Positions 1 through 64,000 of a DNA stretch of 64,000 bases are shown one piece after another. A program made the translations under genes and the position numbers. Source of the stretch: Bacilli bacterium (lineage in GTDB: Bacteria; Bacillota_I; Bacilli_A; RFN20; CAG-826); assembly GCA_017635465.1 (NCBI GenBank), contig JAGBLL010000036.1, positions 4,590-68,589 of the forward strand. Direction: 5' to 3'. The notes under the pieces were generated by a model, which worked only from the letters and a program-made list of their open reading frames with translations, was not told where the DNA came from and searched no databases. How positions within the stretch are numbered: position 1 is the first letter of the stretch; each line of letters opens with the position of its first letter.

Positions 1-87
1 TCATTCTGTGGTTATAAAAACGCTCCATCTGTTCCTATCTATTTATTCCATTAATAAACAAGTGTTTAATTACATTAAAAGCGCCAA

Positions 88-116
88 TCAAGGCGCTTTT
101 TGGTTTATCTAATATA
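88..116. terminator. Stem-loop AGCGCC-aatcaa-GGCGCT followed by TTTTTGGTTT on the plus strand. Likely intrinsic terminator for an upstream plus-strand gene, possibly bidirectional for the minus-strand gene ending at 122.
   Basis: Inverted repeat plus T-run read directly from the sequence. Confidence 0.5.
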
Positions 117-121
117 TTTGC

Positions 122-1270
122 TTATTTAGAAGCGATTTGTAGCTTATAGCCTTCTAATTCCCAATCAGCGTGAGCGGCAATAACTCTATCTAACGCTTCA
201 TTAAATAATGTAACTTCAGTTGCTTGTCTATTTTTAGGTGTTTTCTTAAACGCTCTATAGACATTATTTAAAGCAATAATACATTCACTTCTAGATTTAT
301 CTAATAAACCAGACATTAATAAGTAAGCACGAATTGAGGCCATAGATACGTCGTTAGAAATTTCTCTTCTTTCAGAAACTGGAACTTCTTTTTCGTAATA
401 TTCTTTAGCTTCTTCTAAATCTTTAGTAATTAAATTGATATAAATCTTTTGTGCGCGAGCGCGGATAAAGACTTTTGCGTCAATGTTTTCTTTCGCCGCA
501 ATAATCTTATCTAAGATTTCTTCTGCTTCTTTATATTCTTTTTTATCTAATAAAGCATAAACTTTGTTTAAGTTAAGATCAGCGGTGAAGTTAGTAATAT
601 CATCGAATAATTTGACTTCAACATCTGTGTTACCTTGTTGGATTTCATGTTCCACACGTAATAACTCATTAAAAGCGGCTTTATTTTTAGGATTGCTAAC
701 CATCGTTAAACGATAACCATCAGTCATAGAGTCAATCTTTAATGGAACGATATTATAGAAAAGAATAACTAAACCAATTGCACCGACAGTTAAGAAACCA
801 TATGCTAAATCGCCTAATGCTCCACCTTTATCTTTAAATAATGTGAAGATAACCATAACGATAATAGCTTCAACAACAAAGAATAATGAACCAAATATCA
901 AATATGGTGTTGGATTAGCTTTATCTTCATAGCCTTTCTTTGGGACGATTTTAGTTTCACCGGTTAAACCATCAAATGAAGAGAAACGGAATTTGAATTT
1001 GCCGTTTTCTTTAAAGAATGAGAAATAAAGAATGGTGACACTTAATATTTCATATTTACCCGCTTTAGCGCCAGCGATATGGGCAAGTTCAAACAATATC
1101 GAATTGAATAACACACCGATAATAACTGAAAGGAACACAAATAAGTAATAAAGCATTCCTTGGAATGCACTATTGACTTGGTGTGTTTGTAAGACTGTAA
1201 AGCCAAACACTACTGCTAAGGCGATAATAATGAGATAAATTATAATACCAATAACATCTTCTTTTTTCAT
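122..1270 (-). CDS. Polytopic membrane protein with a C-terminal soluble, Lys/Glu-rich helical (TPR-like) domain. Function unknown.
   Basis: 382-aa ORF. The N-terminal half holds about 6 hydrophobic helices with a FELAHIAG segment. The C-terminal half is hydrophilic and helical. No confident family recognised. Confidence 0.45.
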   Translation of the reverse strand: MKKEDVIGIIIYLIIIALAVVFGFTVLQTHQVNSAFQGMLYYLFVFLSVIIGVLFNSILFELAHIAGAKAGKYEILSVTILYFSFFKENGKFKFRFSSFDGLTGETKIVPKKGYEDKANPTPYLIFGSLFFVVEAIIVMVIFTLFKDKGGALGDLAYGFLTVGAIGLVILFYNIVPLKIDSMTDGYRLTMVSNPKNKAAFNELLRVEHEIQQGNTDVEVKLFDDITNFTADLNLNKVYALLDKKEYKEAEEILDKIIAAKENIDAKVFIRARAQKIYINLITKDLEEAKEYYEKEVPVSERREISNDVSMASIRAYLLMSGLLDKSRSECIIALNNVYRAFKKTPKNRQATEVTLFNEALDRVIAAHADWELEGYKLQIASK

Positions 1271-1285
1271 AATATCGATGTCCTC

Positions 1286-2458
1286 CTAGATACAACTTTT
1301 AAAAATGGCTTCTACCACTTCTTTATCCATATTTTTCTTTGGGTGCTCAATTATTTTAGTACCATTATTAGTAATAATGTTAGTCAAAAGCGTAATATCT
1401 GGATTATTTATGCCTAAATCTTTAAAAGATAGAGGCATTTCTAATTCTTTAAAGAGCTTTTCTATTTCTTTGATACCAGCTTTTGCGTTATCTAATTTAT
1501 CATGCTTATGTAAATCAAAAACATTTCTCGCTAATTTATCAAATTTATCAACATCATAATTGACATAATATTTAGCCCAGGCTGGGAATAAGACCGCTAA
1601 GCCAGCAGCGTGAGCAACATCAGGATAAACAGCAGAAACAGCATGTTCCATTGGGTGGACAAAGAATCCACCATTTTTACCAATACTTGTTAAACCATTA
1701 TGTGATAAAGATGACATTAACATAATGACCGCTCTAGCATCATAATCAGTTGGATTTTTCATCACCACTTTAGCGGCTTTAATAACTGATTTTAATAATG
1801 CTTCAGCAAAGCCATCCGCAGGTTCATTTTCACTAGAATAATTAAAATATCTTTCTAATGTGTGCATCATAATATCAACAATGCCATAGGCTGTTTGTAC
1901 TTTAGAAACACTATAAGTTAATTTTGGGTTTTCAATAGCGAATACTGGTCTAACAATATCATCATTAAAGCCTTGTTTAATTTGTTTTTTATCATCTTGG
2001 ATAACACATGATGTTGATAATTCACTACCTGCAGCGGCAATTGTTAAAATAACGCCAACGGGTAGTGCTTTAGTGGGTTTAACCTTATGCAAATTAAAAT
2101 CAAAAGAATCACCAGAATAGAAATATCCAACGGCAATATTTTTCGCGGTATCAACAACTGATCCACCACCAATAGCAAGTATTAAGTTAGGAGCAAATAT
2201 TCTTGCTTCTTCAATGCCTTTATGACATAGATCAATTGTGGGATTTGGTCTAACACCTTCTAAGACTTTGTATTTGATATTAGAAGCAGTTAATGAATCT
2301 TCGACTTTCTTTAATAAGCCATTTCTTTTAACTGAGCCTTGACCAATCACAATATAAACACGCTTATAGCCGCCTTCTAAACAAATTTGGCCAATTAGAT
2401 CTTCTTTATTGCTACCAAAATATATCTTTGTGGGACTTATGAAATTGAAATCAATCAT
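1286..2458 (-). CDS. Iron-containing (group III) alcohol dehydrogenase.
   Basis: GGGSVVDTAK glycine-rich NAD motif and overall Fe-ADH layout. 390 aa. Confidence 0.8.
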   Translation of the reverse strand: MIDFNFISPTKIYFGSNKEDLIGQICLEGGYKRVYIVIGQGSVKRNGLLKKVEDSLTASNIKYKVLEGVRPNPTIDLCHKGIEEARIFAPNLILAIGGGSVVDTAKNIAVGYFYSGDSFDFNLHKVKPTKALPVGVILTIAAAGSELSTSCVIQDDKKQIKQGFNDDIVRPVFAIENPKLTYSVSKVQTAYGIVDIMMHTLERYFNYSSENEPADGFAEALLKSVIKAAKVVMKNPTDYDARAVIMLMSSLSHNGLTSIGKNGGFFVHPMEHAVSAVYPDVAHAAGLAVLFPAWAKYYVNYDVDKFDKLARNVFDLHKHDKLDNAKAGIKEIEKLFKELEMPLSFKDLGINNPDITLLTNIITNNGTKIIEHPKKNMDKEVVEAIFKSCI

Positions 2459-3018
2459 GATTTTTTATTCCTCCATCGATAATCTAATAAATCTAATATT
2501 TCTTTTCTCATGTTTTCATCGTTTTCAAAGCAGAAACATTCAAATAAACCGTTCAATGTTTTGTTTTTATGAGTGGATAAATAATAAACAATGGAATTAG
2601 AATAAGCGAACGCTCTAAAGCGGACGATATTTTTCTTCTCATTAGTGTTTATACGTTTACTTTCAGAAATATTATTAATAAAAGTTGTAAAGCAGCGGTA
2701 ACAAGTATTGTAAATAAATTCTACGAATAAATCTTTACCCGCTGAATTAAGTGTTTCATCAATGAATCTTTGATTCTTTAAATAATATTCAAATATCGAT
2801 GTCGCCATTTCTTCAGAGTGCTTAACGTTATCAATACCAGGTATTTTTTCGTTTAAGAACACTAACGCTAATAAGTCATAAATATCATGAAAATGATAAT
2901 AGAATGTTTGTCTATTAACTTTGCAACGGCGCGTTAAAGCCGCTACCGATATTTCTTCTAACGGCATTTCTGACATCATTGATTTAAGTGCTTCAGCGAA
3001 TCGATGTTCTGTTTTCAC
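2455..3018 (-). CDS. TetR/AcrR-family transcriptional regulator (DhaS-like).
   Basis: N-terminal HTH 'EISVAALTRRCKVNRQTFYYHF' typical of TetR. Overlaps the downstream ADH start, so operon-coupled. Confidence 0.6.
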   Translation of the reverse strand: MKTEHRFAEALKSMMSEMPLEEISVAALTRRCKVNRQTFYYHFHDIYDLLALVFLNEKIPGIDNVKHSEEMATSIFEYYLKNQRFIDETLNSAGKDLFVEFIYNTCYRCFTTFINNISESKRINTNEKKNIVRFRAFAYSNSIVYYLSTHKNKTLNGLFECFCFENDENMRKEILDLLDYRWRNKKS

Positions 3019-3917
3019 TTATGTTTACAAACCTCTTTAGCAATTTCTGCACCAACAGCAGCATTATTAAGAACTAAGTGGATATTGGATTCTAATGATT
3101 CTCCACCAGTTAAATCCACTACTGTTTTTAATAAGAATGGTGTAATGTCTTTTCCTTTTACGCCTTTTTCATCAGCCATCTTTAAAGCTTTTTCGATAGC
3201 GTCATTGATGATTTTATCATCCATAGCGAATTCTTGAGGAATTGGATTTGTGATTAATATACCACCTTGGAGATTATTTTTCCTCTTTTGATAAATAATT
3301 TCCGCAGCTTCTTTTGGATCATTAATTTCATAATCCACAGATAAACCTGAATGCCTTGTATAGAAAGCTGGTAATTCTTTTGTTTGATAGCCTAATACTG
3401 GGACACCCATTGTTTCTAAATATTCTAACGTTAATGGTAAGTCTAAGATAGCTTTAGCGCCAGCACAGACAACTGTTACGTTGGTCTTACCTAATTCTTG
3501 TAAATCAGCGGAAATATCCATCGATTCTTGTGCTCTTCTATGGACACCACCAATACCACCGGTAACGAATACTTCAATACCAGCTTGGTTAGCTAAAATC
3601 ATTGAGGAAGAAACAGTTGTTGCCGCCCATAACTTTTTAGCATAGACAACTGGTAAGTCTCTTCTAGATGCTTTACCAATGCCTTTAACTTTACCAAATA
3701 ATTCAATTTCTTCTGGTGTCATACCAACGATAGGTTCACCATCAATAATGCCAATAGTAGCAGGAACAACACCGTGTTCTCTAATAACTTGTTCCACCTT
3801 TAAAGCGGTTTCCACATTCTTTGGATAAGGCATACCATGACTAATAATTGTGCTTTCTAACGCAACAACTGGTTTATTAGCTTTTAAAGCCTCTAAAACT
3901 TCTGGATTAATTTTCAT
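3015..3917 (-). CDS. psuG: Pseudouridine-5'-phosphate glycosidase.
   Basis: MKINPEVLEAL...ALESTIISHGMPYP N-terminus and the indigoidine synthase A-like family pattern. Likely start MKINPEV at 3917 with a GGGAG RBS; the ORF-track start is 3935. Confidence 0.8.
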   Translation of the reverse strand: MKINPEVLEALKANKPVVALESTIISHGMPYPKNVETALKVEQVIREHGVVPATIGIIDGEPIVGMTPEEIELFGKVKGIGKASRRDLPVVYAKKLWAATTVSSSMILANQAGIEVFVTGGIGGVHRRAQESMDISADLQELGKTNVTVVCAGAKAILDLPLTLEYLETMGVPVLGYQTKELPAFYTRHSGLSVDYEINDPKEAAEIIYQKRKNNLQGGILITNPIPQEFAMDDKIINDAIEKALKMADEKGVKGKDITPFLLKTVVDLTGGESLESNIHLVLNNAAVGAEIAKEVCKHK

Positions 3918-5355
3918 ATTCTTCTCCCTTTCCAAAAATCTTATTTATAACGAAATATAACGCGATTAAAACAGTAACGATAATGCCAGTAACGAAATAT
4001 GCTGGCCCACTCATTTCCATAAATGGAATACCAAATATTGGATCTACCTTATTTGATGTGTAAGAAATAATAGCAGGAGTCACTAGCGTGATAATAGAAA
4101 TAGCCCCTACAACAACAATACTTATGCGGCGATATTTACTTAAAGGTAAACAAATATAATAGAAAACTGGAATACCTAAAATAGTAACAGCAATCATAAA
4201 CATTGTTGTTAATATTTGTTCATTATAGATACCAAAGCTAACTAAATTATTCTTTTGCATTGAATATAAAACAATAAGCAAAATAGAAGCGACAAACATC
4301 ATAAGTGCTCCTGGTAATGATTTCTTTAATACATTAATAAAGTACTTGCCTTTAACTTCGTTATTCTTTCTATCAAACACTAACAACACTATCGCTGCTA
4401 TATCAATAATCGCATCTAAAACGAAATAACGATATAACGCAAATGGATTTTCCGAAACTTTAGTTGCGTAACTAATCGCGAATAATATTGCTAAGAATAT
4501 AGCGAATAAGACTTTACTAATAATGAATAAACTAACTCTATATAAATTGTTAACTAATCTTTTACTTTCTTCAAAAGCCCTAGGAAGATCATCGTAATTA
4601 TCATTAATGTAAACGACTTTTTCACCTTTAGCTTTTAATGATTTGATAATAGCGTTTTTCTCTTCTCTTTGTGCTTCGCCAAAAACAACATTTCTATAAG
4701 CATTACGTATCGCAGTATATTCCATTGATATTTGTTTACTAGTGTTTAATACTCCAGCGTCATAAGCAATACAAGAAGCTTTTAATGTGTTATCGCTTGA
4801 AAGAACTTTGACATTGATATTATGTTCATTAAGCCATTTAATTGATTCCACCATTGATTCTCTAACGTGTTCTTTGGTGACAATTAAGGCAACAACATCT
4901 AAATTTTCAGTGATTTCATTTTCACCTTGGGCTAAAACATAAACATCTTGTCCATATCTAACATATTCATCACACCTTTTAAGAATACCTGGTTTATTTT
5001 TAATAGACATATTATCCACTAAACCGATGAAATATGCTTTTCCACCTCTAAAAGTAGCGCCCATGGTGCGTGTTTGATAATTAAATGGATAGACTTTCTT
5101 GACTTCACTACTTAGTTCAAAGTCATATTGTTTCTTAAGAGCGTCATATAATGGATTTCTTTCATTAACAGCGTTTAAAACATTAGAAATAGCTTGTGAT
5201 ACTTCTGATTCATTTCTTCTAACATCTAAAATAACGACTTTTTTAATTAATATTTCTCCATCACAAAGAGCGGTTTCTTTATCAAAACAAACTGTCGTGG
5301 CTTGTGATAGCTTAAGAAATGCAATTGGATTACTAATTTTATTACTCATGCACAT
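3907..5355 (-). CDS. Degenerate C-terminal half of a P-type ATPase (phosphorylation/N/P domains plus 6 C-terminal TM helices). The N-terminal A-domain/TM1-4 half is absent.
   Basis: VCFDKETALCDGE aligns to the ICSDKTGTLT phosphorylation loop. VLSSDN aligns to MITGDN. VVYINDNYDDLPRAF aligns to VAMTGDGVNDAPAL. A C-terminal multi-TM block follows. Confidence 0.5.
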   Translation of the reverse strand: MCMSNKISNPIAFLKLSQATTVCFDKETALCDGEILIKKVVILDVRRNESEVSQAISNVLNAVNERNPLYDALKKQYDFELSSEVKKVYPFNYQTRTMGATFRGGKAYFIGLVDNMSIKNKPGILKRCDEYVRYGQDVYVLAQGENEITENLDVVALIVTKEHVRESMVESIKWLNEHNINVKVLSSDNTLKASCIAYDAGVLNTSKQISMEYTAIRNAYRNVVFGEAQREEKNAIIKSLKAKGEKVVYINDNYDDLPRAFEESKRLVNNLYRVSLFIISKVLFAIFLAILFAISYATKVSENPFALYRYFVLDAIIDIAAIVLLVFDRKNNEVKGKYFINVLKKSLPGALMMFVASILLIVLYSMQKNNLVSFGIYNEQILTTMFMIAVTILGIPVFYYICLPLSKYRRISIVVVGAISIITLVTPAIISYTSNKVDPIFGIPFMEMSGPAYFVTGIIVTVLIALYFVINKIFGKGEEYEN

Positions 5356-5360
5356 ACATA

Positions 5361-5390
5361 ATAAAAAAACTTGGAGTAAAATACCAAGTT
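5361..5390 (-). terminator. Intrinsic terminator downstream of tadA.
   Basis: ACTTGG-agtaaaata-CCAAGT hairpin followed by a T-run on the minus strand. Confidence 0.6.
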
Positions 5391-5401
5391 TATTTTATAA
5401 G

Positions 5402-5857
5402 TTATTTGCTTCTCTTACTTTTGAAATAGTTTTTAATGATTGCGGTGCACTCATTTTCTAAGACACCTTTAACTATTTCTGGACGATGGTTAATGTTATT
5501 TGCTTCTAATACATTAATTGAAGAACCAAACGCTCCACCTTTGATATCAGGAGCGCCGTATACCACTCTTTTGATACGAGATTGGATAATTGCCCCACTA
5601 CACATAATACATGGTTCTATTGTGACATAAAGAGTGCAGTCCACTAACTGCCAATCATTAACTACTTCACTAGCTTTTTTAATAGCTAAAACTTCAGCGT
5701 GACCTAATGGGTTATGAGATTTATCTCTTTGGTTATGACTTCTTGCGATGATTTGATCATCTTTAACAATAACACAACCAATTGGAACTTCATCTTCTAA
5801 CGCTGCTAGTTCTGCTTCTTTTAAAGCTTCTTGCATGTATTTGATATCGTTATCCAT
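5402..5857 (-). CDS. tadA: tRNA-specific adenosine deaminase.
   Basis: HAEVLAI and PCIMCSGAI zinc-binding CDA motifs. 151 aa. Confidence 0.85.
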   Translation of the reverse strand: MDNDIKYMQEALKEAELAALEDEVPIGCVIVKDDQIIARSHNQRDKSHNPLGHAEVLAIKKASEVVNDWQLVDCTLYVTIEPCIMCSGAIIQSRIKRVVYGAPDIKGGAFGSSINVLEANNINHRPEIVKGVLENECTAIIKNYFKSKRSK

Positions 5858-5867
5858 ATTGTTTTAA

Positions 5868-5953
5868 AAACCACCGCACATGAACATTAATACTTAAGGC
5901 TGCTACATTCCTGTCCTGACCTGGTTCGCAAACATTCATCGCGATGGCGAAAT
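5868..5953 (-). ncRNA. ffs: Signal recognition particle RNA (small 4.5S/scRNA type).
   Basis: The minus-strand sequence ...GCGAACCAGGUCAGGACAGGAAUGUAGCAGCC... matches the universally conserved SRP RNA domain IV (ACCAGGUCAGGUCCGGAAGGAAGCAGCC in E. coli 4.5S). It is flanked by a long complementary 5'/3' stem (CCAUCGCGAUGAAUGUU / AAUGUUCAUGUGCGGUGG). It lies in the tadA-serS intergenic gap. Confidence 0.75.
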
Positions 5954-5975
5954 GATTATATCACTTATTAGAAGT

Positions 5976-6004
5976 AATAAAAAGGACACAATTTAATGTG
6001 TCCG
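5976..6004 (-). terminator. Intrinsic terminator of serS.
   Basis: GGACACA-tttaa-TGTGTCC hairpin followed by TTTTTATT on the minus strand. Confidence 0.7.
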
Positions 6005-6011
6005 TTTTGGC

Positions 6012-7295
6012 TTATTTTTTAATTGGTTTTAAGACTTCAAGTCCACCCATCCATGGTCTTAAGACTTCTGGAATGATAACTGAACCATCGGCTTGTTGGT
6101 TTTGTTCCAAGATCGCTGGGAAGATACGAGAAGTTGCTAAGCCAGAAGCATTCAATGTATGCACGTATCTGGTCTTTCCTGTAGCGTTATCTCTATAACG
6201 GCACATTGTTCTTCTTGCTTGATAGTCTCTAGCGTTACTCGCGGAACTAACTTCTTTATAGATGCCCATGCTTGGTAAATAGACTTCAATATCATATGTT
6301 CTAGCCATGGAGTGAGAAATGTCACCAGCGGCTAATTTACTAACTTGATAATGTAAACCTAAACCCGCCACTAAAGCTTCTGCTTTCTTTACTAATTCTT
6401 CAAAAGCAGCATCACTATCTTCTGGTTTGGTATATTGGACCATTTCGACTTTGTCGAATTGATAGCCACGAATCATACCTCTTTCTTCAGTTCTATATGA
6501 ACCAGCTTCACTTCTATAACATGGTGTATAAGCGAAGAATTTCTTTGGTAAATCTTCTTCTTTTAAGATTTCATCGCGGTAGATATTAACTAAAGCTGTT
6601 TCAGCGGTAGGAAGAAGGAATCTTTTTGGTTCCATACCTTCAAGCCAGAAAACATCTTGTTTAAATTTTGGGAATTGACCCGCACCAAAACCTGATGCTT
6701 CGTTTAATAAATGAGGAGGAAGGATGAATGTATATCCATCTTTTAAGTGTGTGGTGATGAAATAGTTTAATAATGCCCATTCAAGTTGCGCACCTAAATT
6801 TGTATAAATCCATGCACCACGACCAGCGATTTTAGCCGCTCTATCATAGTCAACTAAACCTAATGATGTAGCGAGTTCAACGTGATCTTTCATTGGGAAA
6901 TCAAATTCTGGTTTCTTACCAAACGATCTAATTGGTTTATTGTTTTCTTTACCACCACCTAATAAGTCATCATCAGGAATGTTTGGAAGTTCTGCTAAGA
7001 AATTGAAGATTTTATCTTCTAATTCTTTTAATTCCTTATCACTTTCAGCATTTTTAGCGGCGATTTCTTTAACTTGAGCGAAGATTTTAGAAACATCTTC
7101 ACCATTCTTTTTAGCTTGAGGAACAGAAGCGGATAATCTATTCATTTCTGCTTTGTTACCTTCAACAAATTGAATTAATTCTTTTTTTCTTTTATCCCAG
7201 CCTAATAATTCAGTAAAGTCCGCATCCCATAATTTCTTTTTAAGAGCGGCTTTTACGCCTTCTGGATTTTCACGAATACGATTAATGTCTATCAT
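6012..7295 (-). CDS. serS: Seryl-tRNA synthetase.
   Basis: 427 aa. N-terminal coiled-coil arm plus class II aaRS core (e.g. FxYTPCYRSEAGS...RGMIRGYQFDKVE). Confidence 0.9.
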   Translation of the reverse strand: MIDINRIRENPEGVKAALKKKLWDADFTELLGWDKRKKELIQFVEGNKAEMNRLSASVPQAKKNGEDVSKIFAQVKEIAAKNAESDKELKELEDKIFNFLAELPNIPDDDLLGGGKENNKPIRSFGKKPEFDFPMKDHVELATSLGLVDYDRAAKIAGRGAWIYTNLGAQLEWALLNYFITTHLKDGYTFILPPHLLNEASGFGAGQFPKFKQDVFWLEGMEPKRFLLPTAETALVNIYRDEILKEEDLPKKFFAYTPCYRSEAGSYRTEERGMIRGYQFDKVEMVQYTKPEDSDAAFEELVKKAEALVAGLGLHYQVSKLAAGDISHSMARTYDIEVYLPSMGIYKEVSSASNARDYQARRTMCRYRDNATGKTRYVHTLNASGLATSRIFPAILEQNQQADGSVIIPEVLRPWMGGLEVLKPIKK

Positions 7296-7311
7296 AATCT
7301 TTTTCTCCTCT

Positions 7312-8328
7312 TTATTCTTTTTTAATTAATGATTTATAGATACTCACTAATTGGTCACCAAAGTTTTTCAAACTGTATTCTGATACTTGATTATACGCTT
7401 CTTTAACTGTTGGTTGCATCTCATGATCGAGATATTCTAAACAAATTGATGTTAAAGTTTCTGAGAATTCCGCGATATAAGCGGTTTTTTCATTTTCTAA
7501 GAATTCTGGAAAGATTGTTGATTTTCTAACAATCAATTGGCATTTAGCCGCCATTGCTTCTTCAACAGATACAATACCCGCTAAAGTATAACCAGGAAGC
7601 ATAAAGACATCAGCGTTTAATAATAAGCTACGATAGATATCATCTGGAAGGATATCTTTAAAGCGCACGTTTTTAGGAGCGGATTTAATAATCTTTTTGC
7701 TTCTACCTTTGTTAGCGTCTTTATTTTGATATCCGACATAATAGAATACCGTGTCGTCTCTTTTATTAGCGGCGTTAATGAAGGCATGAATGCCATCCAT
7801 ATTGCTATCATAGTCCCCAACCGCTAAAACAACTTTCTTATTTTTATCTTCTCTAAAGTAGCGGTAGAAAAGTTCTTTTTCATCTTCTCTAGAGAAATTA
7901 AATCTAGCTAAGTTGATTCCTGGTACAGCTATTTCAATGCGACTAGTAATTCCTTCGCTAATTAAAAACTGTTTCGCAGATTCACTAGGAACAATGACTA
8001 AAGTAGCTTTATTGAGCATTTTAAACGCTTTATTTCTTAAATGCCTACTAACTTTACCATCTTTGATTTTGTGGACAATGAAGCGTGTCGAAGGATCATC
8101 TTCTCCAAATAATGCAGAGACAACAGTCGGCACGCCTCTTTCTGCCACTAAACTGAGTTTATTTTCATCATCAGGCGACATGAAATGGGCAACATCACAT
8201 TCATCATATAAATTAGATGTATATTGCATATCAACAGTTTCTAAGGCACCTTTAATGGTTTTACGCATTCTCGCGCCTTCGAAATTGTCATATTTGTTAC
8301 TTGGTTGAAAATAAACTAATACTTTCAT
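7312..8328 (-). CDS. GT-B fold glycosyltransferase (group 1 / GT4-like).
   Basis: 338 aa. C-terminal FMLPGYTLAGIVSVEEAMAAKCQLIV resembles the GT4 E-x7-E region. Sits between gyrA and serS. Confidence 0.55.
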   Translation of the reverse strand: MKVLVYFQPSNKYDNFEGARMRKTIKGALETVDMQYTSNLYDECDVAHFMSPDDENKLSLVAERGVPTVVSALFGEDDPSTRFIVHKIKDGKVSRHLRNKAFKMLNKATLVIVPSESAKQFLISEGITSRIEIAVPGINLARFNFSREDEKELFYRYFREDKNKKVVLAVGDYDSNMDGIHAFINAANKRDDTVFYYVGYQNKDANKGRSKKIIKSAPKNVRFKDILPDDIYRSLLLNADVFMLPGYTLAGIVSVEEAMAAKCQLIVRKSTIFPEFLENEKTAYIAEFSETLTSICLEYLDHEMQPTVKEAYNQVSEYSLKNFGDQLVSIYKSLIKKE

Positions 8329-8330
8329 AA

Positions 8331-11072
8331 CTATTCGTTACTTTCGTTATTTTCTTCTTCAACTGGTGCTTCTTCACCTTCAACAGGTTCTTCACCCTCA
8401 ACGAATTCTTCCTCTTCTTCATAAGGAACAATAGCGATAGAAGAAACTTTTTGTCTACCTTCAAGGTTCAAGATCTTGACACCTTGAGTATTTCTAGAAG
8501 ATTGTCTAACTTCAGATAAGTGAGTTCTAATGACAATACCATAGTTTGTAATAACCATTAAATCATCGTCATCAGAAACGCTTCTGACGGTAACAATCTT
8601 ACCAACTTTATCTGTGGATTTAAGTGTGCTAACACCTTTAGCGCCACGTTTGGTAATACGATATTCACTATATGGTGTCATCTTACCAAAGCCTTTATCA
8701 GTGACAACTAAGACTAATTCGCCTTCGTATTCAGCGGTCACACCAACTGCTTCAACACCATCATCTAAATCAATACCAATAACACCAGAGGCAGTACGAC
8801 CCATTGGTCTTACTTCATCAACTGGGAAGTTAACCATCTTGCCTTCGCTAGAAGCGATACCGACGATTGTATCAACATAGTATGAACCAATGTCTTCTTG
8901 TTTTGGATTTTCAACTTTATCGAATTTAGCAACACCATCTTCACCCATTCTCATAGTGTAGTAATTTCTATCAGGATTGATTGTGCCATTAGCGATAGAT
9001 TTTTCTTGAATTTCTTTAACCGCTAATAAGTTATCATCTTCTCTTAATGTGATAGCGATCTTACCATTTTGTCTAATGGATTCGTATTCACTAATTGGTG
9101 TTCGTTTAACAATACCTTTCTTTGTGAAGAACATTAAATATCTGTAATCGTAGTATTTGTTAACAGCGATAATGGATTTAACGTTTTCACCTTTTTCGAT
9201 ATTGATTAAGTTAATAACTGGGATACCTTTACCTGTTCTTTGATATTCAGGAATTTGATAACCACGAATACGATAAACTTTACCTAAATCTGTAAAGAAT
9301 AATAAGTCGGTATGTGTTTCTGTATAGACCATTAATTCAACGACATCGTTTTCATTTAATGATGCACCACGAACACCTCTACCACCTCTATGTTGCGCTT
9401 TAAATGTATCGGCATTTAAACGTTTAACATAGCCACCTCTAGATAAGGTAACAACGATGTCTTCTTGTGGAATTAAATCTTCATCATCGATATTGGCGGC
9501 AACGTTAGAAATTTCAGTTCTTCTTTCGTCCCCAAATTTATCTTTGATTTCTTCTAATTCTTTAATGACGACTTCGACTTCGTTTTCTCTAGAAGAAAGG
9601 ATGCGTTTATATTCAGTGATATTGAATTCTAATTGATTGCGTTCGGCAATTAATTTATCTGTTTCAATACCGGTTAAACGACGTAACGTCATCGCTAAAA
9701 TGGCGTTAACTTGTAATTCTGTGAATTGATATTTCTCCATTAAAACCTTAGTGGCTTCTTCTGGAGTTTTGCTTTCTTTAATGATGTCAACGATATCATC
9801 AATGTTGTCATGACATTTGATTAAACCGATGACAATATGATCACGTGCTTCGTCTTTTTCGAGTAAGAATTTAGTTCTTCTTTCAATGACGGAGACTTGG
9901 AAGTCTAAATATTGTTGTAATAAAACTGGTAAAGAACATACTTTTGGAGCATTGTCCACTAAGCAGAGATTGATAATACCAAGGCTCACTTGTAAGTTGG
10001 TGAGTTTATATAATTGGTTCAATAAGACTTCTGGAATAGCGTCACGTTTGACTTCGATAACAACACGGATACCATCTTTATTGGATTCATCACGGATATC
10101 AGAGATACCTTCAATGACTTTATCACGGACTAAACCCGCCATCGCTTCAATCATATTAGCTTTGTTAACGCCATAAGGAACTTCATCAACAACGATACGT
10201 TTTAAACCATGTTCACCACGTTCTTCAATATGGCATTTACTTCTAATAGCGATGCTACCTGTACCTGTTTCATAGGCATCACGGATACCACTTCTACCTA
10301 AGATGATAGCGCCTGTTGGGAAGTCTGGACCTTTAATATATTCCATTAATTCATCAACAGTGATTTGTGGATTTCTTGCAATAGCAATAACACCATCAAT
10401 AACTTCACCTAAGTTGTGTGGTGGGATGTTAGTGGCCATACCAACAGCAATACCACTAGAACCATTAACTAATAAGTTTGGAATTCTAGAAGGAAGAACA
10501 GTTGGCTCTTGGTCAACACCATCGTAGTTATCCATGAAATCAACGACATCACAGTTGATATCACGGACCATTTCTAATGCTAATTTAGCCATTCTGGCTT
10601 CGGTATATCTGTAAGCAGCAGGTTCATCACCATCGATAGAACCGAAGTTACCATGACCTTCAACTAGCATATATCTCATAGCGAATGGTTGGGCTAATCT
10701 AGCTAATGCACCATAGATTGCGGAGTCACCATGTGGGTGATATTTACCCATGACGTCACCAACAATACGAGCACATTTCTTAAATGGTTTATCAGGTGTA
10801 TTACCTGTTTCAGACATAGAATAAACGATTCTTCTATGAACTGGTTTCATACCATCTCTGACATCCGGAATCGCACGAGCGACGATAACAGACATGGCGT
10901 AATCAAGGAAGGATTCTTTAACTAATGGGACTGTATCAACATCGGTTAAACCGGCAACGATACCAGCTTCAAGTTCTTGTTCTTCTTCAGCGGAAACTTC
11001 TTCAGTTTCTTCGTCATTAACGACTTCTTCGTCTAAGACTTTGTTTTCATCATCTAATAACATAACTTGCAC
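8331..11072 (-). CDS. gyrA: DNA gyrase subunit A, with an acidic N-terminal extension and an acidic C-terminal tail.
   Basis: YLDYAMSVIVARAIPDVRDGMKPVHRR and the AAMRYTE active-site Tyr region. C-terminal beta-pinwheel repeats. C-terminal EEEEEFVEGEEPVEGEE tail. Confidence 0.95.
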   Translation of the reverse strand: MQVMLLDDENKVLDEEVVNDEETEEVSAEEEQELEAGIVAGLTDVDTVPLVKESFLDYAMSVIVARAIPDVRDGMKPVHRRIVYSMSETGNTPDKPFKKCARIVGDVMGKYHPHGDSAIYGALARLAQPFAMRYMLVEGHGNFGSIDGDEPAAYRYTEARMAKLALEMVRDINCDVVDFMDNYDGVDQEPTVLPSRIPNLLVNGSSGIAVGMATNIPPHNLGEVIDGVIAIARNPQITVDELMEYIKGPDFPTGAIILGRSGIRDAYETGTGSIAIRSKCHIEERGEHGLKRIVVDEVPYGVNKANMIEAMAGLVRDKVIEGISDIRDESNKDGIRVVIEVKRDAIPEVLLNQLYKLTNLQVSLGIINLCLVDNAPKVCSLPVLLQQYLDFQVSVIERRTKFLLEKDEARDHIVIGLIKCHDNIDDIVDIIKESKTPEEATKVLMEKYQFTELQVNAILAMTLRRLTGIETDKLIAERNQLEFNITEYKRILSSRENEVEVVIKELEEIKDKFGDERRTEISNVAANIDDEDLIPQEDIVVTLSRGGYVKRLNADTFKAQHRGGRGVRGASLNENDVVELMVYTETHTDLLFFTDLGKVYRIRGYQIPEYQRTGKGIPVINLINIEKGENVKSIIAVNKYYDYRYLMFFTKKGIVKRTPISEYESIRQNGKIAITLREDDNLLAVKEIQEKSIANGTINPDRNYYTMRMGEDGVAKFDKVENPKQEDIGSYYVDTIVGIASSEGKMVNFPVDEVRPMGRTASGVIGIDLDDGVEAVGVTAEYEGELVLVVTDKGFGKMTPYSEYRITKRGAKGVSTLKSTDKVGKIVTVRSVSDDDDLMVITNYGIVIRTHLSEVRQSSRNTQGVKILNLEGRQKVSSIAIVPYEEEEEFVEGEEPVEGEEAPVEEENNESNE

Positions 11073-11080
11073 TCCTTTCC

Positions 11081-14206
<3,126 letters not shown>

Positions 14207-14214
<8 letters not shown>

Positions 14215-14455
14215 TCAAAAAGGACATGTTACGGACTTGAATTTGATCACCATGGTATAATTTACGACCACGACGATTTTCCTCTTCTCCGTTTACTAAA
14301 ACAGTGTTTTCACTAAGAAAGTATTTTGCTTGTCCACCAGTATCAATAACACCAGTAATCTTAAGCAAAATGCCTAACGTGATGAAGGTTTCACCTTCCC
14401 TTAATTTCACACTTTTTTGGGCCACAAAAAACTCCTTAGAATTATTATAAACCAT
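14207..14455 (-). CDS. yaaA: S4-domain RNA-binding protein YaaA.
   Basis: GGQAKYFLSENTVLVNGEEENRRGRKLYHGDQI matches the conserved YaaA core. Canonical position between dnaN and recF. The true start may be internal. Confidence 0.7.
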
Positions 14456-14459
14456 ATAA

Positions 14460-14487
14460 ATAAAAAAGGGAATAAAATATTCCCTTA
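14460..14487 (-). terminator. Intrinsic terminator after dnaN.
   Basis: AAGGGAATA-(short loop)-TATTCCCTT hairpin followed by a T-run on the minus strand. Confidence 0.6.
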
Positions 14488-14519
14488 ATTTATATAGTCT
14501 CTAAAATAGGTGTTTTTGC

Positions 14520-15641
14520 CTAATAAGTACGGACTGGAGTGACGATTTGGACGACGGAGTCATCTGAGGCATTCTCAATAACAAATGGTCTCATTTCGCC
14601 TACAAACGCGAATGTGACGTCCGCACTACCAAGCGCTCTAACAGCATCAATAACGAAACTACTGTTGAATGAAACGTGTAAGTTTTGACCAACGTATTTG
14701 AAGACATCAATCTTTTCAACAGCAGAACCAACTTGACTTGATTTAGAAGAGATTTCAACACCATCTTCACTCATAGATAGATCAACGATGTTTTCTCTAT
14801 CGATAGATAAGATGTTAGCTCTTTCGATAGCCTTCATTAAATCATTAGCGTTAACTTCTAATGAATAGTTTGTAATCTTTGGAACAATATTTTTTGTATT
14901 TGGATAATCACCAGCGATTAATCTAGTAGCAACAACGGTTGTGCCGATGGTGAATAACGCTTTCTTATCGCTAAAAGCGATATCAACTGATTCTCTACCT
15001 TCTAATAAATGATTAATTTCATTCATCATCTTAGCAGGAACATTAGCAACAAATTCAATATCTAAAGGAATATTAAGAGTTTTTCTTGCCATACGAGCAG
15101 AGTCTGTGGCAATAGCAGTCAAAACACCATTACTAGCTTCAAGATTTAACGCTGTAAGAATTGGACGTTGTTCTTTTAAAGACGCTGCAAATGTTGTTTG
15201 GCTAACTAAAATATCAAAATCAACGCGTGAAAGAGTTAATTGTGTACCATTGGCTTCTAAGTCAAGGTCTGGATATTCATCAACCTTAACGCAGTTTAAA
15301 CGGTATTCTGAACGATTGTTACTAATTGTCGCGATTGTAGAATCGATAACATCTAATGTGATCTCATCAGAATCCATCTTTCTAACAATTTCCACAATAA
15401 GTTTAGCTTTAATTAAAATAGCACCTTCTTTATAGTTTCTGATGATATCTTCTTCACCTAGTTTATAAGGAACTTGGGTTTTAATAGTAATATTCTCATC
15501 AGTACCTGTAATGAACAATCCTCTTTCATTTAATTCAAGTTTAAAATTTTCTAATACTGCTTTTGCGTTTTTACTAGAAATAGCTCTTGCTGCAACATTT
15601 AGTCCTTTTAGGAATTCTTCACGCTTAATTGTAAATCTCAT
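14520..15641 (-). CDS. dnaN: DNA polymerase III beta sliding clamp.
   Basis: 373 aa. Three-domain clamp layout. Position immediately downstream of dnaA. Confidence 0.9.
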   Translation of the reverse strand: MRFTIKREEFLKGLNVAARAISSKNAKAVLENFKLELNERGLFITGTDENITIKTQVPYKLGEEDIIRNYKEGAILIKAKLIVEIVRKMDSDEITLDVIDSTIATISNNRSEYRLNCVKVDEYPDLDLEANGTQLTLSRVDFDILVSQTTFAASLKEQRPILTALNLEASNGVLTAIATDSARMARKTLNIPLDIEFVANVPAKMMNEINHLLEGRESVDIAFSDKKALFTIGTTVVATRLIAGDYPNTKNIVPKITNYSLEVNANDLMKAIERANILSIDRENIVDLSMSEDGVEISSKSSQVGSAVEKIDVFKYVGQNLHVSFNSSFVIDAVRALGSADVTFAFVGEMRPFVIENASDDSVVQIVTPVRTY

Positions 15642-15783
15642 ATTTATTCCCTTCTATTTTATATATTTATTATATTAATAATAATATTAATGTTTGTGGA
15701 CATTGTGGATAACTTGATTTTTCTTAATTATTTTCATTATACCACATCACATGTCCTATTTGAATTTTTTATTTTTAATAAAA
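15642..15783. other. oriC part 2. An AT-rich DNA-unwinding element plus DnaA boxes TGTGGACAT and TGTGGATAA in the dnaA-dnaN spacer.
   Basis: A perfect TGTGGATAA consensus box at 15705-15713 and an adjacent 1-mismatch box. A ~45-bp AT-only stretch at 15650-15694. Confidence 0.75.
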
Positions 15784-17163
15784 TCAATTAGACTTTAAGC
15801 TGTTTTGTAAAGTATTGATTACCGCTTTTAATGACTCATCGGTTTTCAACATGTTTTCCACTTTTTCTATACCGTTCATCACAGTGGTATGATCTCTGCC
15901 ACCAAAGACATTACCAATTTTAGTAAGTGGAACATCTATATTAATTCTTATTAAATACATAGCGATGTGTCTAGCTAAGGCGATTTGCCCTGTTCTGACC
16001 TTACCCACTAACTGGGTTGGCGCTAGATTGTAGTAGTCTGCAACAACGTTAATAATCTTTTGTTCTGATAGTTGTGTTGCAGCGCTTTTGATACCGGTGA
16101 TACTTTGAACTGCTTCAATCGCAGTATCCAAATCTACATGTTTAGTTTGCTCAAAATCACTGATGTGGAAAATTAACCTATGGAACGCACCTTCTAACTC
16201 TCTAACATTACTGCTGAATTTTTCAGCGTAGAAGTATAGAACTGCAGGGTCAAAATCTTCAACATTTAAGCCTTCGTTAATGATTTGTTTTTCAAGGATC
16301 TTAACGCATGTATTTTGGTCTGGATCATTAATTTTTACGGTCAAACCCTGGCTGAATCTTGTTACAAGACGATCTTCTAAGCCTTTTAATTCATTAGGTT
16401 GTCTATCAGATGTAATAACGATTTGTTTATCACTATTGACCATCTTCTGATAGATGTAGAAAAACATCTCTTCGGTTTTAACCTTATTTTCAAGGAATTG
16501 AACATCATCAAATAAGAGGACATCAACTGTGGAAAAGAAGTCTTTTAATGTCTCTGATTCTCCACCTTTGACGAACTTAATGTATTCATCCACAAAGTCA
16601 TTGGCGTTGATGTATAAAACCTTTGCGCCAGGCTTACTTGTGTTTTTGATATAGTTACCGATAGCGTGCAATAAATGAGTTTTGCCTAAACCAGAATTTG
16701 AATAGATAAATAATGGGTTGAAAACCTTTCCTGGTCTTTTGGCAATCATTGTTGCAGCTTTATATGCTTCTTTATTGAATTCACCTTCCACAAATGAATC
16801 AAAAGTTAAATTGCTTTTTAATTCAGCGTCTTTAAAAAATGAGAATTGATCGTCAACTTTACCTTTATTTGTGCTTTGAACTGAAACTGTCTTTTGCGCA
16901 TCTTCTGCAAGGATGAATTTAAAACCACAATTTTCTTCAGTGACATCATAAAAAGTCTCTTTGATTAAATCTATATATTTAGAGGAGAGCAATCTTTGTG
17001 ATGTGAGATCCTTCACCACCACGACAACGTTATCCCCATTTATTTCATGAATATAAGTGTTAGCAAAAAAACTATCAAAGATTTGCCTTTCGTTTAGTCT
17101 TTCGTCTAGTAAGTTGAGTGTTTGTTGCCACACTCTGGCCATCTCTGATACTGATTTATTCAT
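15784..17163 (-). CDS. dnaA: Chromosomal replication initiator DnaA.
   Basis: AAA+ motifs GLGKTHLL, the DnaA signature domain IV, and the position. The ORF-track start (17247) lies inside a DnaA box. The internal Met (MNKSVSEMARVWQQ) at 17163 with an AGGTGA RBS is the more likely start. Confidence 0.9.
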   Translation of the reverse strand: MNKSVSEMARVWQQTLNLLDERLNERQIFDSFFANTYIHEINGDNVVVVVKDLTSQRLLSSKYIDLIKETFYDVTEENCGFKFILAEDAQKTVSVQSTNKGKVDDQFSFFKDAELKSNLTFDSFVEGEFNKEAYKAATMIAKRPGKVFNPLFIYSNSGLGKTHLLHAIGNYIKNTSKPGAKVLYINANDFVDEYIKFVKGGESETLKDFFSTVDVLLFDDVQFLENKVKTEEMFFYIYQKMVNSDKQIVITSDRQPNELKGLEDRLVTRFSQGLTVKINDPDQNTCVKILEKQIINEGLNVEDFDPAVLYFYAEKFSSNVRELEGAFHRLIFHISDFEQTKHVDLDTAIEAVQSITGIKSAATQLSEQKIINVVADYYNLAPTQLVGKVRTGQIALARHIAMYLIRINIDVPLTKIGNVFGGRDHTTVMNGIEKVENMLKTDESLKAVINTLQNSLKSN

Positions 17164-17239
17164 AACGTCACCTGATTTCGTGTCAACCATTATAGAATAA
17201 TTCACATCCGTTTTGTATGCGTAATTTATAGAAAAAAAG

Positions 17240-17355
17240 TTTTCCACATTTGTTAGTTTGAATAATTACACTATAGGGAGTTTTCCACATTTCCACATCT
17301 TTGTTTTTGTGGATAAGTTTTCCACTTTTCCCCAGTCTGTGGATTTGTGGAAATA
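17240..17355. other. oriC part 1. A cluster of at least 6 DnaA boxes upstream of dnaA.
   Basis: TTTTCCACA (x2), TTTCCACAT, TGTGGATAA (perfect, 17308-17316), TTTTCCACT, TGTGGATTT and TGTGGAAAT, all read directly. Confidence 0.8.
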
Positions 17356-17467
17356 ACAAAAATATTTCACCTTCTAAAAATATAAAAAATCATAAAAAAC
17401 TGATTTTGTTTGACATTTATTTATAAATGCTATTAAACTTAACTCGCTATGTAAGGAGGTTTCTTTT

Positions 17468-17602
17468 ATGAAAAGAACATATCAACCAAGTAAAATTAAA
17501 CATCAACACAAGGCTGGATTCCGTGCTCGTATGAAATCCGCAAATGGTCGTCGCGTTCTTGCTCGTCGTAGAGCTAAAGGCAGAAAAAAATTAGCTGACT
17601 AA
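17468..17602 (+). CDS. rpmH: 50S ribosomal protein L34.
   Basis: 44-aa [47 protein letters not shown], missed by the 60-aa ORF cutoff. Canonical partner of rnpA. Confidence 0.9.
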
Positions 17603-17615
17603 TCAGAGGAAGATT

Positions 17616-17939
17616 ATGAAAGTTATTAATCGTATTAAAGCAAGTGATGACTTTGCTCTAGCGATTAAAAAAGGCAAAGCTCAGCGTAACCAATCGTTTG
17701 TCATCCACTATCGCCCAAATGAATTTACTTATACACGAGTGGGCATTTCTGTTTCTTCTAAATTAGGTAACGCTGTGATTCGCAATCAAGTCAAAAGACA
17801 AATTCGATCAATGTGTGATTCATTAATTGAATACAATTCTCAATCATTCGATATTGTTATCATCGCTAAATCAAATTTCCTAAATCGTTCGTTTGATGAT
17901 AACAAACAATCATTGCAAGAATTATTAAATTTTAGATAG
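17616..17939 (+). CDS. rnpA: RNase P protein component.
   Basis: 107 aa, basic. Follows rpmH. Confidence 0.85.
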   Translation: MKVINRIKASDDFALAIKKGKAQRNQSFVIHYRPNEFTYTRVGISVSSKLGNAVIRNQVKRQIRSMCDSLIEYNSQSFDIVIIAKSNFLNRSFDDNKQSLQELLNFR

Positions 17940-17949
17940 GACTTATTAA

Positions 17950-19458
17950 ATGAAAAAAAGAACAAAACTTACTGTAGGAGCAATGACAGTTCTTGCTGGT
18001 GTGCTTCTTTTATCTAGTTGTACTGCTTCATTTTGTTCAAATATTGATAAAGCTCATATTCTTTATGCTTTTGATTATGGTGTTTCCGACTACTATGAAA
18101 CTCAAGAGGAAGGAACATTACCAGTCTTTGAAGATAATCCATACGTATTCTATAAGGCTGTAATGCCAAGCTCTAACAATAGTGGTATCGGTAAAGCAAA
18201 TGCTGATGCTGCTAAAGCAGGTATTCAAACACCAAGCACTAATTACTATGTCCAAATGGATAAATTAGTGTTAACCAATGCTCTTAAAAAGAGCAAAGGT
18301 GATTCAGTTGACTTAAAAAAAGTCACTTATGCAGAAGTTATTGATGCTTTAGATGATTATGGTTATCTCAAATTCTACGTTGAAGAAGGCGATAAACCAA
18401 AATTATGGAATAACTGGACAAAATTAAACGATGAACTTAGAAAACAAACCGCTGTCGCTGGTAGTGGCATTGTGATGGATGATTTACCAAGCAATGACTA
18501 CCTCGCAATTTATCAAAAAGATATGAATGCTTTAATTGCATCGTATCGTTCATGTTTAGCTATTGATAAAGCGGATTATGGTTACTATGGTTACGCTAAT
18601 GGTGCCCATTATCGTGAGAACAAAACTGCAGTAGAAATCCAAGCCAAAGACTGGGGATATGCCTGGAAAAAAGGTTTCTTAGAAGGCTTATTAATTTTCC
18701 CAATTGGCTGGTTAACAGAAACATTTGTTAAAACATTTAAAAACGGTGGTGTTGCTGGTGGTGTAGCCCAGCTACTCGCCATTTTCCTCATCACATTCAT
18801 CGTTAGATCTTTAATGCTTGTCGTTACTATCAAACAAACAACAGGTAATGCAAAAATGCAGGCCCTACAACCTGAAATTGCAAAAATTCAAAACAAATAT
18901 CCTAATGCCAACACCAATAACTACGAAAAACAACAAATGGCCGCGGAAATGCAAAAATTATATAAGAAGAACAAGATTAATCCTCTTAGTACACTTCTAG
19001 TAATGATTGTTCAATTCCCAGTATTCATCTGTGTTTGGGGTGCTTTGCAAGGATCTGCAAGCTTATCTTCAGATAGCTTGTTCAATTTACATCTTTCTGA
19101 CTCAATTAATACCGTCTTATTTAACGGTGCTAACTGGGCTAATGGTAGTGCAGTAACTGCATTAATCCTCTTCTTGTTGATGGCGGCAGCCCAAGTAATG
19201 TCTATGTTGCTTCCACAATTCATTCAAAAAGCAAAACGTAAAAACATTACAAAATTAGGCAAGAATCCTGCTCAAAATCAACAAGCAAATAATATGAAAA
19301 TGTTCACCTATATCATGATGGCAATGATTATCTTTATGGGTTTCACATTACCAAGTGCGATGGGTGTTTATTGGTTCGTCGGTGCCTTATTCTCAATTAT
19401 TCAAACATTAATTGTTGAATGGGTTACTCAAAAAAGAGCCAAAAAGAAAGGAAGATAA
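17950..19458 (+). CDS. yidC: Membrane protein insertase YidC/Oxa1-family lipoprotein with an unusually long (~250 aa) N-terminal extracytoplasmic domain.
   Basis: Lipobox LLSSC. C-terminal 5-TM insertase core and basic tail KRAKKKGR. 502 aa, against ~260-300 for typical Gram-positive YidC. Confidence 0.8.
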   Translation: MKKRTKLTVGAMTVLAGVLLLSSCTASFCSNIDKAHILYAFDYGVSDYYETQEEGTLPVFEDNPYVFYKAVMPSSNNSGIGKANADAAKAGIQTPSTNYYVQMDKLVLTNALKKSKGDSVDLKKVTYAEVIDALDDYGYLKFYVEEGDKPKLWNNWTKLNDELRKQTAVAGSGIVMDDLPSNDYLAIYQKDMNALIASYRSCLAIDKADYGYYGYANGAHYRENKTAVEIQAKDWGYAWKKGFLEGLLIFPIGWLTETFVKTFKNGGVAGGVAQLLAIFLITFIVRSLMLVVTIKQTTGNAKMQALQPEIAKIQNKYPNANTNNYEKQQMAAEMQKLYKKNKINPLSTLLVMIVQFPVFICVWGALQGSASLSSDSLFNLHLSDSINTVLFNGANWANGSAVTALILFLLMAAAQVMSMLLPQFIQKAKRKNITKLGKNPAQNQQANNMKMFTYIMMAMIIFMGFTLPSAMGVYWFVGALFSIIQTLIVEWVTQKRAKKKGR

Positions 19459-19463
19459 TTAGT

Positions 19464-20063
19464 ATGAAAGCATATACTGGAAAAACAGTTGAAGAAGCTT
19501 TACAAGCCGCTTCTAGCGAAACTGGTATTGATGTAGATGAACTTATCTATATCGTTTCCGATAAGAAAAAAGGTTTATTCACTAAGAAAATCGTCGTTGA
19601 AGTCTATGACTTAGCCGATGTTATCAGATTTGCTGAAGATTACATCTTAAGTGTTGTTGATGCATTAGAAATCGAAAGCACAGTCAACACAAAATTAGAT
19701 GACCAAGTTATCAGAATTACTATTGATTCAACACATAATCCAATCTTAATTGGTAGAAATGGTAAAACATTACAAGCTCTTAATGAATTAGTTAAGTTAG
19801 CGGTTAGTAACCATTTCCACAAGAGATTCAGAATCTTATTAGACATCAATGGTTATAAAGATAACAAATATTCACGTTTAGTTCGTATGGCTAGAAGATT
19901 AGGCCATGATGTGCAAAAAACTAAAACAACTTACACATTTGATCCAATGCCAGCGGATGAAAGAAGAGCTATTCATAATGCCCTTAACAATATGCCAAAC
20001 GTTCGTACAGAATCAATTGGTGAAGGCGCAAATAGACAAGTTCAAATCATTTACGTTGAATAA
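19464..20063 (+). CDS. jag: Jag/KhpB RNA-binding protein (Jag_N, KH, R3H).
   Basis: Canonical position after yidC. Start MKAYTGKTVEEAL at 19464; the ORF-track start 19419 overlaps yidC. Confidence 0.75.
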   Translation: MKAYTGKTVEEALQAASSETGIDVDELIYIVSDKKKGLFTKKIVVEVYDLADVIRFAEDYILSVVDALEIESTVNTKLDDQVIRITIDSTHNPILIGRNGKTLQALNELVKLAVSNHFHKRFRILLDINGYKDNKYSRLVRMARRLGHDVQKTKTTYTFDPMPADERRAIHNALNNMPNVRTESIGEGANRQVQIIYVE

Positions 20064-20069
20064 TTAAAA

Positions 20070-20095
20070 ATAACACCCTTTAGGGTGTTTTTAAT
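20070..20095 (+). terminator. Intrinsic terminator after jag.
   Basis: AACACCC-ttt-AGGGTGTT hairpin followed by TTTTAAT. Confidence 0.55.
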
Positions 20096-20101
20096 AGAGA
20101 T

Positions 20102-21424
20102 ATGTTTGAGACAATTGTTGCACTTGCTACCGCACCTATTAAAGCTGCTTTAAGCATCATTAGACTATCTGGTGATGATGTTTTAGATGTGGTTAGCAAA
20201 TGTTGCAGCAAAGATTTACGTAATATTAAAGAACGCACAATTCTTTATGCTTCTATTGTTAATAAAGACGAAAAAATCGATGATGTTGTCCTCTTAGTTT
20301 ATAAAGGACCTAAATCATTTACTGGTGAAGACTCTGTGGAAATTATTTGCCACGGGTCACCATTAATCTCAAAACAAATAGTGGAGACGTGTATCGCTAA
20401 TGGGGCGAGAATGGCCACGAACGGGGAATTCTCATCTCGCGCTTTTATGCATAATAAAATCGACCTTGTGCAAGCAGAAGCGATTAACGATGTGATTAAC
20501 GCCACCACTAAAGAAGCAAAGAATTTAAATCTATTATCTTTAGATGGCAAAACTAGCGATCTTATTAGACCAGTTAAAACCAAATTAGCGGATATTTTAT
20601 CTTTAATAGAAGTTAATATTGATTATCCAGAATATGAAGATATTGAAGTCGCTAATAAAGATATGATTATTAAAGTTTCTGATGAACTTATTAATCAAAT
20701 CGATACATTAATCGATGATGGTGAAAAAGCCCAAATCATTAATGAAGGTGTTAAAGTCGCGATTGTTGGTAAGCCAAATGTTGGTAAGTCTTCTTTATTA
20801 AATGCATTCCTAGGAGAAGATAGAGCGATTGTTACTGATATCGCAGGAACCACTAGAGATGTTATCGAAGGACACGCGAATATCGATGGCATAGTATTAC
20901 ATTTATTTGATACCGCAGGTATTCATGAATCAAACGATAAAATTGAATCAATCGGTATCGAAAGAAGTAAGAAAACAATTAAAGACGCTGATGTCGTTAT
21001 CGTTGTTTTAGATGGTTCTAAAGAATTAGAAGTCGAAGATAAAAATATCTTAGAATATACTAAAGAATTTAATCCAATTGTTGTTTACAACAAAGCGGAT
21101 ATTAATCTTAATAAAGATAAACTATCAATTTCTGCGTTAAATGGCGATATAAAGCCTTTAATTAATAAGATAAAAGAAGTAATCGGTTTAGATGAAAAAT
21201 CGTTCTCTAAGCCCGCTTTAAACAATACACGCCAAATTGGTTTATTAAAGAAAGCTAAAGAATCTTTAATTACCGCGAAAAAAGATGCTGAAAATAATTT
21301 AACAATTGATCTAGTATCGACATCTATTTTTGAAGCTTATCAATCAATATTAGAAATATTAGGTGAAGCTAATCAAATAGATTTATCAAAAGAGATTTTT
21401 GCACGTTTCTGCGTAGGTAAATAA
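20102..21424 (+). CDS. mnmE: tRNA modification GTPase MnmE (TrmE).
   Basis: GKPNVGKSSLLN G1, DTAG G3, NKAD G4, C-terminal CxGK. No mnmG follows. Confidence 0.9.
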   Translation: MFETIVALATAPIKAALSIIRLSGDDVLDVVSKCCSKDLRNIKERTILYASIVNKDEKIDDVVLLVYKGPKSFTGEDSVEIICHGSPLISKQIVETCIANGARMATNGEFSSRAFMHNKIDLVQAEAINDVINATTKEAKNLNLLSLDGKTSDLIRPVKTKLADILSLIEVNIDYPEYEDIEVANKDMIIKVSDELINQIDTLIDDGEKAQIINEGVKVAIVGKPNVGKSSLLNAFLGEDRAIVTDIAGTTRDVIEGHANIDGIVLHLFDTAGIHESNDKIESIGIERSKKTIKDADVVIVVLDGSKELEVEDKNILEYTKEFNPIVVYNKADINLNKDKLSISALNGDIKPLINKIKEVIGLDEKSFSKPALNNTRQIGLLKKAKESLITAKKDAENNLTIDLVSTSIFEAYQSILEILGEANQIDLSKEIFARFCVGK

Positions 21425-22194
21425 TGAAGTTAATTGATACCCATTGTCATTTAAATGATGAACAACTATACCAAAACTTAGATGAAGTGATTGCTCATGC
21501 TCAACAAGTTGGTGTAGAAAAAATAATTGTTATCGGCTGGGATAAAGCGAGTAGCGAACTCGCAATTAAAATAGCCGAACAATATCCTTTTATTTATGCG
21601 TGTGTAGGATTTCACCCAGAAAACCTCGAAGGCGTAGATGAAAAACAGTTAAATGAAGTTTTAGCGTTATCATCTCATCCAAAAGTCGTGGGTATTGGCG
21701 AAATAGGCCTTGATTATCACTGGGAAAAAGATTCTCAAAAACGCGAAATCCAAAAACAATTCTTTATTAAACAAATTGAATATGCGAATAAAGTTGGATT
21801 ACCAATTTCAATCCATTCTAGAGAAGCGTTTCAAGACACAATTGAAATATTAAAAGAACATAAGCCTATGCACAGTGGAGTGCTTCATTGCTACTCAGGA
21901 AGTGTGGAAGGATTACAAGAGGTTTTTAACCTAAATTTATATATTGGATTAGATGGGCCAGTTACCTTTAGAAACGCTAAAACACCTAAAGAAGTTGCTA
22001 TTGAAGTTCCGCTTGAAAGATTGGTCTTAGAAACAGACTCTCCATACTTATCTCCTCACCCATTAAGAGGAACAGTAAATGAACCTGCCAATATCATTTT
22101 AGTCGCAGATGAAATTGCTAATTTAAGAGAGATGTCTAAAAAGCATTTACTTGAAGTTGTTTATGACAATTCTTGTAAATTATTCAATCTATGA
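21424..22194 (+). CDS. tatD: TatD-family metal-dependent DNase.
   Basis: IDTHCHL...GEIGLDYH motifs. Confidence 0.85.
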   Translation: MKLIDTHCHLNDEQLYQNLDEVIAHAQQVGVEKIIVIGWDKASSELAIKIAEQYPFIYACVGFHPENLEGVDEKQLNEVLALSSHPKVVGIGEIGLDYHWEKDSQKREIQKQFFIKQIEYANKVGLPISIHSREAFQDTIEILKEHKPMHSGVLHCYSGSVEGLQEVFNLNLYIGLDGPVTFRNAKTPKEVAIEVPLERLVLETDSPYLSPHPLRGTVNEPANIILVADEIANLREMSKKHLLEVVYDNSCKLFNL

Positions 22195-22721
22195 AAAAGT
22201 ATCTAAATAGCATTCTTGTTGTAGAAGGAAAAGAAGACGCTTCTTACCTTTCAAATTATATCGATTCTGAAATTGTTACTGTTCAAGGATACGAGATTCC
22301 AGAAGCCACTATTAATTATTTAAAGAATAAGAAAGTTATTATTTTTACTGATCCTGATGAAGCTGGTAAGAAAATAAGAGAAAGACTAAATAACAGCATA
22401 CGGGATGCAGTTAATATTGAAATTGATATTAAAAAATGCACACGTGGTAGCAAAAACGGCGTTGCAGAGTGTGAAATCAATGAAATCCTTGCAAAATTAG
22501 AGCCTTATTTTGTTGAAAAACCCTGCAAAACTCCAATATATAGCCTTTCTGACCTCTATAATTTAGGGGTAATTGATAATAAAGGCTTAAGAGCGTATTT
22601 ATGCGAAACACTATCACTTGGTAGCTGCAATAATAAACAATTACTTAAACGTCTTAATGCATCTAATGTACAATTAGAATTAGTTAAAAAAATCATCGAA
22701 GAATATCAACATGGAAATTAA
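22191..22721 (+). CDS. rnmV: Ribonuclease M5 (Toprim).
   Basis: ILVVEGKEDASYL Toprim start. Bacillus-type tatD-rnmV-ksgA order. Confidence 0.8.
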   Translation: MKKYLNSILVVEGKEDASYLSNYIDSEIVTVQGYEIPEATINYLKNKKVIIFTDPDEAGKKIRERLNNSIRDAVNIEIDIKKCTRGSKNGVAECEINEILAKLEPYFVEKPCKTPIYSLSDLYNLGVIDNKGLRAYLCETLSLGSCNNKQLLKRLNASNVQLELVKKIIEEYQHGN

Positions 22722-23520
22722 TCGTTCTAACATTAATGAGATAGTTACCAAAGCCTCACTTAGACCTGATAAAGACTATGGGCAAAACTTTTTAGTGGAA
22801 CCAGTTGTGTGCCAAAAAATAGCGGATGCTTTAAATATTCAAGAAGGCGATTTAGTGCTTGAAGTTGGCCCAGGATTGGGATCATTAACTCATTTTATTA
22901 GTGAGAAAAAAGTTCAATATGACGCTGTTGATATTGATATTAGAATGGTCAACTTTTTACGTGTTGTTTATCAAGATTATTCTAATGTAAAAATCATCGA
23001 AAATGATATCAGAAAACATGATGTTTCTAAATATAATAAAATAATTGGTAACTTACCCTACAATATTACTACAGAAACAATTCAATATTTTTTAACAAAT
23101 GCGATTAACGCTGATCGCCTAGTGTTCATGATTCAAAGTGAAACATTAGCCCATTTTTATGATATTTCTGGAAAAGAATATGGACCTGTTTCTGTTTTAT
23201 TACATTTGTTAGGAAACATAGAAAAATTATTTACCGTCAAAGCGGGTTCATTCTATCCCGCTCCAAAATGTAGTTCTGTTGTTTTTGCGATTAATATTGA
23301 TAAACAAAAAGATAGACAAGAAGCTATTGGAACATTTAATTTGGCCAAAAAACTATTCCTTAACCGTCGTAAAACTATTCAAAACAATCTATTGAATGCC
23401 TTAAAAGATAAAGGATTAGTTATTAAACTTTGTAATGACTTATCAATTAATCCTCTCGCTAGACCTGAAGATTTATCTCCAAATACATATCTAGAGATGT
23501 GTCGTTACTTACAAAAATAA
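22711..23520 (+). CDS. rsmA: 16S rRNA (adenine1518/1519-N6)-dimethyltransferase.
   Basis: GQNFLVE...LEVGPGLGSLT SAM motif. 269 aa. Confidence 0.9.
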   Translation: MEINRSNINEIVTKASLRPDKDYGQNFLVEPVVCQKIADALNIQEGDLVLEVGPGLGSLTHFISEKKVQYDAVDIDIRMVNFLRVVYQDYSNVKIIENDIRKHDVSKYNKIIGNLPYNITTETIQYFLTNAINADRLVFMIQSETLAHFYDISGKEYGPVSVLLHLLGNIEKLFTVKAGSFYPAPKCSSVVFAINIDKQKDRQEAIGTFNLAKKLFLNRRKTIQNNLLNALKDKGLVIKLCNDLSINPLARPEDLSPNTYLEMCRYLQK

Positions 23521-23563
23521 CAAACAAAACTACTAATAATAACCATTATGAGTTATTATAAGA

Positions 23564-24424
23564 ATGAAGATGAAAAGCTTACACATTCGTTCTTACGCGA
23601 AAATTAATCTCTGTTTAAATATCACTGGTAAACGTGAAGATGGGTTCCATGAATTGGACATGATCATGTTACCTATTTCTTTGCATGACTCATTAATTGT
23701 TTCTAAACTCAGTAAATCAATCGATAACTTTGTTACTGTAGATGATTTCTCAATTGGCTCATTCAAATATAACTTAGCGACTTTCGCTATCGACAAATTA
23801 CAAAGCGTTTATCGTTTTGATGAAAAATTTAGAATCCTTATTCATAAAGTTATTCCTATCCAAGCGGGCTTAGGTGGTGGATCTTCTAACGCTGCTTGCA
23901 CAATGAAAGCAGTTAATACGTTACTTAATTTAGGTGCAACTGAAGAGCAACTAATGGAATATGGTAAAGAATTAGGTGCTGATATCCCATTCTTTGTTAA
24001 ATGCAAACCTGCTAGATGTAGAGGTATTGGAGAAATAATTGATCCAATTGAAATCAAAAATAACTACTACGTGCTATTAGTAAAGCCAGAAATGGGTTGT
24101 TCGACTAGAGAAGTTTATCAAGCTGCTGACACAATGGATTTAGCGGTTTGTGATATGGATAAAGTATTAAAAGCATTAGCTGAAGGTGATGATGATTTGT
24201 TGGCGGAAAGTATCGCTAATTCATTACAAGCCCCTGCTATTTCTTTAGTCCCAACAATTCAAGGAATCATTGATGAATTAAAAGATTCTGGTTTAAAAAT
24301 TGTGCAAATGACTGGTTCAGGTTCAGCAGTTTTTGCACTCAGTACTGATAAGAAATTACTTAAGAAGGTACTTAAAAAAATCGAAAACAAATACCAGGTT
24401 GAATTAGCCAAGGTATTAAAATAA
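23564..24424 (+). CDS. ispE: 4-diphosphocytidyl-2-C-methyl-D-erythritol kinase (MEP pathway).
   Basis: GHMP kinase motif PIQAGLGGGSSNAA. Confidence 0.85.
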   Translation: MKMKSLHIRSYAKINLCLNITGKREDGFHELDMIMLPISLHDSLIVSKLSKSIDNFVTVDDFSIGSFKYNLATFAIDKLQSVYRFDEKFRILIHKVIPIQAGLGGGSSNAACTMKAVNTLLNLGATEEQLMEYGKELGADIPFFVKCKPARCRGIGEIIDPIEIKNNYYVLLVKPEMGCSTREVYQAADTMDLAVCDMDKVLKALAEGDDDLLAESIANSLQAPAISLVPTIQGIIDELKDSGLKIVQMTGSGSAVFALSTDKKLLKKVLKKIENKYQVELAKVLK

Positions 24425-24463
24425 AAACTTATAATTTTTACATCTTTATAATGGAGGTCTTTT

Positions 24464-25480
24464 ATGGACAAATATGTAGTCGTCTTAGCGGCTGGTAAGG
24501 GTACAGGAATGAATTCCCGTGATCCTGAACACTCAAAGGTTTCTTATCCAATTTTAGGAAAACCAATTATCAATTACGTTATTGATGCGGTCAAACCACT
24601 TGATCCAAAACAAATCGTTACTGTTGTTGGCTTTGGTGGTGAATTAACCAAATCATTAGTGGAAAAAGAATCTGATGTCGTTTGGCAAAAGAGATTATTA
24701 GGTACAGGTCACGCTGTTTTACAAGCGAAACCATTCTTAGAAGGTAAACCAGGCCAAACATTAGTGATCTATGGTGACACACCATTAGTAGAAACTGAAA
24801 CATTACGTCAAATCTTCCATATTCATGAAAAGAATAGATATGATATGACAGTTGTTTCTGCGATTTTAGATAATCCAAAAGGCTATGGTCGTATCTTAAG
24901 AGAAGATAAGAGTAATAGAATCTTAGCGATTAGAGAAGAAAGCGATTGCACATTCTCTGAATATGAAATTAACGAAGTTAATACTGGTATCTGTATCATT
25001 GATAACGAATTATTATTCAAATACATTGAAAGATTATCAGTTGATAACAATAGACACTTATTCTATTTATCCGAATTAGTGCAATTATTCATCCAAGATA
25101 ACTACCATGTTGGTGTTTTCGTGGCTGAAGAAATGAAAGAAGTTTATAGCATTAACAATCGTATCCAATTAGCGTATGCGACAAAAATTATGCGTAAACG
25201 TATTAACAACAAACTTATGCTCTCTGGTGTTTCCATGGATCACAGTGGTTCTACATACATCTCTCCAGATGTTACAATTGGACAAGATACCATTATTCGT
25301 CCAAATACAACCATCCTTGGTAAGTCAGTTATCGGTGAAGCTTGTATCATCGGTCCAAACGTCGTTTTAAAGGACGTTGAAGTCGGTAATGAAGCACAAA
25401 TTACATTCGCTGATTTAGAGAACGTTAAGGTCGAAAAGTCCGCAAAAGTCGGTCCTTTTGTGGTAAAACATGGTAATTAA
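24464..25480 (+). CDS. GlmU-like sugar-1-phosphate nucleotidyltransferase with only a short left-handed beta-helix remnant. The acetyltransferase domain is truncated or absent.
   Basis: VVLAAGKGTGM pyrophosphorylase motif. 338 aa, against ~450 for bifunctional GlmU. Only a few hexapeptide repeats at the C-terminus. Confidence 0.6.
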   Translation: MDKYVVVLAAGKGTGMNSRDPEHSKVSYPILGKPIINYVIDAVKPLDPKQIVTVVGFGGELTKSLVEKESDVVWQKRLLGTGHAVLQAKPFLEGKPGQTLVIYGDTPLVETETLRQIFHIHEKNRYDMTVVSAILDNPKGYGRILREDKSNRILAIREESDCTFSEYEINEVNTGICIIDNELLFKYIERLSVDNNRHLFYLSELVQLFIQDNYHVGVFVAEEMKEVYSINNRIQLAYATKIMRKRINNKLMLSGVSMDHSGSTYISPDVTIGQDTIIRPNTTILGKSVIGEACIIGPNVVLKDVEVGNEAQITFADLENVKVEKSAKVGPFVVKHGN

Positions 25481-25481
25481 T

Positions 25482-25727
25482 ATGCAAATTGTTGAATGCT
25501 TTGGTAAGAACGTTTTTGTTGGTGAAAAGATGGTTGGTTATATCGACCGCGAAGGTATTTTCATCAACCGTCAAAAGTTTGCTGAAGTAACTCCAGATGG
25601 AGAAATTATCTTAAATAAACAAAAAGTGGGATATGTTGACGATGATGGTTATATCATCATTAAAGGCAAAGAAGCCGGCTACATTGACACGAGTAATAAT
25701 TTTGTTTTTTACGATATTAAATTTTAA
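25482..25727 (+). CDS. Small (~81 aa) protein with three tandem ~18-aa repeats centred on GY[IV]DxxG. Function unknown.
   Basis: VGYIDREGIFIN / VGYVDDDGYIII / AGYIDTSNNFVF repeats. Overlaps the GlmU-like stop by a few nt. Confidence 0.35.
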   Translation: MQIVECFGKNVFVGEKMVGYIDREGIFINRQKFAEVTPDGEIILNKQKVGYVDDDGYIIIKGKEAGYIDTSNNFVFYDIKF

Positions 25728-25736
25728 GGTGAGATT

Positions 25737-26681
25737 ATGATTGCGATAGGTATTGATATTGGTGGTATGTCCATTAAAGGTGCGGCGGTTGACTCTAACG
25801 GCCGTGTCTATGATAAATTTTCCATGCCATTTGTGAAAGGTGAGCCAGGCGAAGATACAATTCGTAAGCTTGCGGTATTAGTTAAAGAATATATTGCTTC
25901 TCAACATCTTGAAGGCAAAATAGCCGGTATAGGCATTGGTTCTCCAGGTACATTAGATGTTGATAATGGTATTGTTAACTATGCAAATAATTTAGGCTGG
26001 AATGATTTACCTGTCGCTAAAATTATGCAAGAAACATTACCATATCCAGTGCGTTTAACTAACGACGCTAACGCAGCGGCATTAGGCGAAGCTAAATTTG
26101 GTGCGGGTAAAATGTATGAAACAGTCATCATGCTCACTCTTGGTACTGGTGTCGGTGGTGGTATTATCATCAACGGCAAATTATATGAAGGTAATCAAGG
26201 TAAAGGTGGGGAATTAGGACATGTCGTTGTCCAAGTTGATGGTGAACCATGTTCTTGTGGCAGAAAAGGCTGCTTCGAAGCCTATTCTTCTGCGACCGCT
26301 TTGATTAGAGAAACTAAAAAAGCCATGCTTAAAAATAGACGCTCATTGATGTGGAAGATTTCTCCTGAAATTGAACTCGTGGGTGGTAAGGTAGTATTCG
26401 AAGGCGCCGCTCAAGGCGACAAGAGCGCAATTGAAGTGCTCAACAATTATGTTAAATATCTTGGTGAAGGTATTTTAAATTACTGCAATATCTTCAGGCC
26501 AAATGTCATAGTCCTCTCTGGAGGAATTGCTAACGCTGGGAAGCCATTATTTGATCCATTAAATCAATATTTAAAAGATCGTGATTATGGATATAAACGC
26601 ACTCCAGAAGTTAAAATTGTTCCTGCGGAATTAGGATATGACTCAGGTAAGATTGGTGCTGCAGCATTATTTTTCAAATAA
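25737..26681 (+). CDS. glcK: ROK-family glucokinase.
   Basis: IGIDIGG N-terminus and the CSCGRKGCFE zinc motif. Confidence 0.8.
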   Translation: MIAIGIDIGGMSIKGAAVDSNGRVYDKFSMPFVKGEPGEDTIRKLAVLVKEYIASQHLEGKIAGIGIGSPGTLDVDNGIVNYANNLGWNDLPVAKIMQETLPYPVRLTNDANAAALGEAKFGAGKMYETVIMLTLGTGVGGGIIINGKLYEGNQGKGGELGHVVVQVDGEPCSCGRKGCFEAYSSATALIRETKKAMLKNRRSLMWKISPEIELVGGKVVFEGAAQGDKSAIEVLNNYVKYLGEGILNYCNIFRPNVIVLSGGIANAGKPLFDPLNQYLKDRDYGYKRTPEVKIVPAELGYDSGKIGAAALFFK

Positions 26682-26700
26682 ATAAAGGAGATTTACATTT

Positions 26701-27600
26701 ATGCAATTAGTAATTATGGCCGCTGGTATGGGCAGTCGCTTTGGTGGCCTCAAACAAATGGAACCAATGGATGATTATAATAACTTCTTATTAGATTATT
26801 CCATCTATGACGCAAAGCGTGCTGGTTTCTCTAGCGTCGTCTTCATCATTAAAAAAGATTTCTATGAAGCTTTCAGAGATACCATTGGTAAAAGAGCGGA
26901 AAAAATCATCAAAGTGGAATATGCTTTCCAAGATTTAAATGACTTACCAGAAGGTTTCAAATGTCCAGAAGGCAGAGAAAAACCATGGGGCACTGCACAC
27001 GCAATTTACGCGGCACGTGACTTAATTAGGGAAGATTTTATCGTTATTAACGGTGATGATTTCTATGGTAGAGAAACATACGAAGTCGCATATAAATACC
27101 TCACATCTTTACCAAAAGATAGCAAAGGTAAATATGCGATTGTTGCTTTCCAAGCTAAGAACACAATGACTGAAAATGGCGCGGTTAAAAGAGGTGTTGC
27201 CTTTGAAGATAAGAACGGTTATTTAGAAAAATTAATCGAATCAAGCATTTACGCTAAAGGAAATAAAGTTGTTTGCGAACCATTAGATGGTCAACCAGCC
27301 TTTGAAACAGAACCAGAACAATTAGTGTCCATGAATTTATTCTGCTTCAATAAAGATCTCATCCCAGCGTTAGGTGAAAAATTCCCAATTTGGTTAAAAG
27401 ATAATATCAATGTTCCAAAGTCTGAATTCTTAATTCCAACAGTAGTGGATGAACTTGTTCACGAAAAGAAAGCCACAGTACGCTTATTATCCACTCCATC
27501 AGTGTGGTTTGGTGTCACGTATAAAGAAGATAAACCAGGCGTCGTTAAAGCCTTAAAAGCCCTTGTTGATAAAGGCGAATATAAAGAAGGCTTATATTAA
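26701..27600 (+). CDS. Sugar-phosphate nucleotidyltransferase (NTP_transferase family).
   Basis: MAAGMGSRFG nucleotide-binding loop. 299 aa. Confidence 0.6.
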   Translation: MQLVIMAAGMGSRFGGLKQMEPMDDYNNFLLDYSIYDAKRAGFSSVVFIIKKDFYEAFRDTIGKRAEKIIKVEYAFQDLNDLPEGFKCPEGREKPWGTAHAIYAARDLIREDFIVINGDDFYGRETYEVAYKYLTSLPKDSKGKYAIVAFQAKNTMTENGAVKRGVAFEDKNGYLEKLIESSIYAKGNKVVCEPLDGQPAFETEPEQLVSMNLFCFNKDLIPALGEKFPIWLKDNINVPKSEFLIPTVVDELVHEKKATVRLLSTPSVWFGVTYKEDKPGVVKALKALVDKGEYKEGLY

Positions 27601-27632
27601 TTTTAAAAAATAATACTTTTTACTTGTAAAAA

Positions 27633-27680
27633 GGTTCCTTAGATAACTATGATTATCTAGTAAGGAATCTTTTTTATTTT
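27633..27680 (+). terminator. Intrinsic terminator after the sugar-activation operon.
   Basis: CCTTAGATAA...TTATCTAGTAAGG hairpin followed by TCTTTTTTATTTT. Confidence 0.6.
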
Positions 27681-27728
27681 AAGGTTCTAGACAATAGTCG
27701 ATTTCGTTCAACCGAATTGGAGGAAGAA

Positions 27729-28196
27729 ATGAAAACACTAATCGTCTTATCTGCCATGCCAGGAAGTGGCAAATCCACTTGGGCTAAGCAGTACCAAGCT
27801 GAGCATTCTCATACTCTTATTGTCTCTAGCGATGCGATTCGTTATGAACTCACAGGCCAGAGTCAGGATTTTTCTCGACAAAAAGAAGTATGGGAACTTT
27901 TTTCTTTAAGAATACATGAATACGCTCAAAAGTACGATGACGTCACAGTCATTCTCGATGCATTAAATGACCTCAATTGTTTAAGGGAAAAATATGTTAA
28001 AGAGAATCCTGAATTTGACCAATATGTGTTAGTTTTACTTCCTCGTACCGTTGAACAGATTCGTTACTATAACAAGGAGAGAAACTTTTCACAAGTTGTT
28101 CCAGACGAACAATTAGAAATGTTGATCCAAAAGTGGGAAGAACCCACCGAAGATATCAAAGCGTTATTTGATAAAGTTATTGAAGTTCATTGGTAA
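27729..28196 (+). CDS. P-loop kinase (AAA_33 / zeta-toxin-like NTPase fold), first gene of the purine salvage operon.
   Basis: Walker A SAMPGSGKST. GGAGG RBS before ATG at 27729. Confidence 0.5.
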   Translation: MKTLIVLSAMPGSGKSTWAKQYQAEHSHTLIVSSDAIRYELTGQSQDFSRQKEVWELFSLRIHEYAQKYDDVTVILDALNDLNCLREKYVKENPEFDQYVLVLLPRTVEQIRYYNKERNFSQVVPDEQLEMLIQKWEEPTEDIKALFDKVIEVHW

Positions 28197-28208
28197 GGAG
28201 TCAAATTT

Positions 28209-29189
28209 ATGAGCGGAAATGTCAGAGATCCAAAGATGCAACGTATTAACAATCGAGAATTAGCTAATGCGTTCATCGAAGAACAAATTAAAGAAATTAG
28301 AGCACAAGTTGGCGATAAGAAAGTCTTATTAGCCCTCTCTGGTGGTGTTGATTCATCAGTCTGTACAGCGTTATTAATCAAGGCGATTGGTAACAACTTA
28401 ACATGTGTTCACGTCAATCATGGTTTATTAAGAAAAGGTGAACCAGAACAAGTTATTAAAGTATTTAAAGAACAATTAGGCGCTAACTTGATTTATGTTG
28501 ACGCTGTTGATGAATTCTTAGATGCCTTAGCGGGTGTTGAAGATCCAGAACAAAAAAGAAAAATTATCGGTAAAATCTTTATCGATGTCTTCAAAAGAGA
28601 AGCACAAAAACTTAATGGTATCTCTTTCTTAGGACAAGGTACTATTTATCCTGACATTTTAGAATCCAAAGGTCTAAAAGCTCACCACAATGTTGGTGGT
28701 TTACCAGCGGAACTCGGTTTCGAACTCGTTGAACCAGTTAAATTATTATATAAAGATGAAGTTAGACAAGTTGGTGAAGCATTAGGCTTACCACGTAGTA
28801 TGGTCTACCGTCAGCCATTCCCAGGCCCAGGTTTAGGTGTGAGATGTGTTGGTGCGATTACACGCGATAGATTAGAGGCGGTTAGAGAAAGCGACGCTAT
28901 CTTAAGAGAAGAATTCGCTAACGCCGGCTTAGATCAAAAAGTCTGGCAATATTTCACCATTGTTCCACCAGTCAAATCCACTGGTATTAAAGACGGCAAA
29001 AGAACATTTGAATGGCCAGTAGTTATCCGTGCGATTAACTCCGTTGACGCTGTTACAGCCACAATTGAAGAAATCCCATATTCTTTACTTAATAAAATTA
29101 GAGATAGAATTTTAAGTGAAGTTAAAGGCGTAAATCGTGTATTATATGATTTAAGTAATAAACCATGCGCCACAATCGAATGGGAATAA
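28209..29189 (+). CDS. guaA: GMP synthase ATP-pyrophosphatase plus dimerisation domains only (GuaA subunit-B-like). No glutamine amidotransferase domain.
   Basis: PP-loop LALSGGVDSSV. Aligns to residues ~200-525 of fused bacterial GuaA. The preceding gene ends 12 nt upstream and is not a GATase. Confidence 0.8.
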   Translation: MSGNVRDPKMQRINNRELANAFIEEQIKEIRAQVGDKKVLLALSGGVDSSVCTALLIKAIGNNLTCVHVNHGLLRKGEPEQVIKVFKEQLGANLIYVDAVDEFLDALAGVEDPEQKRKIIGKIFIDVFKREAQKLNGISFLGQGTIYPDILESKGLKAHHNVGGLPAELGFELVEPVKLLYKDEVRQVGEALGLPRSMVYRQPFPGPGLGVRCVGAITRDRLEAVRESDAILREEFANAGLDQKVWQYFTIVPPVKSTGIKDGKRTFEWPVVIRAINSVDAVTATIEEIPYSLLNKIRDRILSEVKGVNRVLYDLSNKPCATIEWE

Positions 29190-29237
29190 TTGTATAATTA
29201 TATTTATCCATTCTTTTACACTGAGGGAGGAAGCAGT

Positions 29238-29804
29238 ATGAGAAAAGACCGTGAAATCGTTTTATCAGAAGAAGAAATTCAAGCTATTTGTAAAGATTTT
29301 GGCAAAAAACTTACAGAAGAATTAAAAGACGAAGAAAGAACGCCATTATTTTTAGGTGTGATGAAGGGTGCTTTAAATTTCATGTTTGATTTAATCAAAC
29401 GTGTTGAAAGACCAATCTTTACTGATTTCATTCAAATCTCTTCCTACGCTGGTGTACAATCAACTGGCAAAATTAATCTTAAAAAAGACTTCGATATGGA
29501 TATTAAAGACCGTACCGTTGTTGTCGTAGAAGATGTTGTTGATACTGGTATTTCTATGAAATATCTTATCGACCATCTAAATGAACATTATCAACCAAAG
29601 AGAATTATTATCTGCTGTATGTTCGATAAGGTCTACGCTAGATGTGAAGATATCAAGATTGATTATGCTGGTAAAAAATTACAAGAAAACTGCTTCTTGG
29701 TGGGCTATGGCTTAGACTATAACGAATTAGAAAGAAACGTTCCTTATGTTTACATTGCCAAACCAGAAGACATTGATAAATGGAATGAGGAGATACAAAA
29801 ATAA
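29238..29804 (+). CDS. hpt: Hypoxanthine(-guanine) phosphoribosyltransferase.
   Basis: VVVVEDVVDTGISM PRPP-binding motif. GGGAGG RBS before ATG at 29238. Confidence 0.85.
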   Translation: MRKDREIVLSEEEIQAICKDFGKKLTEELKDEERTPLFLGVMKGALNFMFDLIKRVERPIFTDFIQISSYAGVQSTGKINLKKDFDMDIKDRTVVVVEDVVDTGISMKYLIDHLNEHYQPKRIIICCMFDKVYARCEDIKIDYAGKKLQENCFLVGYGLDYNELERNVPYVYIAKPEDIDKWNEEIQK

Positions 29805-30379
29805 TGAAATTGTTAGAACAACGCATTGCTAAAGATGGTATCGTCATCAATAACGATATCCTCAAAGTTGATTCGTTTCTAAATCATAAAATTGATGTTG
29901 CCCTGACTAGAGCGTTAGCTAAAGAAATCGCTGAACAATTTAAAAATTATAAGATAGATAAGATATTTACCATTGAGACAAGTGGCATTCCTCTTGCCTT
30001 TGCGGTAGCAGAAGAAGTAGGTAACGTCCCGCTTGTTTTCGCTAAAAAGAGCAAATCATTAACAGTTGGTGACGATGTCTTTAAAGTAGAAGTTAAATCG
30101 TTCACACGCAAAACATGTTCCACAGTTACTGTTGGCGACAAATACCTTCTTAAAGGTGAAAATGTCTTAATTATTGATGACTTCTTAGCGGAAGGTAACG
30201 CTTCTATTGGCTTAGTTGATTTATGTCATCAAGCTGGCGCTAATCCTATTGGTGTTGCAGTGGCAATTGAAAAAAGCTTCCAACCTGGTAGAGGTAAATT
30301 AGAAGCTATGGGACTTAAAGTCTATAGCTGCGCTGATGTAAAAGCGTTTAAAGACAACAAACCAGTATTTGAATTATGA
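29804..30379 (+). CDS. xpt: Xanthine phosphoribosyltransferase.
   Basis: VLIIDDFLAEGNAS PRPP motif. 191 aa. Confidence 0.85.
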   Translation: MKLLEQRIAKDGIVINNDILKVDSFLNHKIDVALTRALAKEIAEQFKNYKIDKIFTIETSGIPLAFAVAEEVGNVPLVFAKKSKSLTVGDDVFKVEVKSFTRKTCSTVTVGDKYLLKGENVLIIDDFLAEGNASIGLVDLCHQAGANPIGVAVAIEKSFQPGRGKLEAMGLKVYSCADVKAFKDNKPVFEL

Positions 30380-31044
30380 AATATCTAAAAGTACTTCTAT
30401 TTGGCATATTTGCAGGCTTAGCCATTGGTCTAGGATCTTTTGCTTTTACCATTGTTAGTGCTTATTTAACTTCTAAAGAAGGCGTGATGTTTGCATCCAT
30501 GCTATTCTCTATCGGTTTAATCTTAGTTTGTGTATTAGGACTACAACTTTATACCGGTAAAATCGGTGTCGTATTTGATAACCGTGAGAAATTAGCAGAG
30601 AATGCGATTAATTTACCAATCATGTTAGTGGGCAACGCTATTGGCGCTTTCGCTCTTGGTATCTTATGTCACTTTATATTCATGAACGTCCCTGATATTA
30701 CTACACGTATCGAGGCTATTTCAGTAGCAAAGACAGCATCTAAATTTGTATTCTTAGAAGGTATTTTCTGTGGTGCATTAGTGTACATTGCTGTTTATTG
30801 TTATAAAAACTTCCAAAACTGGGGTATGAAGATTATCGGCATTATTGTTGCGGTAACATTATTTGTTTACTGTGGTTTCCAACACTGTATCGCTAATATG
30901 TTCTATTTCGGTATGGCATTCAATTGGAATATCGATATGTTATGGAACCTATTATTAGTTATTCTTACTAATAGCATCGGTGCGCTTTTAGTGAGATGTA
31001 TCGTACATTTAACTGCGATTATCACCGCTAAAAAAGAAAATTAA
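30376..31044 (+). CDS. Formate/nitrite transporter (FNT) family channel, short form, translationally coupled to xpt.
   Basis: Six hydrophobic segments and the FNT hallmark QHCIANMF (H[CS]IANMF). ATGA overlap with xpt. Confidence 0.6.
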   Translation: MKYLKVLLFGIFAGLAIGLGSFAFTIVSAYLTSKEGVMFASMLFSIGLILVCVLGLQLYTGKIGVVFDNREKLAENAINLPIMLVGNAIGAFALGILCHFIFMNVPDITTRIEAISVAKTASKFVFLEGIFCGALVYIAVYCYKNFQNWGMKIIGIIVAVTLFVYCGFQHCIANMFYFGMAFNWNIDMLWNLLLVILTNSIGALLVRCIVHLTAIITAKKEN

Positions 31045-31066
31045 ACCATTAGATAGAATCTTTAAA

Positions 31067-31105
31067 AACCATTATTCACTGATTTGAATGATGGCTTTTT
31101 TATTT
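31067..31105 (+). terminator. Intrinsic terminator of the purine salvage operon.
   Basis: CCATTATTCA...TGAATGATGG hairpin followed by CTTTTTTATTT. Confidence 0.65.
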
Positions 31106-31113
31106 ATACACTT

Positions 31114-31141
31114 TACAAAAAGAACGATAAAAACGTTCTCC
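31114..31141 (-). terminator. Intrinsic terminator of the large lipoprotein gene (convergent).
   Basis: GAACG-ataaaaa-CGTTC hairpin followed by a T-run on the minus strand. Confidence 0.55.
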
Positions 31142-31143
31142 TC

Positions 31144-34100
31144 CTACATATTAGTTATATCCATAATACCTAATTGTATTATGCCATTTGTTAAATCAGC
31201 ATCTAATACTTCAATAGCAAATGATCTATCTGAAGCAACATAGGCATCTAAATAACCCCATAATTTTTCATAGGTGAAATTACTATTTCCTAAAGCTTGG
31301 ATATATTGTTGACATTTTGTCGCTGCTAAATCTTTATTGGCGTATGTGATAGTGATAAAAGCTTCTCCAAAATAATAATCATAACTATACTCATCCGCTT
31401 GGAAATCAAAAGTAGGCATTTTACCTTCCGCTGATGGTACATCTGCAATCAATTGTGTCATCGGGAAATTAGCGTCTCCTTGTGAAGAACCACCTAAATT
31501 TTTGATTGTTAATGAAACACCAAATCTATTAGTTTCAACACCAACGGAATATTGATTATTTGGAGATTTATATGTATCAACATATTGATCAGATGTTGCA
31601 ATATCGTATGTGAAATTAGCGGTTGCTAATAGTCCACAATATGCTGTAGCAACATTATCTTTATCATCGGTTTCAATTAATACATAAATACTTCCATCGT
31701 AATTCTTACCAGTGGTGATATCAGTACAGACATCATCATAAGATGGTAATGGGTCTGTATATCCTTCAGCCGTAAATAAAGTATTAATTTGTGTGGTTGG
31801 CCATAAGGAAACAAATGCTTGCTTAGGTGTGCCTTTAATACTAATAACAAGTTGCTTACCACTTACGGATAATGTCAATGTGAAGTGTTGATTAGGTGAT
31901 GTAAAAGTATAATCACTCTTTTCATAACCAAGATTAACTAAGTTAGTAGAGTAGTTATTTCTTCCTTTTGTAGCGTTACTAGAAGAAGAATAAGTACAAG
32001 TAATGTTTATTTCAGTTTCTGAAATGATGGAATAAGAATAACTTGAAGCATCGTTAACCGCGGGCACTTCATCTGTTCCATCAAAATAATCACTAATAAG
32101 GGAAGAAGGGAAAACACCTAATGAGCCTCTAGAAAAAGCGATAGTGATAGAACCACTTTCCGCACTATAAACTTCGATAATTATTTCGCTATTTGGGCAT
32201 GTATAGTTATTAGATGATTCGTTATAAATATAACCACCATTAGTTAAATCATTAGCGTAAGATGCAATCGCGGCTTCTTCGGTTCCTTTTGTAACTTTAA
32301 CCATGACCGCAACACCAAACATATCGTTTAAAACAACAAAGCCATTATTATTACCAGTGAACGCAGGAATAGTACCAACATAGTAACCAAGTGCTTCATT
32401 AAGTTGTTCTAATGGCCACTCAGTGGATGGAATAGCGTCTAATTTAAAATAGATAGTAACGACGATAGCGTTTTCTTTACTATTGAATTCAAATTCTATT
32501 CTAGCGATACCATGGTCAGGAATTAACAAAGTAGCTTGATATAAGTTACCGTCTTGGCTAACTTCCCAACCAGCATTAGTTAAAATAGTAACATATTGTG
32601 ATACATCTGATGCTTTTGGGCCATATATCTTCATGAAAGCATGAATTACTTCGAGAGCACCATAAGCGTAAGCGTTTTCGTTTAAATCTGATTCAATAAA
32701 GACGTATTCGGCATTATCTAAATTGAATGCAGGAATATCAACAACATAACCGTTATATTTGCTATAGAAAGCTTCAACGACCGCTTTGTTCCAGAAATTA
32801 ACTGGACCAAAATAAATATCTAAACTCTTTTCTTTAGTGTTATATAAATATTTAACAGCATATAAACCATCTGGAGAGATAGCGGTTTTAAATCCATTAG
32901 CATCAACACCTTCTAATACATTCCAATTAGCGGTAGTTAACGCCGCTGTATATGTAGAAGTACCATCAGTATTTGTATAAGCATAAATTGCCGCATTTCT
33001 TTCTGAAATTTCATAATAATCAGCATCAAAACTTGGTGGAACAATAGTGGAACCAAAGCCAAGAGACGCTAATTCTTCCGCGAAGAATGTTGGGAATTCG
33101 TAATAATATGGATCATAAGCTTCAAGATATAAAGATTTGTTATCTAATGCGAAACTGGCTCTAACAAATCTAATTCCATCAGCGGTTTCCACTGATTTTT
33201 CATAGACATGTGCATTACTATTAACTTTTTTATAACCATCGCTAATATATGCATTGCCATATGCTGTTAATTCATCAGTGGTGAATTCTCCACCTTTAAT
33301 AACAACGCATTTAGTTTCTTGATCATAACCAACAACAGATTCTTCTTTACCGGTGAATGGCAAAACAACACCATGTAAGTTATCGGACATAATCTTTGCT
33401 TCTTCTGTTGTCCAATTTTTCTTAGTTGGTTTAGTAACAGTAATTTGATATTTCGCAGTTAAATTTTTGGCGGTAACAGTGACATCAAATGTACCAATTT
33501 CATTTAAAACTGCACCATTAGCGGGGTTAGTGGTGAAATCATTTTGAGATTCAGCAGTACCATCTGTATAAGTGACACTAACAGTTAAACCAGAAGTACT
33601 AAATTGTTCTCCTTGTTCGTATATGAGCTTGGCTTTAGAAGTATCAACATTAAGTGCTTTAGGTGCTTTAACAAATATTTCAAAAGTCGCGTTAAATCGT
33701 TTATAAGTGACTGCTACTCCTTGGGTGCCATAATCATTTAATGTTGTTCCATTGATAGGAGAAGTACTGTAATCAGTAACAACTTCAGTTGTGCCGTCAT
33801 CATATACTGCGGTAACCACTAAACCAGATAGATCTAATTTGTCACCAGTTGTGTAATTCTTTTTAACTTGTTCAGTGTTTAATGTAATTCCTGTTAATTC
33901 ATTGTTAACTGTCACGCTAAAATCAGCGGTAAAACTTTCATAAGAAACAATAATGTGATAGACACCGCTTGTAATTAAATAATCTCCATTACGGATGCTA
34001 GTGGTGTAGTTATTCACTGCCACACTTGTGCCATCGCTATAATTTGCAGTTACTACTAAACCAGTCAAGTCAAATGGTTCAGCATACTTGTATTCTTTTT

Positions 34101-34353
34101 TAACATTATCAGTATTAATTGTGATGCCTATAATTGTAGGGGCGACTGAACTAGTAATAGAACTAGTGATACTGCTACTAGTTAAACTATGATATGAATC
34201 GCTTGCTTGGGGAGCGGAGCTACTAGAACTAATGCTTGAAAGAGGTGATGATGAACTATCTTGGCTTATTGGTTTGCTACCTTTGTCGTCACATCCAACT
34301 AAAGCACCAACAGTCATCGCACCAAGTACTAATAGTTTGATAATATTTTTCAT
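31144..34353 (-). CDS. Large surface lipoprotein with a Ser-rich linker and at least 3 bacterial Ig-like (Big_3) repeats, then a ~600-aa domain of unknown function.
   Basis: Lipobox LVGC. Repeats ITINTDNVKKEYKYAEPFDLTGLVVTANYSDGT / ITLNTEQVKKNYTTGDKLDLSGLVVTAVYDDGT / LNVDTSKAKLIYEQGEQFSTSGLTVSVTYTDGT. Confidence 0.6.
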   Translation of the reverse strand: MKNIIKLLVLGAMTVGALVGCDDKGSKPISQDSSSSPLSSISSSSSAPQASDSYHSLTSSSITSSITSSVAPTIIGITINTDNVKKEYKYAEPFDLTGLVVTANYSDGTSVAVNNYTTSIRNGDYLITSGVYHIIVSYESFTADFSVTVNNELTGITLNTEQVKKNYTTGDKLDLSGLVVTAVYDDGTTEVVTDYSTSPINGTTLNDYGTQGVAVTYKRFNATFEIFVKAPKALNVDTSKAKLIYEQGEQFSTSGLTVSVTYTDGTAESQNDFTTNPANGAVLNEIGTFDVTVTAKNLTAKYQITVTKPTKKNWTTEEAKIMSDNLHGVVLPFTGKEESVVGYDQETKCVVIKGGEFTTDELTAYGNAYISDGYKKVNSNAHVYEKSVETADGIRFVRASFALDNKSLYLEAYDPYYYEFPTFFAEELASLGFGSTIVPPSFDADYYEISERNAAIYAYTNTDGTSTYTAALTTANWNVLEGVDANGFKTAISPDGLYAVKYLYNTKEKSLDIYFGPVNFWNKAVVEAFYSKYNGYVVDIPAFNLDNAEYVFIESDLNENAYAYGALEVIHAFMKIYGPKASDVSQYVTILTNAGWEVSQDGNLYQATLLIPDHGIARIEFEFNSKENAIVVTIYFKLDAIPSTEWPLEQLNEALGYYVGTIPAFTGNNNGFVVLNDMFGVAVMVKVTKGTEEAAIASYANDLTNGGYIYNESSNNYTCPNSEIIIEVYSAESGSITIAFSRGSLGVFPSSLISDYFDGTDEVPAVNDASSYSYSIISETEINITCTYSSSSNATKGRNNYSTNLVNLGYEKSDYTFTSPNQHFTLTLSVSGKQLVISIKGTPKQAFVSLWPTTQINTLFTAEGYTDPLPSYDDVCTDITTGKNYDGSIYVLIETDDKDNVATAYCGLLATANFTYDIATSDQYVDTYKSPNNQYSVGVETNRFGVSLTIKNLGGSSQGDANFPMTQLIADVPSAEGKMPTFDFQADEYSYDYYFGEAFITITYANKDLAATKCQQYIQALGNSNFTYEKLWGYLDAYVASDRSFAIEVLDADLTNGIIQLGIMDITNM

Positions 34354-34458
34354 ACTTCTTTCCTTTCTTTTTTAAAATTATGACTAAAATATATTTATTT
34401 TATTTACCTAAATCAATAAAAAAGACAACATATTGCATAATATATTGTCTAATTTAGT

Positions 34459-35433
34459 TTATCTATCTTCTCTAAAATACGTGACACCCAGCGCTGCCGG
34501 CGGCTGCGTGTTCTTCTTATTAAAGACACTTGTAAGAATCAAAACAATAATTGTAAAGACATATGGTAAGAGCATGAACATTTGTTGTTGAGCGGAAGAT
34601 AATGGTAAATAGAATCTGATTTGTTGAAGGGCACCAAAGACAAATGAGGCACCGATACAAATACTTGGTTTCCACATTGAGAAAATAACAAGTGATAACG
34701 CTAACCAACCAAAGGCATCAACACCATCTTTAGCGTTGAAGTAACCTTTTAAAACATCTAATTCATAGGCCATACCACCTAAGCCAGAAATAGCCGCACC
34801 AATAATAGTGGCGATATAACGATATCTATCAACGTTAATACCAGCAGCGTCTGCAGCGGCAGGATTTTCACCACATGCTCTTAAGTTAAGACCAATCTTA
34901 GTTCTAGATAAGAATATCGCCGCTAAAACAGCAATAATAATTGCTAAATATGTAAAGAATGAATGAGATAAGAGGACATTGCCAAAGAAGTCTGTATCCG
35001 CCCATTTAACGTCAAATAATGATTGAATTGCTAAACCAGCATCGTTAATACGTGTTGTTTTAATTAAACCGATGAAGTAGCAAGATAAACCAACACCAAA
35101 TGTTGTTAAAGTTAAACCAGTAACGTTGTGATTACACTTGAGTGTGACGGTAAAGAAAGCGAATATTAAACCACCTATCGCGGCAAAGATCATTGAGAAA
35201 ACAATTGGAATTAAGATTACTAAGAAACCATTTAATTCAGCAGTTTTAATGATATCGAAATAAATTCTTAAACCAAGAATACCACCTAAAGCACCCATGC
35301 ACATAATACCTGGGGTACCCATATTAAGGTGGCCACTTTTTTCAGTAATTGTTTCACCTGTACTACCGAAGATAAATACAGTAGCGGCTTTAATTGCTCT
35401 AGTAAGGAAAGCAACAAATAGTGTCCAAGTCAT
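34459..35433 (-). CDS. ABC transporter permease (BMP-family nucleoside uptake system).
   Basis: Multi-TM protein. Overlapping stop/start with the upstream permease. Confidence 0.8.
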   Translation of the reverse strand: MTWTLFVAFLTRAIKAATVFIFGSTGETITEKSGHLNMGTPGIMCMGALGGILGLRIYFDIIKTAELNGFLVILIPIVFSMIFAAIGGLIFAFFTVTLKCNHNVTGLTLTTFGVGLSCYFIGLIKTTRINDAGLAIQSLFDVKWADTDFFGNVLLSHSFFTYLAIIIAVLAAIFLSRTKIGLNLRACGENPAAADAAGINVDRYRYIATIIGAAISGLGGMAYELDVLKGYFNAKDGVDAFGWLALSLVIFSMWKPSICIGASFVFGALQQIRFYLPLSSAQQQMFMLLPYVFTIIVLILTSVFNKKNTQPPAALGVTYFREDR

Positions 35434-36914
35434 TATTTACTACCCCCATTTCTAGCCACTTCTTTTTTATAAATCTTAACTAAAGATTTTTTCGTGGCCA
35501 CTGTTTTCTTATTAATATATTTTTTCCACTTAAGTGATAATTCTAATTCTTTGATTTGTGCTTTTAATGATTCATTTTTTGTTAAAGCATATTCTTTTTT
35601 GCGTTCATTAATGATGTCTTTATTTACTTCTTCGTCGCTTGGCGCTTTTATAATAACTAAAACATCTAAATAATTATTAAAATCATTTTGATCCATATAT
35701 ATAGCGTTTGATTTAACATAGTTCTTACTCTTAATGATATTTTCACGGAAGACATTAACTTCGTTAGAACCATACATGAAGTTGTTATATTTTGTTTTAA
35801 CATTTTCAACGAATACTTTAAGTTTAGAATCTTCTTCAATTAAGAAATGATAGCTAACGAAGAATTCAGTAGCGATAACGATTAAGAAGAACATACCAGT
35901 AACAATCGCGGAGAATTCTGTTTTACTAATCGCAGCATAACTAGCGGCTTTTGTACTACCACGTTGGAAGAACGCTACTAAGAAACCATACATAATCATT
36001 TGTCCTGGTTGGAATTGACCTAACCAGGCAATTAAAACACCAGTAAAACCACGACCATCCGCTAAAGTAGCGGTTAAGGAGTGGTGGTGACCAGCGACTA
36101 ATAAGAAACCAACAAGGCCACTTAAAGCACCGCTTAAGACCATTGTTCTAATAATGACTTTCTTAACATTGATGCCAACATATCTAGCGGTATTAACGGA
36201 AGCACCAACAACACTTAATTCGTAGCCGTGTTTGGTCTTTTTAAGATAAACAATCATTAAAGCGACAACGACAACGATGATAATAATGCTGAATAAATAT
36301 TTAATACCGAAGATCTTTGGAAGACCACCATAATTCAAAAATGGGAATGATTGAGAACCATTTGTAATCCATAAAGCAATACAGACAGAAATTAAAGCGG
36401 TAGCAACATAGTTCATCATTAAGGTGAACAATGTTTCATTAGTGTTAAAGAATGCTTTAAATATCGCTGGAATAACCGCCCAAATGATACCCGCTAAAAT
36501 GGAAGCGAATAAACAAAGGAAAATAACTAAAGCATCATTCTTGCCATCCGCCATAAAATATGTGATACCAGCGGTTACTAAACAAGCAATAGAAATTTGA
36601 CCTTCTGCGCCGATATTCCAGAATTTCATCTTGAAGGCAGGTGCTAAAGCGAATGCCACTAAGATCAATAATCCAGCGGTTTCAATGAAATCGAATATTT
36701 CTTTTGGATCTCTTGGATTATAAACACCATAAGCCATGTTTTGATAGAAAGAACCAAATGAACCTGGTGAGAGAATATTACATAAGATGCCAGCTAATAA
36801 GAAGGCGACTAAAAAGCCAATGCCTTTAATAATCCAATATTGTTTCTTGGGCATATCAAGACGTTTAACAATATGGAAAGGTAACTTAAAGCGTTTCTTT
36901 TCTTGCTTCTCCAT
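35433..36914 (-). CDS. ABC transporter permease (BMP-family nucleoside uptake system) with a C-terminal hydrophilic extension.
   Basis: Multi-TM core plus a ~130-aa Lys-rich tail. Confidence 0.8.
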   Translation of the reverse strand: MEKQEKKRFKLPFHIVKRLDMPKKQYWIIKGIGFLVAFLLAGILCNILSPGSFGSFYQNMAYGVYNPRDPKEIFDFIETAGLLILVAFALAPAFKMKFWNIGAEGQISIACLVTAGITYFMADGKNDALVIFLCLFASILAGIIWAVIPAIFKAFFNTNETLFTLMMNYVATALISVCIALWITNGSQSFPFLNYGGLPKIFGIKYLFSIIIIVVVVALMIVYLKKTKHGYELSVVGASVNTARYVGINVKKVIIRTMVLSGALSGLVGFLLVAGHHHSLTATLADGRGFTGVLIAWLGQFQPGQMIMYGFLVAFFQRGSTKAASYAAISKTEFSAIVTGMFFLIVIATEFFVSYHFLIEEDSKLKVFVENVKTKYNNFMYGSNEVNVFRENIIKSKNYVKSNAIYMDQNDFNNYLDVLVIIKAPSDEEVNKDIINERKKEYALTKNESLKAQIKELELSLKWKKYINKKTVATKKSLVKIYKKEVARNGGSK

Positions 36915-39006
36915 CTACATGCCCTCCTTTTGTCATTAACAAACCAATTTCTTCTTTGCTCACTTCTCTTGGATTAACGATGCCTGAAACACGACCTTGA
37001 GATAGGACGAGAATCCTATCGCATAACGCCATTAATACATCGAGGTCTTCACCAACGAACAATACAGCGGTACCTTTTTCCTTTTGAGTGTTGAGCAAAT
37101 CATAAATCAAATATGATGAGTTAATATCTAAGCCTCTAACTGGATAAGCGGCCATGAAAACTTTTGGTGAAGAAGATATTTCTCTACCAACAAGAACTTT
37201 TTGAACGTTACCACCAGAAAGCTTACTAACTTGTGTATGAATACTTGGGGTAACAACTGCTAATTCATCAACGATTTCTCTAGCGAGTTTTTCTGGTTTT
37301 TCTCTATGGAAGAAAATACCTTTACCTTTTCTATAACTTCTCAGCATCATGTTATCAACTAAGTCCATAGACGCAACAAGGCCCATGCCTAATCTATCTT
37401 CGGGAACGAAGCTTAACTTAATACCTAAATCTCTAATTTCAAGTGGTGTTTTGTGTTTTAAATCGATGATTTCATCTTCATAGAAGATAACTTCTCCGTT
37501 ATTAACCATTTCCACGATTTTGTTATCTTTAACGTTACTTAAATCAAGTCTATTGCCTTCTTTATCGTGGAAGAAACCTTCCTTAGACATACGTTTAATC
37601 TTTTTGATGGAGTGGTGATAGAAGGTCACTGGTTTTTCTTTCTTTGGGTTATGGAAGATAATATCTCCCGCTTTGTAATATCTTAAGCCAGCGATAACAT
37701 CTAATAATTCTTTTTGACCAGAACCAGAAATACCTGCAACACCTAAGATTTCACCACTTCTTAAAACAAATGAGACATTATCTAAAGCAGTAGTGCCATC
37801 AATATTAGTGACAGTAATGTTATTAACATATAAACGATTTTCAGCGTTCTTTGGTTCGCTGCGTTTGATTTGTAAGTCAATCTTACGACCCACCATCATG
37901 TTGGTGAGTTCTTTTTCATTTGTGTCTTTAGTGTCGACAGTACCAATGTATTCACCTTTACGTAAAACCGCTACCTTGTCGCTTATTTCCATAACTTCGT
38001 TTAATTTATGGGTAATAATGATAATGGTTTTACCAAGTTTACGCATATTACGTAAAACATTAAATAATTGTTTTGTTTCTTGTGGTGTTAAAACCGCAGT
38101 TGGTTCATCAAGGATAAGGATATCAACACCACGATATAAAGCTTTAACGATTTCAAGAGTTTGCTTTTGAGAAACGCTCATATCATAAACTCTTTGATTT
38201 GGATTAACATTAAAACCATATCTTTCACTAATAGAAGCCACTCTTTTCGCAGATTCTTTTAAGTTAAATCTTCTGGATTGTTTAATCTCGTTTTGAAGAT
38301 CTTTAATTTGCTGCTTGAGATTATATTTGTCGACTTCCGCTTTAGCTTTTTTAACTTCTGCTTTTTCATCGATATGTTTAATCGCATATTCAAATTGCGC
38401 TTTTTCTTCTCTGAAATTATCTTTTAGTTGTCTATATTTCTCTTTGTCTTCTAGAGAAGATTGCTTATTTGGCTTTAGTTGTTTACTTTGCTTAGCGTAT
38501 TCTTCTTTAGCGGTTTTGAATTGTTCTTTAATCTTCGCTAATTCTTCACTCTTAATAATGGTGTAGTTATTTTTAGCTTCCATTAATTTATTATCAATGT
38601 CTGAAATCTTTTCTATTTCCACTTGTAATTCAGCGATTAATTTTTCATTCGCGGCTTTAGTTTCTTGATAAATAAGTTCATAGTCTTCTTTACTTAAACC
38701 TAAAACAACGTTTTCAGTCGCGCTGAAGACGTTAACTAATTTGAAGTGTTGATGAATCATACCAATCTTATGCTTATAGGCATCTTTTGGTGAATTAATA
38801 TCAACTTCTTCTTCGTTAATGTAAACTTTTCCTGAGTCTTGCTTATAGATACCAACAAGAACGTTCATTAAGGAAGTTTTGCCAGAACCATTTTCCCCTA
38901 AAAAAGAATAGATAAGACCCTTTTCAATTGAAAAGGAGATATCTTTGTTGGCAATTACTTTTTTACCAAACGTTTTTGTAATGTTTTCAAATCTAATAGC
39001 ATCCAT
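36886..39006 (-). CDS. Nucleoside ABC transporter ATPase (two tandem ABC domains), with a ~190-aa coiled-coil insertion in the first domain and a ~80-aa insertion in the second.
   Basis: Walker A GENGSGKT, degenerate signature MSVSQKQ, Walker B ILILDEP. Second domain GISGSGQ / LSGGNVQK. Likely start MDAIRFEN at 39006; the ORF track adds 17 codons that cover a stem-loop. Confidence 0.85.
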   Translation of the reverse strand: MDAIRFENITKTFGKKVIANKDISFSIEKGLIYSFLGENGSGKTSLMNVLVGIYKQDSGKVYINEEEVDINSPKDAYKHKIGMIHQHFKLVNVFSATENVVLGLSKEDYELIYQETKAANEKLIAELQVEIEKISDIDNKLMEAKNNYTIIKSEELAKIKEQFKTAKEEYAKQSKQLKPNKQSSLEDKEKYRQLKDNFREEKAQFEYAIKHIDEKAEVKKAKAEVDKYNLKQQIKDLQNEIKQSRRFNLKESAKRVASISERYGFNVNPNQRVYDMSVSQKQTLEIVKALYRGVDILILDEPTAVLTPQETKQLFNVLRNMRKLGKTIIIITHKLNEVMEISDKVAVLRKGEYIGTVDTKDTNEKELTNMMVGRKIDLQIKRSEPKNAENRLYVNNITVTNIDGTTALDNVSFVLRSGEILGVAGISGSGQKELLDVIAGLRYYKAGDIIFHNPKKEKPVTFYHHSIKKIKRMSKEGFFHDKEGNRLDLSNVKDNKIVEMVNNGEVIFYEDEIIDLKHKTPLEIRDLGIKLSFVPEDRLGMGLVASMDLVDNMMLRSYRKGKGIFFHREKPEKLAREIVDELAVVTPSIHTQVSKLSGGNVQKVLVGREISSSPKVFMAAYPVRGLDINSSYLIYDLLNTQKEKGTAVLFVGEDLDVLMALCDRILVLSQGRVSGIVNPREVSKEEIGLLMTKGGHVDGEARKETL

Positions 39007-39029
39007 AAACAAACAAATGAATAAACAAA

Positions 39030-39062
39030 GTGACTTGCTGGACACTGAAGCCAGCAAGTCAC
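39030..39062 (-). other. Perfect 12-bp stem-loop between the substrate-binding protein gene and the ATPase gene (intra-operon).
   Basis: GTGACTTGCTGG-acactgaag-CCAGCAAGTCAC, read directly. Confidence 0.6.
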
Positions 39063-39078
39063 TTAAAAGTTAATTTAA

Positions 39079-40347
39079 TTAGAACTTTTCGTTCTTGAGA
39101 GAGATACCATCAATCTTAACGTTGAAGTATGGGGCAGAGGCATCAGCGCTTTCGTTGAAGAAGGAAACACCATCTTTTGTCACGATAGCTTCTGTTTCAC
39201 CTTGGAAGTCACCATCGGTATCAGCTTTGTAAGTTGTTAAAGCTTTACCTTCAACAGTGAAGGTGGAGCAATCAAAGACTTTAGCAGCAGCTTTTTCTTT
39301 AACTTCTTTTTCAACAGCGGCGAATTTGGCTTTGTAATCCGCTAATTTGGTAGCGTCTTTGGTGAGGTTGTCCCAGTTGACATTGTATTCAACAGAACCT
39401 GTAGCAACTGTACCTGTCCAGTTAGCATTGACTTCGTTTTCGATGTCTTTGCCTTCGTAAACAGCGTTAACAACGGCTTTGTAGTATGGAGCCCAGTTAA
39501 TACGGGAGTAAGCTAAATATGTTTTTGGGCATTCATCTTTTGTTTCAACGTTGTAGGTAACGTTTGGAACGTTGGCCTTTTCACAGGTACCTGGAGCACC
39601 CATGGAGTCAGCGTGTTGAGAAATGAGGACGGCACCGTCTTTGATTAAAGCATCAGCAGCGGAACCTTCACCTTCTGGATCATACCAAGAACCAGTGAAG
39701 GAAACATCCATTGTTAATTGTTCATTTTTATAACCATAGTCACGTAAGGCATTTCTTGCACCTAAGAACCATGATGTGTAGCCGGACATAACTTCAGCGT
39801 ATGTGTAGGCACCGACATAACCAACTTTTAAAGCTTTTTGAGCATCTAAATCAGCTTTCTTATCTTCGACTAATTTTAAACCAGCAGCATAACCGGCTAA
39901 GAATCTGCCTTGATAAATGGAAGCGAAGGCATTGTGGTAATTCTTTTGGCTGGCTGTTTTGGCGTTTGTACCTGTTGCATGGCAGAATTGAACGTCTTTG
40001 AATTCTTTAGCAGCGTTGAGCATGTGATCTTGGTGGCCAAAGCTATCAGCAAAGATGACTTTGCAGCCTTTTTCCACTAAGTCTTTAGCGGCATCGAAGC
40101 AGGATGTATCTTCGGCAACACCTGTTAATAAGCAGTTCTTTTCGAAGATGACTTTTTTGCCTAAATCTTTAACGGCTTCGTTTAAAGCATTGATGAAGTT
40201 AGCATCGTAAGTGGAACTGCTATCGTGTAAGCAGATTAAACCAATTTTAACGGCTTCACCATCTTTTGCGGCGTTGTCACAACCAGCTAAACCAGCGACA
40301 GAGGCAGCGGCTAAAGCTAATAATGATACTAAACGTACTTTTTTCAT
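39079..40347 (-). CDS. BMP-family (PnrA/Med-like) nucleoside-binding lipoprotein, the substrate-binding component of the ABC transporter.
   Basis: Lipobox LAGC. BMP-family fold and length. Operon with two permeases and the tandem-ABC ATPase. Confidence 0.85.
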   Translation of the reverse strand: MKKVRLVSLLALAAASVAGLAGCDNAAKDGEAVKIGLICLHDSSSTYDANFINALNEAVKDLGKKVIFEKNCLLTGVAEDTSCFDAAKDLVEKGCKVIFADSFGHQDHMLNAAKEFKDVQFCHATGTNAKTASQKNYHNAFASIYQGRFLAGYAAGLKLVEDKKADLDAQKALKVGYVGAYTYAEVMSGYTSWFLGARNALRDYGYKNEQLTMDVSFTGSWYDPEGEGSAADALIKDGAVLISQHADSMGAPGTCEKANVPNVTYNVETKDECPKTYLAYSRINWAPYYKAVVNAVYEGKDIENEVNANWTGTVATGSVEYNVNWDNLTKDATKLADYKAKFAAVEKEVKEKAAAKVFDCSTFTVEGKALTTYKADTDGDFQGETEAIVTKDGVSFFNESADASAPYFNVKIDGISLKNEKF

Positions 40348-40374
40348 TTTTGTTTTTCTCCTCCTTAAATACTT

Positions 40375-40413
40375 CTAAAAAATAAAAATGAGCTTCCGAT
40401 AATTGGAAGCCTC
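40375..40413 (-). terminator. Intrinsic terminator only ~29 nt upstream of the BMP lipoprotein start codon. Candidate attenuator of the nucleoside transporter operon.
   Basis: Minus strand GAGGCTTCC-aattat-CGGAAGCTC followed by ATTTTTATTTTTT, read directly. Confidence 0.65.
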
Positions 40414-40530
40414 TACCATAAATCAAAGACGAAACACACGAACGGTTATTTCGCAAACAGATTTGATTCGTAGTGCTACATTATACGGTGCAGCGTAGAG
40501 ACTTCTCTCCAATTAGAGAATTATACGAAG
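40414..40530 (-). promoter_or_regulatory. Candidate ~165-nt regulatory leader (riboswitch or protein-mediated attenuator) of the BMP nucleoside ABC operon.
   Basis: Two perfect TATAAT hexamers on the minus strand (plus 40520-40525 and 40481-40486) upstream of the terminator. There is no room for a promoter between the terminator and the start codon. Confidence 0.35.
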
Positions 40531-40680
40531 TCAACGATTGCTCATTGACGCCATTATTATGGTTCATTAACAGTTAAAAGTAAACACTCAAAAATAAGTT
40601 TTTTTGAACAAAAAGTCGCACGTATTTAATATATTAAAGATATACGCACGACACTATTTGACTGATATGGGAAATTGTAA

Positions 40681-41232
40681 CTAGTAAGCTTCAACAGGAA
40701 CGATTGAAATTACTGGATATTTTTTGAGTACTTCACGACCCTTGAGTGGTGTTAATTCGATGAAGAACAAGACACCAGCCACTATACCGCCACTTCTTTC
40801 AACAAGTTCACATAACGCTCTAGCGGAACCGCCTGTCGCTAATAAATCATCAACTACTAAAACTCTATCACCTGGTTTAATAGAATCTTCACTAATAACA
40901 AGAGTAGCGGTGCCATATTCTAAATTATAAGAAACGCAATAACCTGGTCTTGGTAATTTACCTGGCTTTCTAGCCATGACAACACCTTTCTTAGTTAGTA
41001 AGCCAAGTGTTGGGCCAAATAAGAATCCTCTGGCTTCTGGACAGACAATCTTATCGAATTGAATGCCACTTTTATTTAATTCTTCGACCATCGCATCAAA
41101 GACTAACTGCAAATATTCTGGATCTTCAAATACTGGAACGACATCCTTGAAAATAATGCCTGGTTTAGGGAAACCAGGGACATCCTTAATATGCTTTTCG
41201 GATAATGAAATGACTAATTCTTTTTTGGTCAT
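40681..41232 (-). CDS. apt: Adenine phosphoribosyltransferase.
   Basis: VLVVDDLLATGGSA PRPP motif. 183 aa. Confidence 0.9.
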   Translation of the reverse strand: MTKKELVISLSEKHIKDVPGFPKPGIIFKDVVPVFEDPEYLQLVFDAMVEELNKSGIQFDKIVCPEARGFLFGPTLGLLTKKGVVMARKPGKLPRPGYCVSYNLEYGTATLVISEDSIKPGDRVLVVDDLLATGGSARALCELVERSGGIVAGVLFFIELTPLKGREVLKKYPVISIVPVEAY

Positions 41233-41377
41233 AATTAGAATACCTCGTGTTTAAAAAGACAAATTTTATTGTATATCAGCGGTACTATTTTCTCAATGAT
41301 ATAGAGTGACTTTTTTAGATGTTTGATATGACAAAAATGCGATTGTGTTTTATCTAAAAAATTTTCTTAAAAAAATC

Positions 41378-41567
41378 TTTGCAATATTATTAGCGTGTGG
41401 TAAAGTTTTAGGCAAAGGATTGCTATGGAAAGACGAAATTGTAAGTGTAAGATTCCCGCCTCTCTAGGGGGTTTCTTCCCTCAATTTTCCCTCCCATTCG
41501 CTATTCTTATCTGTTTGTAGTCACCCCTGTTGTCGGGTGATTTTTTTTGCGCGAAAGGAGAAACATT
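41378..41567 (+). promoter_or_regulatory. Promoter (TTGCAA...TGgTAAAGT) and ~140-nt leader ending in an intrinsic terminator (TCACCC-ctgttgtc-GGGTGA + T8) 18 nt before the pyrP start. Pyrimidine-operon-type transcription attenuator.
   Basis: Hairpin and U-run at 41521-41548. A C-rich segment and a GGGGG that could pair alternatively with the terminator 5' arm. Downstream genes are pyrP-upp. Confidence 0.55.
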
Positions 41568-43004
41568 ATGTCGGCAAACAAACTTATCTACGATGTAGAA
41601 GACAAGCCAAGTTGGGGCAAAACAATCGTCTTCGCATTACAACAATTATTGGCCATCATGGCCGCAACAATCGCCGTTCCAATGATCGTTGGTAACGGTA
41701 TGAGTACATCAGCTGCTTTATTCGGTGCTGGTGTCGGTACAATCGTTTATTTACTTTTCACAAAATCCAAATCACCAGTCTTCCTTGGTAGTTCATTCGC
41801 TTTCTTAGGAAGTATGTTTGCAGCCTTTGGTGGTGCAGCCGGTTATGGAACATTAGGTTTTCTCGGTCTCATCATTGGTGCAATCTTCGCTGGTCTTGTT
41901 TACGTTGCTTTAGCTTTAGTCTGCAAATTCGCTGGAACAAAATGGATTAGCAAGCTCATGCCTGCAGTCGTCATTGGCCCAACAGTTGCTATTATCGGTT
42001 TAAGCTTATCTGGCAACGCTGTCGCTAACGTCTTCGGTTATGGTGATGTCCCTTCATTTGTCGCTTCCGAAGGCACGATCAACTTACACGTTGGTATGTG
42101 CATCATCGTTGGCCTTGTTACCTTACTCACAGTTATCGCTACATCAGTCTTCAGCAAACCAAAAGGTTTCTTAAGATTAATCCCATTCGTTGTTGGTATC
42201 GTTGCTGGTTACTTAGTGGCTTTAGCATTAACAGGTATCGGTTATGGCTTAGACAATGATGCCTTAAAGATCATCGACTTCAACATCTTCAAAAATGCTG
42301 GTTGGGATAAATTCATTGGTGGCTGGTGCCCAGAATTCACATTCATCAAAGCATTTGAAACATTCAAAGATTCCAATAACTTCGCTAACTTTGGTCCATA
42401 TTTAGGTACCTTAGCGGTTGCTTATATCCCAGTTGCCTTCGTTGTCTTCGCTGAACACATCGCAGACCACAAGAACTTAAGTACAATTATTGATAGAGAT
42501 TTACTTGAAGAACCAGGCTTACACAGAACACTTCTTGGTGATGGTGTTGGCTCAATGGCCGGTGCTTTCTTCGGCGGTGCATGTAACACAACATACGGTG
42601 AATCCGTTGGCTGTGTCGCTATCTCTGGTAACGCTTCCATTAGAACAATCTGGACAACCGCTGTCATGGCAATCGTCCTCTCATTCTTCTTACCATTCTC
42701 CACATTACTCGCTTCTATCCCAACCCCAGTTATGGGTGGTGTCTGTATTGCCTTATACGGCTTCATCGCTGTCTCTGGCTTAAAGATGATTCAAAATGTT
42801 GACCTTGGTGATAACAGAAACTTATTCGTTGTTTCCGTCATCTTAATTGCTGGTGTCGGTGGCTTCGCGATGAAGTTTGTCTTCCCAAATGCTTCCTACA
42901 TTCAATTAACAGAAGTTGCTTGTGCTTTAATCCTTGGTATAATTGTTAACGTGATGGTTGGCTTTGCCAGAAAAGATAAAGAACAACCTAACGAAGAAAA
43001 ATAA
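41568..43004 (+). CDS. pyrP: Uracil/xanthine permease (NCS2/NAT family). Likely the uracil permease, given upp downstream.
   Basis: 12-14 TM NCS2 layout. AAGGAG RBS before ATG at 41568. Confidence 0.8.
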   Translation: MSANKLIYDVEDKPSWGKTIVFALQQLLAIMAATIAVPMIVGNGMSTSAALFGAGVGTIVYLLFTKSKSPVFLGSSFAFLGSMFAAFGGAAGYGTLGFLGLIIGAIFAGLVYVALALVCKFAGTKWISKLMPAVVIGPTVAIIGLSLSGNAVANVFGYGDVPSFVASEGTINLHVGMCIIVGLVTLLTVIATSVFSKPKGFLRLIPFVVGIVAGYLVALALTGIGYGLDNDALKIIDFNIFKNAGWDKFIGGWCPEFTFIKAFETFKDSNNFANFGPYLGTLAVAYIPVAFVVFAEHIADHKNLSTIIDRDLLEEPGLHRTLLGDGVGSMAGAFFGGACNTTYGESVGCVAISGNASIRTIWTTAVMAIVLSFFLPFSTLLASIPTPVMGGVCIALYGFIAVSGLKMIQNVDLGDNRNLFVVSVILIAGVGGFAMKFVFPNASYIQLTEVACALILGIIVNVMVGFARKDKEQPNEEK

Positions 43005-43019
43005 GTTGAGGAAGAAAAG

Positions 43020-43694
43020 ATGGCTTTTGAAAATTATCCAACAGTCCATATTCTTGACCATCCATTGATCAAGCACAAGATTACAAAGCTTAGAGACAAA
43101 ACCACAAAAACTAGCGAATTCAAAATGCTCGTGAAAGAGATATCCGTTTTGGAAGGATATGAAGCATTAAGAAACGCTGAAACACAAATGGTGGAAATTG
43201 AAACACCAATTGAAAAAACAACACAACCAGTTGTTAAGAGAAAATCTCTCTGCTTCGTCCCAATTCTCCGTGCGGGATTAGGAATGGCGGATGGCATGCT
43301 TGATCTACTTCCAGGCTGTACATGTGGCCACATCGGTTTATACCGTGATGAAGTCACTAAAAAACCAGTGGAATATTACTGCAAATTACCTGCAGATATT
43401 TCCGAAAAAGATGTCTATTTAGTCGACCCAATGTTGGCGACAGGTGGTTCCGCTATTGATGCGGTTGCCCAACTCATCAAACATGGTGCTAAAAAGATTA
43501 CCTTCATTTGTATCATCGCTGCTCCAGAAGGCGTGGAAGCATTTGTGAAAAAATATCCAAATATTCCACTCTACATTGGTGCCCTTGACCGCTGCTTAAA
43601 TGAAAACGCCTACATTTGCCCAGGTTTGGGTGACTGTGGTGACCGTACATTTGGCACAACAAATGGTACAACAGAAGATAGACCAATTATCTAA
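43020..43694 (+). CDS. upp: Uracil phosphoribosyltransferase.
   Basis: YLVDPMLATGGSA PRPP motif and the C-terminal YICPGLGDCGDRTFGT motif. Confidence 0.9.
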   Translation: MAFENYPTVHILDHPLIKHKITKLRDKTTKTSEFKMLVKEISVLEGYEALRNAETQMVEIETPIEKTTQPVVKRKSLCFVPILRAGLGMADGMLDLLPGCTCGHIGLYRDEVTKKPVEYYCKLPADISEKDVYLVDPMLATGGSAIDAVAQLIKHGAKKITFICIIAAPEGVEAFVKKYPNIPLYIGALDRCLNENAYICPGLGDCGDRTFGTTNGTTEDRPII

Positions 43695-43746
43695 TCAACT
43701 TATTGATTAGTAGAAATTCCTTTCAGTTGAAAGAGGGAAAGAAGAC

Positions 43747-44676
43747 ATGACAAATAAAGAACAAGTACTAGTATTCTCTTTAACGTCCTGTGAAGAATTA
43801 GCTTACAGGGTGTGTGAAGAGCTCGGTGTGGAAAAAGCACCATCTATCTGTAGAAGATTCGCAGATAATGAAATTTTTACCAGACCAAACGTTGACGTAA
43901 GAGGTAAAGATTGTATTGTTATTCATTCAACCTGTAACCCAGTTAACGATAGAGTGATGGAATTATTAATCTTCATTGATGCTTTGAAGCGTGGTGAAGC
44001 AAAATCCATTACTGCGATCGTTCCATATTTCGGATATGTGAGACAAGATAGAACAATTGATTTCGGCGATCCAATTAGTGCGAAACTCGTCGCTAATTGC
44101 TTAAGAGAAGCTGGATGCAACAGAGTTGTATCTGTTGATTACCATAGTGGTTCAATGCAACCATTCTTCGAAAATATGGAAGCGGTGGAATTATATTCTT
44201 CATCAGTGTTTGCCGATTATTATCGTAAACGCTTAAGAACATTAAAAGTCAAACTCGAGGACGTCGTCATAGTTTCTCCAGATAAAGGCGGTCTCGAAAG
44301 AGCAAGACATTTAAGCAAAGACTTAGGTGACTTACCAATCGCGGTGTTAAATAAATACCGTCCTGAACCAAATAAGGCCGTTATTACTAACATCAAAGGC
44401 GAACCAGTTGAAGATAAGTACTGTTTGATGATTGATGATATCATCGATACTGGTGGCACAATTATTGCTGCGAGTAAAGAACTTCTTAAAAATGAAGCTA
44501 AAGGTATCTTAATCTGCGCTTGCCATGGTATCTTTTCCAAGAACGCTCTCGCTAAATTATATAGATGTGGTATCTTAGACATCGCTATTAGTGATTCTAT
44601 TCCACAAGAAGAAGATGTGGTGTCAATTGTTTCATTAGCACCAATCATTGCTAAGTACATTAACGAGAACTTCTAA
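43747..44676 (+). CDS. prs: Ribose-phosphate pyrophosphokinase.
   Basis: VPYFGYVRQDR and DDIIDTGGT motifs. 309 aa. Confidence 0.9.
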   Translation: MTNKEQVLVFSLTSCEELAYRVCEELGVEKAPSICRRFADNEIFTRPNVDVRGKDCIVIHSTCNPVNDRVMELLIFIDALKRGEAKSITAIVPYFGYVRQDRTIDFGDPISAKLVANCLREAGCNRVVSVDYHSGSMQPFFENMEAVELYSSSVFADYYRKRLRTLKVKLEDVVIVSPDKGGLERARHLSKDLGDLPIAVLNKYRPEPNKAVITNIKGEPVEDKYCLMIDDIIDTGGTIIAASKELLKNEAKGILICACHGIFSKNALAKLYRCGILDIAISDSIPQEEDVVSIVSLAPIIAKYINENF

Positions 44677-44694
44677 TAACAATTAAAGATATAT

Positions 44695-44728
44695 AAGACC
44701 GGAAAAATGAAAATCCGGTCTTTTTTCA
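44695..44728 (+). terminator. Intrinsic terminator after prs.
   Basis: AGACCGGA-aaaatgaaaa-TCCGGTCT hairpin followed by TTTTTTCATT. Confidence 0.75.
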
Positions 44729-44790
44729 TTGCAAGTAAGATAACTTTTTGATACTTTTTTGTTTAGAAAGCAAGAAAGGTGATTTGCAAA

Positions 44791-45879
44791 ATGAAAAAGC
44801 ACGCATTAGTGTTAATCGTCTTTACTGTCCTTTCAACGAGTTGCCAAAAGAATAGCATTATTCCTAGTAGCGAAGAAAAGGCAGATGCTGATAAGGGAAA
44901 AATTGTTTTACACTCAGACGTCCAAAGGGTCTTTTTATCTGGACCCCTTGAGAATGTGAATCTTTACGCTAGAGGAGCGGAAGAATTATCAAGGCCTTTA
45001 ACCCCAACATTTACGTGGGAAGAAGCAAAAGCGCCTTACACGGTATATCTTTCCGATAACTACAACTACTCTAACGCACTGACTTACTCCGTAGATGACG
45101 CTAAAATATCGTTTAGCAATCTAAAGATTAATACCAAATATTATTATCAAGTAATGTCTGGTGATGAAGTTATCAAGCAAGATACCTTCGAAACGTCATC
45201 ACAATTGGTGAGAAATTTATACATTTCCGGAGTAACAAACGCTCGAGACTTAGGTGGCTACACAACGAAGGAAGGTGTAGTTAAGCAAGGCGTCTTATTC
45301 CGTATGGGAAGACTTAATAAAAACGATGTTGAAGAAGTGGATGTGAGAATCACTTCTAAAGGCATCGACGCTATGATTAATGAATTAAAGGTGAAAACCG
45401 AAATTGATTTAAGAATGGTGGACAATAATGAAGTTGGTGGCTTAACTGAAGGAACAAGCGTTATTGGTAATAATGTTAAATATTATCAATGCCCAATGGA
45501 TTACACTGAAACAATGGATAAAGGGGATAATGATAAATCCTTAAGAAAAGTATTTACTATCTTAGGTGATAAGAAAAATTATCCAGCATTCTTCCATTGC
45601 TCAATCGGTACAGATCGTACTGGTTATGTCGCCTGGTTAATTAATAGCATCCTTGGTGTTAGTGAAGATGATTTGTGGAGAGATTATCTCTTCTCAAACT
45701 TCGGTAATATCGGTGGCTTACGCAATAAGAGTTATATCGAAAACGGTTATGTTAAAATGATTAAAGAAACTGAAGGAAATTCTTTAAAAGAAAAGACAAT
45801 TAACTTCTTACTTAAAAAAGGTGTAAAACAGCAAGACATCAATGTCGTCCAAGAAATGATGCTCAAAAACGAAGATTAA
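44791..45879 (+). CDS. Lipoprotein with a C-terminal protein-tyrosine-phosphatase-like domain (Y_phosphatase3-type CX5R).
   Basis: Lipobox LSTSC. Active-site signature HCSIGTDRTG (C-X5-R-T/S-G). Confidence 0.6.
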   Translation: MKKHALVLIVFTVLSTSCQKNSIIPSSEEKADADKGKIVLHSDVQRVFLSGPLENVNLYARGAEELSRPLTPTFTWEEAKAPYTVYLSDNYNYSNALTYSVDDAKISFSNLKINTKYYYQVMSGDEVIKQDTFETSSQLVRNLYISGVTNARDLGGYTTKEGVVKQGVLFRMGRLNKNDVEEVDVRITSKGIDAMINELKVKTEIDLRMVDNNEVGGLTEGTSVIGNNVKYYQCPMDYTETMDKGDNDKSLRKVFTILGDKKNYPAFFHCSIGTDRTGYVAWLINSILGVSEDDLWRDYLFSNFGNIGGLRNKSYIENGYVKMIKETEGNSLKEKTINFLLKKGVKQQDINVVQEMMLKNED

Positions 45880-46158
45880 TGGCTGATCTAGTCCCAAATC
45901 TCTAACCAGATAAGGGACTTTTTTATTGGCTTCCAACACGAAAAATAGTCAAAAGTGTTTACTGTAGTATACAAAAATGCCGATATTTCAGTTCGAAAGC
46001 ATATATTCAACCTCACAAAAAATACTTTATACTACATCTATTTCTGTCACTTTTTCTTTACGTTAATTTTATTAAAAAATTATTAACATTCACGCGTGCA
46101 TAATCTATACTTAAATAGTGTTTTTTCTTCGTGGAAAAGACTTAAAGGAGATACCCCT

Positions 46159-47580
46159 ATGAAATACGATGTCGTGATTGTTGGAGCGGGCCCAAGTGGA
46201 TATTTTTGTGCCTACGAATTAGTCAACAAAAACCCAAATTTAAAGGTCCTCCTTATAGATAAGGGTCTTTCCATCGAAAAAAGACATTGTCCAGTTTTAG
46301 AACACAAATTGACTAAATGTCCAAGAAATATAAAAGGCTATCAAGAATGCTTCCCAGCTTGTTCCATCACTAATGGTTTTGGTGGGGCTGGTGCTTATTC
46401 TGATGGTAAATTTAACATTACCTCCGAATTTGGTGGTTGGTTACAAGATTATATTGATAATGATGAGCTCATGAAACTCATCCATTATGTCGATGAAATC
46501 AATCTTAAATATGGCGCTACACCTGTGATTACTGATCCATATACCAAAGAAGTAAGAGAAATTGAAAAGAAGGCCATGTCTGTAGGCTTAAAACTTTTAC
46601 ATAGCAAAGTCAGACACTTAGGTACTGAAGAAAACTTAAAAATCTTAACAAGAATATATTTAGATTTAGAAAAGAAGATTGATGCGAGGTTCTCCACTGC
46701 AGTTAAAGATGTAATAGTGGAAAACGGTGTCGTTAAAGGTGTCGTGACTGATAAAGATGAAAGAATCGATGCTGATTATGTCTTATTAGCGGTTGGCCGT
46801 GAAGGTAGCCAATGGTTAACAAATTTATTTGAAAAATTTGGTGTGGAAATGACACAAAACCAAGTTGATATCGGTGTGCGTGTTGAATGTCCAAATATGG
46901 TCATGGAAGAAATCAACCAACACTTATATGAAGGTAAGTTCCTTTTCAAAGCGTCCACTGGCAGCACTGTTAGAACATTCTGCTCTAACCCAGGTGGCCA
47001 TGTTGTTATGGAAAACTACCAAGGTGTCGTTAATGTTAATGGTCATTCCTATAGCGATCCAAAATTATCCAGTGAAAACACTAACTTTGCTTTGTTAGTG
47101 ACTCATCACTTTGAAGAACCATTTAAGAAACCAAATGAATACGCTTTAAAGGTTTCTTCTTTAGCAAACCAATTAGCGTGTGGCTCGGTTTTAGTCCAAC
47201 GCTTTGGTGACATCTTACAAGGTAGACGTAGTACAGTTAAACGTATTAACGAAGGATTTGTAAGACCAACATTAAAAGAAGCTGTTCCAGGTGACTTAGC
47301 CTTATGCTTACCACAAAAAACCATGCAAGCGATTATCGAGATGATTAAAGTTTTAGATCACATCACTCCAGGTATCGCTACTGAACATACATTACTATAT
47401 GGCGTGGAAGCGAAATATTATTCTGCTCACCCACAAATTGATAACAAACTTGAAGTTAAAGATATTAAAAACCTCTATGTTGGTGGTGATGGTGCGGGTC
47501 TCACCCGTGGCTTAGCCCAAGCAGGAGCGTGTGGCGTTTATGTTGCTAGAAACATCCTAGAGAAGAAGGGTGTTAAATAG
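46159..47580 (+). CDS. FAD-dependent dehydrogenase of the COG2509 type, with a 4-Cys cluster.
   Basis: Rossmann VVIVGAGPSGY. Cys cluster HCPVLEHKLTKCPRN...ECFPAC. C-terminal GGDGAGLTRG. AAAGGAG RBS before ATG at 46159. Confidence 0.7.
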   Translation: MKYDVVIVGAGPSGYFCAYELVNKNPNLKVLLIDKGLSIEKRHCPVLEHKLTKCPRNIKGYQECFPACSITNGFGGAGAYSDGKFNITSEFGGWLQDYIDNDELMKLIHYVDEINLKYGATPVITDPYTKEVREIEKKAMSVGLKLLHSKVRHLGTEENLKILTRIYLDLEKKIDARFSTAVKDVIVENGVVKGVVTDKDERIDADYVLLAVGREGSQWLTNLFEKFGVEMTQNQVDIGVRVECPNMVMEEINQHLYEGKFLFKASTGSTVRTFCSNPGGHVVMENYQGVVNVNGHSYSDPKLSSENTNFALLVTHHFEEPFKKPNEYALKVSSLANQLACGSVLVQRFGDILQGRRSTVKRINEGFVRPTLKEAVPGDLALCLPQKTMQAIIEMIKVLDHITPGIATEHTLLYGVEAKYYSAHPQIDNKLEVKDIKNLYVGGDGAGLTRGLAQAGACGVYVARNILEKKGVK

Positions 47581-47596
47581 AAGGAGAAAAAAACTT

Positions 47597-48787
47597 ATGA
47601 GATGTGTTGGTGTGACATCTAGGGGCATCAGACTCCCCGTATTGAAAACTGGTGACGACTTAAGAAAGATTGTTGTCGAATCAGTTTTAAAAGCCTCTGA
47701 AAATGAAGGATTTAAATTTCATGATCGCGATGTTGTCGCAATCACCGAAAGTATCGTCGCCCGTTGCCAAGGCAATTACGCCTCTGTCGACAATATCGCT
47801 GACGATGTGAGAAAGAAAACCGGTGGCGATGAAGTAGCGGTCATTTTTCCTATTTTAAGTAGAAATAGATTCGCTATTCTCTTAAAAGGTATCGCTAGAG
47901 GTGTGAAGAAAGTTTACTTAATGCTTTCTTACCCAAGTGATGAAGTTGGTAATGCTTTAATTACCGCTGATCAAGTATACGAAGCTGGTATTAACCCATA
48001 CAGTGACGTCTTAACATTAGAAAAATATCGTGAATTATTTGGCTATAGAGTCCATGAATTCACTGGTGTTGACTATGTCGACTACTATAAAAAGTTAATT
48101 GAAGAACAAGGTGCAGAAGCTGTGATTATTTTTGCTAACCGCGCTGAAGCAATCTTAAATTACACAAAGAAAATCTTAACATGTGATATTCACACAAGAT
48201 TTGCTACAAAACGTTTATTAAAAGATAAAGGTGCTGAATTAGTTTTAGCCCTTGATGATATTTTAACCGCACCAGTTAATGGTTCTGGTTATAACGAAAA
48301 ATATGGTTTATTAGGTACAAATAAAGCCACTGAAGAAACTGTTAAATTATTCCCAAGAGATGGTCAATCTCTCGTTGAAGGTGTACAAGCTGATTTATTA
48401 GAAAAAACCGGCAAACACGTGGAAGTAATGGTGTATGGTGATGGTGCTTTTAAAGATCCACAAGGTAAGATTTGGGAATTAGCAGACCCAGTTGTTTCTC
48501 CATTCCACACAGTGGGCTTAAAAGGAACACCTAATGAATTAAAACTCAAATATTTAGCGGATAATGCCTATAAAGGCTTAAAAGGTAAAGAACTCGCTGA
48601 CGCGATTAAAGAAGATATCAAAGCTAAAGAAAAAGACCTCGTTGGTAAGATGGCTAGCGAAGGCACAACTCCAAGACAAATCACTGACTTATTAGGTTCT
48701 CTATGTGATTTAACAAGTGGTTCTGGTGATAAAGGTACACCAGTTGTCTTAATTCAAGGATATTTTGACAATTATGCCGACGAGTAA
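47597..48787 (+). CDS. CofE-like (F420-0:gamma-glutamyl ligase family) protein with large insertions. 397 aa.
   Basis: IRLPVLKTGDDLRKIV and HDRDVVAITESIVARCQG align to the CofE N-terminal motifs. YGDGAFKDPQGK aligns to the CofE nucleotide-binding region. Overlaps the upstream gene. Confidence 0.55.
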   Translation: MRCVGVTSRGIRLPVLKTGDDLRKIVVESVLKASENEGFKFHDRDVVAITESIVARCQGNYASVDNIADDVRKKTGGDEVAVIFPILSRNRFAILLKGIARGVKKVYLMLSYPSDEVGNALITADQVYEAGINPYSDVLTLEKYRELFGYRVHEFTGVDYVDYYKKLIEEQGAEAVIIFANRAEAILNYTKKILTCDIHTRFATKRLLKDKGAELVLALDDILTAPVNGSGYNEKYGLLGTNKATEETVKLFPRDGQSLVEGVQADLLEKTGKHVEVMVYGDGAFKDPQGKIWELADPVVSPFHTVGLKGTPNELKLKYLADNAYKGLKGKELADAIKEDIKAKEKDLVGKMASEGTTPRQITDLLGSLCDLTSGSGDKGTPVVLIQGYFDNYADE

Positions 48788-50270
48788 GAAGAAAATAGCA
48801 TTTGATAATAAAAAATATCTGAAAATCCAACGTCAGGAAATTTTAAAACGCATTAAATCCTTCGGTGGAAAACTTTACCTTGAATTCGGTGGTAAGTTAT
48901 TTGATGACTTCCACGCGAGTAGAGTTCTTCCAGGTTTTGAACCAGATTCAAAGCTCCAAATGTTACTCACATTAAAGGATGATGCCGAAATCGTTATGGC
49001 GGTCAACGCTAACGACATCAAAACAAATAAAGTTAGAAATGACTTAGGTATTACATATGAATCCGAAGTCGAAAGATTAATCGATGCTTATCAAGCAGCG
49101 GGTTTATATGTTAGTAGTGTGGTCTTCTGTTTCTATGAAGATAGCCCAGTATTAAAACAATTTGCCACGAAACTTAAAAAGAATGGCATTAAGGTTTATA
49201 AACACTACACAATCGCTGGTTATCCACATAACTTAGTCTCTGTTTTTGGTAGTGATGGCTTCGAAAAGAACGAATATGTTGAAACCACAAAACCATTAAT
49301 CGTTGTGACCGCGCCAGGACCAGGTTCAGGCAAGATGGCTGTCTGTTTAAGTCAGTTATATCATGATATGAATCGTGGTATTAAATCTGGTTACGCTAAA
49401 TATGAAACATTCCCAGTGTGGAATCTTCCACTTAGTCATCCAGTTAACTTAGCTTATGAAGCCGCAACAGTTGACTTAGCTGATGTTAATATGATTGACC
49501 CATACCATTTAGCGGCCTATGGCTTAACAACCACTAACTACAATAGAGATATTGAAACATTCCCATTATTAAAGACCATATTTGAAAAGATTTATGGTAC
49601 TTCCCCATATAAATCACCAACAGATATGGGCGTTAACATGGTTGGTTTCGCTATCGTCAACGATAAAGCGGCATGTGAGGCAAGTAAGCAAGAAATCATT
49701 CGTCGTTATTACCAAGCTAAAAAGAATGTCTACTTAGGTAAATTCGATGATGACACAATTGTCAAAGAAGAATCATTAATGAACGCAGTTGGTGTCACTA
49801 TTGCTGATCGACCAACAGTCGCGGCTTGCTTAGATAAAGCTAAAAAGTGCAAAGAAAGAGTGGTAGCCATTGAATTACCAAATGGCAAAATCATTACTGG
49901 TAAACGTTCAGTTCTTTTAGGCGCTCCAGCGGCAATGCTCCTTAATACACTTAAGTATTTAGGTAAGATTGACGATAGTATTCATTTAATTTCACCACAC
50001 GTGGTTACCCCAATGGCAGATCTTAAAACTGGTCCACTTAAGAAAGAAAACCCACGTATTAGAGCGGAAGAAATCTTGATTGCCTTAGCTATTCAAGCAA
50101 GTAGTAACCCACTCGCGGAATTAGCCTTAAAACAATTAGGCAAATTAAAAGGTTCTGAAGCGCATTGTTCGTGTTTACTTTCAGATGCTGATTTAAGAAC
50201 ATTAACCGCTTTAGGTATCAATGTCACTGAAGAACCTGTCGGGTACGCGCACAAACTATATTTTAAATAA
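48765..50270 (+). CDS. UPF0371/DUF1846-family protein, ~500 aa.
   Basis: Size and N-terminal region recalled as UPF0371 of Firmicutes. Overlaps the CofE-like stop. Confidence 0.5.
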   Translation: MTIMPTSKKKIAFDNKKYLKIQRQEILKRIKSFGGKLYLEFGGKLFDDFHASRVLPGFEPDSKLQMLLTLKDDAEIVMAVNANDIKTNKVRNDLGITYESEVERLIDAYQAAGLYVSSVVFCFYEDSPVLKQFATKLKKNGIKVYKHYTIAGYPHNLVSVFGSDGFEKNEYVETTKPLIVVTAPGPGSGKMAVCLSQLYHDMNRGIKSGYAKYETFPVWNLPLSHPVNLAYEAATVDLADVNMIDPYHLAAYGLTTTNYNRDIETFPLLKTIFEKIYGTSPYKSPTDMGVNMVGFAIVNDKAACEASKQEIIRRYYQAKKNVYLGKFDDDTIVKEESLMNAVGVTIADRPTVAACLDKAKKCKERVVAIELPNGKIITGKRSVLLGAPAAMLLNTLKYLGKIDDSIHLISPHVVTPMADLKTGPLKKENPRIRAEEILIALAIQASSNPLAELALKQLGKLKGSEAHCSCLLSDADLRTLTALGINVTEEPVGYAHKLYFK

Positions 50271-50305
50271 TTTATTGATTATATCTTAATTTATTTATTA
50301 AAGAG

Positions 50306-50336
50306 GAAAGAGCAAATCGCTCTTTTCTTTTTTCTA
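50306..50336 (+). terminator. Intrinsic terminator after the FAD-dehydrogenase/CofE-like/UPF0371 operon.
   Basis: AAAGAGC-aaat-CGCTCTTT hairpin followed by TCTTTTTTCT. Confidence 0.7.
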
Positions 50337-50451
50337 AATAACAAAATAGTCATATTTTTTATATATAAGGTAGATAATAATAGTATCGTAATCGTTTGTA
50401 TTCGTTAGAAACAAACAACATATTTTTTCATAATAAGAAAGGAATTTTTTC

Positions 50452-53400
50452 ATGAAGAAAAAGATTTTGCTCCCTGTTCTTCTTATGGGTATGGCTCTAC
50501 CTTTTGCCATTGGTGGCACATATAGTGGAGTTAATGCGGAATTTATTGGGGATTATTCCGCACAAGCCGCTTACACAAAAGCCGGTTCTGCTTTGAACGC
50601 TGAAATTTGTGATGAAGGCTTCGTCCTATTAAAGAACAAAGACAATTTCTTACCAATGCAAGCAGAAGGCGCGAAGATTTCTGTCGTTGGTAAGAGTTCA
50701 GTCAACCTCGTTAGAGGTGGTGGCGGTTCCGGTAGTGGCCGTGTTAACGGTGAAACCGCAATCGATTTACAACAATCGTTAGAAAAAGTTGGTTTCTCTT
50801 TAAACAAGAAATGCACAGATTTCTATAAGAGTGACTCTAAATCCGGTCCAGGCAGATCTAACGGCAATGATAACTGGAAGGGTAATTCTCAAGTGCAAAT
50901 TGGTGAAACACCAATGGCGATGCTTGAAAAAGAAAGTGGCTTAATTGATAGCTTCCAAGAATATGGTGACGCCGCAATTATGACCATCTCCCGTGAAGGT
51001 AGTGAAGGTTGTGACGTTAAAGCAATCGACGCTCGTGACTTTGACCCATCCAGTGGTAGACTCTCTGGTGTTACCGCTGGTGATGTAACAACAAAACACG
51101 CCTTACAATTATCCGATAACGAACAAGCCTTATTCGATTTAATTTGCGAAAAGTTTGAACACGTTATCATCCTTATCAACTCTGGTAATATCTTCCAATG
51201 TGACCAATTTGAAAATAATGATAAAGTTTCCGCGGTCATTTGGATGGGTAACCCAGGCGCGGTTGGTACAGGCGCAATCGGTCGTATTTTAACTGGTGAA
51301 GTCAATCCATCAGGTCGTACAGTCGATACATGGGCTCGTAATTTCAAAAATGACCCAACATATCAAAACTTCTCCGATAACTCTCAAACAAACGATAAGA
51401 TTATCGAAGTAACAGTTAATAACAAAAAGAAACAAACATATGCTTCTCAAGACACAATGTTCGCAGAAGATGGCGCTCCAATGCTCAGCTATGGTACTGA
51501 TAAAGCTTACAAAGATCACTCTTCTCCAAGATGGGTCAATGAAGAAGCAAAAGTGGTACAAGGTGGCTTAAATGGTGTTAAACCAGCTTCCTATGTCGCT
51601 TATGAAGAAGGCGTCTATGTTGACTATAGATACTATGAAACCCGTTATGCTGAATTAGCTAAAAAAGATAAAAAAGCCGCGGATGAATGGTATAAAGGTG
51701 ATGAAGGTGTCATCTATCCATTCGGTTATGGTTTAAGCTATACAACATTTAAACAAGAAATCGTTTCATCTAACGTTAAAGGTAAAACGCTTAAAAATGG
51801 TAATACCAACGTTGAAGTGAAAGTCAAAGTTAAAAATACTGGTGGCACCGCTGGTAAGGAAGTTGTCCAACTTTATTGGAAAGCTCCATATAAGCAAGGT
51901 GGTATTGAAAAAGCCAATAATGTCTTATGTGCTTTTGATAAGACAAGAATGTTGGATCCAGGTGAAGAACAAGTTCTTACTTTAACATTTAACACACAAG
52001 ATGTCGCTAACTATGACTTCGCTGATAAGAACAATAATGGCTTCTGTGGCTATGAATTAGATGGTGGTACATACTACATCTCATTAAACAAAAACGCTCA
52101 TGAAGAATTAGGTTCTATCAAGTTCTCTGTTGCTAAAGATGGCATCAAGTTTGAAACAGATCGCTATACAGGTCATGAAGTTAAGAACAGATTTACTGAC
52201 AGAGGCTTCTATAGCTGCTTACCAGGTGAAAATGATATCGGTTTTGAACAATTCTCACGTGCTGATGGTTTAGCAACAAAACCAACACACCCAACAATTG
52301 AAGATAGAAAAGTCAAAGTGGGTAGCCGTTATGAAGAATTCTTAACACACGAATTCACATTAAATGACTTAGAAGATGGTAAAGGTGAATATCTCCCATT
52401 AGAAATGCTCAAAACAAAAGAAGACATTGAAGCTTTAGGCTGGACACAAAGAGCAACAACCGCTAGTAAAGCTGAAAGTATCCAATTCAAAGATTTGGTC
52501 GGTCTTGATATGGATGATCCATTATGGGAACAAGCCATGGATCAAATGACATATACAGAATTATTAAGCTTCTCCTATGGTGGTGGTAACCACAATCCTG
52601 CTATCAGCAGAATGGACAAACCAGGCACAGGCGATAGCGATGGTCCTTCCCAATTCAAATACATCTGGTGGGCAGGCGCACCAATCGTGGCCGCGACATA
52701 CAACGTCGAATTAGCCAAGAGACAAGGCGAAATGGTCGGTATTGAAGCTCATATTTCTGGTACATATGGTTGGGCTGGTCCAGCTGTCAACTTACACCGT
52801 TCTCCATTCGGTGGCCGTAACTTCGAATACTACGCTGCTGATCCATTCTTAATGGGCCGTATGGCAGGTAGAGTCGTTGCTGGCGCAACTGATAAAGGTT
52901 TATATTGCTTCTTCAAGCACTTTGCGGTTAACGATCAAGAAAAGAACCGTGAAGGTACATCAGTTTTCTTAACTGAACAAGCTTTACGTGAAATTTATCT
53001 CAAACCATTCCAAATGGTTGTTCAAGAAGGTAAATCCATGGCCTTAATGTCATCCTATAACCGTTTAGGTAACATGGAAACCGCTGCTAGCTATCCATTA
53101 TTAACAGAAGTTCTCCGTGATGAATGGGGCTTCAAAGGTCACATCATTTCCGATATGACTCATAGCGGTAACTCCTCCGTTAACTATAAGTGCTATGAAT
53201 GCATCAATAACCGTATCTTAGCGGGTTGCAACCAACAATTAGATAGTAACGGTTTCAGAAGTGATATCACATGTAAGTGGGATGCTACCGCATTTGAAGG
53301 TAAAGGCGCTCCAGTATACACAAATAAAGCTGGTCAAACAGTTGAATGCTACACATGGTGGTACATGCTTAGAAAGAACGTTAAAGAATCAATGTGGACA

Positions 53401-53838
53401 TGCGCTAACTGTGGTGTTATGTCAAAGACATTCATCAAGAATGCTAACTTAACATTTAATGGTGTTGAACGCGAATATCTCGAAGTCAAAGTTGGTGAAG
53501 AAATTAACATCAAAGTTGATATGCCAGATGAATTAGCGGGTGCAACATTATCCATCGACCCAGTTACTCCATTACCAGAAGGTTTAGTCTTCGAAGACAA
53601 TACCATCAAAGGTAAATTAACTGATGGATGTAACGTCTTTATCCACGTCTTAGCGGAACTCAATGGTACAAAGACTGGTTCAAGTATCCAATTATTTGCA
53701 CCAAAAGTTGCTGCTCAAGCTCCTGCAAAAGGTGGTTGTGGTGGTGCTATTGAAGCCACATTAGTGGGTGTTGGCTTACTCGCTCTTGCGACCGCAATCG
53801 TCCTCATTGTTGATAAAAAAAGAAGAGTTAACGCCTAG
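50452..53838 (+). CDS. Secreted, C-terminally membrane-anchored family-3 glycoside hydrolase (paralog 1) with reversed domain order: GH3 C-domain, Fn3-like, GH3 catalytic barrel.
   Basis: Signal peptide. PGAVGTGAIGRILTGEVNPSGRTVDTWARNF is the GH3_C motif. YPFGYGLSYTTF...VKNTGGTAGKEVVQLY is the Fn3-like domain. KHFAVNDQE...SYNRLGN...GFKGHIISD carries the catalytic-barrel nucleophile region. C-terminal KGGCGG + TM + KKRR. Confidence 0.8.
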   Translation: MKKKILLPVLLMGMALPFAIGGTYSGVNAEFIGDYSAQAAYTKAGSALNAEICDEGFVLLKNKDNFLPMQAEGAKISVVGKSSVNLVRGGGGSGSGRVNGETAIDLQQSLEKVGFSLNKKCTDFYKSDSKSGPGRSNGNDNWKGNSQVQIGETPMAMLEKESGLIDSFQEYGDAAIMTISREGSEGCDVKAIDARDFDPSSGRLSGVTAGDVTTKHALQLSDNEQALFDLICEKFEHVIILINSGNIFQCDQFENNDKVSAVIWMGNPGAVGTGAIGRILTGEVNPSGRTVDTWARNFKNDPTYQNFSDNSQTNDKIIEVTVNNKKKQTYASQDTMFAEDGAPMLSYGTDKAYKDHSSPRWVNEEAKVVQGGLNGVKPASYVAYEEGVYVDYRYYETRYAELAKKDKKAADEWYKGDEGVIYPFGYGLSYTTFKQEIVSSNVKGKTLKNGNTNVEVKVKVKNTGGTAGKEVVQLYWKAPYKQGGIEKANNVLCAFDKTRMLDPGEEQVLTLTFNTQDVANYDFADKNNNGFCGYELDGGTYYISLNKNAHEELGSIKFSVAKDGIKFETDRYTGHEVKNRFTDRGFYSCLPGENDIGFEQFSRADGLATKPTHPTIEDRKVKVGSRYEEFLTHEFTLNDLEDGKGEYLPLEMLKTKEDIEALGWTQRATTASKAESIQFKDLVGLDMDDPLWEQAMDQMTYTELLSFSYGGGNHNPAISRMDKPGTGDSDGPSQFKYIWWAGAPIVAATYNVELAKRQGEMVGIEAHISGTYGWAGPAVNLHRSPFGGRNFEYYAADPFLMGRMAGRVVAGATDKGLYCFFKHFAVNDQEKNREGTSVFLTEQALREIYLKPFQMVVQEGKSMALMSSYNRLGNMETAASYPLLTEVLRDEWGFKGHIISDMTHSGNSSVNYKCYECINNRILAGCNQQLDSNGFRSDITCKWDATAFEGKGAPVYTNKAGQTVECYTWWYMLRKNVKESMWTCANCGVMSKTFIKNANLTFNGVEREYLEVKVGEEINIKVDMPDELAGATLSIDPVTPLPEGLVFEDNTIKGKLTDGCNVFIHVLAELNGTKTGSSIQLFAPKVAAQAPAKGGCGGAIEATLVGVGLLALATAIVLIVDKKRRVNA

Positions 53839-53857
53839 TTAACACCTCATAATAATC

Positions 53858-53886
53858 AAGGCCCTCTCTGAGGGTCTTTTTTATAA
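53858..53886 (+). terminator. Intrinsic terminator after GH3 paralog 1.
   Basis: GGCCCTC-tct-GAGGGTC hairpin followed by TTTTTTAT. Confidence 0.65.
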
Positions 53887-54113
53887 AATAGTTAGATTTA
53901 ATCATTAAAAAAACAAAAGCGTAATATGTTCAAATCTAAAAATTGTCTTACCTACACAATACATTTGTCATATAAAAAGAACCCTCTTCAATTTATATTG
54001 AATGTACTAATGCATTATGGATTCTAGAAGATAATGAATTGATAAAATCCAGTTTTGTACTCGTACTGAGGCAAAATAAAATAATGCAAACTTACTTTTG
54101 AAAGGAAAAACAT

Positions 54114-57100
54114 ATGAAGAAAGTATTGATTCCAGTTTTTCTTGCCGCGATGGCTTTACCATTATGTTTAAACAAAGGTGCTAACGCTGCGAACGCTGAA
54201 TTTATCGGTGAATTCACAGATAGAACCTCCTACATTAAACATGGTTCTGCAGTCAACGACCAATTAGCAGATGAAGGTTTCGTCCTATTAAAGAATGAAG
54301 GCAACTTCTTACCAATGGCCGCTGAAGGTAAAAAAGTTACTCTCGCTGGTAAGAGCTCAACAAAATTAGCCGGTGGTGGTGCTGGTTCAGGTGCTGGTTC
54401 CACATCTCAAGGTGTTACCGGTATTGACATGAAGAAGTCCTTAACAGACGTTGGCTTCGAAGTTAACCAAAAATTCATTGATTTCTACAACAGCGACACC
54501 AAATCAGGTCCAGGTAGAACAAACGGTAACGATGGTTGGAAAGGTAACTCCCAAGTTCAAATCGGTGAAACCCCAATTTCCATGTATGAAAAAGAATCTG
54601 GTTTATTGGAAACACTCGATGAATACAAAGATGCCGCTATCCAAGTTATCACCCGTGAAGGTTCCGAAGGTTGTGACGTTAAAGCAATTGACGCTCGTGA
54701 CTTCGACCCAGCTAGTGGCAAAACTGCTCCATCCGGTGTTGATGTTAATGAAGTTTCAGACAGACACGCTCTTGAATTATCCAAGAATGAAGAAGCTTTA
54801 TTACAAGAATTAGAAAAACACACAGACAACGTTATTATCGTTATCAACTCATCCAATATCTTCGAATGCGCTAAACTCGAAAACGATCCAAAAGTTAAAG
54901 CCATTCTCTGGATTGGTAACCCAGGTGACCGTGGTGCGGGTGCCGTCGGTAGAATTCTCTCCGGTCAAGTCAACCCATCTGGTCGTACAGTTGATACATG
55001 GGCTCGTGATTTCACACAAGACCCAACATATCAAAACTTCTCCGATAACGCTCAAACAAATGAAAACATCATTGAAGTTACCGTTAACGGTAAGAAGAAA
55101 AACACAAATGCTGCTCAAGACACAATGTTCGCAGCAGATGGTTCCCCAATGCTCAGCTTTGGTACAGATAAAGCTTATAAAGACCACAATGCTCCAAGAT
55201 GGTTAAACGCTGATGCTAAAGTTGTCCAAGGTGGTATCAATGGTGTTAAACCAGCCGCTTACGTTTCATACGAAGAAGGTATCTATGTTGACTACCGTTA
55301 CTATGAAACAAAATATGCCGATATGGCTGCTAAAGATAAGAAAGCCGCTGATGCTTGGTATAACGGTCAAGACGAAAAGAAGGGTGGCGTTATCTACCCA
55401 TTCGGTTATGGCTTAAGCTATACAACATTCGAACAAAAGATCGTTAAAGCCAACATTAAGAAAGGTGGCAAGATCAATGAAAAGAACGAAGTTATCGCTG
55501 TGACTGTCGAAGTTAAGAACACTGGTAAAGTCGCTGGTAAACAAGCCGTTCAACTTTATTGGAAAGCCCCATACAAAGCTGGTGAAATTGAAAAAGCTGA
55601 TCACGTCTTATGTGCATTTGGTAAATCACCAATGCTCGAACCAGGTGAAAAAGCAAACGTCCACTTATCATTCTATTTACAAGATGTTGCTAACTACGAC
55701 TTCACAGACGCAAATAAGAATGGCTTCAAGGGTTACGAATTAGATGCAGGTAAATATTCCTTATTCTTAGGTAAATCCGCCCACGAAGCATACGAAAACT
55801 TCAACTTCTCCGTTGAAAAGAACATCAAATACGAAAACGATCGTTTCTCCGGCCACAAAGTTGAAAACAGATTCACTGACAATGGCTTCTATAGCTCAAT
55901 GCCAGGTGAAAAAGATATCGAATTCACACAAATGAGCCGTGCTGATTTCGATAAGACATTCCCAACTCACCCAACCTTCGAAGATAGAAAAGTCAAAGAA
56001 GGTAGCAGATTTGAAGAATTCTTAACAACTGAATTCTCACTCGCTGATTTCGAAGCTGGCAATAACGAATACGTTCCTGCCGCTGCTCGTAAAGATGCAA
56101 GCGTTGCTGCTAACTGGAAACAAGGTTCTAAAGACACATCCCACAAGATCATTGACTTAAAGGATACCGAATTAGATGATCCAAGATGGGAAGAACTCGT
56201 CAACCAAATCTCTTGGGCTGATATGCTCAAAGTTGTCGAAACAAATAGAATGTCCTCACAAGCTATCTCCAGCGTTGGTAAAGCTGGCTTCTCTGAAGGT
56301 GACGGTCCACAAAAATTCAACATTATGTGGTGGGTCTCTTCTCCAATTATCGCCGCTACATTCAACCAAGACTTAGCTCATAAACAAGGTGAATGCGTTG
56401 GTATGGAATCTCAAATCAGTGGTAAATCTGGTTGGTGGGGTCCAGCTGTTAATACACACCGTTCTCCATTCGGTGGTAGAAACTTCGAATACTATGCCGC
56501 TGATCCATTCTTAATGGGCCGTATGGCTGCTCAAGTCGTCGGTGCCGCTACAGATAGAGGCGTCTACGCATACTTCAAACACTTTGCTGTTAACGATCAA
56601 GAAAAGAACCGTGAATCCGGTATCTCATTCTTAACAGAACAAGCATTACGTGAAATCTACTTAAAGTCCTTCCAAATGGTCTTTGAAGAAGGTAAATCCA
56701 TTGGTGTCATGGGTTCCTATAACCGTATGGGCTTAATGGAAACAGCCGCTAACTACAACTTATTAACAGAAGTTCTCCGTGGTGAATGGGGCTTCAAGGG
56801 TTCTGTCTTATCCGATATGACCCACAGTGGTAATGGTTCCGTTAACTTCAACTGCTACGAATGTGTCACAAACCGTGTCTTATCCGGTTGTAACGCTCAA
56901 TTAGACTCTGGTGGTTTCTCTGGCGCTTCCCAAGCAAAATGGGATAATACACAAAATGCTCCATTATATACCGCTAAAGATGGTTCTAAACAAATCTCTT
57001 ACTCTTACTGGTATGCTGTGAGACAATGCACAAAAGAACATATGTTCATGGCTTCACGTTGTACAAAGACACATACCGATGCTGGTATTAAGATGATTAA

Positions 57101-57461
57101 ACCTGATGGTGAAGAATACGTCAATTTCGAAGCTCGTAAAGCATTCGAATATGCCTTACCAGAAGGTAACTTCAGACTCAACCAACGCGTTGATTTACCA
57201 CGTGGTGTTAAATTCGAAAACAACAAACTCTCTGGTCAATTTGATTGGGAAGGTGTTTACCACTTAGACTTCATCAAAGTTGATGATGCAGGTAAAGCCG
57301 CTGGTGCATTCAAATTAATCGTTACCGCAACAACAGGCAATGCTTTAGGCAAAGGTGGTTGTGGTGGTGATATCGCCGCTGTCGGTGCTATCATTGGCTT
57401 AATCGCTCTCGCTGGTGCAGGTTTATTACTTGTCTCCATCCGCAAAAAACAAAGAGCGTAA
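54114..57461 (+). CDS. GH3 glycosidase paralog 2, with the same reversed domain order and C-terminal KGGCGG + TM + RKKQR anchor.
   Basis: Domain motifs collinear with paralog 1: GNPGDRGAGAVGRILSGQVNPSGRTVDTWARDF, YPFGYGLSYTTF, KHFAVNDQEKNRE, GFKGSVLSD. Confidence 0.8.
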   Translation: MKKVLIPVFLAAMALPLCLNKGANAANAEFIGEFTDRTSYIKHGSAVNDQLADEGFVLLKNEGNFLPMAAEGKKVTLAGKSSTKLAGGGAGSGAGSTSQGVTGIDMKKSLTDVGFEVNQKFIDFYNSDTKSGPGRTNGNDGWKGNSQVQIGETPISMYEKESGLLETLDEYKDAAIQVITREGSEGCDVKAIDARDFDPASGKTAPSGVDVNEVSDRHALELSKNEEALLQELEKHTDNVIIVINSSNIFECAKLENDPKVKAILWIGNPGDRGAGAVGRILSGQVNPSGRTVDTWARDFTQDPTYQNFSDNAQTNENIIEVTVNGKKKNTNAAQDTMFAADGSPMLSFGTDKAYKDHNAPRWLNADAKVVQGGINGVKPAAYVSYEEGIYVDYRYYETKYADMAAKDKKAADAWYNGQDEKKGGVIYPFGYGLSYTTFEQKIVKANIKKGGKINEKNEVIAVTVEVKNTGKVAGKQAVQLYWKAPYKAGEIEKADHVLCAFGKSPMLEPGEKANVHLSFYLQDVANYDFTDANKNGFKGYELDAGKYSLFLGKSAHEAYENFNFSVEKNIKYENDRFSGHKVENRFTDNGFYSSMPGEKDIEFTQMSRADFDKTFPTHPTFEDRKVKEGSRFEEFLTTEFSLADFEAGNNEYVPAAARKDASVAANWKQGSKDTSHKIIDLKDTELDDPRWEELVNQISWADMLKVVETNRMSSQAISSVGKAGFSEGDGPQKFNIMWWVSSPIIAATFNQDLAHKQGECVGMESQISGKSGWWGPAVNTHRSPFGGRNFEYYAADPFLMGRMAAQVVGAATDRGVYAYFKHFAVNDQEKNRESGISFLTEQALREIYLKSFQMVFEEGKSIGVMGSYNRMGLMETAANYNLLTEVLRGEWGFKGSVLSDMTHSGNGSVNFNCYECVTNRVLSGCNAQLDSGGFSGASQAKWDNTQNAPLYTAKDGSKQISYSYWYAVRQCTKEHMFMASRCTKTHTDAGIKMIKPDGEEYVNFEARKAFEYALPEGNFRLNQRVDLPRGVKFENNKLSGQFDWEGVYHLDFIKVDDAGKAAGAFKLIVTATTGNALGKGGCGGDIAAVGAIIGLIALAGAGLLLVSIRKKQRA

Positions 57462-57493
57462 TCTTAGAATTAGATTCTAACTAAAACATGCAA

Positions 57494-57528
57494 AGCTGCT
57501 AGGGCCGTTTGCGCCCTAGCAGTTTAAT
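57494..57528 (+). terminator. Stem-loop terminator candidate after GH3 paralog 2 (weak U-tail).
   Basis: GCTGCTAGGGC-cgtttgc-GCCCTAGCAG followed by TTTAAT. Confidence 0.45.
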
Positions 57529-57701
57529 GCATATACTACGTATACACGCACAAACAATAGTGATATGCTATAGGTAACTAAAATTGTTAATAAAGCATCA
57601 TCTTAAATCGTCCGTATTAAGATGGCGCTTGATTATAAATCCCTAGAAAGGAGAATATTATTCGGCAGTTAAGTCTAGGGTTACCCGGATAATGAATTAT
57701 T

Positions 57702-58739
57702 ATGAAAAAGAACAAATTATTTTTCTTAGGTATGATGGTTGCTACACTCGCTTTAGCTGGTTGTGGTAAGGGTGGCGATAGCGCTGCTTCTAAATCATCT
57801 AAAAAAGATTCCAGTGTTGATGATAGCGAACCACAAATCGTCTTACCTGATTACAAAGTCGTGATTGACTACAATGATGGCACAACCGCCAAGATTGAAA
57901 AGACCATTCACCATGGTGATCCAATCGAAAAACCAACAGATCCAACAGCTCCAGCTGGTAAGAAATTCTATGGTTGGCAAAACGTTAAAAACGGTGGCCA
58001 AATTTGGGATTTCCAAGCCGAAGATCTTAAAGGCGTTTTTGAAGACGTTGAATTAAAACCATTATTCGTCGATGCTTCTTTACCAGTTCAATCTCTTGAA
58101 GCTGAATTATGCCCAGCTATTACCGAAGACCACGGTGGTCAAGGTATGGAAGGTGCGACATATTCCGGTGGTGCTAAAGGTAAACAATTAATTAACCGTG
58201 CTTATGACGGTGAATACGCTGCTTCTGGTGCTTACTGGCAAGATGACAGTGGTACAGTCCGCTATGCTAAAGATAGTGATCCAGCAGATGAAGTCTTCGG
58301 TGGTTATGTCCACTTCATGTATGCTAAAGGTGATACATTAACATGGAAAGTTAGTAGTGATGCTGCTGCTGAAAACGTTACCATCTTCATGAGATTAGCT
58401 GGTGAATATGCTAAACCAGATGAACAAACAGGTGAAAAGAAATTCACTGTTACTGATGATGAATTCCAAATCAAAGTCAATGGTACCGCTCTTAAATACG
58501 GTAAAGTCACTCTCCACAATATTCCTGAAACTGGTAAATTCACTACATTCCAAGATTACTATGTGAGTGCTACAGTCTCCTTAAAGGCTGGTGAAAACGT
58601 TATTCAAACAGTCGTTAACAACGACATTAACTTATTCTCCACAATTGCCGCTGCTGCTCCATGTGTTGATAGTATTAAAGTTTTATCCACAAGTACACTT
58701 ACTTGGGCAGATGCAAAAATTAGCCAATTAGAAAGATAA
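57702..58739 (+). CDS. Lipoprotein with a Listeria-Bacteroides (Flg_new) repeat and a C-terminal beta-sandwich carbohydrate-binding-module-like domain.
   Basis: Lipobox LAGC. YKVVIDYNDGTTAKIEKTIHHGDPIEKPTDPTAPAGKKFYGWQ matches the Flg_new repeat. Stop is 4 nt before GH3 paralog 3. Confidence 0.55.
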   Translation: MKKNKLFFLGMMVATLALAGCGKGGDSAASKSSKKDSSVDDSEPQIVLPDYKVVIDYNDGTTAKIEKTIHHGDPIEKPTDPTAPAGKKFYGWQNVKNGGQIWDFQAEDLKGVFEDVELKPLFVDASLPVQSLEAELCPAITEDHGGQGMEGATYSGGAKGKQLINRAYDGEYAASGAYWQDDSGTVRYAKDSDPADEVFGGYVHFMYAKGDTLTWKVSSDAAAENVTIFMRLAGEYAKPDEQTGEKKFTVTDDEFQIKVNGTALKYGKVTLHNIPETGKFTTFQDYYVSATVSLKAGENVIQTVVNNDINLFSTIAAAAPCVDSIKVLSTSTLTWADAKISQLER

Positions 58740-58743
58740 GATT

Positions 58744-61620
58744 ATGGGTATCGGTAAAAAATTACTAAAGCCTCGCGTTATTGCTTGGGGCGTAACAACA
58801 ATCGTTATGGCTGGCGTTTTAATCGCCGCTAACATTGTTTGTAATGGTTACCTTGCTTCCTTATTAAACGGCACATTCTTCGGTGGCCCACAACCTATCG
58901 TCGATAAAGATGATAAAGGCATTCCATTTGAACAAGACTTTGCCTCTAAAAAAGAAGCCTTCAATTATGGTAACGAAGTTACACAAAGAATTTGTGAAGA
59001 AGGTATGGTTCTTCTTAAAAATGAAAACAATACCCTTCCATTACAAAAACAAGCCAAAATTACAGTCTTTGGCAGAAACTCAGTTCAATTAGTTTATGGT
59101 GGTTCTGGTTCCGCTGCTCCAGGTGGTAGTGATAAAGACAGAAAGACCATTGAACAATCGTTAGAAAAAGCTGGTTTCAAAGTCAATCCAGAAATGAGAA
59201 AGTTCTACGAAAAGCAATCTGGTCGTAGTGCTAACCCTGCTATGGAACACGGCGAAGGTATCCCAACTTTAAAAACTGGTGAAACAGAAATTAGCAAATA
59301 TACTGACGCTGTTAAAAATTCTTATAAGGATTATCAAGATGCCGCTCTTGTCGTCTTCTCACGTATCGCTGGTGAAAACTGGGACTTACCACGTGAAGCA
59401 GCTGATAACGCCTCTCGTCATTATCTTGAATTAGATAATAATGAAAGAGATTTATTAAGACACATTGCCGCTTCTGGTTTCCAAAAAATCATTGTTTGTA
59501 TCAATGGTTCTAACTATATTGACCTTGGCTTCTTAAAGCAAGAAACCAACGCTACTGATTATAACGATTTCGGTAAAAACGTTAATGCCGCTATTAACAT
59601 TGGTTCTCCAGGTGAAAACGGTATTATGGCGTTAGGTAGACTTCTCTCTGGTGAAGTCAACCCATCCGGTCATACAGTTGATACTGTTTATACAAATTAT
59701 TCCAAAGACCCAACATGGGAAAACTTTGGTGGTAACTTCTCTGATGGTGGCGATAACTACTTAACAATGGACGGTAAAGCCACTGCCTACTACACTGTCG
59801 ACTATGAAGAAAACATCTACATGGGTTATAGATATTACGAAACCCGTGGTGCGGTTGATGGTGAAGATTGGTACAAAGCTAATGTCGTTTACCCATTTGG
59901 CTATGGCTTAAGTTACACTAAATTCAGTCAAGAAATCGCTAACAAAGCCGCTCTTGAGGGTGCTGCTTTAGAAAAAGACAAGACATTCGATGTCGAAGTC
60001 AAAGTTACCAATACTGGTGATGTCGCTGGTAAACAAGTTATCCAACTTTACGCCAGTGCACCATATACCGCTAATGGTATCGAAAAAGCTCATAAAGTCT
60101 TAGTGGGCTTTGGCAAAACAAAAGAATTAGCTAAAGGCGAATCTGAAACATTAACAATTACTGTTGATCCATATCACTTCGCTAGCTTCGATTCTAAAGA
60201 CAAAAATAACAATGGCTTCAAAGGTTATGAATTAGAAAAAGGCGATTACAAATTCTACGTTGCTGAAAACGCACACGATAGCGCCTTATACTTCACAAAG
60301 AATTTAGCCGCTGATGCTAAATTTGAAAAAGATCCATTAACAGGATACGAAGTTAAACCATTATTCGATGAAGTCACAAGTGCGATGAAAGAAAGCTTAT
60401 CTCGCGCTGACTTTGCTGGTACATTCCCACATAGAATTACCGACGATGAAAGAAAGATCAATGATGAGTTCCTTGCTAAATTAAAATCCAAAGCATCTAC
60501 AAACGATGAAGAATACTCTACTGTTCCAGCAATGGGCAAAGATAGAGGTTCCGTGATGCTTAAGGACTTAGCAGGAAAGAACTATGATGATCCATTATGG
60601 GAAACATTCCTTGATCAGTTAACTTTCAAAGAAATGCTTACCTTATTCAATGAAGGCTGTTATTCCACAGCCGCTATCCTTGATCTTGGTATTCCAAGAA
60701 CAACATCATGTGACGGTCCTACAGGCTTAGTTGCCTTCTTAGGTGACCCAGCAGTTTATGGTACATGTTACTATCAATCCGAATGCTTATTAGCCCAAAC
60801 CTATAGCATTGACCTTGCTAAAGAACAAGCTAAAGCCATCGGTAATGAATGCTTAATCGGTAGTGAAAAGACTGGCTTATCATACCCAGGTTGGTATGCT
60901 CCAGGCGTCAACTTACACCGTTCTCCATTCTCTGGCCGTAACACTGAATACTATTCAGAAGATCCATTCTTAAATGGTAAATTCGCTGGCACAGTCATCA
61001 AAGGCGTGCAAGAAAAAGGCGTTTACGTCAACATCAAACACTTTGCCTTAAATGATCAAGAAACACACAGATCCGCAAACGGTATCGCCACATGGTGTGA
61101 TGAACAAGCAATGCGTGAACTTTACTTAAAAGCCTTCGAAATCGGCGTTAAAGAAGGTAAAGCACACGGTTTGATGACATCCTTCAACCGTATCGGTACT
61201 GAATGGGCTGGTGGTTCCTATCGCTTAGTAACAACCATCCTTAGAAAAGAATGGGGCTTCCAAGGCTCAGTTATCTGCGACTTCCATACAGACTTCTATA
61301 TGGACAGTAAGCAAATGTTATATGCTGGTGGTGACATCAACATGGTCAGCTTAGAAGACCGTAAATTAACAACCGAAAAGAAATATGGTACTCCAACAGT
61401 TTCTGAAAAGAACGCTAAGGACGTGACCTTATTAAGAAAAGCCGCTCATAATAACTTATTCGCGATTGCTAATAGTAACGCGATGAAAGCTAATATTAAG
61501 GGCTATTTACCAGCTAAGTGGCAAATCTTGTTATACTGCGTCACTGGTGGTGTCGCTCTCGGCTTAGCGGTTTGGGGCTTCTTCGCAATCTTTACTACAT
61601 TACGTAAAAAAGAAGACTAA
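58744..61620 (+). CDS. GH3 glycosidase paralog 3, with an N-terminal signal anchor and a C-terminal TM anchor. Same reversed domain order.
   Basis: GSPGENGIMALGRLLSGEVNPSGHTVDTVYTNY (GH3_C), YPFGYGLSYTKF (Fn3-like), KHFALNDQETHR...SFNRIG...GFQGSVICD (barrel). N-terminal TM IAWGVTTIVMAGVLIAANIV. C-terminal TM plus RKKED. Confidence 0.8.
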   Translation: MGIGKKLLKPRVIAWGVTTIVMAGVLIAANIVCNGYLASLLNGTFFGGPQPIVDKDDKGIPFEQDFASKKEAFNYGNEVTQRICEEGMVLLKNENNTLPLQKQAKITVFGRNSVQLVYGGSGSAAPGGSDKDRKTIEQSLEKAGFKVNPEMRKFYEKQSGRSANPAMEHGEGIPTLKTGETEISKYTDAVKNSYKDYQDAALVVFSRIAGENWDLPREAADNASRHYLELDNNERDLLRHIAASGFQKIIVCINGSNYIDLGFLKQETNATDYNDFGKNVNAAINIGSPGENGIMALGRLLSGEVNPSGHTVDTVYTNYSKDPTWENFGGNFSDGGDNYLTMDGKATAYYTVDYEENIYMGYRYYETRGAVDGEDWYKANVVYPFGYGLSYTKFSQEIANKAALEGAALEKDKTFDVEVKVTNTGDVAGKQVIQLYASAPYTANGIEKAHKVLVGFGKTKELAKGESETLTITVDPYHFASFDSKDKNNNGFKGYELEKGDYKFYVAENAHDSALYFTKNLAADAKFEKDPLTGYEVKPLFDEVTSAMKESLSRADFAGTFPHRITDDERKINDEFLAKLKSKASTNDEEYSTVPAMGKDRGSVMLKDLAGKNYDDPLWETFLDQLTFKEMLTLFNEGCYSTAAILDLGIPRTTSCDGPTGLVAFLGDPAVYGTCYYQSECLLAQTYSIDLAKEQAKAIGNECLIGSEKTGLSYPGWYAPGVNLHRSPFSGRNTEYYSEDPFLNGKFAGTVIKGVQEKGVYVNIKHFALNDQETHRSANGIATWCDEQAMRELYLKAFEIGVKEGKAHGLMTSFNRIGTEWAGGSYRLVTTILRKEWGFQGSVICDFHTDFYMDSKQMLYAGGDINMVSLEDRKLTTEKKYGTPTVSEKNAKDVTLLRKAAHNNLFAIANSNAMKANIKGYLPAKWQILLYCVTGGVALGLAVWGFFAIFTTLRKKED

Positions 61621-61640
61621 TAATCACTAACAAAACAAAT

Positions 61641-61670
61641 AGCGAATCTCGTTTGAGGTTCGCTTTTTTG
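61641..61670 (+). terminator. Intrinsic terminator after the GH3 cluster.
   Basis: AGCGAA...TTCGCT hairpin followed by TTTTTTGT. Confidence 0.65.
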
Positions 61671-61738
61671 TATGACTTTATCAATGAAATTTGCATTTTT
61701 TATTAAGTTGTTTTATCTTAATAGTGAGGTAACTCGAT

Positions 61739-63304
61739 ATGAAAAGCATAAAATCGCTTCCAATTTTATTTCTTTGTGCCACTCTTTTTCCTTTAGTGGG
61801 CTGCCAAAATAAGTCAGCAAAATACGAGAACAAAAAAATAGTTGACTGGTATCATGATAATTATTCGCCACTAGGGCCAACTACTTTTGAGTTGAAAGAA
61901 TTTGATAATCCTAAATTCAATATCGATGTGTCAAAAAACTTAACTCAAGAAAATGGTGCTTTTAAAGCAAAAGGCGTTTATGCAGTTTATGTTTATGACA
62001 TTAATAAAGATGGATATCGTGAATTATGCATTTCCGCTACTGATGAGAACAATACCGATTACTCGTATATCTATGATTTAAAAAATAATGAATATCTTTA
62101 TTACATTAAGGATTGTGATGTTCAAAATGTTTGCCGTCACTATCATTTCTATTTAGATAATATCGCGCTTGCTATTTCAAAAGATAAAAATGATTCAACT
62201 GGTGCGGTTTCTAGTACTTATTCAAAGGGTCTCATCCTCTATTCTAAAGAAAGAGGCGTTTATACAAGTTGGATAAATAAATATACAATTACAGATTGTA
62301 AATATTCTTTAACCACATTAAATCCTAATGACACCCCAGTTAATGTTAAACGTGAAAAATATTTAACTACAGGTGATTTAGATGACCATTCTTTATATTG
62401 TTTAAAAGCGGAAATCGATGACACTTTCACTCAAGATTATTCAAGCATGTTCTCTTTAACGTATCGTTCGTTAGGTAAAGATAACATTAAAGTTATTGAT
62501 AAAGGCTATGAGAATGGTACATATAAGATGGTTTTCTATTTTGCTGGACAAAATGGAAAGGCTGATACATCTGATTATGAAGTGCAATTTTCTGGTTATA
62601 ACGAAAACTATAGATTTAATATCGCTAGTGAAGGCACAAGCCAAACTGTCGGTGATTTATTAGGCGCATCTAATAAGATTAAAGCCGTTAGTGATGCTTC
62701 TAAAGTAGTCGTAGAAGAAAACCAATATTATGAATATGGTCGTTTTTATGGCCTACGTTTTATTGACGAAATAACTAGAGACGAGAGAAAAGAATACGCA
62801 GTTAATTATTTAGATAGCCTTGCGTATGAGGTAAATAATGTGTTCTATAACACAAATATAGAGTCTAGTGTGCGTTTAAATTATTACGATAAGAGTGGCA
62901 CTAAATATTCTGTTGAAATAAACAATGGCCGCTATTTCATGAAGGATGGAAAATGCTATGCTTCATTTGAAAACTTCGACATGAAATCTGTTGTTCCAGC
63001 ATCGTTTTTGCGTAATACTAAAATTGGCTTTTTCAAAGAAATGAAAAATGTCGAGATTGAAGATTTAGACAATAGCACTAAAGTCAGCTTTAATAATTTA
63101 GACTTAATCGAAGCAACATGGTACAGTTCTTCAAGCGAACATCCATATCCTCCAAAAGGTACTCATTTTAAATATAGAATCAATACAGATATAAAAAATA
63201 AAGGGTTCTATATCGTTGACGCAAATACATTTATTTCTGATTACGATGGTGTAGAAGTGTATGTGATTGAATCAGGATACAACTTCGCTAACTTGTTTCA
63301 ATAA
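61739..63304 (+). CDS. Lipoprotein of unknown function.
   Basis: Lipobox LVGC. 521 aa, Asn/Tyr/Lys-rich. No recognisable family. Confidence 0.5.
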   Translation: MKSIKSLPILFLCATLFPLVGCQNKSAKYENKKIVDWYHDNYSPLGPTTFELKEFDNPKFNIDVSKNLTQENGAFKAKGVYAVYVYDINKDGYRELCISATDENNTDYSYIYDLKNNEYLYYIKDCDVQNVCRHYHFYLDNIALAISKDKNDSTGAVSSTYSKGLILYSKERGVYTSWINKYTITDCKYSLTTLNPNDTPVNVKREKYLTTGDLDDHSLYCLKAEIDDTFTQDYSSMFSLTYRSLGKDNIKVIDKGYENGTYKMVFYFAGQNGKADTSDYEVQFSGYNENYRFNIASEGTSQTVGDLLGASNKIKAVSDASKVVVEENQYYEYGRFYGLRFIDEITRDERKEYAVNYLDSLAYEVNNVFYNTNIESSVRLNYYDKSGTKYSVEINNGRYFMKDGKCYASFENFDMKSVVPASFLRNTKIGFFKEMKNVEIEDLDNSTKVSFNNLDLIEATWYSSSSEHPYPPKGTHFKYRINTDIKNKGFYIVDANTFISDYDGVEVYVIESGYNFANLFQ

Positions 63305-63316
63305 TAGATGTCCAAT

Positions 63317-63952
63317 CTATTGATTAGCCTCTTCGGAGGCTTTTTTCATTTCTATCTTTTTATCGAAATAACGATATATAAAGAAGAAAGCGATTCCACC
63401 GATAACCATTAATATGGACCAGAACTGTGATGGTGTTAATCCTGGAATAAAAGCGCCTCTTTCATCGTTTCTAACAAATTCAATTAATAATCTCCAAACG
63501 CCGTATCCGATAAGATAGACACCCATATTGTATTTAAAATGGAATTTAAAATATAAAACAATCATCACAGCACTTATTAAAAACAAGAAAACAGCCTCAA
63601 ATAACTGCGTAGGGACTTCTTTATGTAATTCCCCAGGAAATTGCACGCCAAACCACATATCGGTCTCTATACCGCCACAACAGCCGGCAAAAAAGCAACC
63701 TATACGACCAAAGCCATGGGCTAATGTAATTGATATAGGGGCAAATCTTAATAATTCCCAGACACCTTTATTCATATCAGACTTAAAGATGTTCTTTTCT
63801 TTTAGTCTTGGATTAATAACGTAAACGTATAAGAAATATAAACCAAGGTAGACAATAACTCCACCTAATAGACCTCCTAAGAAGGTCATCTTACCGGTAA
63901 ACTGGAATCCTCCACTTGGATTAGCGATAAAGTCATAAATTGATTGCACCAA
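63317..63952 (-). CDS. lgt: Prolipoprotein diacylglyceryl transferase. The N-terminus probably runs past the window end.
   Basis: Lgt signature HGFGRIGCFFAGCCGG and downstream FPxQLFEA. Confidence 0.75.
   Translation of the reverse strand: MVQSIYDFIANPSGGFQFTGKMTFLGGLLGGVIVYLGLYFLYVYVINPRLKEKNIFKSDMNKGVWELLRFAPISITLAHGFGRIGCFFAGCCGGIETDMWFGVQFPGELHKEVPTQLFEAVFLFLISAVMIVLYFKFHFKYNMGVYLIGYGVWRLLIEFVRNDERGAFIPGLTPSQFWSILMVIGGIAFFFIYRYFDKKIEMKKASEEANQ
63324..63348 (+). terminator. Intrinsic terminator for the unknown lipoprotein gene. It is embedded in the 3' coding end of the convergent lgt.
   Basis: AGCCTC-ttcg-GAGGCT hairpin followed by TTTTTTCATT. Confidence 0.6.
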
Positions 63953-64000
63953 TGAGCCAAATAATAGACCTAAAGCAATAGCAAAGAAACCAATAATTAA

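Follow-up and report, generated by a model that had tools for sequence, protein, structure and literature searches.

In the 64,000-nucleotide stretch of Bacilli DNA analysed here as a whole (the window), a three-gene operon ends with an orthologue of pyrJ, predicted to encode an ammonia-dependent CTP synthase. The two preceding genes, A and B, encode a COG2509-type FAD-dependent oxidoreductase and a long-form protein of the CofE superfamily. Within the CofE fold family, gene B falls in a distinct, highly conserved long branch present in gut Firmicutes, and its active site has been re-tooled. Rather than a cofactor-tailoring pathway, the operon is fairly likely to be a lineage-specific nucleotide salvage or interconversion operon, in which PyrJ would make CTP and the products of genes A and B would be nucleotide-linked accessory enzymes.

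Genes A (46159..47580), B (47597..48787) and C (48774..50270) are co-directional on the forward strand, and a check of the open reading frames gave the same positions as the earlier note. A promoter-like sequence on that strand, TTAACA-17 nt-TATACT (46083..46111), lies 48 nt 5' of gene A. With 10 of 12 consensus matches, it is the top-scoring sigma-70-type site between 43000 and 52000, and its -35 and -10 elements and leader are kept in two related loci (L001 and L005). No Rfam element was found 5' of gene A, the ATG of which follows the ribosome binding site AAAGGAG. When gene B is taken to begin at its conserved ATG (47597), a choice supported by homologues that begin with MRC or MRT, a 16-nt spacer carrying the ribosome binding site AAGGAG separates it from gene A. 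These N-termini give no support to a GTG start at 47570, which would create an 11-nt A/B overlap. Genes B and C do overlap, by 14 nt (gene C ATG at 48774, gene B stop at 48787), as they also do in L001. Thus, of the stop/start overlaps initially described, that between B and C stands but that between A and B does not.

The operon ends at an intrinsic terminator (50300..50336, forward strand), made up of a hairpin with a 14-bp stem (50300-50332; z -4.6, dG -16.2 kcal/mol) and a T-run; the sequence after the hairpin is UUCUUUUUU. On the 5' side, the hairpin at 44695-44722 (dG -12.8, z -4.6) that had been proposed to bracket the trio is real but terminates prs. A Y_phosphatase3 lipoprotein gene (44779-45879), followed on the same strand by its own terminator-like hairpin and T-run (45890..45925; hairpin 45890-45919, dG -11.6, z -2.0, then UUUUUU), separates prs from the trio. 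The 5' boundary is therefore set by this second hairpin together with the promoter-like site. With this adjustment, the common orientation, the promoter-like site and the flanking terminator hairpins bear out a tight three-gene operon.

Gene C belongs to the DUF1846/UPF0371 family. Its product matches PF08903 (550 bits, profile positions 1-332 of 333) and PF20921 (177 bits, 2-153 of 153), and exceeds the cut-off of the NF010184 equivalog model (741 vs. 631 bits), although the NCBIfam name of this family is still “hypothetical protein”. It aligns with Streptococcus pneumoniae Spd_0310 (7f00) over 494 gap-free residues at 55% identity (593 bits, E 3.4e-177). Spd_0310 is PyrJ, an NH3-dependent CTP synthase that is active as a single purified protein, lacks a glutaminase domain and forms CTP from UTP in the presence of ATP, taking its nitrogen from free ammonia and not from glutamine; in the pneumococcus, pyrJ is synthetically lethal with pyrG and cytidine rescues the phenotype (bioRxiv 10.1101/2024.09.24.614635). 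This activity is described in one preprint, for the pneumococcal protein only. Gene C is a PyrJ orthologue and a predicted CTP synthase, and the earlier description of its product as a protein of unknown function has to be revised.

The surroundings of the operon are rich in nucleotide salvage genes. Upstream on the forward strand, the region 41568..44727 contains an NCS2 permease gene (41568-43004) with uracil permease as its best NCS2 match, upp (43020-43694; equivalog, 267 bits), prs (43747-44676; 305 bits) and the prs terminator. The uracil permease gene, upp and prs directly precede gene A in L001 and L005. Farther off in the window are apt, a BMP/ABC nucleoside importer controlled by a purine riboswitch, hpt, xpt, and, 18 kb from gene B, a forward-strand gene (28209..29189) for a GMP synthase reduced to its ATP-pyrophosphatase half (TIGR00884 guaA_Cterm, 448 bits, no GATase domain). 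A route may be proposed in which imported uracil would be converted to UMP by Upp, with PRPP supplied by Prs, and UMP would be raised to UTP, from which PyrJ would form CTP.

Gene B encodes 396 amino acids, that is, about 150 more than the canonical CofE (245-255 aa, with canonical members ranging over 237-271 aa), as had been noted. PF01996 (F420_ligase) is matched at 189 bits, its positions 1-218 being spread across residues 10-388. The protein consists of a CofE core with an alpha/beta insertion of about 120 aa (~84-235) and a helical insertion of about 36 aa (~310-345). Its AF2 model has a pLDDT of 93.1, and the top PDB matches found by Foldseek are 2phn, 2g9i and 7uld, all at prob 1.0 and with E between 1.5e-8 and 6.5e-7, the best being Archaeoglobus fulgidus CofE (E 1.5e-8, prob 1.0). 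Alignment with canonical CofE by hhalign gave Prob 95.7 for the N half and 94.3 for the C half, and sequence matches to PDB CofE reached E 0.05 at best. The CofE equivalog models TIGR01916, NF009809 and NF009810 align only to about 60 N-terminal residues and score far below their cut-offs (47.5 vs. 180.65, 43.4 vs. 274 and 17.6 vs. 304, respectively). Hence, the CofE-like assignment holds at the level of the Pfam family but not at that of the NCBIfam equivalogs.

Positions invariant in CofE were defined from 23 canonical sequences. In the hhalign mapping, 13 of the 44 alignable ones are kept in gene B and 31 are changed. D109, D150, T151 and E208, reportedly the Mn2+ ligands of CofE, are all invariant in the 23 sequences; in gene B, D150 is kept as D287, and D109, T151 and E208 are replaced by L239, P288 and S376. 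Further changes are R154 to K/G, R157 to E294, E47 to Q58 and R49 to N60. The replacements L239, S376, E294, N60 and Q58 each occur in at least 90% of the long-family members, and the extra alpha/beta domain has a conserved polar pocket of its own. As judged from these alignments, most metal and phosphate ligands of CofE have been exchanged for other conserved residues within a retained fold; the earlier note had suggested a check of whether the nucleotide/metal site is intact. The swapped active-site residues and the equivalog scores argue against an F420 CofE enzyme. No F420 biosynthesis gene was seen in the 64-kb window, as surveyed through ORF N-termini and partial Pfam scans, and no cofC/D/G/H or fbiA/C was seen among 133 immediate neighbours of gene B at about 70 loci. 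The view of gene B as an uncharacterised CofE-superfamily homologue unrelated to F420 biosynthesis is upheld.

Gene neighbourhoods were compared at 81 species-level gene B loci, with partners sought within 10 kb. As traced from gene B, complete trios are confined to the window and to L001-L005 and L087, where gene B is 77-80% identical. They are limited to a narrow Erysipelotrichaceae/Bacilli clade, in two flanking contexts (L001/L005 and L087). An A+B pair is found at 9-10 loci, all in Erysipelotrichaceae/Bacilli MAGs. About 70 of the 81 loci have neither A nor C; they belong to Lachnospiraceae, Oscillospiraceae, Acutalibacteraceae, Christensenellaceae and Negativicutes. Co-conservation of the trio across genomes, on which the earlier proposal of a joint pathway had been made to depend, is thus largely missing. 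The commonest neighbour of gene B elsewhere is a glutaminase-less guaA, 62-75% identical to that of the window and located directly 3' of gene B at 19 loci (gaps of 11-65 nt) and nearby at two more. Two of the GuaA proteins encoded after gene B keep a decayed GATase stub (profile positions 1-76 of 190). These 19 cases may derive from a few ancestral arrangements and are therefore not counted as independent events. Other neighbours are purA (four loci) and xpt (one locus). pyrJ adjoins gene B in L001, L005 and L034, the last with the order purD-folD-B-pyrJ, and further look-ups placed udk 3' of gene B in L088 and pyrJ 3' of gene B in L087. At about 60% of the loci, no nucleotide gene adjoins gene B. 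Because its active site is re-tooled and it is operonic elsewhere with nucleotide amination and branch-point enzymes, gene B would perform or assist a nucleotide-related step, probably NTP-dependent, and not F420 gamma-glutamylation.

Gene A encodes 473 amino acids, annotated in the source as an NAD(P)/FAD-dependent oxidoreductase. It begins with VIVGAGPSG, the N-terminal dinucleotide-binding GxGxxG motif, and matches PF21688 FAD-depend_C (52 bits, cut-off 27) and PF07992 (56 bits), with Pyr_redox_2/GIDA matches. Its nearest solved structure is VP0956 (3nlc, E 4e-24). The motif, the FAD-depend_C domain and the similarity to 3nlc place it in COG2509/PF21688, within the HI0933/amine-oxidase-like flavoprotein superfamily. 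Cysteines 44, 54, 64 and 68 do not vary among 10 homologues (75-85% identity), in agreement with its initial description as a 4-Cys FAD oxidoreductase. Pairing of genes A and B is confined to Erysipelotrichales, and the role of gene A is probably tied to that of gene B. Gene neighbourhood is the sole basis for linking A and B to nucleotide metabolism.

Other readings of the operon have been considered. It is unlikely that the three genes have unrelated functions and lie together in one clade through chance or common regulation, with gene C encoding a hemin-binding protein of iron homeostasis. SPD_0310 was indeed earlier described as a hemin-binding tetramer (PMC9238395), and operon membership varies: L089 has only A, L085 and L090 have A+B, L088 has A+B+udk, and most loci have only B. 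However, the genetic and in-vitro evidence for CTP formation by PyrJ, the recurrence of a pyrimidine/purine context across lineages and the conservation of the B/C overlap in L001 speak against this reading.

By analogy with the separate GATase subunit of the archaeal two-subunit GMP synthase, gene B could be a previously unrecognised partner of PyrJ and GuaA-C, amidoligases that have lost their glutaminase domain. It would supply them with nitrogen, activate the donor or provide a coupling to GTP, and gene A would feed gene B in Erysipelotrichales. We regard this as quite improbable. Consistent with it are the position of gene B directly 5' of glutaminase-less guaA at the 19 loci, often nearly fused, its overlap with pyrJ in the window, the GATase stubs, the superfamily of gene A, and the use of ammonia as sole nitrogen source by PyrJ in vitro (bioRxiv 10.1101/2024.09.24.614635). 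However, gene B has no known glutaminase fold or motif and no evident catalytic nucleophile, its neighbours include purA, udk and xpt, none of which needs ammonia, PyrJ works alone, and guaA-C is distant from gene B in the window. Moreover, rumen and gut habitats are ammonia-rich, and a donor subunit may be unnecessary there.

Finally, it is very doubtful that the three products work one after another on a single small molecule or cofactor, B gamma-glutamylating it as CofE does F420, A oxidizing or reducing it and C performing another step: the single transcription unit with translationally coupled B and C, the trio in two flanking contexts, the CofE fold of gene B, and the co-purification of flavins with CofE (PMC10861534), gene A encoding a flavoprotein, speak for it, but the gene C orthologue acts alone (bioRxiv 10.1101/2024.09.24.614635), some 70 of the 81 species with gene B lack the trio, most invariant CofE ligands are missing, and no genes for F420, flavin or pterin biosynthesis were seen next to gene B at any locus. 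Thus, of the small-molecule or cofactor pathway first proposed, the operon and an uncharacterised, non-F420 gene B remain but one conserved pathway is not supported, since PyrJ is a stand-alone enzyme, the trio is confined to a narrow clade and the gene B active site is altered.

These results have several implications. The name “coenzyme F420-0:L-glutamate ligase”, carried by gene B homologues in Firmicutes of the gut and rumen that number hundreds of species, is almost certainly a widespread misannotation of non-F420 proteins. These form a large orphan family with conservation on a par with GMP synthase (between Erysipelotrichaceae and Clostridia, gene B identity is about 70%, and that of GuaA lies in the same range), and the formation of GMP, AMP and CTP is a testable lead for their function, particularly in combination with the glutaminase-less GuaA that gene B precedes in many genomes. 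If gene B were a nitrogen-supplying partner, amide nitrogen would be provided in a fourth way, structurally unrelated to the others, which would change the view of how nitrogen enters nucleotides in ammonia-rich anaerobic habitats.

Each component of the operon has a counterpart among known systems. Gene A shares PF21688 with VP0956 of Vibrio parahaemolyticus (3nlc, COG2509 “FAD-dependent protein”), of which it matches residues 205-538; it is shorter, and its 4-Cys segment (residues 44-68) lies outside the aligned region. Gene B has the core fold and Pfam family of CofE and of the FbiB N-terminal domain (PF01996; 2phn, 7uld), together with a few scaffold residues, D150 and N112. In contrast to CofE, which is a single domain of about 250 aa or a nitroreductase fusion in FbiB, it has two insertions and belongs to gut Firmicutes, where its neighbours are nucleotide enzymes and F420 genes are absent from its vicinity. 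In the archaeal two-subunit GMP synthase, the GATase and ATP-pyrophosphatase are separate subunits, and PyrG follows a GATase-plus-synthetase logic. Similarly, the gene for a synthetase-only GuaA immediately follows that for a putative partner, gene B, in 19 genomes, and here a synthetase-only CTP synthase follows the same gene; the likeness is one of analogy only, the CofE fold of gene B being unlike a class-I glutaminase. Finally, gene C contains both DUF1846 domains of PyrJ (Spd_0310; 7f00, 3bh1) end to end, with the GPGSGK loop. Here it closes a three-gene operon, with its start overlapping the end of gene B, and lies in a pyrimidine-salvage context, which provides an independent genomic argument for the recent identification of DUF1846 with PyrJ, the alternative CTP synthase.

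The three-gene operon proposed at 46159-50270 is borne out by co-directional ORFs, a promoter-like site, ribosome-binding sites and a terminator. Gene A (46159-47580, + strand, 473 aa), a COG2509-type flavoprotein, matches PF21688 FAD-depend_C and Pyr_redox_2/GIDA and resembles an uncharacterised Vibrio protein (3nlc, E 4e-24). Gene B (47597-48787, +, 396 aa) matches PF01996 F420_ligase with 189 bits, and gene C (48774-50270, +) is matched end to end by the DUF1846 N and C domains. All three genes are preceded by a ribosome-binding site. The promoter-like TTAACA-17-TATACT (46083-46111, +) is kept in two relatives, and a strong hairpin (50300-50332, +; dG -16.2, z -4.6) ends the operon. The earlier note had all three genes overlapping at their stop and start codons; this holds for the B/C junction (14-nt overlap) but not for A/B, where a 16-nt spacer is found. 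It also had the operon bracketed by two terminators. Both hairpins are real, but the upstream one (44695-44722, +) ends prs, and between it and gene A lies a gene for a Y_phosphatase3 lipoprotein (44779-45879, +) that has a hairpin of its own (45890-45919). This lipoprotein gene is missing between prs and gene A in two loci of other genomes (L001 and L005), and a member of its family lies directly 5' of the stand-alone gene A homologue of a third (L089). No riboswitch or leader RNA was found ahead of the operon, and the PurR-type paired PurBox (CGAAC-N10-25-GTTCG) has 0 matches across the window.

The window has a G+C content of 36% and belongs to an uncultured Erysipelotrichaceae/"Bacilli" bacterium of gut or rumen; the proteins closest to its own come from MAGs that bear these labels. 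Directly 3' of the operon lie two paralogous secreted proteins of GH family 3, of about 1120 aa (50452-53838 and 54114-57461, +), both with a permuted domain order, the C-domain ahead of the N-domain; the first (50452-53838) has a hydrophobic C-terminal segment. Elsewhere, an SRP RNA is found at 5865-5950 (-), and an origin-type gene set, assigned by eye from ORF N-termini, occupies 11081-22194, with dnaA, dnaN, recF, gyrB and gyrA (-) facing rnpA, yidC, jag and mnmE (+).

The operon neighbourhood is one of nucleotide salvage. On the + strand upstream of the operon, prs (305 bits) follows upp (267 bits) and a gene resembling NCS2 uracil permeases; all three are directly 5' of gene A in L001 and L005. 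The window's only purine riboswitch aptamer (40451-40548, -; 47.9 bits, above gathering) heads an operon for a BMP lipoprotein and ABC nucleoside transporter (34459-40347, -), and apt (40681-41232) lies just upstream of this unit. A further block (28209-31044, +) carries guaA, hpt, xpt and an FNT-family channel, in that order. Its GMP synthase consists of the ATP-pyrophosphatase half (TIGR00884 guaA_Cterm, 448 bits), and no glutaminase (GATase) domain was found in it.

Gene C can be identified by sequence as PyrJ. It aligns with the Streptococcus pneumoniae UPF0371 structure 7f00 (593 bits) at 55% identity across 494 residues with zero gaps, retains the GPGSGK loop, and scores above the cut-off (741 vs 631) of the equivalog NF010184, a model whose name is still "hypothetical protein". 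PyrJ itself is already known, from a preprint. Loss of the pneumococcal protein, Spd_0310, is synthetically lethal with loss of pyrG, cytidine rescues the defect, and purified Spd_0310 forms CTP from UTP when given ammonia, not glutamine, which led the authors to rename it PyrJ (bioRxiv 10.1101/2024.09.24.614635). An earlier paper had named Spd_0310 a hemin-binding protein (PMC9238395), and the DUF1846 gene is essential in Clostridioides difficile (PMC12157513). With the reaction published for the pneumococcal protein, UTP + ATP + NH3 -> CTP, PyrJ would here provide the last step, UTP to CTP, of a uracil salvage route that, from the gene context, would run from the permease to Upp, using PRPP from Prs, then to UMP and UTP.

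The gene B family (hereafter the long family) comprises 1584 representatives at 50% clustering (E 1e-3 or better), and, with each species represented by one genome, a scan found the gene in at least 595 species. The best 80 of these share 68-80% identity with gene B and are labelled Lachnospiraceae, Oscillospiraceae, Acutalibacteraceae, Christensenellaceae, Erysipelotrichaceae and Negativicutes, with a few Bacteroidales-labelled MAGs. Neighbourhoods were surveyed by tblastn and ORF clustering in 81 non-redundant loci, with at most 10 kb per side, plus further look-ups; from the DUF1846 or COG2509 side, the homologue lists were all at 75% identity or more, so that this part of the survey covers close relatives. 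The full trio occurs in L001-L005 and, with different flanks, in L087. Genes A and B alone are found in L006-L008, L016, L085 and L090, and together with a uridine kinase gene in L088 (7001-10234; udk, TIGR00235, 233 bits). L089 has A without B, and L034 (7857-11769) has purD-folD-B-DUF1846 on a contig that bears a Bacteroidales label and is perhaps mis-binned. In about 70 other species, gene B has neither A nor C inside 10 kb. From this survey of gene B loci, the trio is therefore a clade-specific arrangement that is not co-conserved more widely, and the conserved core in Erysipelotrichales is A+B, not A+B+C. The earlier proposal that the trio forms one uncharacterised small-molecule or cofactor modification pathway is thus partly supported: the operon is real and gene B is uncharacterised, but a single pathway finds no support in a clade-specific trio whose third member is assigned to PyrJ.

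The commonest neighbour of gene B is a GMP synthase of about 330 aa made of the ATP-pyrophosphatase half without a GATase domain. Its gene follows gene B directly, in the same orientation, at 19 of the approximately 70 loci with enough downstream sequence (gaps of 11-65 nt), and is nearby at 2 more. The 19 genes are orthologues of the glutaminase-less guaA of the window. In L017 (2007-3299) and in L043 of Beduini massiliensis (11166-12497), GuaA carries an N-terminal stub of about 100 aa that aligns with no more than positions 1-76 among the 190 of the GATase profile; it looks like a glutaminase domain caught decaying. Four loci have purA beside or near gene B, and one has xpt there; counting pyrJ and udk too, gene B is beside a nucleotide-synthesis or salvage enzyme in about one third of loci. 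Between classes, gene B (about 70% identity) is conserved to the same degree as the glutaminase-less GMP synthase (62-75%). The literature search returned nothing relevant on a link between CofE-like proteins and GMP synthase, on COG2509 or on ammonia-dependent GMP synthase.

Rosetta-stone fusions were also sought, and the longer proteins of the 50%-representative library that match the C-terminal half of gene B were set aside as uninformative. In the entries P0237, P0240, P0196, P0208 and P0154, this half is joined to domains of other kinds (reverse transcriptase, Ig-like, CitMHS transporter, ADH_N); they look like chimeras made during assembly or gene calling, not true fusions. A plasmid collection search gave one unannotated Subdoligranulum match and no canonical CofE.

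The gene neighbourhoods suggest that gene B acts in nucleotide metabolism, where its probable ligand is an NTP or a phosphorylated compound, and that gene A may work with it in Erysipelotrichales. Gene B would then perform or assist a step tied to the amination and branch-point enzymes, namely the glutaminase-less GMP synthase, PurA and PyrJ. A narrower possibility is that it delivers or activates nitrogen for glutaminase-less amidoligases. This is unlikely: gene B has no glutaminase-like motif, PyrJ is active alone, and the neighbours purA, udk and xpt need no ammonia.

The predicted fold of gene B is that of CofE. The AF2 model (pLDDT 93.1, pTM 0.90) has Archaeoglobus fulgidus CofE as its top structural match (E 1.5e-8, prob 1.0, 12-14% identity), the 218-position PF01996 profile is spread along residues 10-388, and both halves are significant in a profile-profile alignment with 23 canonical CofE sequences (Prob 95.7 and 94.3). 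The CofE-like assignment thus holds at the level of PF01996 but fails with the NCBIfam CofE equivalogs (47.5, below the cut-off of 180.65), and the long-family profile reaches at best E 0.05 against CofE in the PDB. The canonical set has 58 invariant positions; 44 are alignable, and the long-family consensus has the canonical residue at only 13 of the 44. Four residues invariant in all 23 sequences, D109, D150, T151 and E208, we take to be the Mn2+ ligands; only D150 is retained (as D287), the others being replaced by L239, P288 and S376, respectively. Likewise, R157 becomes E294, R49 becomes N60 and E47 becomes Q58. The CofE site is not intact, and the substituted residues are in turn shared by 90-100% of long-family members, which points to an active site re-tooled, not decayed. 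Judged from these alignments, gene B is not a CofE in the functional sense.

A large alpha/beta insertion of about 120 aa (residues ~84-235) has the invariant polar residues SRNR 88-91, D115, E116, N119, H153, T156, Y160, Y164, H199 and R201; a second, helical insertion has about 36 aa. When the large insertion is modelled by itself (pLDDT 88), none of its PDB matches is significant: the top one is 3qtb (E 0.15), a dAMP-bound universal stress protein, and weak eIF2B-like and ribose-1,5-bisphosphate-isomerase-like matches come next. The whole gene B model matches eIF2B beta/delta (E 2e-3). These matches are not decisive, and the insertion looks like a generic alpha/beta domain of the nucleotide or sugar-phosphate type. 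The long family, mis-annotated and uncharacterised, is a variant of a known fold, now with a clear lead towards nucleotide metabolism. Compared with canonical CofE, the gene B model shares the core fold and adds to it the alpha/beta and helical insertions.

Follow-up and report, generated by a model that had tools for sequence, protein, structure and literature searches.

A conserved, probable surface glycosidase module of rumen Bacilli and a candidate cysteine-containing C-terminal sorting signal

Introduction

Three genes for family 3 glycoside hydrolases (GH3) and one for a lipoprotein lie together in the 64,000-nucleotide stretch of DNA analysed here (the window), from an uncultured rumen 'Bacilli bacterium'. 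What is this gene cluster for, and which of its properties sets it apart? We put the probability at about 0.85 that this locus serves as a conserved module for trimming glycans at the cell surface, with three anciently diverged GH3 enzymes of the GlyA1 type. Its most distinctive feature, absent from an earlier note on this DNA, is an invariant G-C-G-G motif before the C-terminal transmembrane (TM) helix of the first two enzymes.

Organisation of the cluster and predicted anchoring of its products

The features of the region are as follows; the open reading frames of the cluster occupy exactly the intervals given.

50452..53838, + strand: GH3-1, 1128 aa. Signal peptide, aa 1-29; sandwich, 58-323; Fn3-like domain, 470-543; linker of ~200 aa; barrel, 746-930; extra beta-sandwich domain, ~994-1083; then a Cys-tail. 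Acid/base Glu185, codon 51004-51006; nucleophile Asp901, codon 53152-53154.
53858..53878, + strand: terminator-like hairpin and T-run, 3' of GH3-1.
54114..57461, + strand: GH3-2, 1115 aa, architecture as GH3-1. Sandwich, aa 57-311; Fn3-like domain, 478-556; barrel, 746-930; Glu185; Asp901.
57702..58739, + strand: lipoprotein, 345 aa, directly 5' of GH3-3. Lipobox LAG-C21; Ser/Lys-rich tether of ~25 aa; Flg_new domain, aa 51-107; CBM35/CBM6-like beta-sandwich domain, ~125-345.
58744..61620, + strand: GH3-3, 958 aa. N-terminal TM signal-anchor, aa ~13-35; sandwich, 88-391 (Glu211); Fn3-like domain, 432-509; barrel, 648-872 (Asp846); C-terminal TM helix followed by RKKED, without a G-C-G-G motif.
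61641..61664, + strand: terminator-like hairpin, 3' of GH3-3.
61739..63304, + strand: second predicted lipoprotein, 521 aa, lipobox LVG-C22.
63317..64000, - strand: lgt, for prolipoprotein diacylglyceryl transferase; the window ends inside this gene and includes its 3' part.

The hairpin 3' of GH3-1 suggests that this gene is a separate transcription unit. No terminator-like hairpin occurs between GH3-2, the lipoprotein gene and GH3-3, and only 4 nt separate the lipoprotein stop codon from the GH3-3 start. Within the window, no sugar transporter or regulator adjoins the cluster.

Each enzyme had been credited in the earlier note with a signal peptide and a C-terminal TM anchor. The anchors are present on all three paralogs. 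Classical signal peptides were recognised on GH3-1 (...VNA, then EF) and GH3-2 (...ANA, then EF); GH3-3 has none that looks cleavable and begins with a TM signal-anchor. Signal-peptide and TM calls were made by inspection and from the AF2 helix. Judging by sequence and AF2 model, export of GH3-1 and GH3-2 would depend on their Sec signal peptides, and the C-terminal TM helix would keep both attached to the membrane's outer face. The GH3-3 sequence predicts tethering by TM helices at both ends.

A lipoprotein with Flg_new and CBM-like domains does lie immediately upstream of the third paralog, as had been proposed. Its lipobox, MKKNKLFFLGMMVATLALAG-C21, conforms to the pattern [LVI][ASTVI][GAS]-C, and Cys21 is invariant in 35 homologues. 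The N-terminal domain resembles the InlB B-repeat (2Y5P) both by sequence (1.3e-7) and in fold. In the AF2 model (pLDDT 87.4), the C-terminal part has the fold of CBM35/CBM6 modules (2W46, 2W1W, 2CDP), although at ~220 aa the domain is bigger than these (~130 aa). The top Foldseek matches were the CBM35 structures 2W46, 2W3J, 2W1W and 2VZP (E 1.5e-5 to 3e-4); CBM35 folds as a whole matched with E 1.5e-5 to 5e-4 at probability 1.0. Since no CBM model in Pfam or NCBIfam matches the sequence, we call the domain CBM35/6-like and not a member of either family. Co-transcribed and flexibly tethered, such a lipoprotein would presumably capture glycan at the surface through this domain. The description of the locus as a surface glycan-degradation module remains the most reasonable prediction of function.

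The GH3 enzymes belong to a described permuted subfamily

All three paralogs contain the GH3 (beta/alpha)8 barrel (PF00933) and (alpha/beta)6 sandwich (PF01915). The Pfam coordinates place the sandwich first, then the Fn3-like domain and then the barrel, with E-values, in that order, of 6e-27, 4e-9 and 1e-23 for GH3-1, 4e-29, 1.5e-6 and 2e-19 for GH3-2, and 7e-25, 5e-13 and 6e-24 for GH3-3. The permuted order claimed earlier is therefore correct. Comparison with a canonical enzyme, Thermotoga neapolitana Bgl3B (2X40), gave three alignment pieces in rotated order. For GH3-1, residues 745-926 of the barrel pair with 86-264, residues 51-305 of the sandwich with 330-558, and residues 381-522 of the Fn3 domain with 569-683. 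Bgl3B shares the three domains and the catalytic residues (equivalents of Asp242 and Glu458) but is ordered barrel-sandwich-Fn3. Its E-value (3.5e-65) is nearly equal to those of permuted structures.

With solved permuted enzymes, the paralogs are colinear. GH3-3 aligns from aa 82-847 with residues 42-748 of 5WUG (E 9e-83), and from aa 78-848 with residues 15-711 of GlyA1, 5K6L (E 6.5e-75). 5WUG, a permuted beta-glucosidase from P. barengoltzii (5WUG/5WVP), is the top sequence match of all three paralogs (6e-67 for GH3-1) and the top Foldseek match of the GH3-1 model (E 1.2e-42; model pLDDT 79.9, pTM 0.84). Full-length structural matches were confined to 5WUG and 5K6L-O (~1010-1165 columns, E 1e-42), against only ~525-620 aligned columns for canonical GH3s.

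The permuted subfamily (ABS-FLD-ABB) was defined structurally in 2016 with GlyA1, 5K6L-O, as founder (PMC5104943), and later widened by 5WUG and BrGH3A (PMC11233000). More than 7,800 relatives occur in the protein database; among the 120 listed, all complete ones show the three domains in permuted order. The earlier view of the set as unusual is not supported. On sequence grounds, the enzymes are members of the already-described GlyA1-type subfamily and the permutation is not new.

GlyA1 (5K6L-5K6O) is a beta-glucosidase/beta-xylosidase from a rumen metagenome and shares its domain order with the paralogs (PMC5104943). It is further alike in its rumen Firmicutes/Bacilli source and in having an extra C-terminal domain past the barrel. 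Against the GH3-1 model, the target-normalised Foldseek TM-score is 0.74-0.76, at ~21-22% identity in the structural alignment. Unlike GlyA1, GH3-1 and GH3-2 have large sandwich insertions (aa ~186-215 and 310-383) and signal peptides, and all three paralogs have C-terminal membrane anchors. BrGH3A, also permuted, lacks a signal peptide and was proposed to be intracellular (PMC11233000), whereas the enzymes here carry export and anchoring signals. Conceptually the GH3 enzymes add little, beyond extending the permuted subfamily to membrane-tethered forms.

Catalytic residues and predicted activity

The motifs cited for the barrel in the earlier note were found: KHFAVNDQE or KHFALNDQE, and the nucleophile motifs WGFKGHIISD(901)M, WGFKGSVLSD(901)M and WGFQGSVICD(846)F. 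Asp901, Asp901 and Asp846 align with Asp242 of TnBgl3B and Asp709 of GlyA1. The acid/base residues (Glu185, Glu185 and Glu211) lie within R-E-G-S-E-G-C-D or R-I-A-G-E-N-W-D, and align with the Glu of ...SGEGYD or ...AGEDKD in TnBgl3B, 5WUG and GlyA1. The GlyA1 catalytic pair, Asp709 and Glu143, thus has equivalent positions in the paralogs. Catalytic and subsite -1 residues E185, D730, R789, K822, H823, R833, Y869 and D901 are invariant in 40 homologues; their roles are taken from PMC11233000 and PMC5104943.

By homology, each paralog would be a retaining exo-glycosidase with its active site at the interface of barrel and sandwich. As in GlyA1, the C-terminal barrel would provide the nucleophile Asp and the N-terminal sandwich the acid/base Glu. 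The predicted role is removal of non-reducing-end sugars from plant-derived oligosaccharides, with beta-glucosides, beta-xylosides or alpha-L-arabinosides as plausible types of substrate. Uptake of the released products is assumed to depend on transporters whose genes lie elsewhere. Directly after the nucleophile, the paralogs have Met or Phe in place of the Trp710 that helps to form subsite -1 in GlyA1. Hence, sugar preference may differ from that of characterised members. NCBIfam equivalogs were rejected as a guide to substrate: the best, alpha-L-arabinopyranosidase, scored 232-268 bits against a cutoff of 1300. All such scores fall far under cutoff.

Could the proteins instead recycle the cell wall as N-acetylglucosaminidases of the NagZ kind, or serve in binding with no catalytic activity? 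A weak NCBIfam match to beta-N-acetylhexosaminidase (E 2e-4, 20.7 bits against a cutoff of 207) points that way. We nonetheless consider either role very improbable: the acid/base Glu comes from the sandwich, as in glucosidase/xylosidase-type GH3s, the catalytic and subsite residues do not vary among the 40 homologues, and the nearest neighbours by structure and sequence are beta-glucosidases. The exo-glycosidase reading is kept, and the module appears to be an ordinary but well-conserved surface set of such enzymes.

Age and origin of the cluster

GH3-1 and GH3-2 are 56% identical, and GH3-3 is 34-36% identical to either. Each has its own ortholog in a related contig, L001, at 66-76% identity. 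The order GH3-GH3-Flg_new lipoprotein-GH3 recurs in at least four other contigs of rumen or gut Bacilli metagenome-assembled genomes (MAGs; L001, L002, L005 and L007), one of these related contigs having six consecutive permuted GH3 genes. Relatives with a named source are all 'Bacilli bacterium' or 'Erysipelotrichaceae' MAGs from rumen or goat. Recent tandem duplication is ruled out by the 34-56% identity between paralogs and their one-to-one orthologs; together with the recurring gene order, this means that the three genes did not arise by triplication in recent times. Rumen Bacilli keep a predicted surface module of three enzymes and a CBM-lipoprotein, which can help to annotate the potential for fibre degradation in the rumen and may yield enzymes for use.

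The cluster had seemed, by eye, richer in GC than housekeeping genes. There is indeed a slight excess: GC content in the cluster is 0.40-0.42, against 0.354 +/- 0.029 in the other 43 ORFs. Most of it is carried by codon position 2 (0.396 against 0.329) and so reflects the amino-acid composition of Gly/Ala-rich proteins. GC3 differs by ~1 SD (0.324 against 0.277 +/- 0.046), and the housekeeping genes at 39079-43694 equal or exceed the cluster in GC. Given the position 2 effect and these equally GC-rich genes, GC was mostly rejected as a signal of horizontal transfer; it is no sign that the genes came from outside.

The cluster might still be an island, horizontally acquired or relocated, and not an old resident of this part of the chromosome. 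Its GC content above the window mean would fit, as would contig L009, where the same backbone (PRPP synthase, FAD protein, F420-ligase-like and DUF1846 genes to one side, and lgt-CPBP-Na/Pi cotransporter to the other) has no GH3 genes, and L002, L005 and L008, where the cluster has another context. However, the GC excess is mainly that of codon position 2, the flanking ORFs annotated include no integrase, transposase or tRNA, and loss in the L009 lineage fits equally well. L001 and L007 also carry the cluster at this very site, with 74-76% protein identity, so any insertion must be old. We regard an island as unlikely.

A cysteine-containing C-terminal tail shared by unrelated proteins

The tail of the first two enzymes matters more than the enzymes themselves. 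Its two copies are as follows.

53716..53835, + strand: GH3-1 tail, QAPAKGG-C-GG (Cys1096, codon 53737-53739), TM helix, DKKRRVNA.
57339..57458, + strand: GH3-2 tail, NALGKGG-C-GG (Cys1083, codon 57360-57362), TM helix, RKKQRA.

In the GH3-1 model, residues 1089-1098 are disordered and a helix follows (1099-1127). The consensus of the tail is KKGCGGSIxATSxILSxLALAGxGLLxxKKRKxx. A G-C-[G/F]-G tail occurs in ~100 of the 120 GH3 homologues listed, and 83 of these place the Cys at a distance of precisely 33 residues from the end. Some GH3 orthologs have a plain TM+KKKK tail without Cys, for example in GCA_024408335.1.

The tail is far from specific to GH3. A search of 1.84 billion proteins with a 40-column profile retrieved 174 representatives at E<=1e-3. 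Of 150 matches listed, 149 reach the C-terminus or stop just a few residues short of it, the exception being P0357 (aa 538-572 of 617), and 148 contain the motif; only 13 are GH3-like. Gly precedes the Cys in 143 of those 148, position +1 is Gly or Phe, and Gly stands at +2 in 141. The Cys is 29-34 aa from the end of the protein among tail bearers. Sixty full-length bearers represent 26 Pfam families, GH3 not among them (Endonuclease_1, 17; Big_2, 15; Big_3, 14; Peptidase_S8+PA, GDSL/CE2 and others).

Isolated tails had no match above cutoff in NCBIfam or Pfam (hmmscan, E<=10); below cutoff, LPXTG_anchor, PTPA-CTERM, Loki-CTERM and Gram_pos_anchor matched the TM part. Assignment to MYXO-, JDVT-, Synerg- or CGP-CTERM was rejected, no curated model matching above cutoff. 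These signals are nevertheless alike in layout, with a Gly-rich motif containing Cys, a TM helix and a basic cluster, and in occurring on unrelated secreted proteins of one lineage (bioRxiv 10.1101/2023.06.07.544157; PMC11980579). Besides the GH3s, no further bearers were found in the window or in L001-L003. In another contig, L004, two neighbouring non-GH3 genes have the tail; no CPBP gene is present there.

A CPBP-lgt gene pair as candidate processing machinery

Among the 47 window ORFs of at least 150 aa there is no CPBP, sortase or rhomboid protein. The lgt gene, cut by the window end, starts on the same contig at window-equivalent 64192, where its start is overlapped by another gene.

Window-equivalent 64137-64907, past the window end: CPBP/Rce1-like protease gene, encoding 256 aa (MBO6261296.1).

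This start overlap was found on the window's own contig and at six other loci, with CPBP identity down to 45%. The CPBP motifs EExxxR, FxxxH and HxxxD/N are invariant. NCBIfam gave five weak matches, the top two being to the myxosortase-family models MrtJ and Mrt_core (23.8 against a cutoff of 75 and 21.5 against 100). With scores under the Mrt cutoffs, the protein was not accepted as a myxosortase. Among the papers available, a literature search found no described Cys-tail in Bacilli and no CPBP-lgt operon.

The tails of GH3-1 and GH3-2 may be cleavable, Cys-dependent sorting signals. The invariant Cys, just beyond the outer face of the membrane, would be lipidated, possibly by Lgt, and the CPBP intramembrane protease would remove the TM helix and basic tail to leave a C-terminal lipid anchor, a scheme already put forward for MYXO-CTERM and myxosortase. 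We give this nearly an even chance. In its favour are the tripartite G-C-[G/F]-G architecture with Cys at fixed spacing, and the C-terminal position of the tail on many unrelated secreted families. An N-terminal signal-like segment is common among full-length bearers (57 of 68) and a lipobox rare (1), and all named bearers are 'Bacilli bacterium'. The CPBP gene overlapping lgt has intact motifs, and its best, if weak, matches are to MrtJ and Mrt_core. There is also precedent: MrtX cuts MYXO-CTERM Cys-dependently, and that work names Lgt as the leading candidate for lipidation (PMC11980579; bioRxiv 10.1101/2023.06.07.544157).

Several observations weigh the other way. Any CPBP protein might score as far under the Mrt cutoffs as this one. 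The pairing with lgt could instead serve maturation of N-terminal lipoproteins; LnsB of S. aureus resembles CPBP proteins and acts as a partner in the N-acylation of lipoproteins (PMC7387801), although it is missing the catalytic motifs preserved in the CPBP protein here. The tail lacks a lipobox and has the reverse topology of an Lgt substrate, and no tail-bearing gene adjoins CPBP in L008-L010. Finally, since some GH3 orthologs end in Cys-less TM+KKKK tails, function needs no more than a TM anchor.

Should the tails of GH3-1 and GH3-2 be sorting signals after all, the parallel with MYXO-CTERM would extend to a protease of family PF02517 (CPBP), its catalytic motifs intact, in the same genome. 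The resemblance hints that a monoderm may possess a sorting system like that of MYXO-CTERM. In contrast to MYXO-CTERM, the host belongs to a monoderm and possibly wall-less lineage of Bacilli, which has neither an outer membrane nor a T2SS step, and the basic cluster is Lys-rich, not Arg-rich. Unlike a myxosortase, the CPBP protein is short (256 aa) and translationally coupled to lgt, and processing is only predicted. Tentatively, and at rather less than even odds, we propose a previously undescribed Cys sorting signal of one uncultured lineage of rumen and gut Bacilli, with the CPBP-Lgt pair as cognate machinery. Such a myxosortase-like system would be a first for a monoderm, and would give genomic evidence for Lgt as the lipidator of C-terminal Cys. 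Candidate users of the signal include nucleases, subtilases, Ig-repeat adhesins, esterases and GH3 glycosidases. If the tail is processed, it would provide sortase-independent C-terminal lipid anchoring in Gram-positive or wall-less Bacilli, and explain surface display of dozens of enzymes in uncultured hosts. A true sorting signal would bear on the open lipidation step of the MYXO-CTERM pathway; the CPBP-lgt operon is a testable candidate for this step in Cys-containing C-terminal signals.

Between GH3-3 and lgt, the predicted 521-aa lipoprotein, without a match in Pfam or NCBIfam, is kept at the same position in L001 (34% identity).

GH3-1, GH3-2 and GH3-3 are new members of a permuted glycosidase subfamily

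Four ORFs named in the earlier note were found at exactly the coordinates it gave. These and associated features are as follows.

Features of the GH3 cluster
50452–53838, plus strand: GH3-1, 1128 aa
53716–53835, plus strand: C-terminal tail of GH3-1, invariant G-C-G-G before a TM helix and KKRR cluster
54114–57461, plus strand: GH3-2, 1115 aa
57339–57458, plus strand: C-terminal tail of GH3-2, as for GH3-1
57702–58739, plus strand: 345-aa lipoprotein with lipobox, tether, InlB B-repeat and beta-sandwich
58744–61620, plus strand: GH3-3, 958 aa
63317–64000, minus strand: 3′ part of lgt (prolipoprotein diacylglyceryl transferase), the last ORF, cut by the window end

In all three enzymes, Pfam places Glyco_hydro_3_C first, then an Fn3-like domain, then the Glyco_hydro_3 barrel (E 1e-6 to 1e-29). 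This agrees with the reversed order claimed previously. Using HMMER, GH3-1 aligned with canonical T. neapolitana Bgl3B (2X40) as three segments in rotated order. Briefly, Bgl3B residues 86–264 (barrel), 330–558 (sandwich) and 569–683 (Fn3) correspond to GH3-1 residues 745–926, 51–305 and 381–522, respectively. Hence, the circularly permuted domain order is demonstrated directly.

The catalytic motifs cited earlier are also present. The acid/base Glu is residue 185, 185 and 211 of GH3-1, GH3-2 and GH3-3 (aligned with Bgl3B Glu458 and GlyA1 Glu143). The nucleophile Asp is residue 901, 901 and 846 (Bgl3B Asp242, GlyA1 Asp709). Residue roles are those of PMC11233000. Neither position varies across a 40-sequence alignment, where the subsite −1 equivalents D730, R789, K822, H823, R833 and Y869 are likewise invariant. 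Trp710 follows the nucleophile in GlyA1 but is replaced by Met (GH3-1, GH3-2) or Phe (GH3-3). By predicted activity, the proteins are a surface-tethered trio of retaining exo-glycosidases, partnered by a CBM-bearing lipoprotein.

The best solved relatives of all three include P. barengoltzii beta-glucosidase (5WUG) and the rumen enzyme GlyA1 (5K6L). GH3-3 gives one colinear alignment to each (E 9e-83 and 6.5e-75, respectively). In Foldseek comparisons, an AlphaFold2 model of GH3-1 (mean pLDDT 79.9, pTM 0.84) matched 5WUG and 5K6L-O over ~1010–1165 columns (E ~1e-42, target-normalised TM 0.65–0.76), whereas only ~525–620 columns were alignable for canonical GH3 structures. GlyA1 defined "a novel subfamily of GH3 with permuted domain topology" in 2016, when 328 sequences of this order (ABS_FLD_ABB) were known and tied to digestive-tract microbes (PMC5104943). 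BrGH3A is another characterised permuted GH3 (PMC11233000). GH3-1 has >7,800 relatives in a 5.8-billion-protein collection; among the 120 listed, every non-truncated protein has the three domains in permuted order. Given the solved structures, the 2016 subfamily and these relatives, the enzyme type is known and the window proteins are new members.

Membrane anchoring and the adjacent lipoprotein

Each paralog had been credited with a signal peptide and a C-terminal TM anchor. Both were found in GH3-1 and GH3-2, which have classical signal peptides (MKKK...VNA/EF and MKK...ANA/EF) and a predicted C-terminal TM helix followed by KKRR/RKK. For GH3-3 the helix stands, followed by RKKED, but the signal peptide does not; its N-terminus is a hydrophobic signal-anchor with no obvious cleavage site. 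No window ORF of at least 150 aa matched a sortase family, and LPXTG is absent from the C-terminal TM tails listed for the window. The window also encodes other large surface proteins, which are lipoproteins. Display via membrane anchoring fits this organism.

One such lipoprotein, of 1069 aa (31144–34353, minus strand), has lipobox LVG-C, a long tether rich in Ser, Big_3 repeats and then ~750 aa that matched no family. Its probable role is that of a surface adhesin or a binding protein. Another, of 521 aa (61739–63304, plus strand), has a predicted lipobox, LVG-C22, and its own terminator (63326–63341). It had no match in Pfam or NCBIfam and evolves fast: the protein at the corresponding position in L001, a related contig, is 34% identical, versus 66–76% for the GH3s.

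The 345-aa protein beside GH3-3 was previously described as a CBM/Flg_new lipoprotein. Its lipobox is LAG-C21, with Cys21 invariant, and precedes a Ser/Lys-rich tether modelled at low confidence. An InlB B-repeat follows (Pfam Flg_new, 1.4e-7; PDB profile match 2Y5P, 1.3e-7). The beta-sandwich was modelled confidently (pLDDT 87); its closest structural matches, at E 1.5e-5 to 5e-4, are modules of families CBM35 and CBM6. Since the fold matched while no CBM sequence model did, we name the modelled C-terminal domain CBM35/6-like. The description is supported, by Pfam for Flg_new and by fold for the CBM.

A G-C-G-G tail with the signature of a putative sorting signal

The tail of GH3-1 and GH3-2, with its possible CPBP-lgt operon link, is a more novel element than the enzymes. 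Among the 120 closest GH3 homologues, approximately 100 end in KK-G-C-[G/F]-G followed by ~6 residues, then a TM helix and finally KKR[RK]xxx. The Cys stands exactly 33 residues before the C-terminus in 83 of them. Plain TM+KKKK tails are seen in about 15 orthologs belonging to another clade.

We searched 1.84 billion representative proteins with a 40-column profile built from 36 tails. There were 174 matches at E<=1e-3 (best 1.5e-13), in proteins of 53–1516 aa. Of the 150 listed, 149 matched at, or a few residues from, the C-terminus; the exception, P0357, matched at residues 538–572 of 617. G-C-[G/F]-G occurs in 148, with Cys 29–34 residues from the end, and only 13 are GH3-like. Sixty full-length bearers carry 26 Pfam families, GH3 not among them: Endonuclease_1 (17), Big_2 (15), Big_3 (14), Flg_new, PA with Peptidase_S8, GDSL/CE2 and others. 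An N-terminal signal-like segment is present in 57 of 68 full-length bearers and a lipobox in one. All named bearers are "Bacilli bacterium" MAG proteins. In one related contig (L004 3986–11484), two neighbouring non-GH3 genes encode tail-ended proteins: an Endonuclease_1/Big_2 protein of 831 aa and an S8 subtilase of 1447 aa that includes a PA domain. A third endonuclease nearby (501 aa) lacks the G-C-G-G tail.

In NCBIfam (release 20) and Pfam, the motif itself matched no model; the TM/basic part gave sub-cutoff matches to LPXTG-type or other CTERM models and nothing else. As judged from sequence, the tail bears the classical signature of a putative lineage-specific C-terminal sorting signal. 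Its nearest likeness is the Cys-containing class of MYXO-, JDVT-, Synerg- and CGP-CTERM signals, processed by CPBP-family myxosortases (bioRxiv 10.1101/2023.06.07.544157). MrtX has been shown to cleave MYXO-CTERM in a Cys-dependent manner, and Lgt is the proposed lipidating enzyme (PMC11980579).

A CPBP-lgt gene pair is candidate processing machinery

Over 12,262 bp, contig L011 has the same sequence as the window, and it extends past the window's end (gene pair at L011 11579–13169). Here, lgt reaches window-equivalent position 64192. Its start is overlapped by a gene (equivalent 64137–64907) encoding a 256-aa PF02517 (Rce1-like/CPBP) protein, MBO6261296.1, which NCBI labels "CPBP family intramembrane metalloprotease". 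The overlapping pair occurs in six further loci of related genomes (L007, L008, L009, L010, L012 and L013), with CPBP identity down to ~45–50% and with or without an adjacent GH3 cluster. Across 20 CPBP sequences the catalytic motifs (EExxxR, FxxxH and HxxxD/N) show no variation. Five weak NCBIfam matches were found; MrtJ (23.8 bits, cutoff 75) and Mrt_core (21.5 bits, cutoff 100), both of the myxosortase family, rank highest. Both scores are below cutoff, so by the curated thresholds the protein does not count as a myxosortase.

A CPBP protein beside lgt could instead serve N-terminal lipoprotein tailoring, for which S. aureus LnsB is a precedent (PMC7387801). However, LnsB has lost the catalytic motifs that the CPBP of this lineage keeps. 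The CPBP-lgt pair is a candidate for cleavage and lipidation of the tail. We place the probability that the tail marks a true processed sorting system at roughly 0.4.

Conservation and genomic setting of the cluster

GH3-1 and GH3-2 share 56% identity; GH3-3 is 34–36% identical to either. L001 (Erysipelotrichaceae MAG RUG12224) has a separate ortholog of each (76, 74 and 66% identity, respectively), the 345-aa lipoprotein (51%) and the downstream 521-aa lipoprotein. The arrangement had been called unusual, which does not hold for a subfamily already published and a gene order, GH3-GH3-Flg_new lipoprotein-GH3, conserved in L002 (goat MAG, 59%), L005 and L007. The cluster is an old, conserved arrangement. 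In L005 (4542–23384, rumen Bacilli), ~19 kb hold six permuted GH3 genes in a row, showing that the subfamily has expanded throughout the lineage. Next to this row are genes for a CotH-domain protein and an AraC-family regulator.

Terminator-like hairpins lie 3′ of GH3-1 and of GH3-3, none separates GH3-2, the 345-aa lipoprotein and GH3-3, and only 4 nt part the lipoprotein stop from the GH3-3 start. Hence, two transcription units are suggested. Mean GC of the four cluster genes is 0.406, versus 0.354 +/- 0.029 in other window ORFs, with the greatest excess at codon position 2 (0.396 vs 0.329). The GC-richness noticed previously is real but small; genes at 39079–43694 are equally rich and cluster GC3 is ~1 SD higher.

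L009 10001–15597 shares a backbone with window 47570–64000 (F420-ligase-like, DUF1846 ... lgt-CPBP-Na/Pi cotransporter), with an unrelated 413-aa gene in place of the GH3 cluster and 521-aa lipoprotein. Hence, compared with certain relatives, the cluster represents an old insertion or deletion at this site.

The cluster is only ~33 kb from the chromosomal origin region (8331–21424), where gyrA, gyrB, recF, dnaN and dnaA (minus strand) face yidC, jag/khpB and mnmE (plus strand). GC skew flips sign across the 702-bp dnaA-yidC spacer (17248–17949), the likely oriC. A dense nucleotide-salvage gene set is also present.

Salvage genes (28209–31044 and 34459–44676)
Four phosphoribosyltransferase-domain proteins, UPRTase, PRPP synthetase, xanthine/uracil permease
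Bmp/PnrA-type ABC nucleoside transporter, GMP-synthase C-domain protein

This set is in keeping with a reduced genome of host-associated Bacilli. The many tail-bearing secreted Endonuclease_1 proteins of relatives may supply nucleotide salvage.

Follow-up and report, generated by a model that had tools for sequence, protein, structure and literature searches.

We analyzed a 64,000-nucleotide stretch of DNA (referred to here as the window) from a Bacilli bacterium (contig JAGBLL010000036.1). The window contains a cluster of GH3 genes, which in this genome adjoins an LGT-family gene that overlaps a gene for a CPBP protease (Table 1). Paralogs 1 and 2 of the GH3 cluster share a three-part tail, in which a short signature motif is followed by a single transmembrane (TM) helix and the protein ends in a cluster of basic residues. 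They are 56% identical overall; the approximately 130 residues preceding the tail barely align, and the alignment resumes through the tail. An earlier inspection of the window without database searches (the sequence-only reading) had reported that both proteins end in KGGCGG, a TM helix, and a basic tail. This held, and both tails were exactly as quoted.

Table 1. Features of the GH3 cluster and the adjoining LGT and CPBP genes
Feature	Coordinates	Strand	Remarks
GH3 paralog 1, cargo, 1128 aa	50452-53838	+	Domain order permuted: GH3_C, Fn3-like, GH3_N
Paralog 1 signal peptide	~50452-50538	+	Cleavage after VNA, judged by eye
Paralog 1 signature K-G-G-C-G-G	53728-53745	+	
Paralog 1 invariant Cys	53737-53739	+	Residue 1096, 32 residues from C-terminus
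Paralog 1 TM helix (hydrophobic stretch)	53746-53814	+	Part predicted to be removed
Paralog 1 basic tip KKRRVNA, cytoplasmic	53815-53835	+	Part predicted to be removed
GH3 paralog 2, cargo, 1115 aa	54114-57461	+	
Paralog 2 signal peptide	~54114-54197	+	Cleavage after ANA, judged by eye
Paralog 2 signature K-G-G-C-G-G	57351-57368	+	
Paralog 2 invariant Cys	57360-57362	+	Residue 1083, 32 residues from C-terminus
Paralog 2 TM helix (hydrophobic stretch)	57369-57440	+	
Paralog 2 basic tip RKKQRA	57441-57458	+	
GH3 paralog 3, 958 aa, non-carrier	58744-61620	+	N-terminal signal-anchor; plain C-terminal TM anchor + RKKED
LGT-family (PF01790) gene	63317-64000	-	5'-truncated by window end; candidate lipid transferase for tail Cys
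Rce1-like CPBP gene	L038 12399-13169	-	Same genome; upstream of LGT, overlapping; starts ~0.4 kb past window

The sequence-only reading had also assigned a related tail (CVTGG + TM + RKKED) to paralog 3, and this part failed. Paralog 3 was rejected as a tail carrier: its Cys sits within a plain TM helix, its tail region does not align with those of paralogs 1 and 2, and it gave no match to the tail hidden Markov model (HMM). The Cys is not conserved among the orthologs of paralog 3 and is absent from the L126 copy. Plain anchors, Cys-less and rich in Ala, Gly, and Val, were also found in 14 full-length GH3 orthologs. Two Cys-less GH3 orthologs (P0078 and P0057) lie in loci that are not syntenic, making them uninformative as a natural experiment.

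Distribution and conservation of the tail

An invariant G-C-[G58/F41]-G following a hypervariable linker was present in 105 of the 120 best GH3 homologs. The Cys was kept in all 105 of these tail-bearing sequences and was located 32 residues from the C-terminus in 83. The motif, first given as GGCGG, was corrected to a G-C-[G/F]-G core preceded by Lys. An exhaustive HMMER scan of 1.84e9 proteins with the tail profile matched 349 cluster representatives (E ≤ 1e-3). Among the 150 profile hits listed (of the 349 clusters), all matched at the extreme C-terminus with the Cys kept, and 138 contained GCxG. Within the helix, Ser at +8 and Gly at +18 were near-invariant, and the spacing was fixed. The tail pattern is far beyond chance. 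The fixed spacing and the conserved intramembrane Ser and Gly point to recognition beyond a generic anchor, an inference made from sequence alone. Tails in genomes were scanned for with a tight nine-sequence alignment; a word-index protein search with the tail profile yielded no more than two GH3 fragments, a method ill-suited to a hydrophobic query of 46 residues.

Across 56 carriers, 19 Pfam families were found. The carriers include Endonuclease_1, Flg_new, Big_2/3, PA, subtilase, phosphatases, and CBMs, and thus extend to nucleases and adhesin-like repeat proteins. N-terminal signal-like sequences were detected in 61 of the 69 full-length carriers and in 102 of 104 GH3s. The sources were gut and rumen metagenome-assembled genomes (MAGs) labeled Bacilli, Mollicutes, or Anaeroplasma, with up to four tail loci in one MAG from a single exact 8-mer. 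One non-GH3 tail protein (P0143) was on a contig of just 1.9 kb.

The tail thus behaves as a C-terminal module shared by many exported protein families that are otherwise unrelated. It is not private to paralogs 1 and 2. These results support the proposal of the sequence-only reading that the tail is a tripartite C-terminal sorting signal, possibly an undescribed one. That proposal would have been refuted by a tail without other carriers; the outcome was the opposite, with many unrelated families and several tails per genome.

Comparison with named sorting-signal models

Seven named NCBIfam Cys-type/sorting models did not match any of six tails and nine full-length tail proteins even at E ≤ 10, and the tail was not matched by PEP-CTERM, GlyGly-CTERM, PGF-CTERM, or other named models. 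Further C-terminal models scored far below their cut-offs (PTPA-CTERM, 16.9 versus 29 bits; Loki-CTERM, 11.5 versus 19.9; GG_III-CTERM, 10.9 versus 22). The LPXTG_anchor model (TIGR01167) scored 14.3 to 16.5 bits against a cut-off of 15.9, matching only at model positions 8 to 34 (i.e., past the LPXTG motif). Some isolated tails exceed this cut-off, which creates a risk of mislabeling. The loci examined in this lineage (460 ORFs) yielded 38 GC tails versus 0 LPXTG-like tails, with no LPXTG-like pentapeptide before the helix. The sequence-only reading had been unable to match the motif to a named signal; likewise, no NCBIfam sorting-signal model recognizes it.

LGT-CPBP gene pair

The LGT-family gene fulfills PF01790 membership, and NCBI annotates it in the window's genome as plain Lgt, prolipoprotein diacylglyceryl transferase. 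Scores of LGT sequences against the Lgt equivalog model TIGR00544 (78.7, 48.8, and 29.8 bits) were all below the cut-off (118.9). The core is Cys rich (R-I-G-C-F-F-A-G-C-C-G-G): the canonical central R-x-G-N-F-x-N-x-E-x-x-G is replaced by R-x-G-C-x-x-A-G-C-C-x-G, which could not be aligned to Escherichia coli Lgt (5azb). The C-terminal YGxxRxxxExxR is retained, and the His of FHGGL is replaced by Leu. A single-sequence search of the LGT against the PDB found nothing; a profile is needed. This Cys-rich type is widespread and was unpaired in 69 of 80 metagenome loci. At least six lipobox proteins are encoded in the window, and apart from the LGT gene in Table 1 no other was seen; it is possible that the paired LGT is merely the housekeeping Lgt needed by a lipoprotein-rich genome. 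Two other sets of LGT candidates were set aside. Long "LGT" ORFs in L043 and L076 were rejected as LGT-CPBP fusions, their extensions being extra TM segments without CPBP motifs. An LGT-like gene near tail genes in L014/L015 has no paired CPBP, is an outgroup in the LGT tree, and was not used as evidence.

By domain, motifs, and fold, the CPBP protein belongs to the Rce1-like intramembrane glutamic protease family. All CPBP hits matched PF02517, and E124, E125, R129, F158, H162, and H206 (EExxxR, FxxxH, and the second His) were invariant in 119 sequences. The catalytic Glu pair corresponds to E123/E124 in P0297, a CPBP with 97% identity to that of the window's genome. The AlphaFold model (pLDDT, 89.7) had the CPBP-fold protein SpdC (6u0o_A) as its top PDB match. 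Catalytic activity is likely, as inferred from the invariant motifs and the model. The best named NCBIfam relatives were MrtJ and Mrt_core, and LnsB was absent from the NCBIfam matches. Because the protein missed all curated myxosortase cut-offs (Mrt_core [NF040914], 21.5 versus 100 bits; MrtJ, 23.8 versus 75; MrtC, 11.3 versus 195), we regard it as a separate subfamily.

Relatives have the same GH3/LGT/CPBP arrangement, their CPBP proteins being 51 to 98% identical, and the LGT-CPBP pair is kept where flanking genes differ. Among the 80 metagenome loci, 11 contained the pair (genomes of 29 to 59% GC), with the order reversed to LGT→CPBP in 9 of the 11. At L063 and L071/L072, a signal-peptide protein ending in KK[S/P]GC[G/K][S/T]F, a TM helix, and a basic stretch is encoded directly upstream of LGT→CPBP. 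Cys-tail cargo upstream of LGT was therefore found in 3 of 11 paired versus 0 of 69 unpaired loci (Fisher p = 0.002). The cassettes belong to two distant lineages, and their tails share only the layout and a KKxGC core with the tails of the window's lineage, scoring <6 bits on that lineage's tail HMM. In L063 and L072, where the cassette cargo has a clear start, the N-terminus resembles a signal peptidase I signal.

Within the clade to which the window belongs, the pair follows a Na/Pi transporter gene, a housekeeping position that is conserved, and in three relatives (L032, L034, and L036) no tail gene was found within 10 kb of it; its place beside the GH3 genes may therefore reflect inherited synteny. 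Neighbor clustering over ~550 kb around 30 tail loci brought up only ABC sugar permeases, solute-binding lipoproteins, and AraC regulators as recurrent neighbors and revealed no protease gene, so that in those lineages the enzyme behaves like a housekeeping gene. One candidate found close to tail genes, an 8-TM family (L017 11910-12770), was dropped, having neither a Pfam match nor CPBP motifs. The link between tail and CPBP thus rests on neighborhood data only (the window's genome, relatives, and cassettes), with no genome-wide profile behind it. The sequence-only reading had expected a sortase, exosortase, archaeosortase, or rhombosortase and suggested looking for a co-distributed homolog of these by phylogenetic profiling. 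The candidate machinery beside the GH3 genes is the Rce1-like CPBP with its overlapping LGT-family gene, and a crude motif screen detected no sortase, rhomboid, or exosortase signature in the examined loci; we correct the expected enzyme to the CPBP/myxosortase type, which is likelier.

Proposed processing route and alternative explanations

For the other Cys-type tails, namely MYXO-CTERM and related signals, the sorting enzymes are CPBP proteases, some proven and some predicted. We propose that the cargo, whose N-terminal signal peptide is shown, would be exported by Sec and then held in the membrane by the C-terminal helix, oriented, as judged from the sequence, so that the basic tip faces inward and the Cys lies at the outer interface. 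The LGT-family transferase would place a lipid, probably diacylglycerol, on the Cys thiol. By analogy with Rce1 on prenyl-Cys and MrtX on MYXO-CTERM, the co-operonic Rce1-like CPBP would then cut just past the lipidated Cys, releasing the helix, so that a lipid at the C-terminus would keep the glycosidase anchored at the cell surface. Both the lipidation and the cleavage are inferred. On balance we lean toward this reading, in which LGT and CPBP are the machinery, without whole-genome co-occurrence being part of its basis. As for the earlier suggestion that the invariant Cys may be a lipidation site, the invariance held and lipidation is an inference only.

A less favored possibility is that the tail never undergoes cleavage and acts only as a stop-transfer anchor, in which case the Lys-Gly-Cys-Gly collar would have some other use at the membrane surface, such as disulfide bonding to a partner protein or in a dimer, reversible S-acylation, or contact with anionic lipids. 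The Cys-less orthologs and the plain anchor of paralog 3 indicate that a helix alone can hold GH3s, processing has no direct evidence, and the ~550 kb around 30 tail loci gave no protease gene. However, hundreds of unrelated proteins carry an invariant G-C-x-G at a fixed distance from the C-terminus, a feature typical of enzyme-recognized signals, as are the conserved intramembrane Ser and Gly. Unless processing occurs, the presence of cargo→LGT→CPBP cassettes in distant lineages is also difficult to account for. We consider it unlikely that the CPBP-LGT operon serves N-terminal lipoprotein maturation, with the CPBP as an accessory like Staphylococcus aureus LnsB and the GH3 adjacency a coincidence of synteny. 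This explanation draws on the requirement for LnsB, a remote CPBP homolog, in lipoprotein N-acylation (PMC7387801), and on the lipobox proteins, the lone LGT gene, its NCBI name, and the housekeeping position. Yet LnsB is without the CPBP catalytic residues (PMC7387801), all of which are invariant in the present subfamily, and is not among the CPBP matches; moreover, L063, L071, and L072 each have a gene for a Cys-tailed protein directly upstream of the pair, and in L063 and L072, where the start is clear, the cargo N-terminus resembles a signal peptidase I signal.

Least probable, in our view, is another sorting class (sortase, exosortase/archaeosortase, or rhombosortase) encoded elsewhere. 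The TM and basic part does graze LPXTG_anchor (16.4 to 16.5 versus 15.9 bits), and such enzymes are not excluded by evidence that comes from loci and not whole genomes. Against this, the match begins past the motif and LPXTG-like tails were not found, PEP-CTERM, GlyGly-CTERM, and PGF-CTERM did not match, the crude screen of the examined loci gave no signature of such an enzyme, and the Cys-type signals described earlier all pair with CPBP proteases.

With its hundreds of carrier clusters, the tail adds a sorting signal that has no name yet to the small catalog of prokaryotic C-terminal sorting domains, in a host lineage that is poorly known yet abundant in the gut and rumen. For annotation, it shows which glycosidases, nucleases, and adhesin-like proteins are surface-tethered. 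The LGT-CPBP operon and the cargo→LGT→CPBP cassettes are the first comparative-genomic link between the two families that we could find, and the three-gene cassettes are compact, directly testable systems.

Comparison with known systems

MYXO-CTERM/MrtX of Myxococcota is among the closest known systems. Cleavage of MYXO-CTERM by MrtX, a CPBP, depends on the Cys, and an unidentified "Lgt-like acyl-transferase" has been hypothesized as the lipidating enzyme (PMC11980579; 10.1101/2023.06.07.544157). According to the 2025 experimental myxosortase paper, the enzyme that lipidates the invariant Cys is unknown, with Lgt the leading candidate (PMC11980579). Both systems have an invariant Cys in a Gly-rich motif (generic GCGC there, GC[G/F]G here), a TM helix, a basic tip, and many exported carriers; a CPBP/Rce1-like sorting protease, which is only proposed for the present tail, and a separate, hypothesized Lgt-like lipidation step would also be common to both (PMC11980579). 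Unlike in that system, a run of Lys precedes the present motif, and the tip is Lys rich rather than Arg rich; the MYXO-CTERM model does not match the present tail, and the CPBP falls short of Mrt_core (21.5 bits versus 100). The hosts are low-GC Bacilli/Mollicutes-like gut bacteria, with no type II secretion genes in the examined loci, and the protease gene is in an operon with an LGT-family gene, for which no equivalent has been reported for MrtX.

JDVT-CTERM/MrtJ likewise combines a Cys-type tail with a CPBP gene adjoining a single cargo, a dedicated layout that the L063 and L071/L072 cassettes resemble. It differs in score (23.8 bits versus a cut-off of 75), in its proteobacterial hosts, and in having no LGT reported in its cassettes; the system of the window's lineage is multicargo, not dedicated. 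The Cys-type tails of Synergistota and Thermococci are similar in their Gly/Ser-rich motif, invariant Cys directly before the helix, and predicted cognate CPBP, whereas the taxa are different, the models do not match, and no LGT partner has been described. LPXTG/sortase substrates, surface proteins of Gram-positive-type bacteria, likewise end in a short motif, a helix, and a basic tip; here an invariant Cys takes the place of the LPXTG motif, and the motif screen, the only test made, gave no sortase signature in the examined loci.

In the bacterial N-terminal lipoprotein pathway (Lgt plus LspA), as in the route proposed here, the substrate of an LGT-family enzyme is a Gly-preceded Cys at the membrane interface, and the helix next to it is subsequently removed by a peptidase. 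In the present system the topology is inverted (the Cys lies before the helix), there is no lipobox, a CPBP would stand in place of LspA, and the LGT has an altered central signature and scores below the TIGR00544 cut-off. Eukaryotic and archaeal CAAX processing (prenyltransferase plus Rce1) also involves a lipid on a near-C-terminal Cys followed by an Rce1-family cut after that Cys; in our proposal, the part removed would be a 30-residue TM helix and basic tip, the site would be on the extracytoplasmic face, and the lipid donor enzyme would be an Lgt homolog, not a prenyltransferase. A bolder reading, which we hold somewhat less likely than not, is that an Lgt-family transferase is the long-sought lipidating enzyme of Cys-type signals. 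Together with the co-operonic Rce1-like protease, it would discard the TM helix and make "C-terminal lipoproteins" with diacylglyceryl-Cys at the new C-terminus. Secreted enzymes of a large uncultured group of gut and rumen Bacilli/Mollicutes-like bacteria would be anchored at the surface chiefly in this way, and the mechanism would by extension hold for MYXO-CTERM and its relatives. If true, bacteria would have a route that mirrors the Lgt/LspA pathway as well as the CAAX processing of eukaryotes.

C-terminal tails of the GH3 paralogs

Three GH3 glycosidase genes are arranged in tandem on the + strand of the window, and the products of the first two (paralogs 1 and 2) end in the motif K-G-G-C-G-G, a hydrophobic stretch of 23 to 24 residues, and a basic tip, with the tail Cys located 32 residues from the C terminus in both. 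The two proteins share 56% identity; the ~130 residues preceding the tail are hardly alignable, and the alignment resumes through the tail. Paralog 3 (35% identity) could not be aligned with them in the tail region and did not match a tail HMM. Its Cys lies within the helix and orthologues do not preserve it, so we consider this C terminus a plain anchor. A comparable tail was not found on any further ORF of the window. The claim of the sequence-only reading that paralogs 1 and 2 have a K-G-G-C-G-G tail with a transmembrane helix and basic end was confirmed; its claim of a related tail on paralog 3 failed. The GH3 domain order is permuted in all three genes (window 50452-61620), with Glyco_hydro_3_C first (residues ~58-323), an Fn3-like domain next, and the catalytic Glyco_hydro_3 N-domain last (~746-930).

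Coordinates and characteristics of features in the window
Feature	Position (nt)	Strand	Characteristics
GH3 paralog 1	50452-53838	+	N-terminal signal peptide; tail K-G-G-C-G-G + helix + KKRRVNA; tail Cys, residue 1096 (nt 53737-53739)
GH3 paralog 2	54114-57461	+	N-terminal signal peptide; tail K-G-G-C-G-G + helix + RKKQRA; tail Cys, residue 1083 (nt 57360-57362)
GH3 paralog 3	58744-61620	+	Plain C-terminal anchor
LGT-family gene (PF01790)	63317-64000	-	Last ORF; truncated by window end
Chromosomal origin-type region	8331-19458		gyrA, gyrB, recF, dnaN, dnaA on - strand, up to 17247; yidC, jag, mnmE on + strand, from 17950; GC skew sign and gene orientation switch together at ~17-18 kb

The top 120 homologues of paralog 1 (55 to 100% identity; sources labelled "MAG: Bacilli bacterium") include 105 in which G-C is invariant; the next residue is G (58) or F (41), and the one after that G (104). 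Lys-rich positions and a hypervariable linker (PEPE or SSS runs) come before the motif, and the Cys-to-end distance was 32 residues in 83 of the 105 tails. Fourteen full-length homologues had a Cys-less Ala/Gly/Val-rich helix and KKKK in place of the Cys tail; such orthologues include P0036, P0057, P0064, and P0078, whose loci show no synteny with the window. A Glu at +5 after the Cys, at the start of the helix, was present in 57 of the 105 GH3 tails (GC[G/F]G-x-[ILV]-E-A-T) and is missing in the commoner GCGGSI-x-ATS flavour. One GH3 orthologue (L126, 15875-19285, - strand) combines an N-terminal lipobox (LLLTAC) with a C-terminal KKKGCFGD tail and is possibly lipid anchored at both ends.

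The tail as a modular domain

A 46-position tail profile built from 38 GH3 tails was searched against 1.84 billion cluster representatives, resulting in 349 matches at E<=1e-3 (14 at E<=1e-10). All of the 150 listed matches lay at the extreme C terminus with the Cys in register, and 138 had an exact GCxG, in proteins of 53 to 1828 aa. The commonest form was ...P-A-K-K-G-C-G-G-S-I-[IV]-A-[TS]-S...L-A-G-x-G-L-L-x-x-K-K-R-K-E-D, and an intrahelical Ser at +8 and Gly at +18 were at least 90% conserved. The 56 longer carriers represented 19 Pfam families (e.g., Endonuclease_1, 12; Flg_new, 9; Big_2, 8; also Big_3, PA, Peptidase_S8, Y_phosphatase3, Metallophos, and CBM_4_9, among others). Of 69 full-length carriers, 61 had an N-terminal signal-like sequence, as did 102 of the 104 GH3s bearing the tail; few of these proteins had a lipobox. 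Exported proteins carry the tail as a modular domain at their C terminus. Confinement of the tail to paralogs 1 and 2, which would have refuted the original proposal of a sorting signal, was not observed, given that unrelated exported families carry it.

Scanning one genome per GTDB species with a single 8-mer (KKGCGGSI) detected 30 loci in MAGs of gut, rumen, or faecal origin, with up to four in one MAG. Most were titled Bacilli bacterium, and others Mollicutes bacterium, uncultured Anaeroplasma sp., Candidatus Enteromonas sp., or (two loci) Clostridia bacterium. Almost every locus encoded a signal-peptide protein bearing the tail, and some encoded two. Among 460 ORFs from loci of this lineage, there were 38 GC tails versus no LPXTG-like tails. 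The neighbourhoods of tail genes were usually of a glycan utilisation type (ABC sugar permease pairs and AraC-type regulators), and ~530-aa ABC-transporter ATPase-like proteins were also nearby.

An LGT-CPBP gene pair

The LGT gene overlaps an upstream PF02517 gene encoding an Rce1-like CPBP protein (256 to 258 aa) both in a syntenic NCBI MAG contig and in the 229.5-kb ENA contig of the window's own genome. The CPBP gene, which is preceded by a Na/Pi-cotransporter gene, starts ~0.4 kb outside the window. In NCBI nr, the two proteins have consecutive accessions and bear only generic names, MBO6261296.1 (CPBP family intramembrane metalloprotease) and MBO6261295.1 (prolipoprotein diacylglyceryl transferase).

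The CPBP subfamily is tight (319 matches; the best 120 are 48 to 98% identical and nearly all 255 to 267 aa), and residues E124, E125, R129, F158, H162, and H206 were invariant in 119 members. Its AlphaFold model was confident (pLDDT, 89.7; pTM, 0.85), and the only convincing PDB match was the CPBP-fold protein SpdC. Compared with 18,950 NCBIfam models, the CPBP matched MrtJ, Mrt_core, and an ABC permease fused to CPBP (NF041647) best, all of them far under cut-off; thus, we consider it to represent a new CPBP subfamily whose nearest named relatives include the myxosortase-type families. The LGT protein scored 78.7 bits, below the Lgt equivalog cut-off of 118.9, and its alignment to E. coli Lgt (5azb) is confined to the N- and C-terminal regions. 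It keeps the YGxxRxxxExxR segment, the His of FHGGL is Leu, and an invariant R-x-G-C-x-x-A-G-C-C-x-G takes the place of the central Lgt signature. The pair, with its intact catalytic motifs, is a direct observation, as are the following gene-neighbourhood links and, above, the tail domain, its modularity, and the signal peptides of its carriers.

Several lines of evidence favour a link between the pair and the tail. The overlapping CPBP->LGT pair was retained in all contexts examined, including those with different flanking cargo genes, and the GH3 cluster, with its tail, adjoins the pair even in sub-lineages with CPBP only 51 to 60% identical. The Cys-rich LGT type is widespread in gut metagenomes (>600 stretches found by LGT alignment). 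At 11 of the best 80 stretches, a CPBP of the same subfamily (30 to 51% identical; shared signature NNFP...FEE[LI]xFRG...HLxNL...QxGYSFLxG...HxxYNF) was directly adjacent, in the order LGT->CPBP, reversed relative to the window lineage, at 9 of the 11; the remaining 69 had no CPBP neighbour. The paired-locus genomes ranged from 29% to 59% GC. At L063 and the related pair L071/L072, an exported-protein gene (with F5/8 type C lectin domains in L071/L072) lies immediately upstream, forming three-gene cargo->LGT->CPBP cassettes whose cargos end in ...DKKPGCKTFIGGG-TM-KKKED or ...EEKKSGCGSFIGGG-TM-KRK. Cys tails occurred at 3 of 11 paired loci; none of the 69 unpaired loci had one (Fisher p=0.002). 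As a caveat, the cassette tails share with the window-lineage tail only the layout and a KKxGC core, scoring <6 bits with the HMM of the latter. An NJ tree has two major clades, and all paired LGTs belong to the same one (14/~36 versus 0/~45 members), where they are interspersed with unpaired members. One whole Cys-rich LGT clade was never observed with a CPBP neighbour, and the Cys-rich central signature of this LGT type replaces the canonical Asn/Glu-containing motif.

Against such a link, no tail gene was found within 10 kb of the pair in three relatives (L032, L034, and L036). Nor was any protease found near the 30 tail-centred loci, from which we infer that the pair behaves as a single-copy housekeeping operon in the window's lineage. 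A distant Cys-rich LGT homologue lies 5 to 8 kb from tail-protein genes at L014 (17972-20061), where its overlapping upstream neighbour is a soluble-looking ORF of 456 aa, not a CPBP gene, and at L015 (14700-15443). The title of the L015 contig names Alistipes onderdonkii; the contig is likely mis-binned, given that its Bacilli-type genes are shared with L014 and L018.

Proposed mechanism and alternatives

For each of the four known Cys-type tails, the predicted sorting enzyme is a CPBP protease (Haft preprint, 10.1101/2023.06.07.544157). MrtX cleaves MYXO-CTERM in a Cys-dependent manner, also in E. coli, and its authors' model has an unidentified "Lgt-like acyl-transferase" lipidate the Cys first (PMC11980579). 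By analogy, the tail anatomy fits a two-step scheme of this type. The cargo would be exported by Sec and held by its C-terminal helix, placing the Cys at the outer interface; the LGT-family enzyme would then lipidate the Cys, and CPBP would cut just after it, leaving a surface enzyme anchored by a C-terminal lipid. Lipidation, lipid identity, cleavage site, and order are all inferred.

An uncleaved anchor, in which the Cys forms a functional collar, remains possible because Cys-less GH3 orthologues exist. The LGT of the pair may also be, or simply be, the housekeeping Lgt, since at least six window proteins (region 17950-63304) have a classical N-terminal lipobox (YidC-like, LSSC; Big_3 protein, LVGC; Bmp, LAGC; Y_phosphatase3, STSC; Flg_new protein, LAGC; 521-aa protein, LVGC), indicating that N-terminal lipidation is heavily used beside the C-terminal tail. 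An LnsB-like role of CPBP in N-terminal lipoprotein maturation is unlikely, because LnsB lacks the catalytic residues that this subfamily keeps and because cassette cargos carry Cys tails. Processing by another class of sorting enzyme has no support beyond the fact that whole genomes could not be searched, and we regard it as very improbable.

Comparison with named signals

Six isolated tails and nine full-length tail proteins were compared with NCBIfam release 20 (June 2026). MYXO-, JDVT-, Synerg-, CGP-, PEP-, GlyGly-, and PGF-CTERM gave no match to these queries, even at E<=10, and PTPA-CTERM, Loki-CTERM, and GG_III-CTERM matched only well under their cut-offs. The sole near-threshold match was LPXTG_anchor (TIGR01167; 14.3 to 16.5 bits; cut-off, 15.9), which spans only model positions 8 to 34 (i.e., generic helix and basic tip, not the LPXTG motif). 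Some isolated tails without that motif exceeded the cut-off (16.4 to 16.5 bits), and automated pipelines might mislabel some tail proteins as LPXTG cell-wall anchored. The earlier remark that the motif could not be matched to a named signal held, the LPXTG_anchor match being confined to the generic part. Haft's preprint, which defines the Cys-type signals, mentions none of Firmicutes, Bacillota, Mollicutes, or Lgt, and no description of this tail or of the Lgt-CPBP pairing was found in the literature searched by full text.

The proposal of an undescribed sorting signal also held: we conclude that the tail is a genuine C-terminal sorting signal of the Cys type that had not been named before, with cleavage and lipidation at the Cys inferred. 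Its partner operon joins an Rce1-like protease to an Lgt homologue, which makes the question of the lipidating enzyme directly testable. The invariant Cys stands in a Gly-rich motif both in MYXO-CTERM (generic GCGC) and in the tail described here (GC, then G or F, then G).
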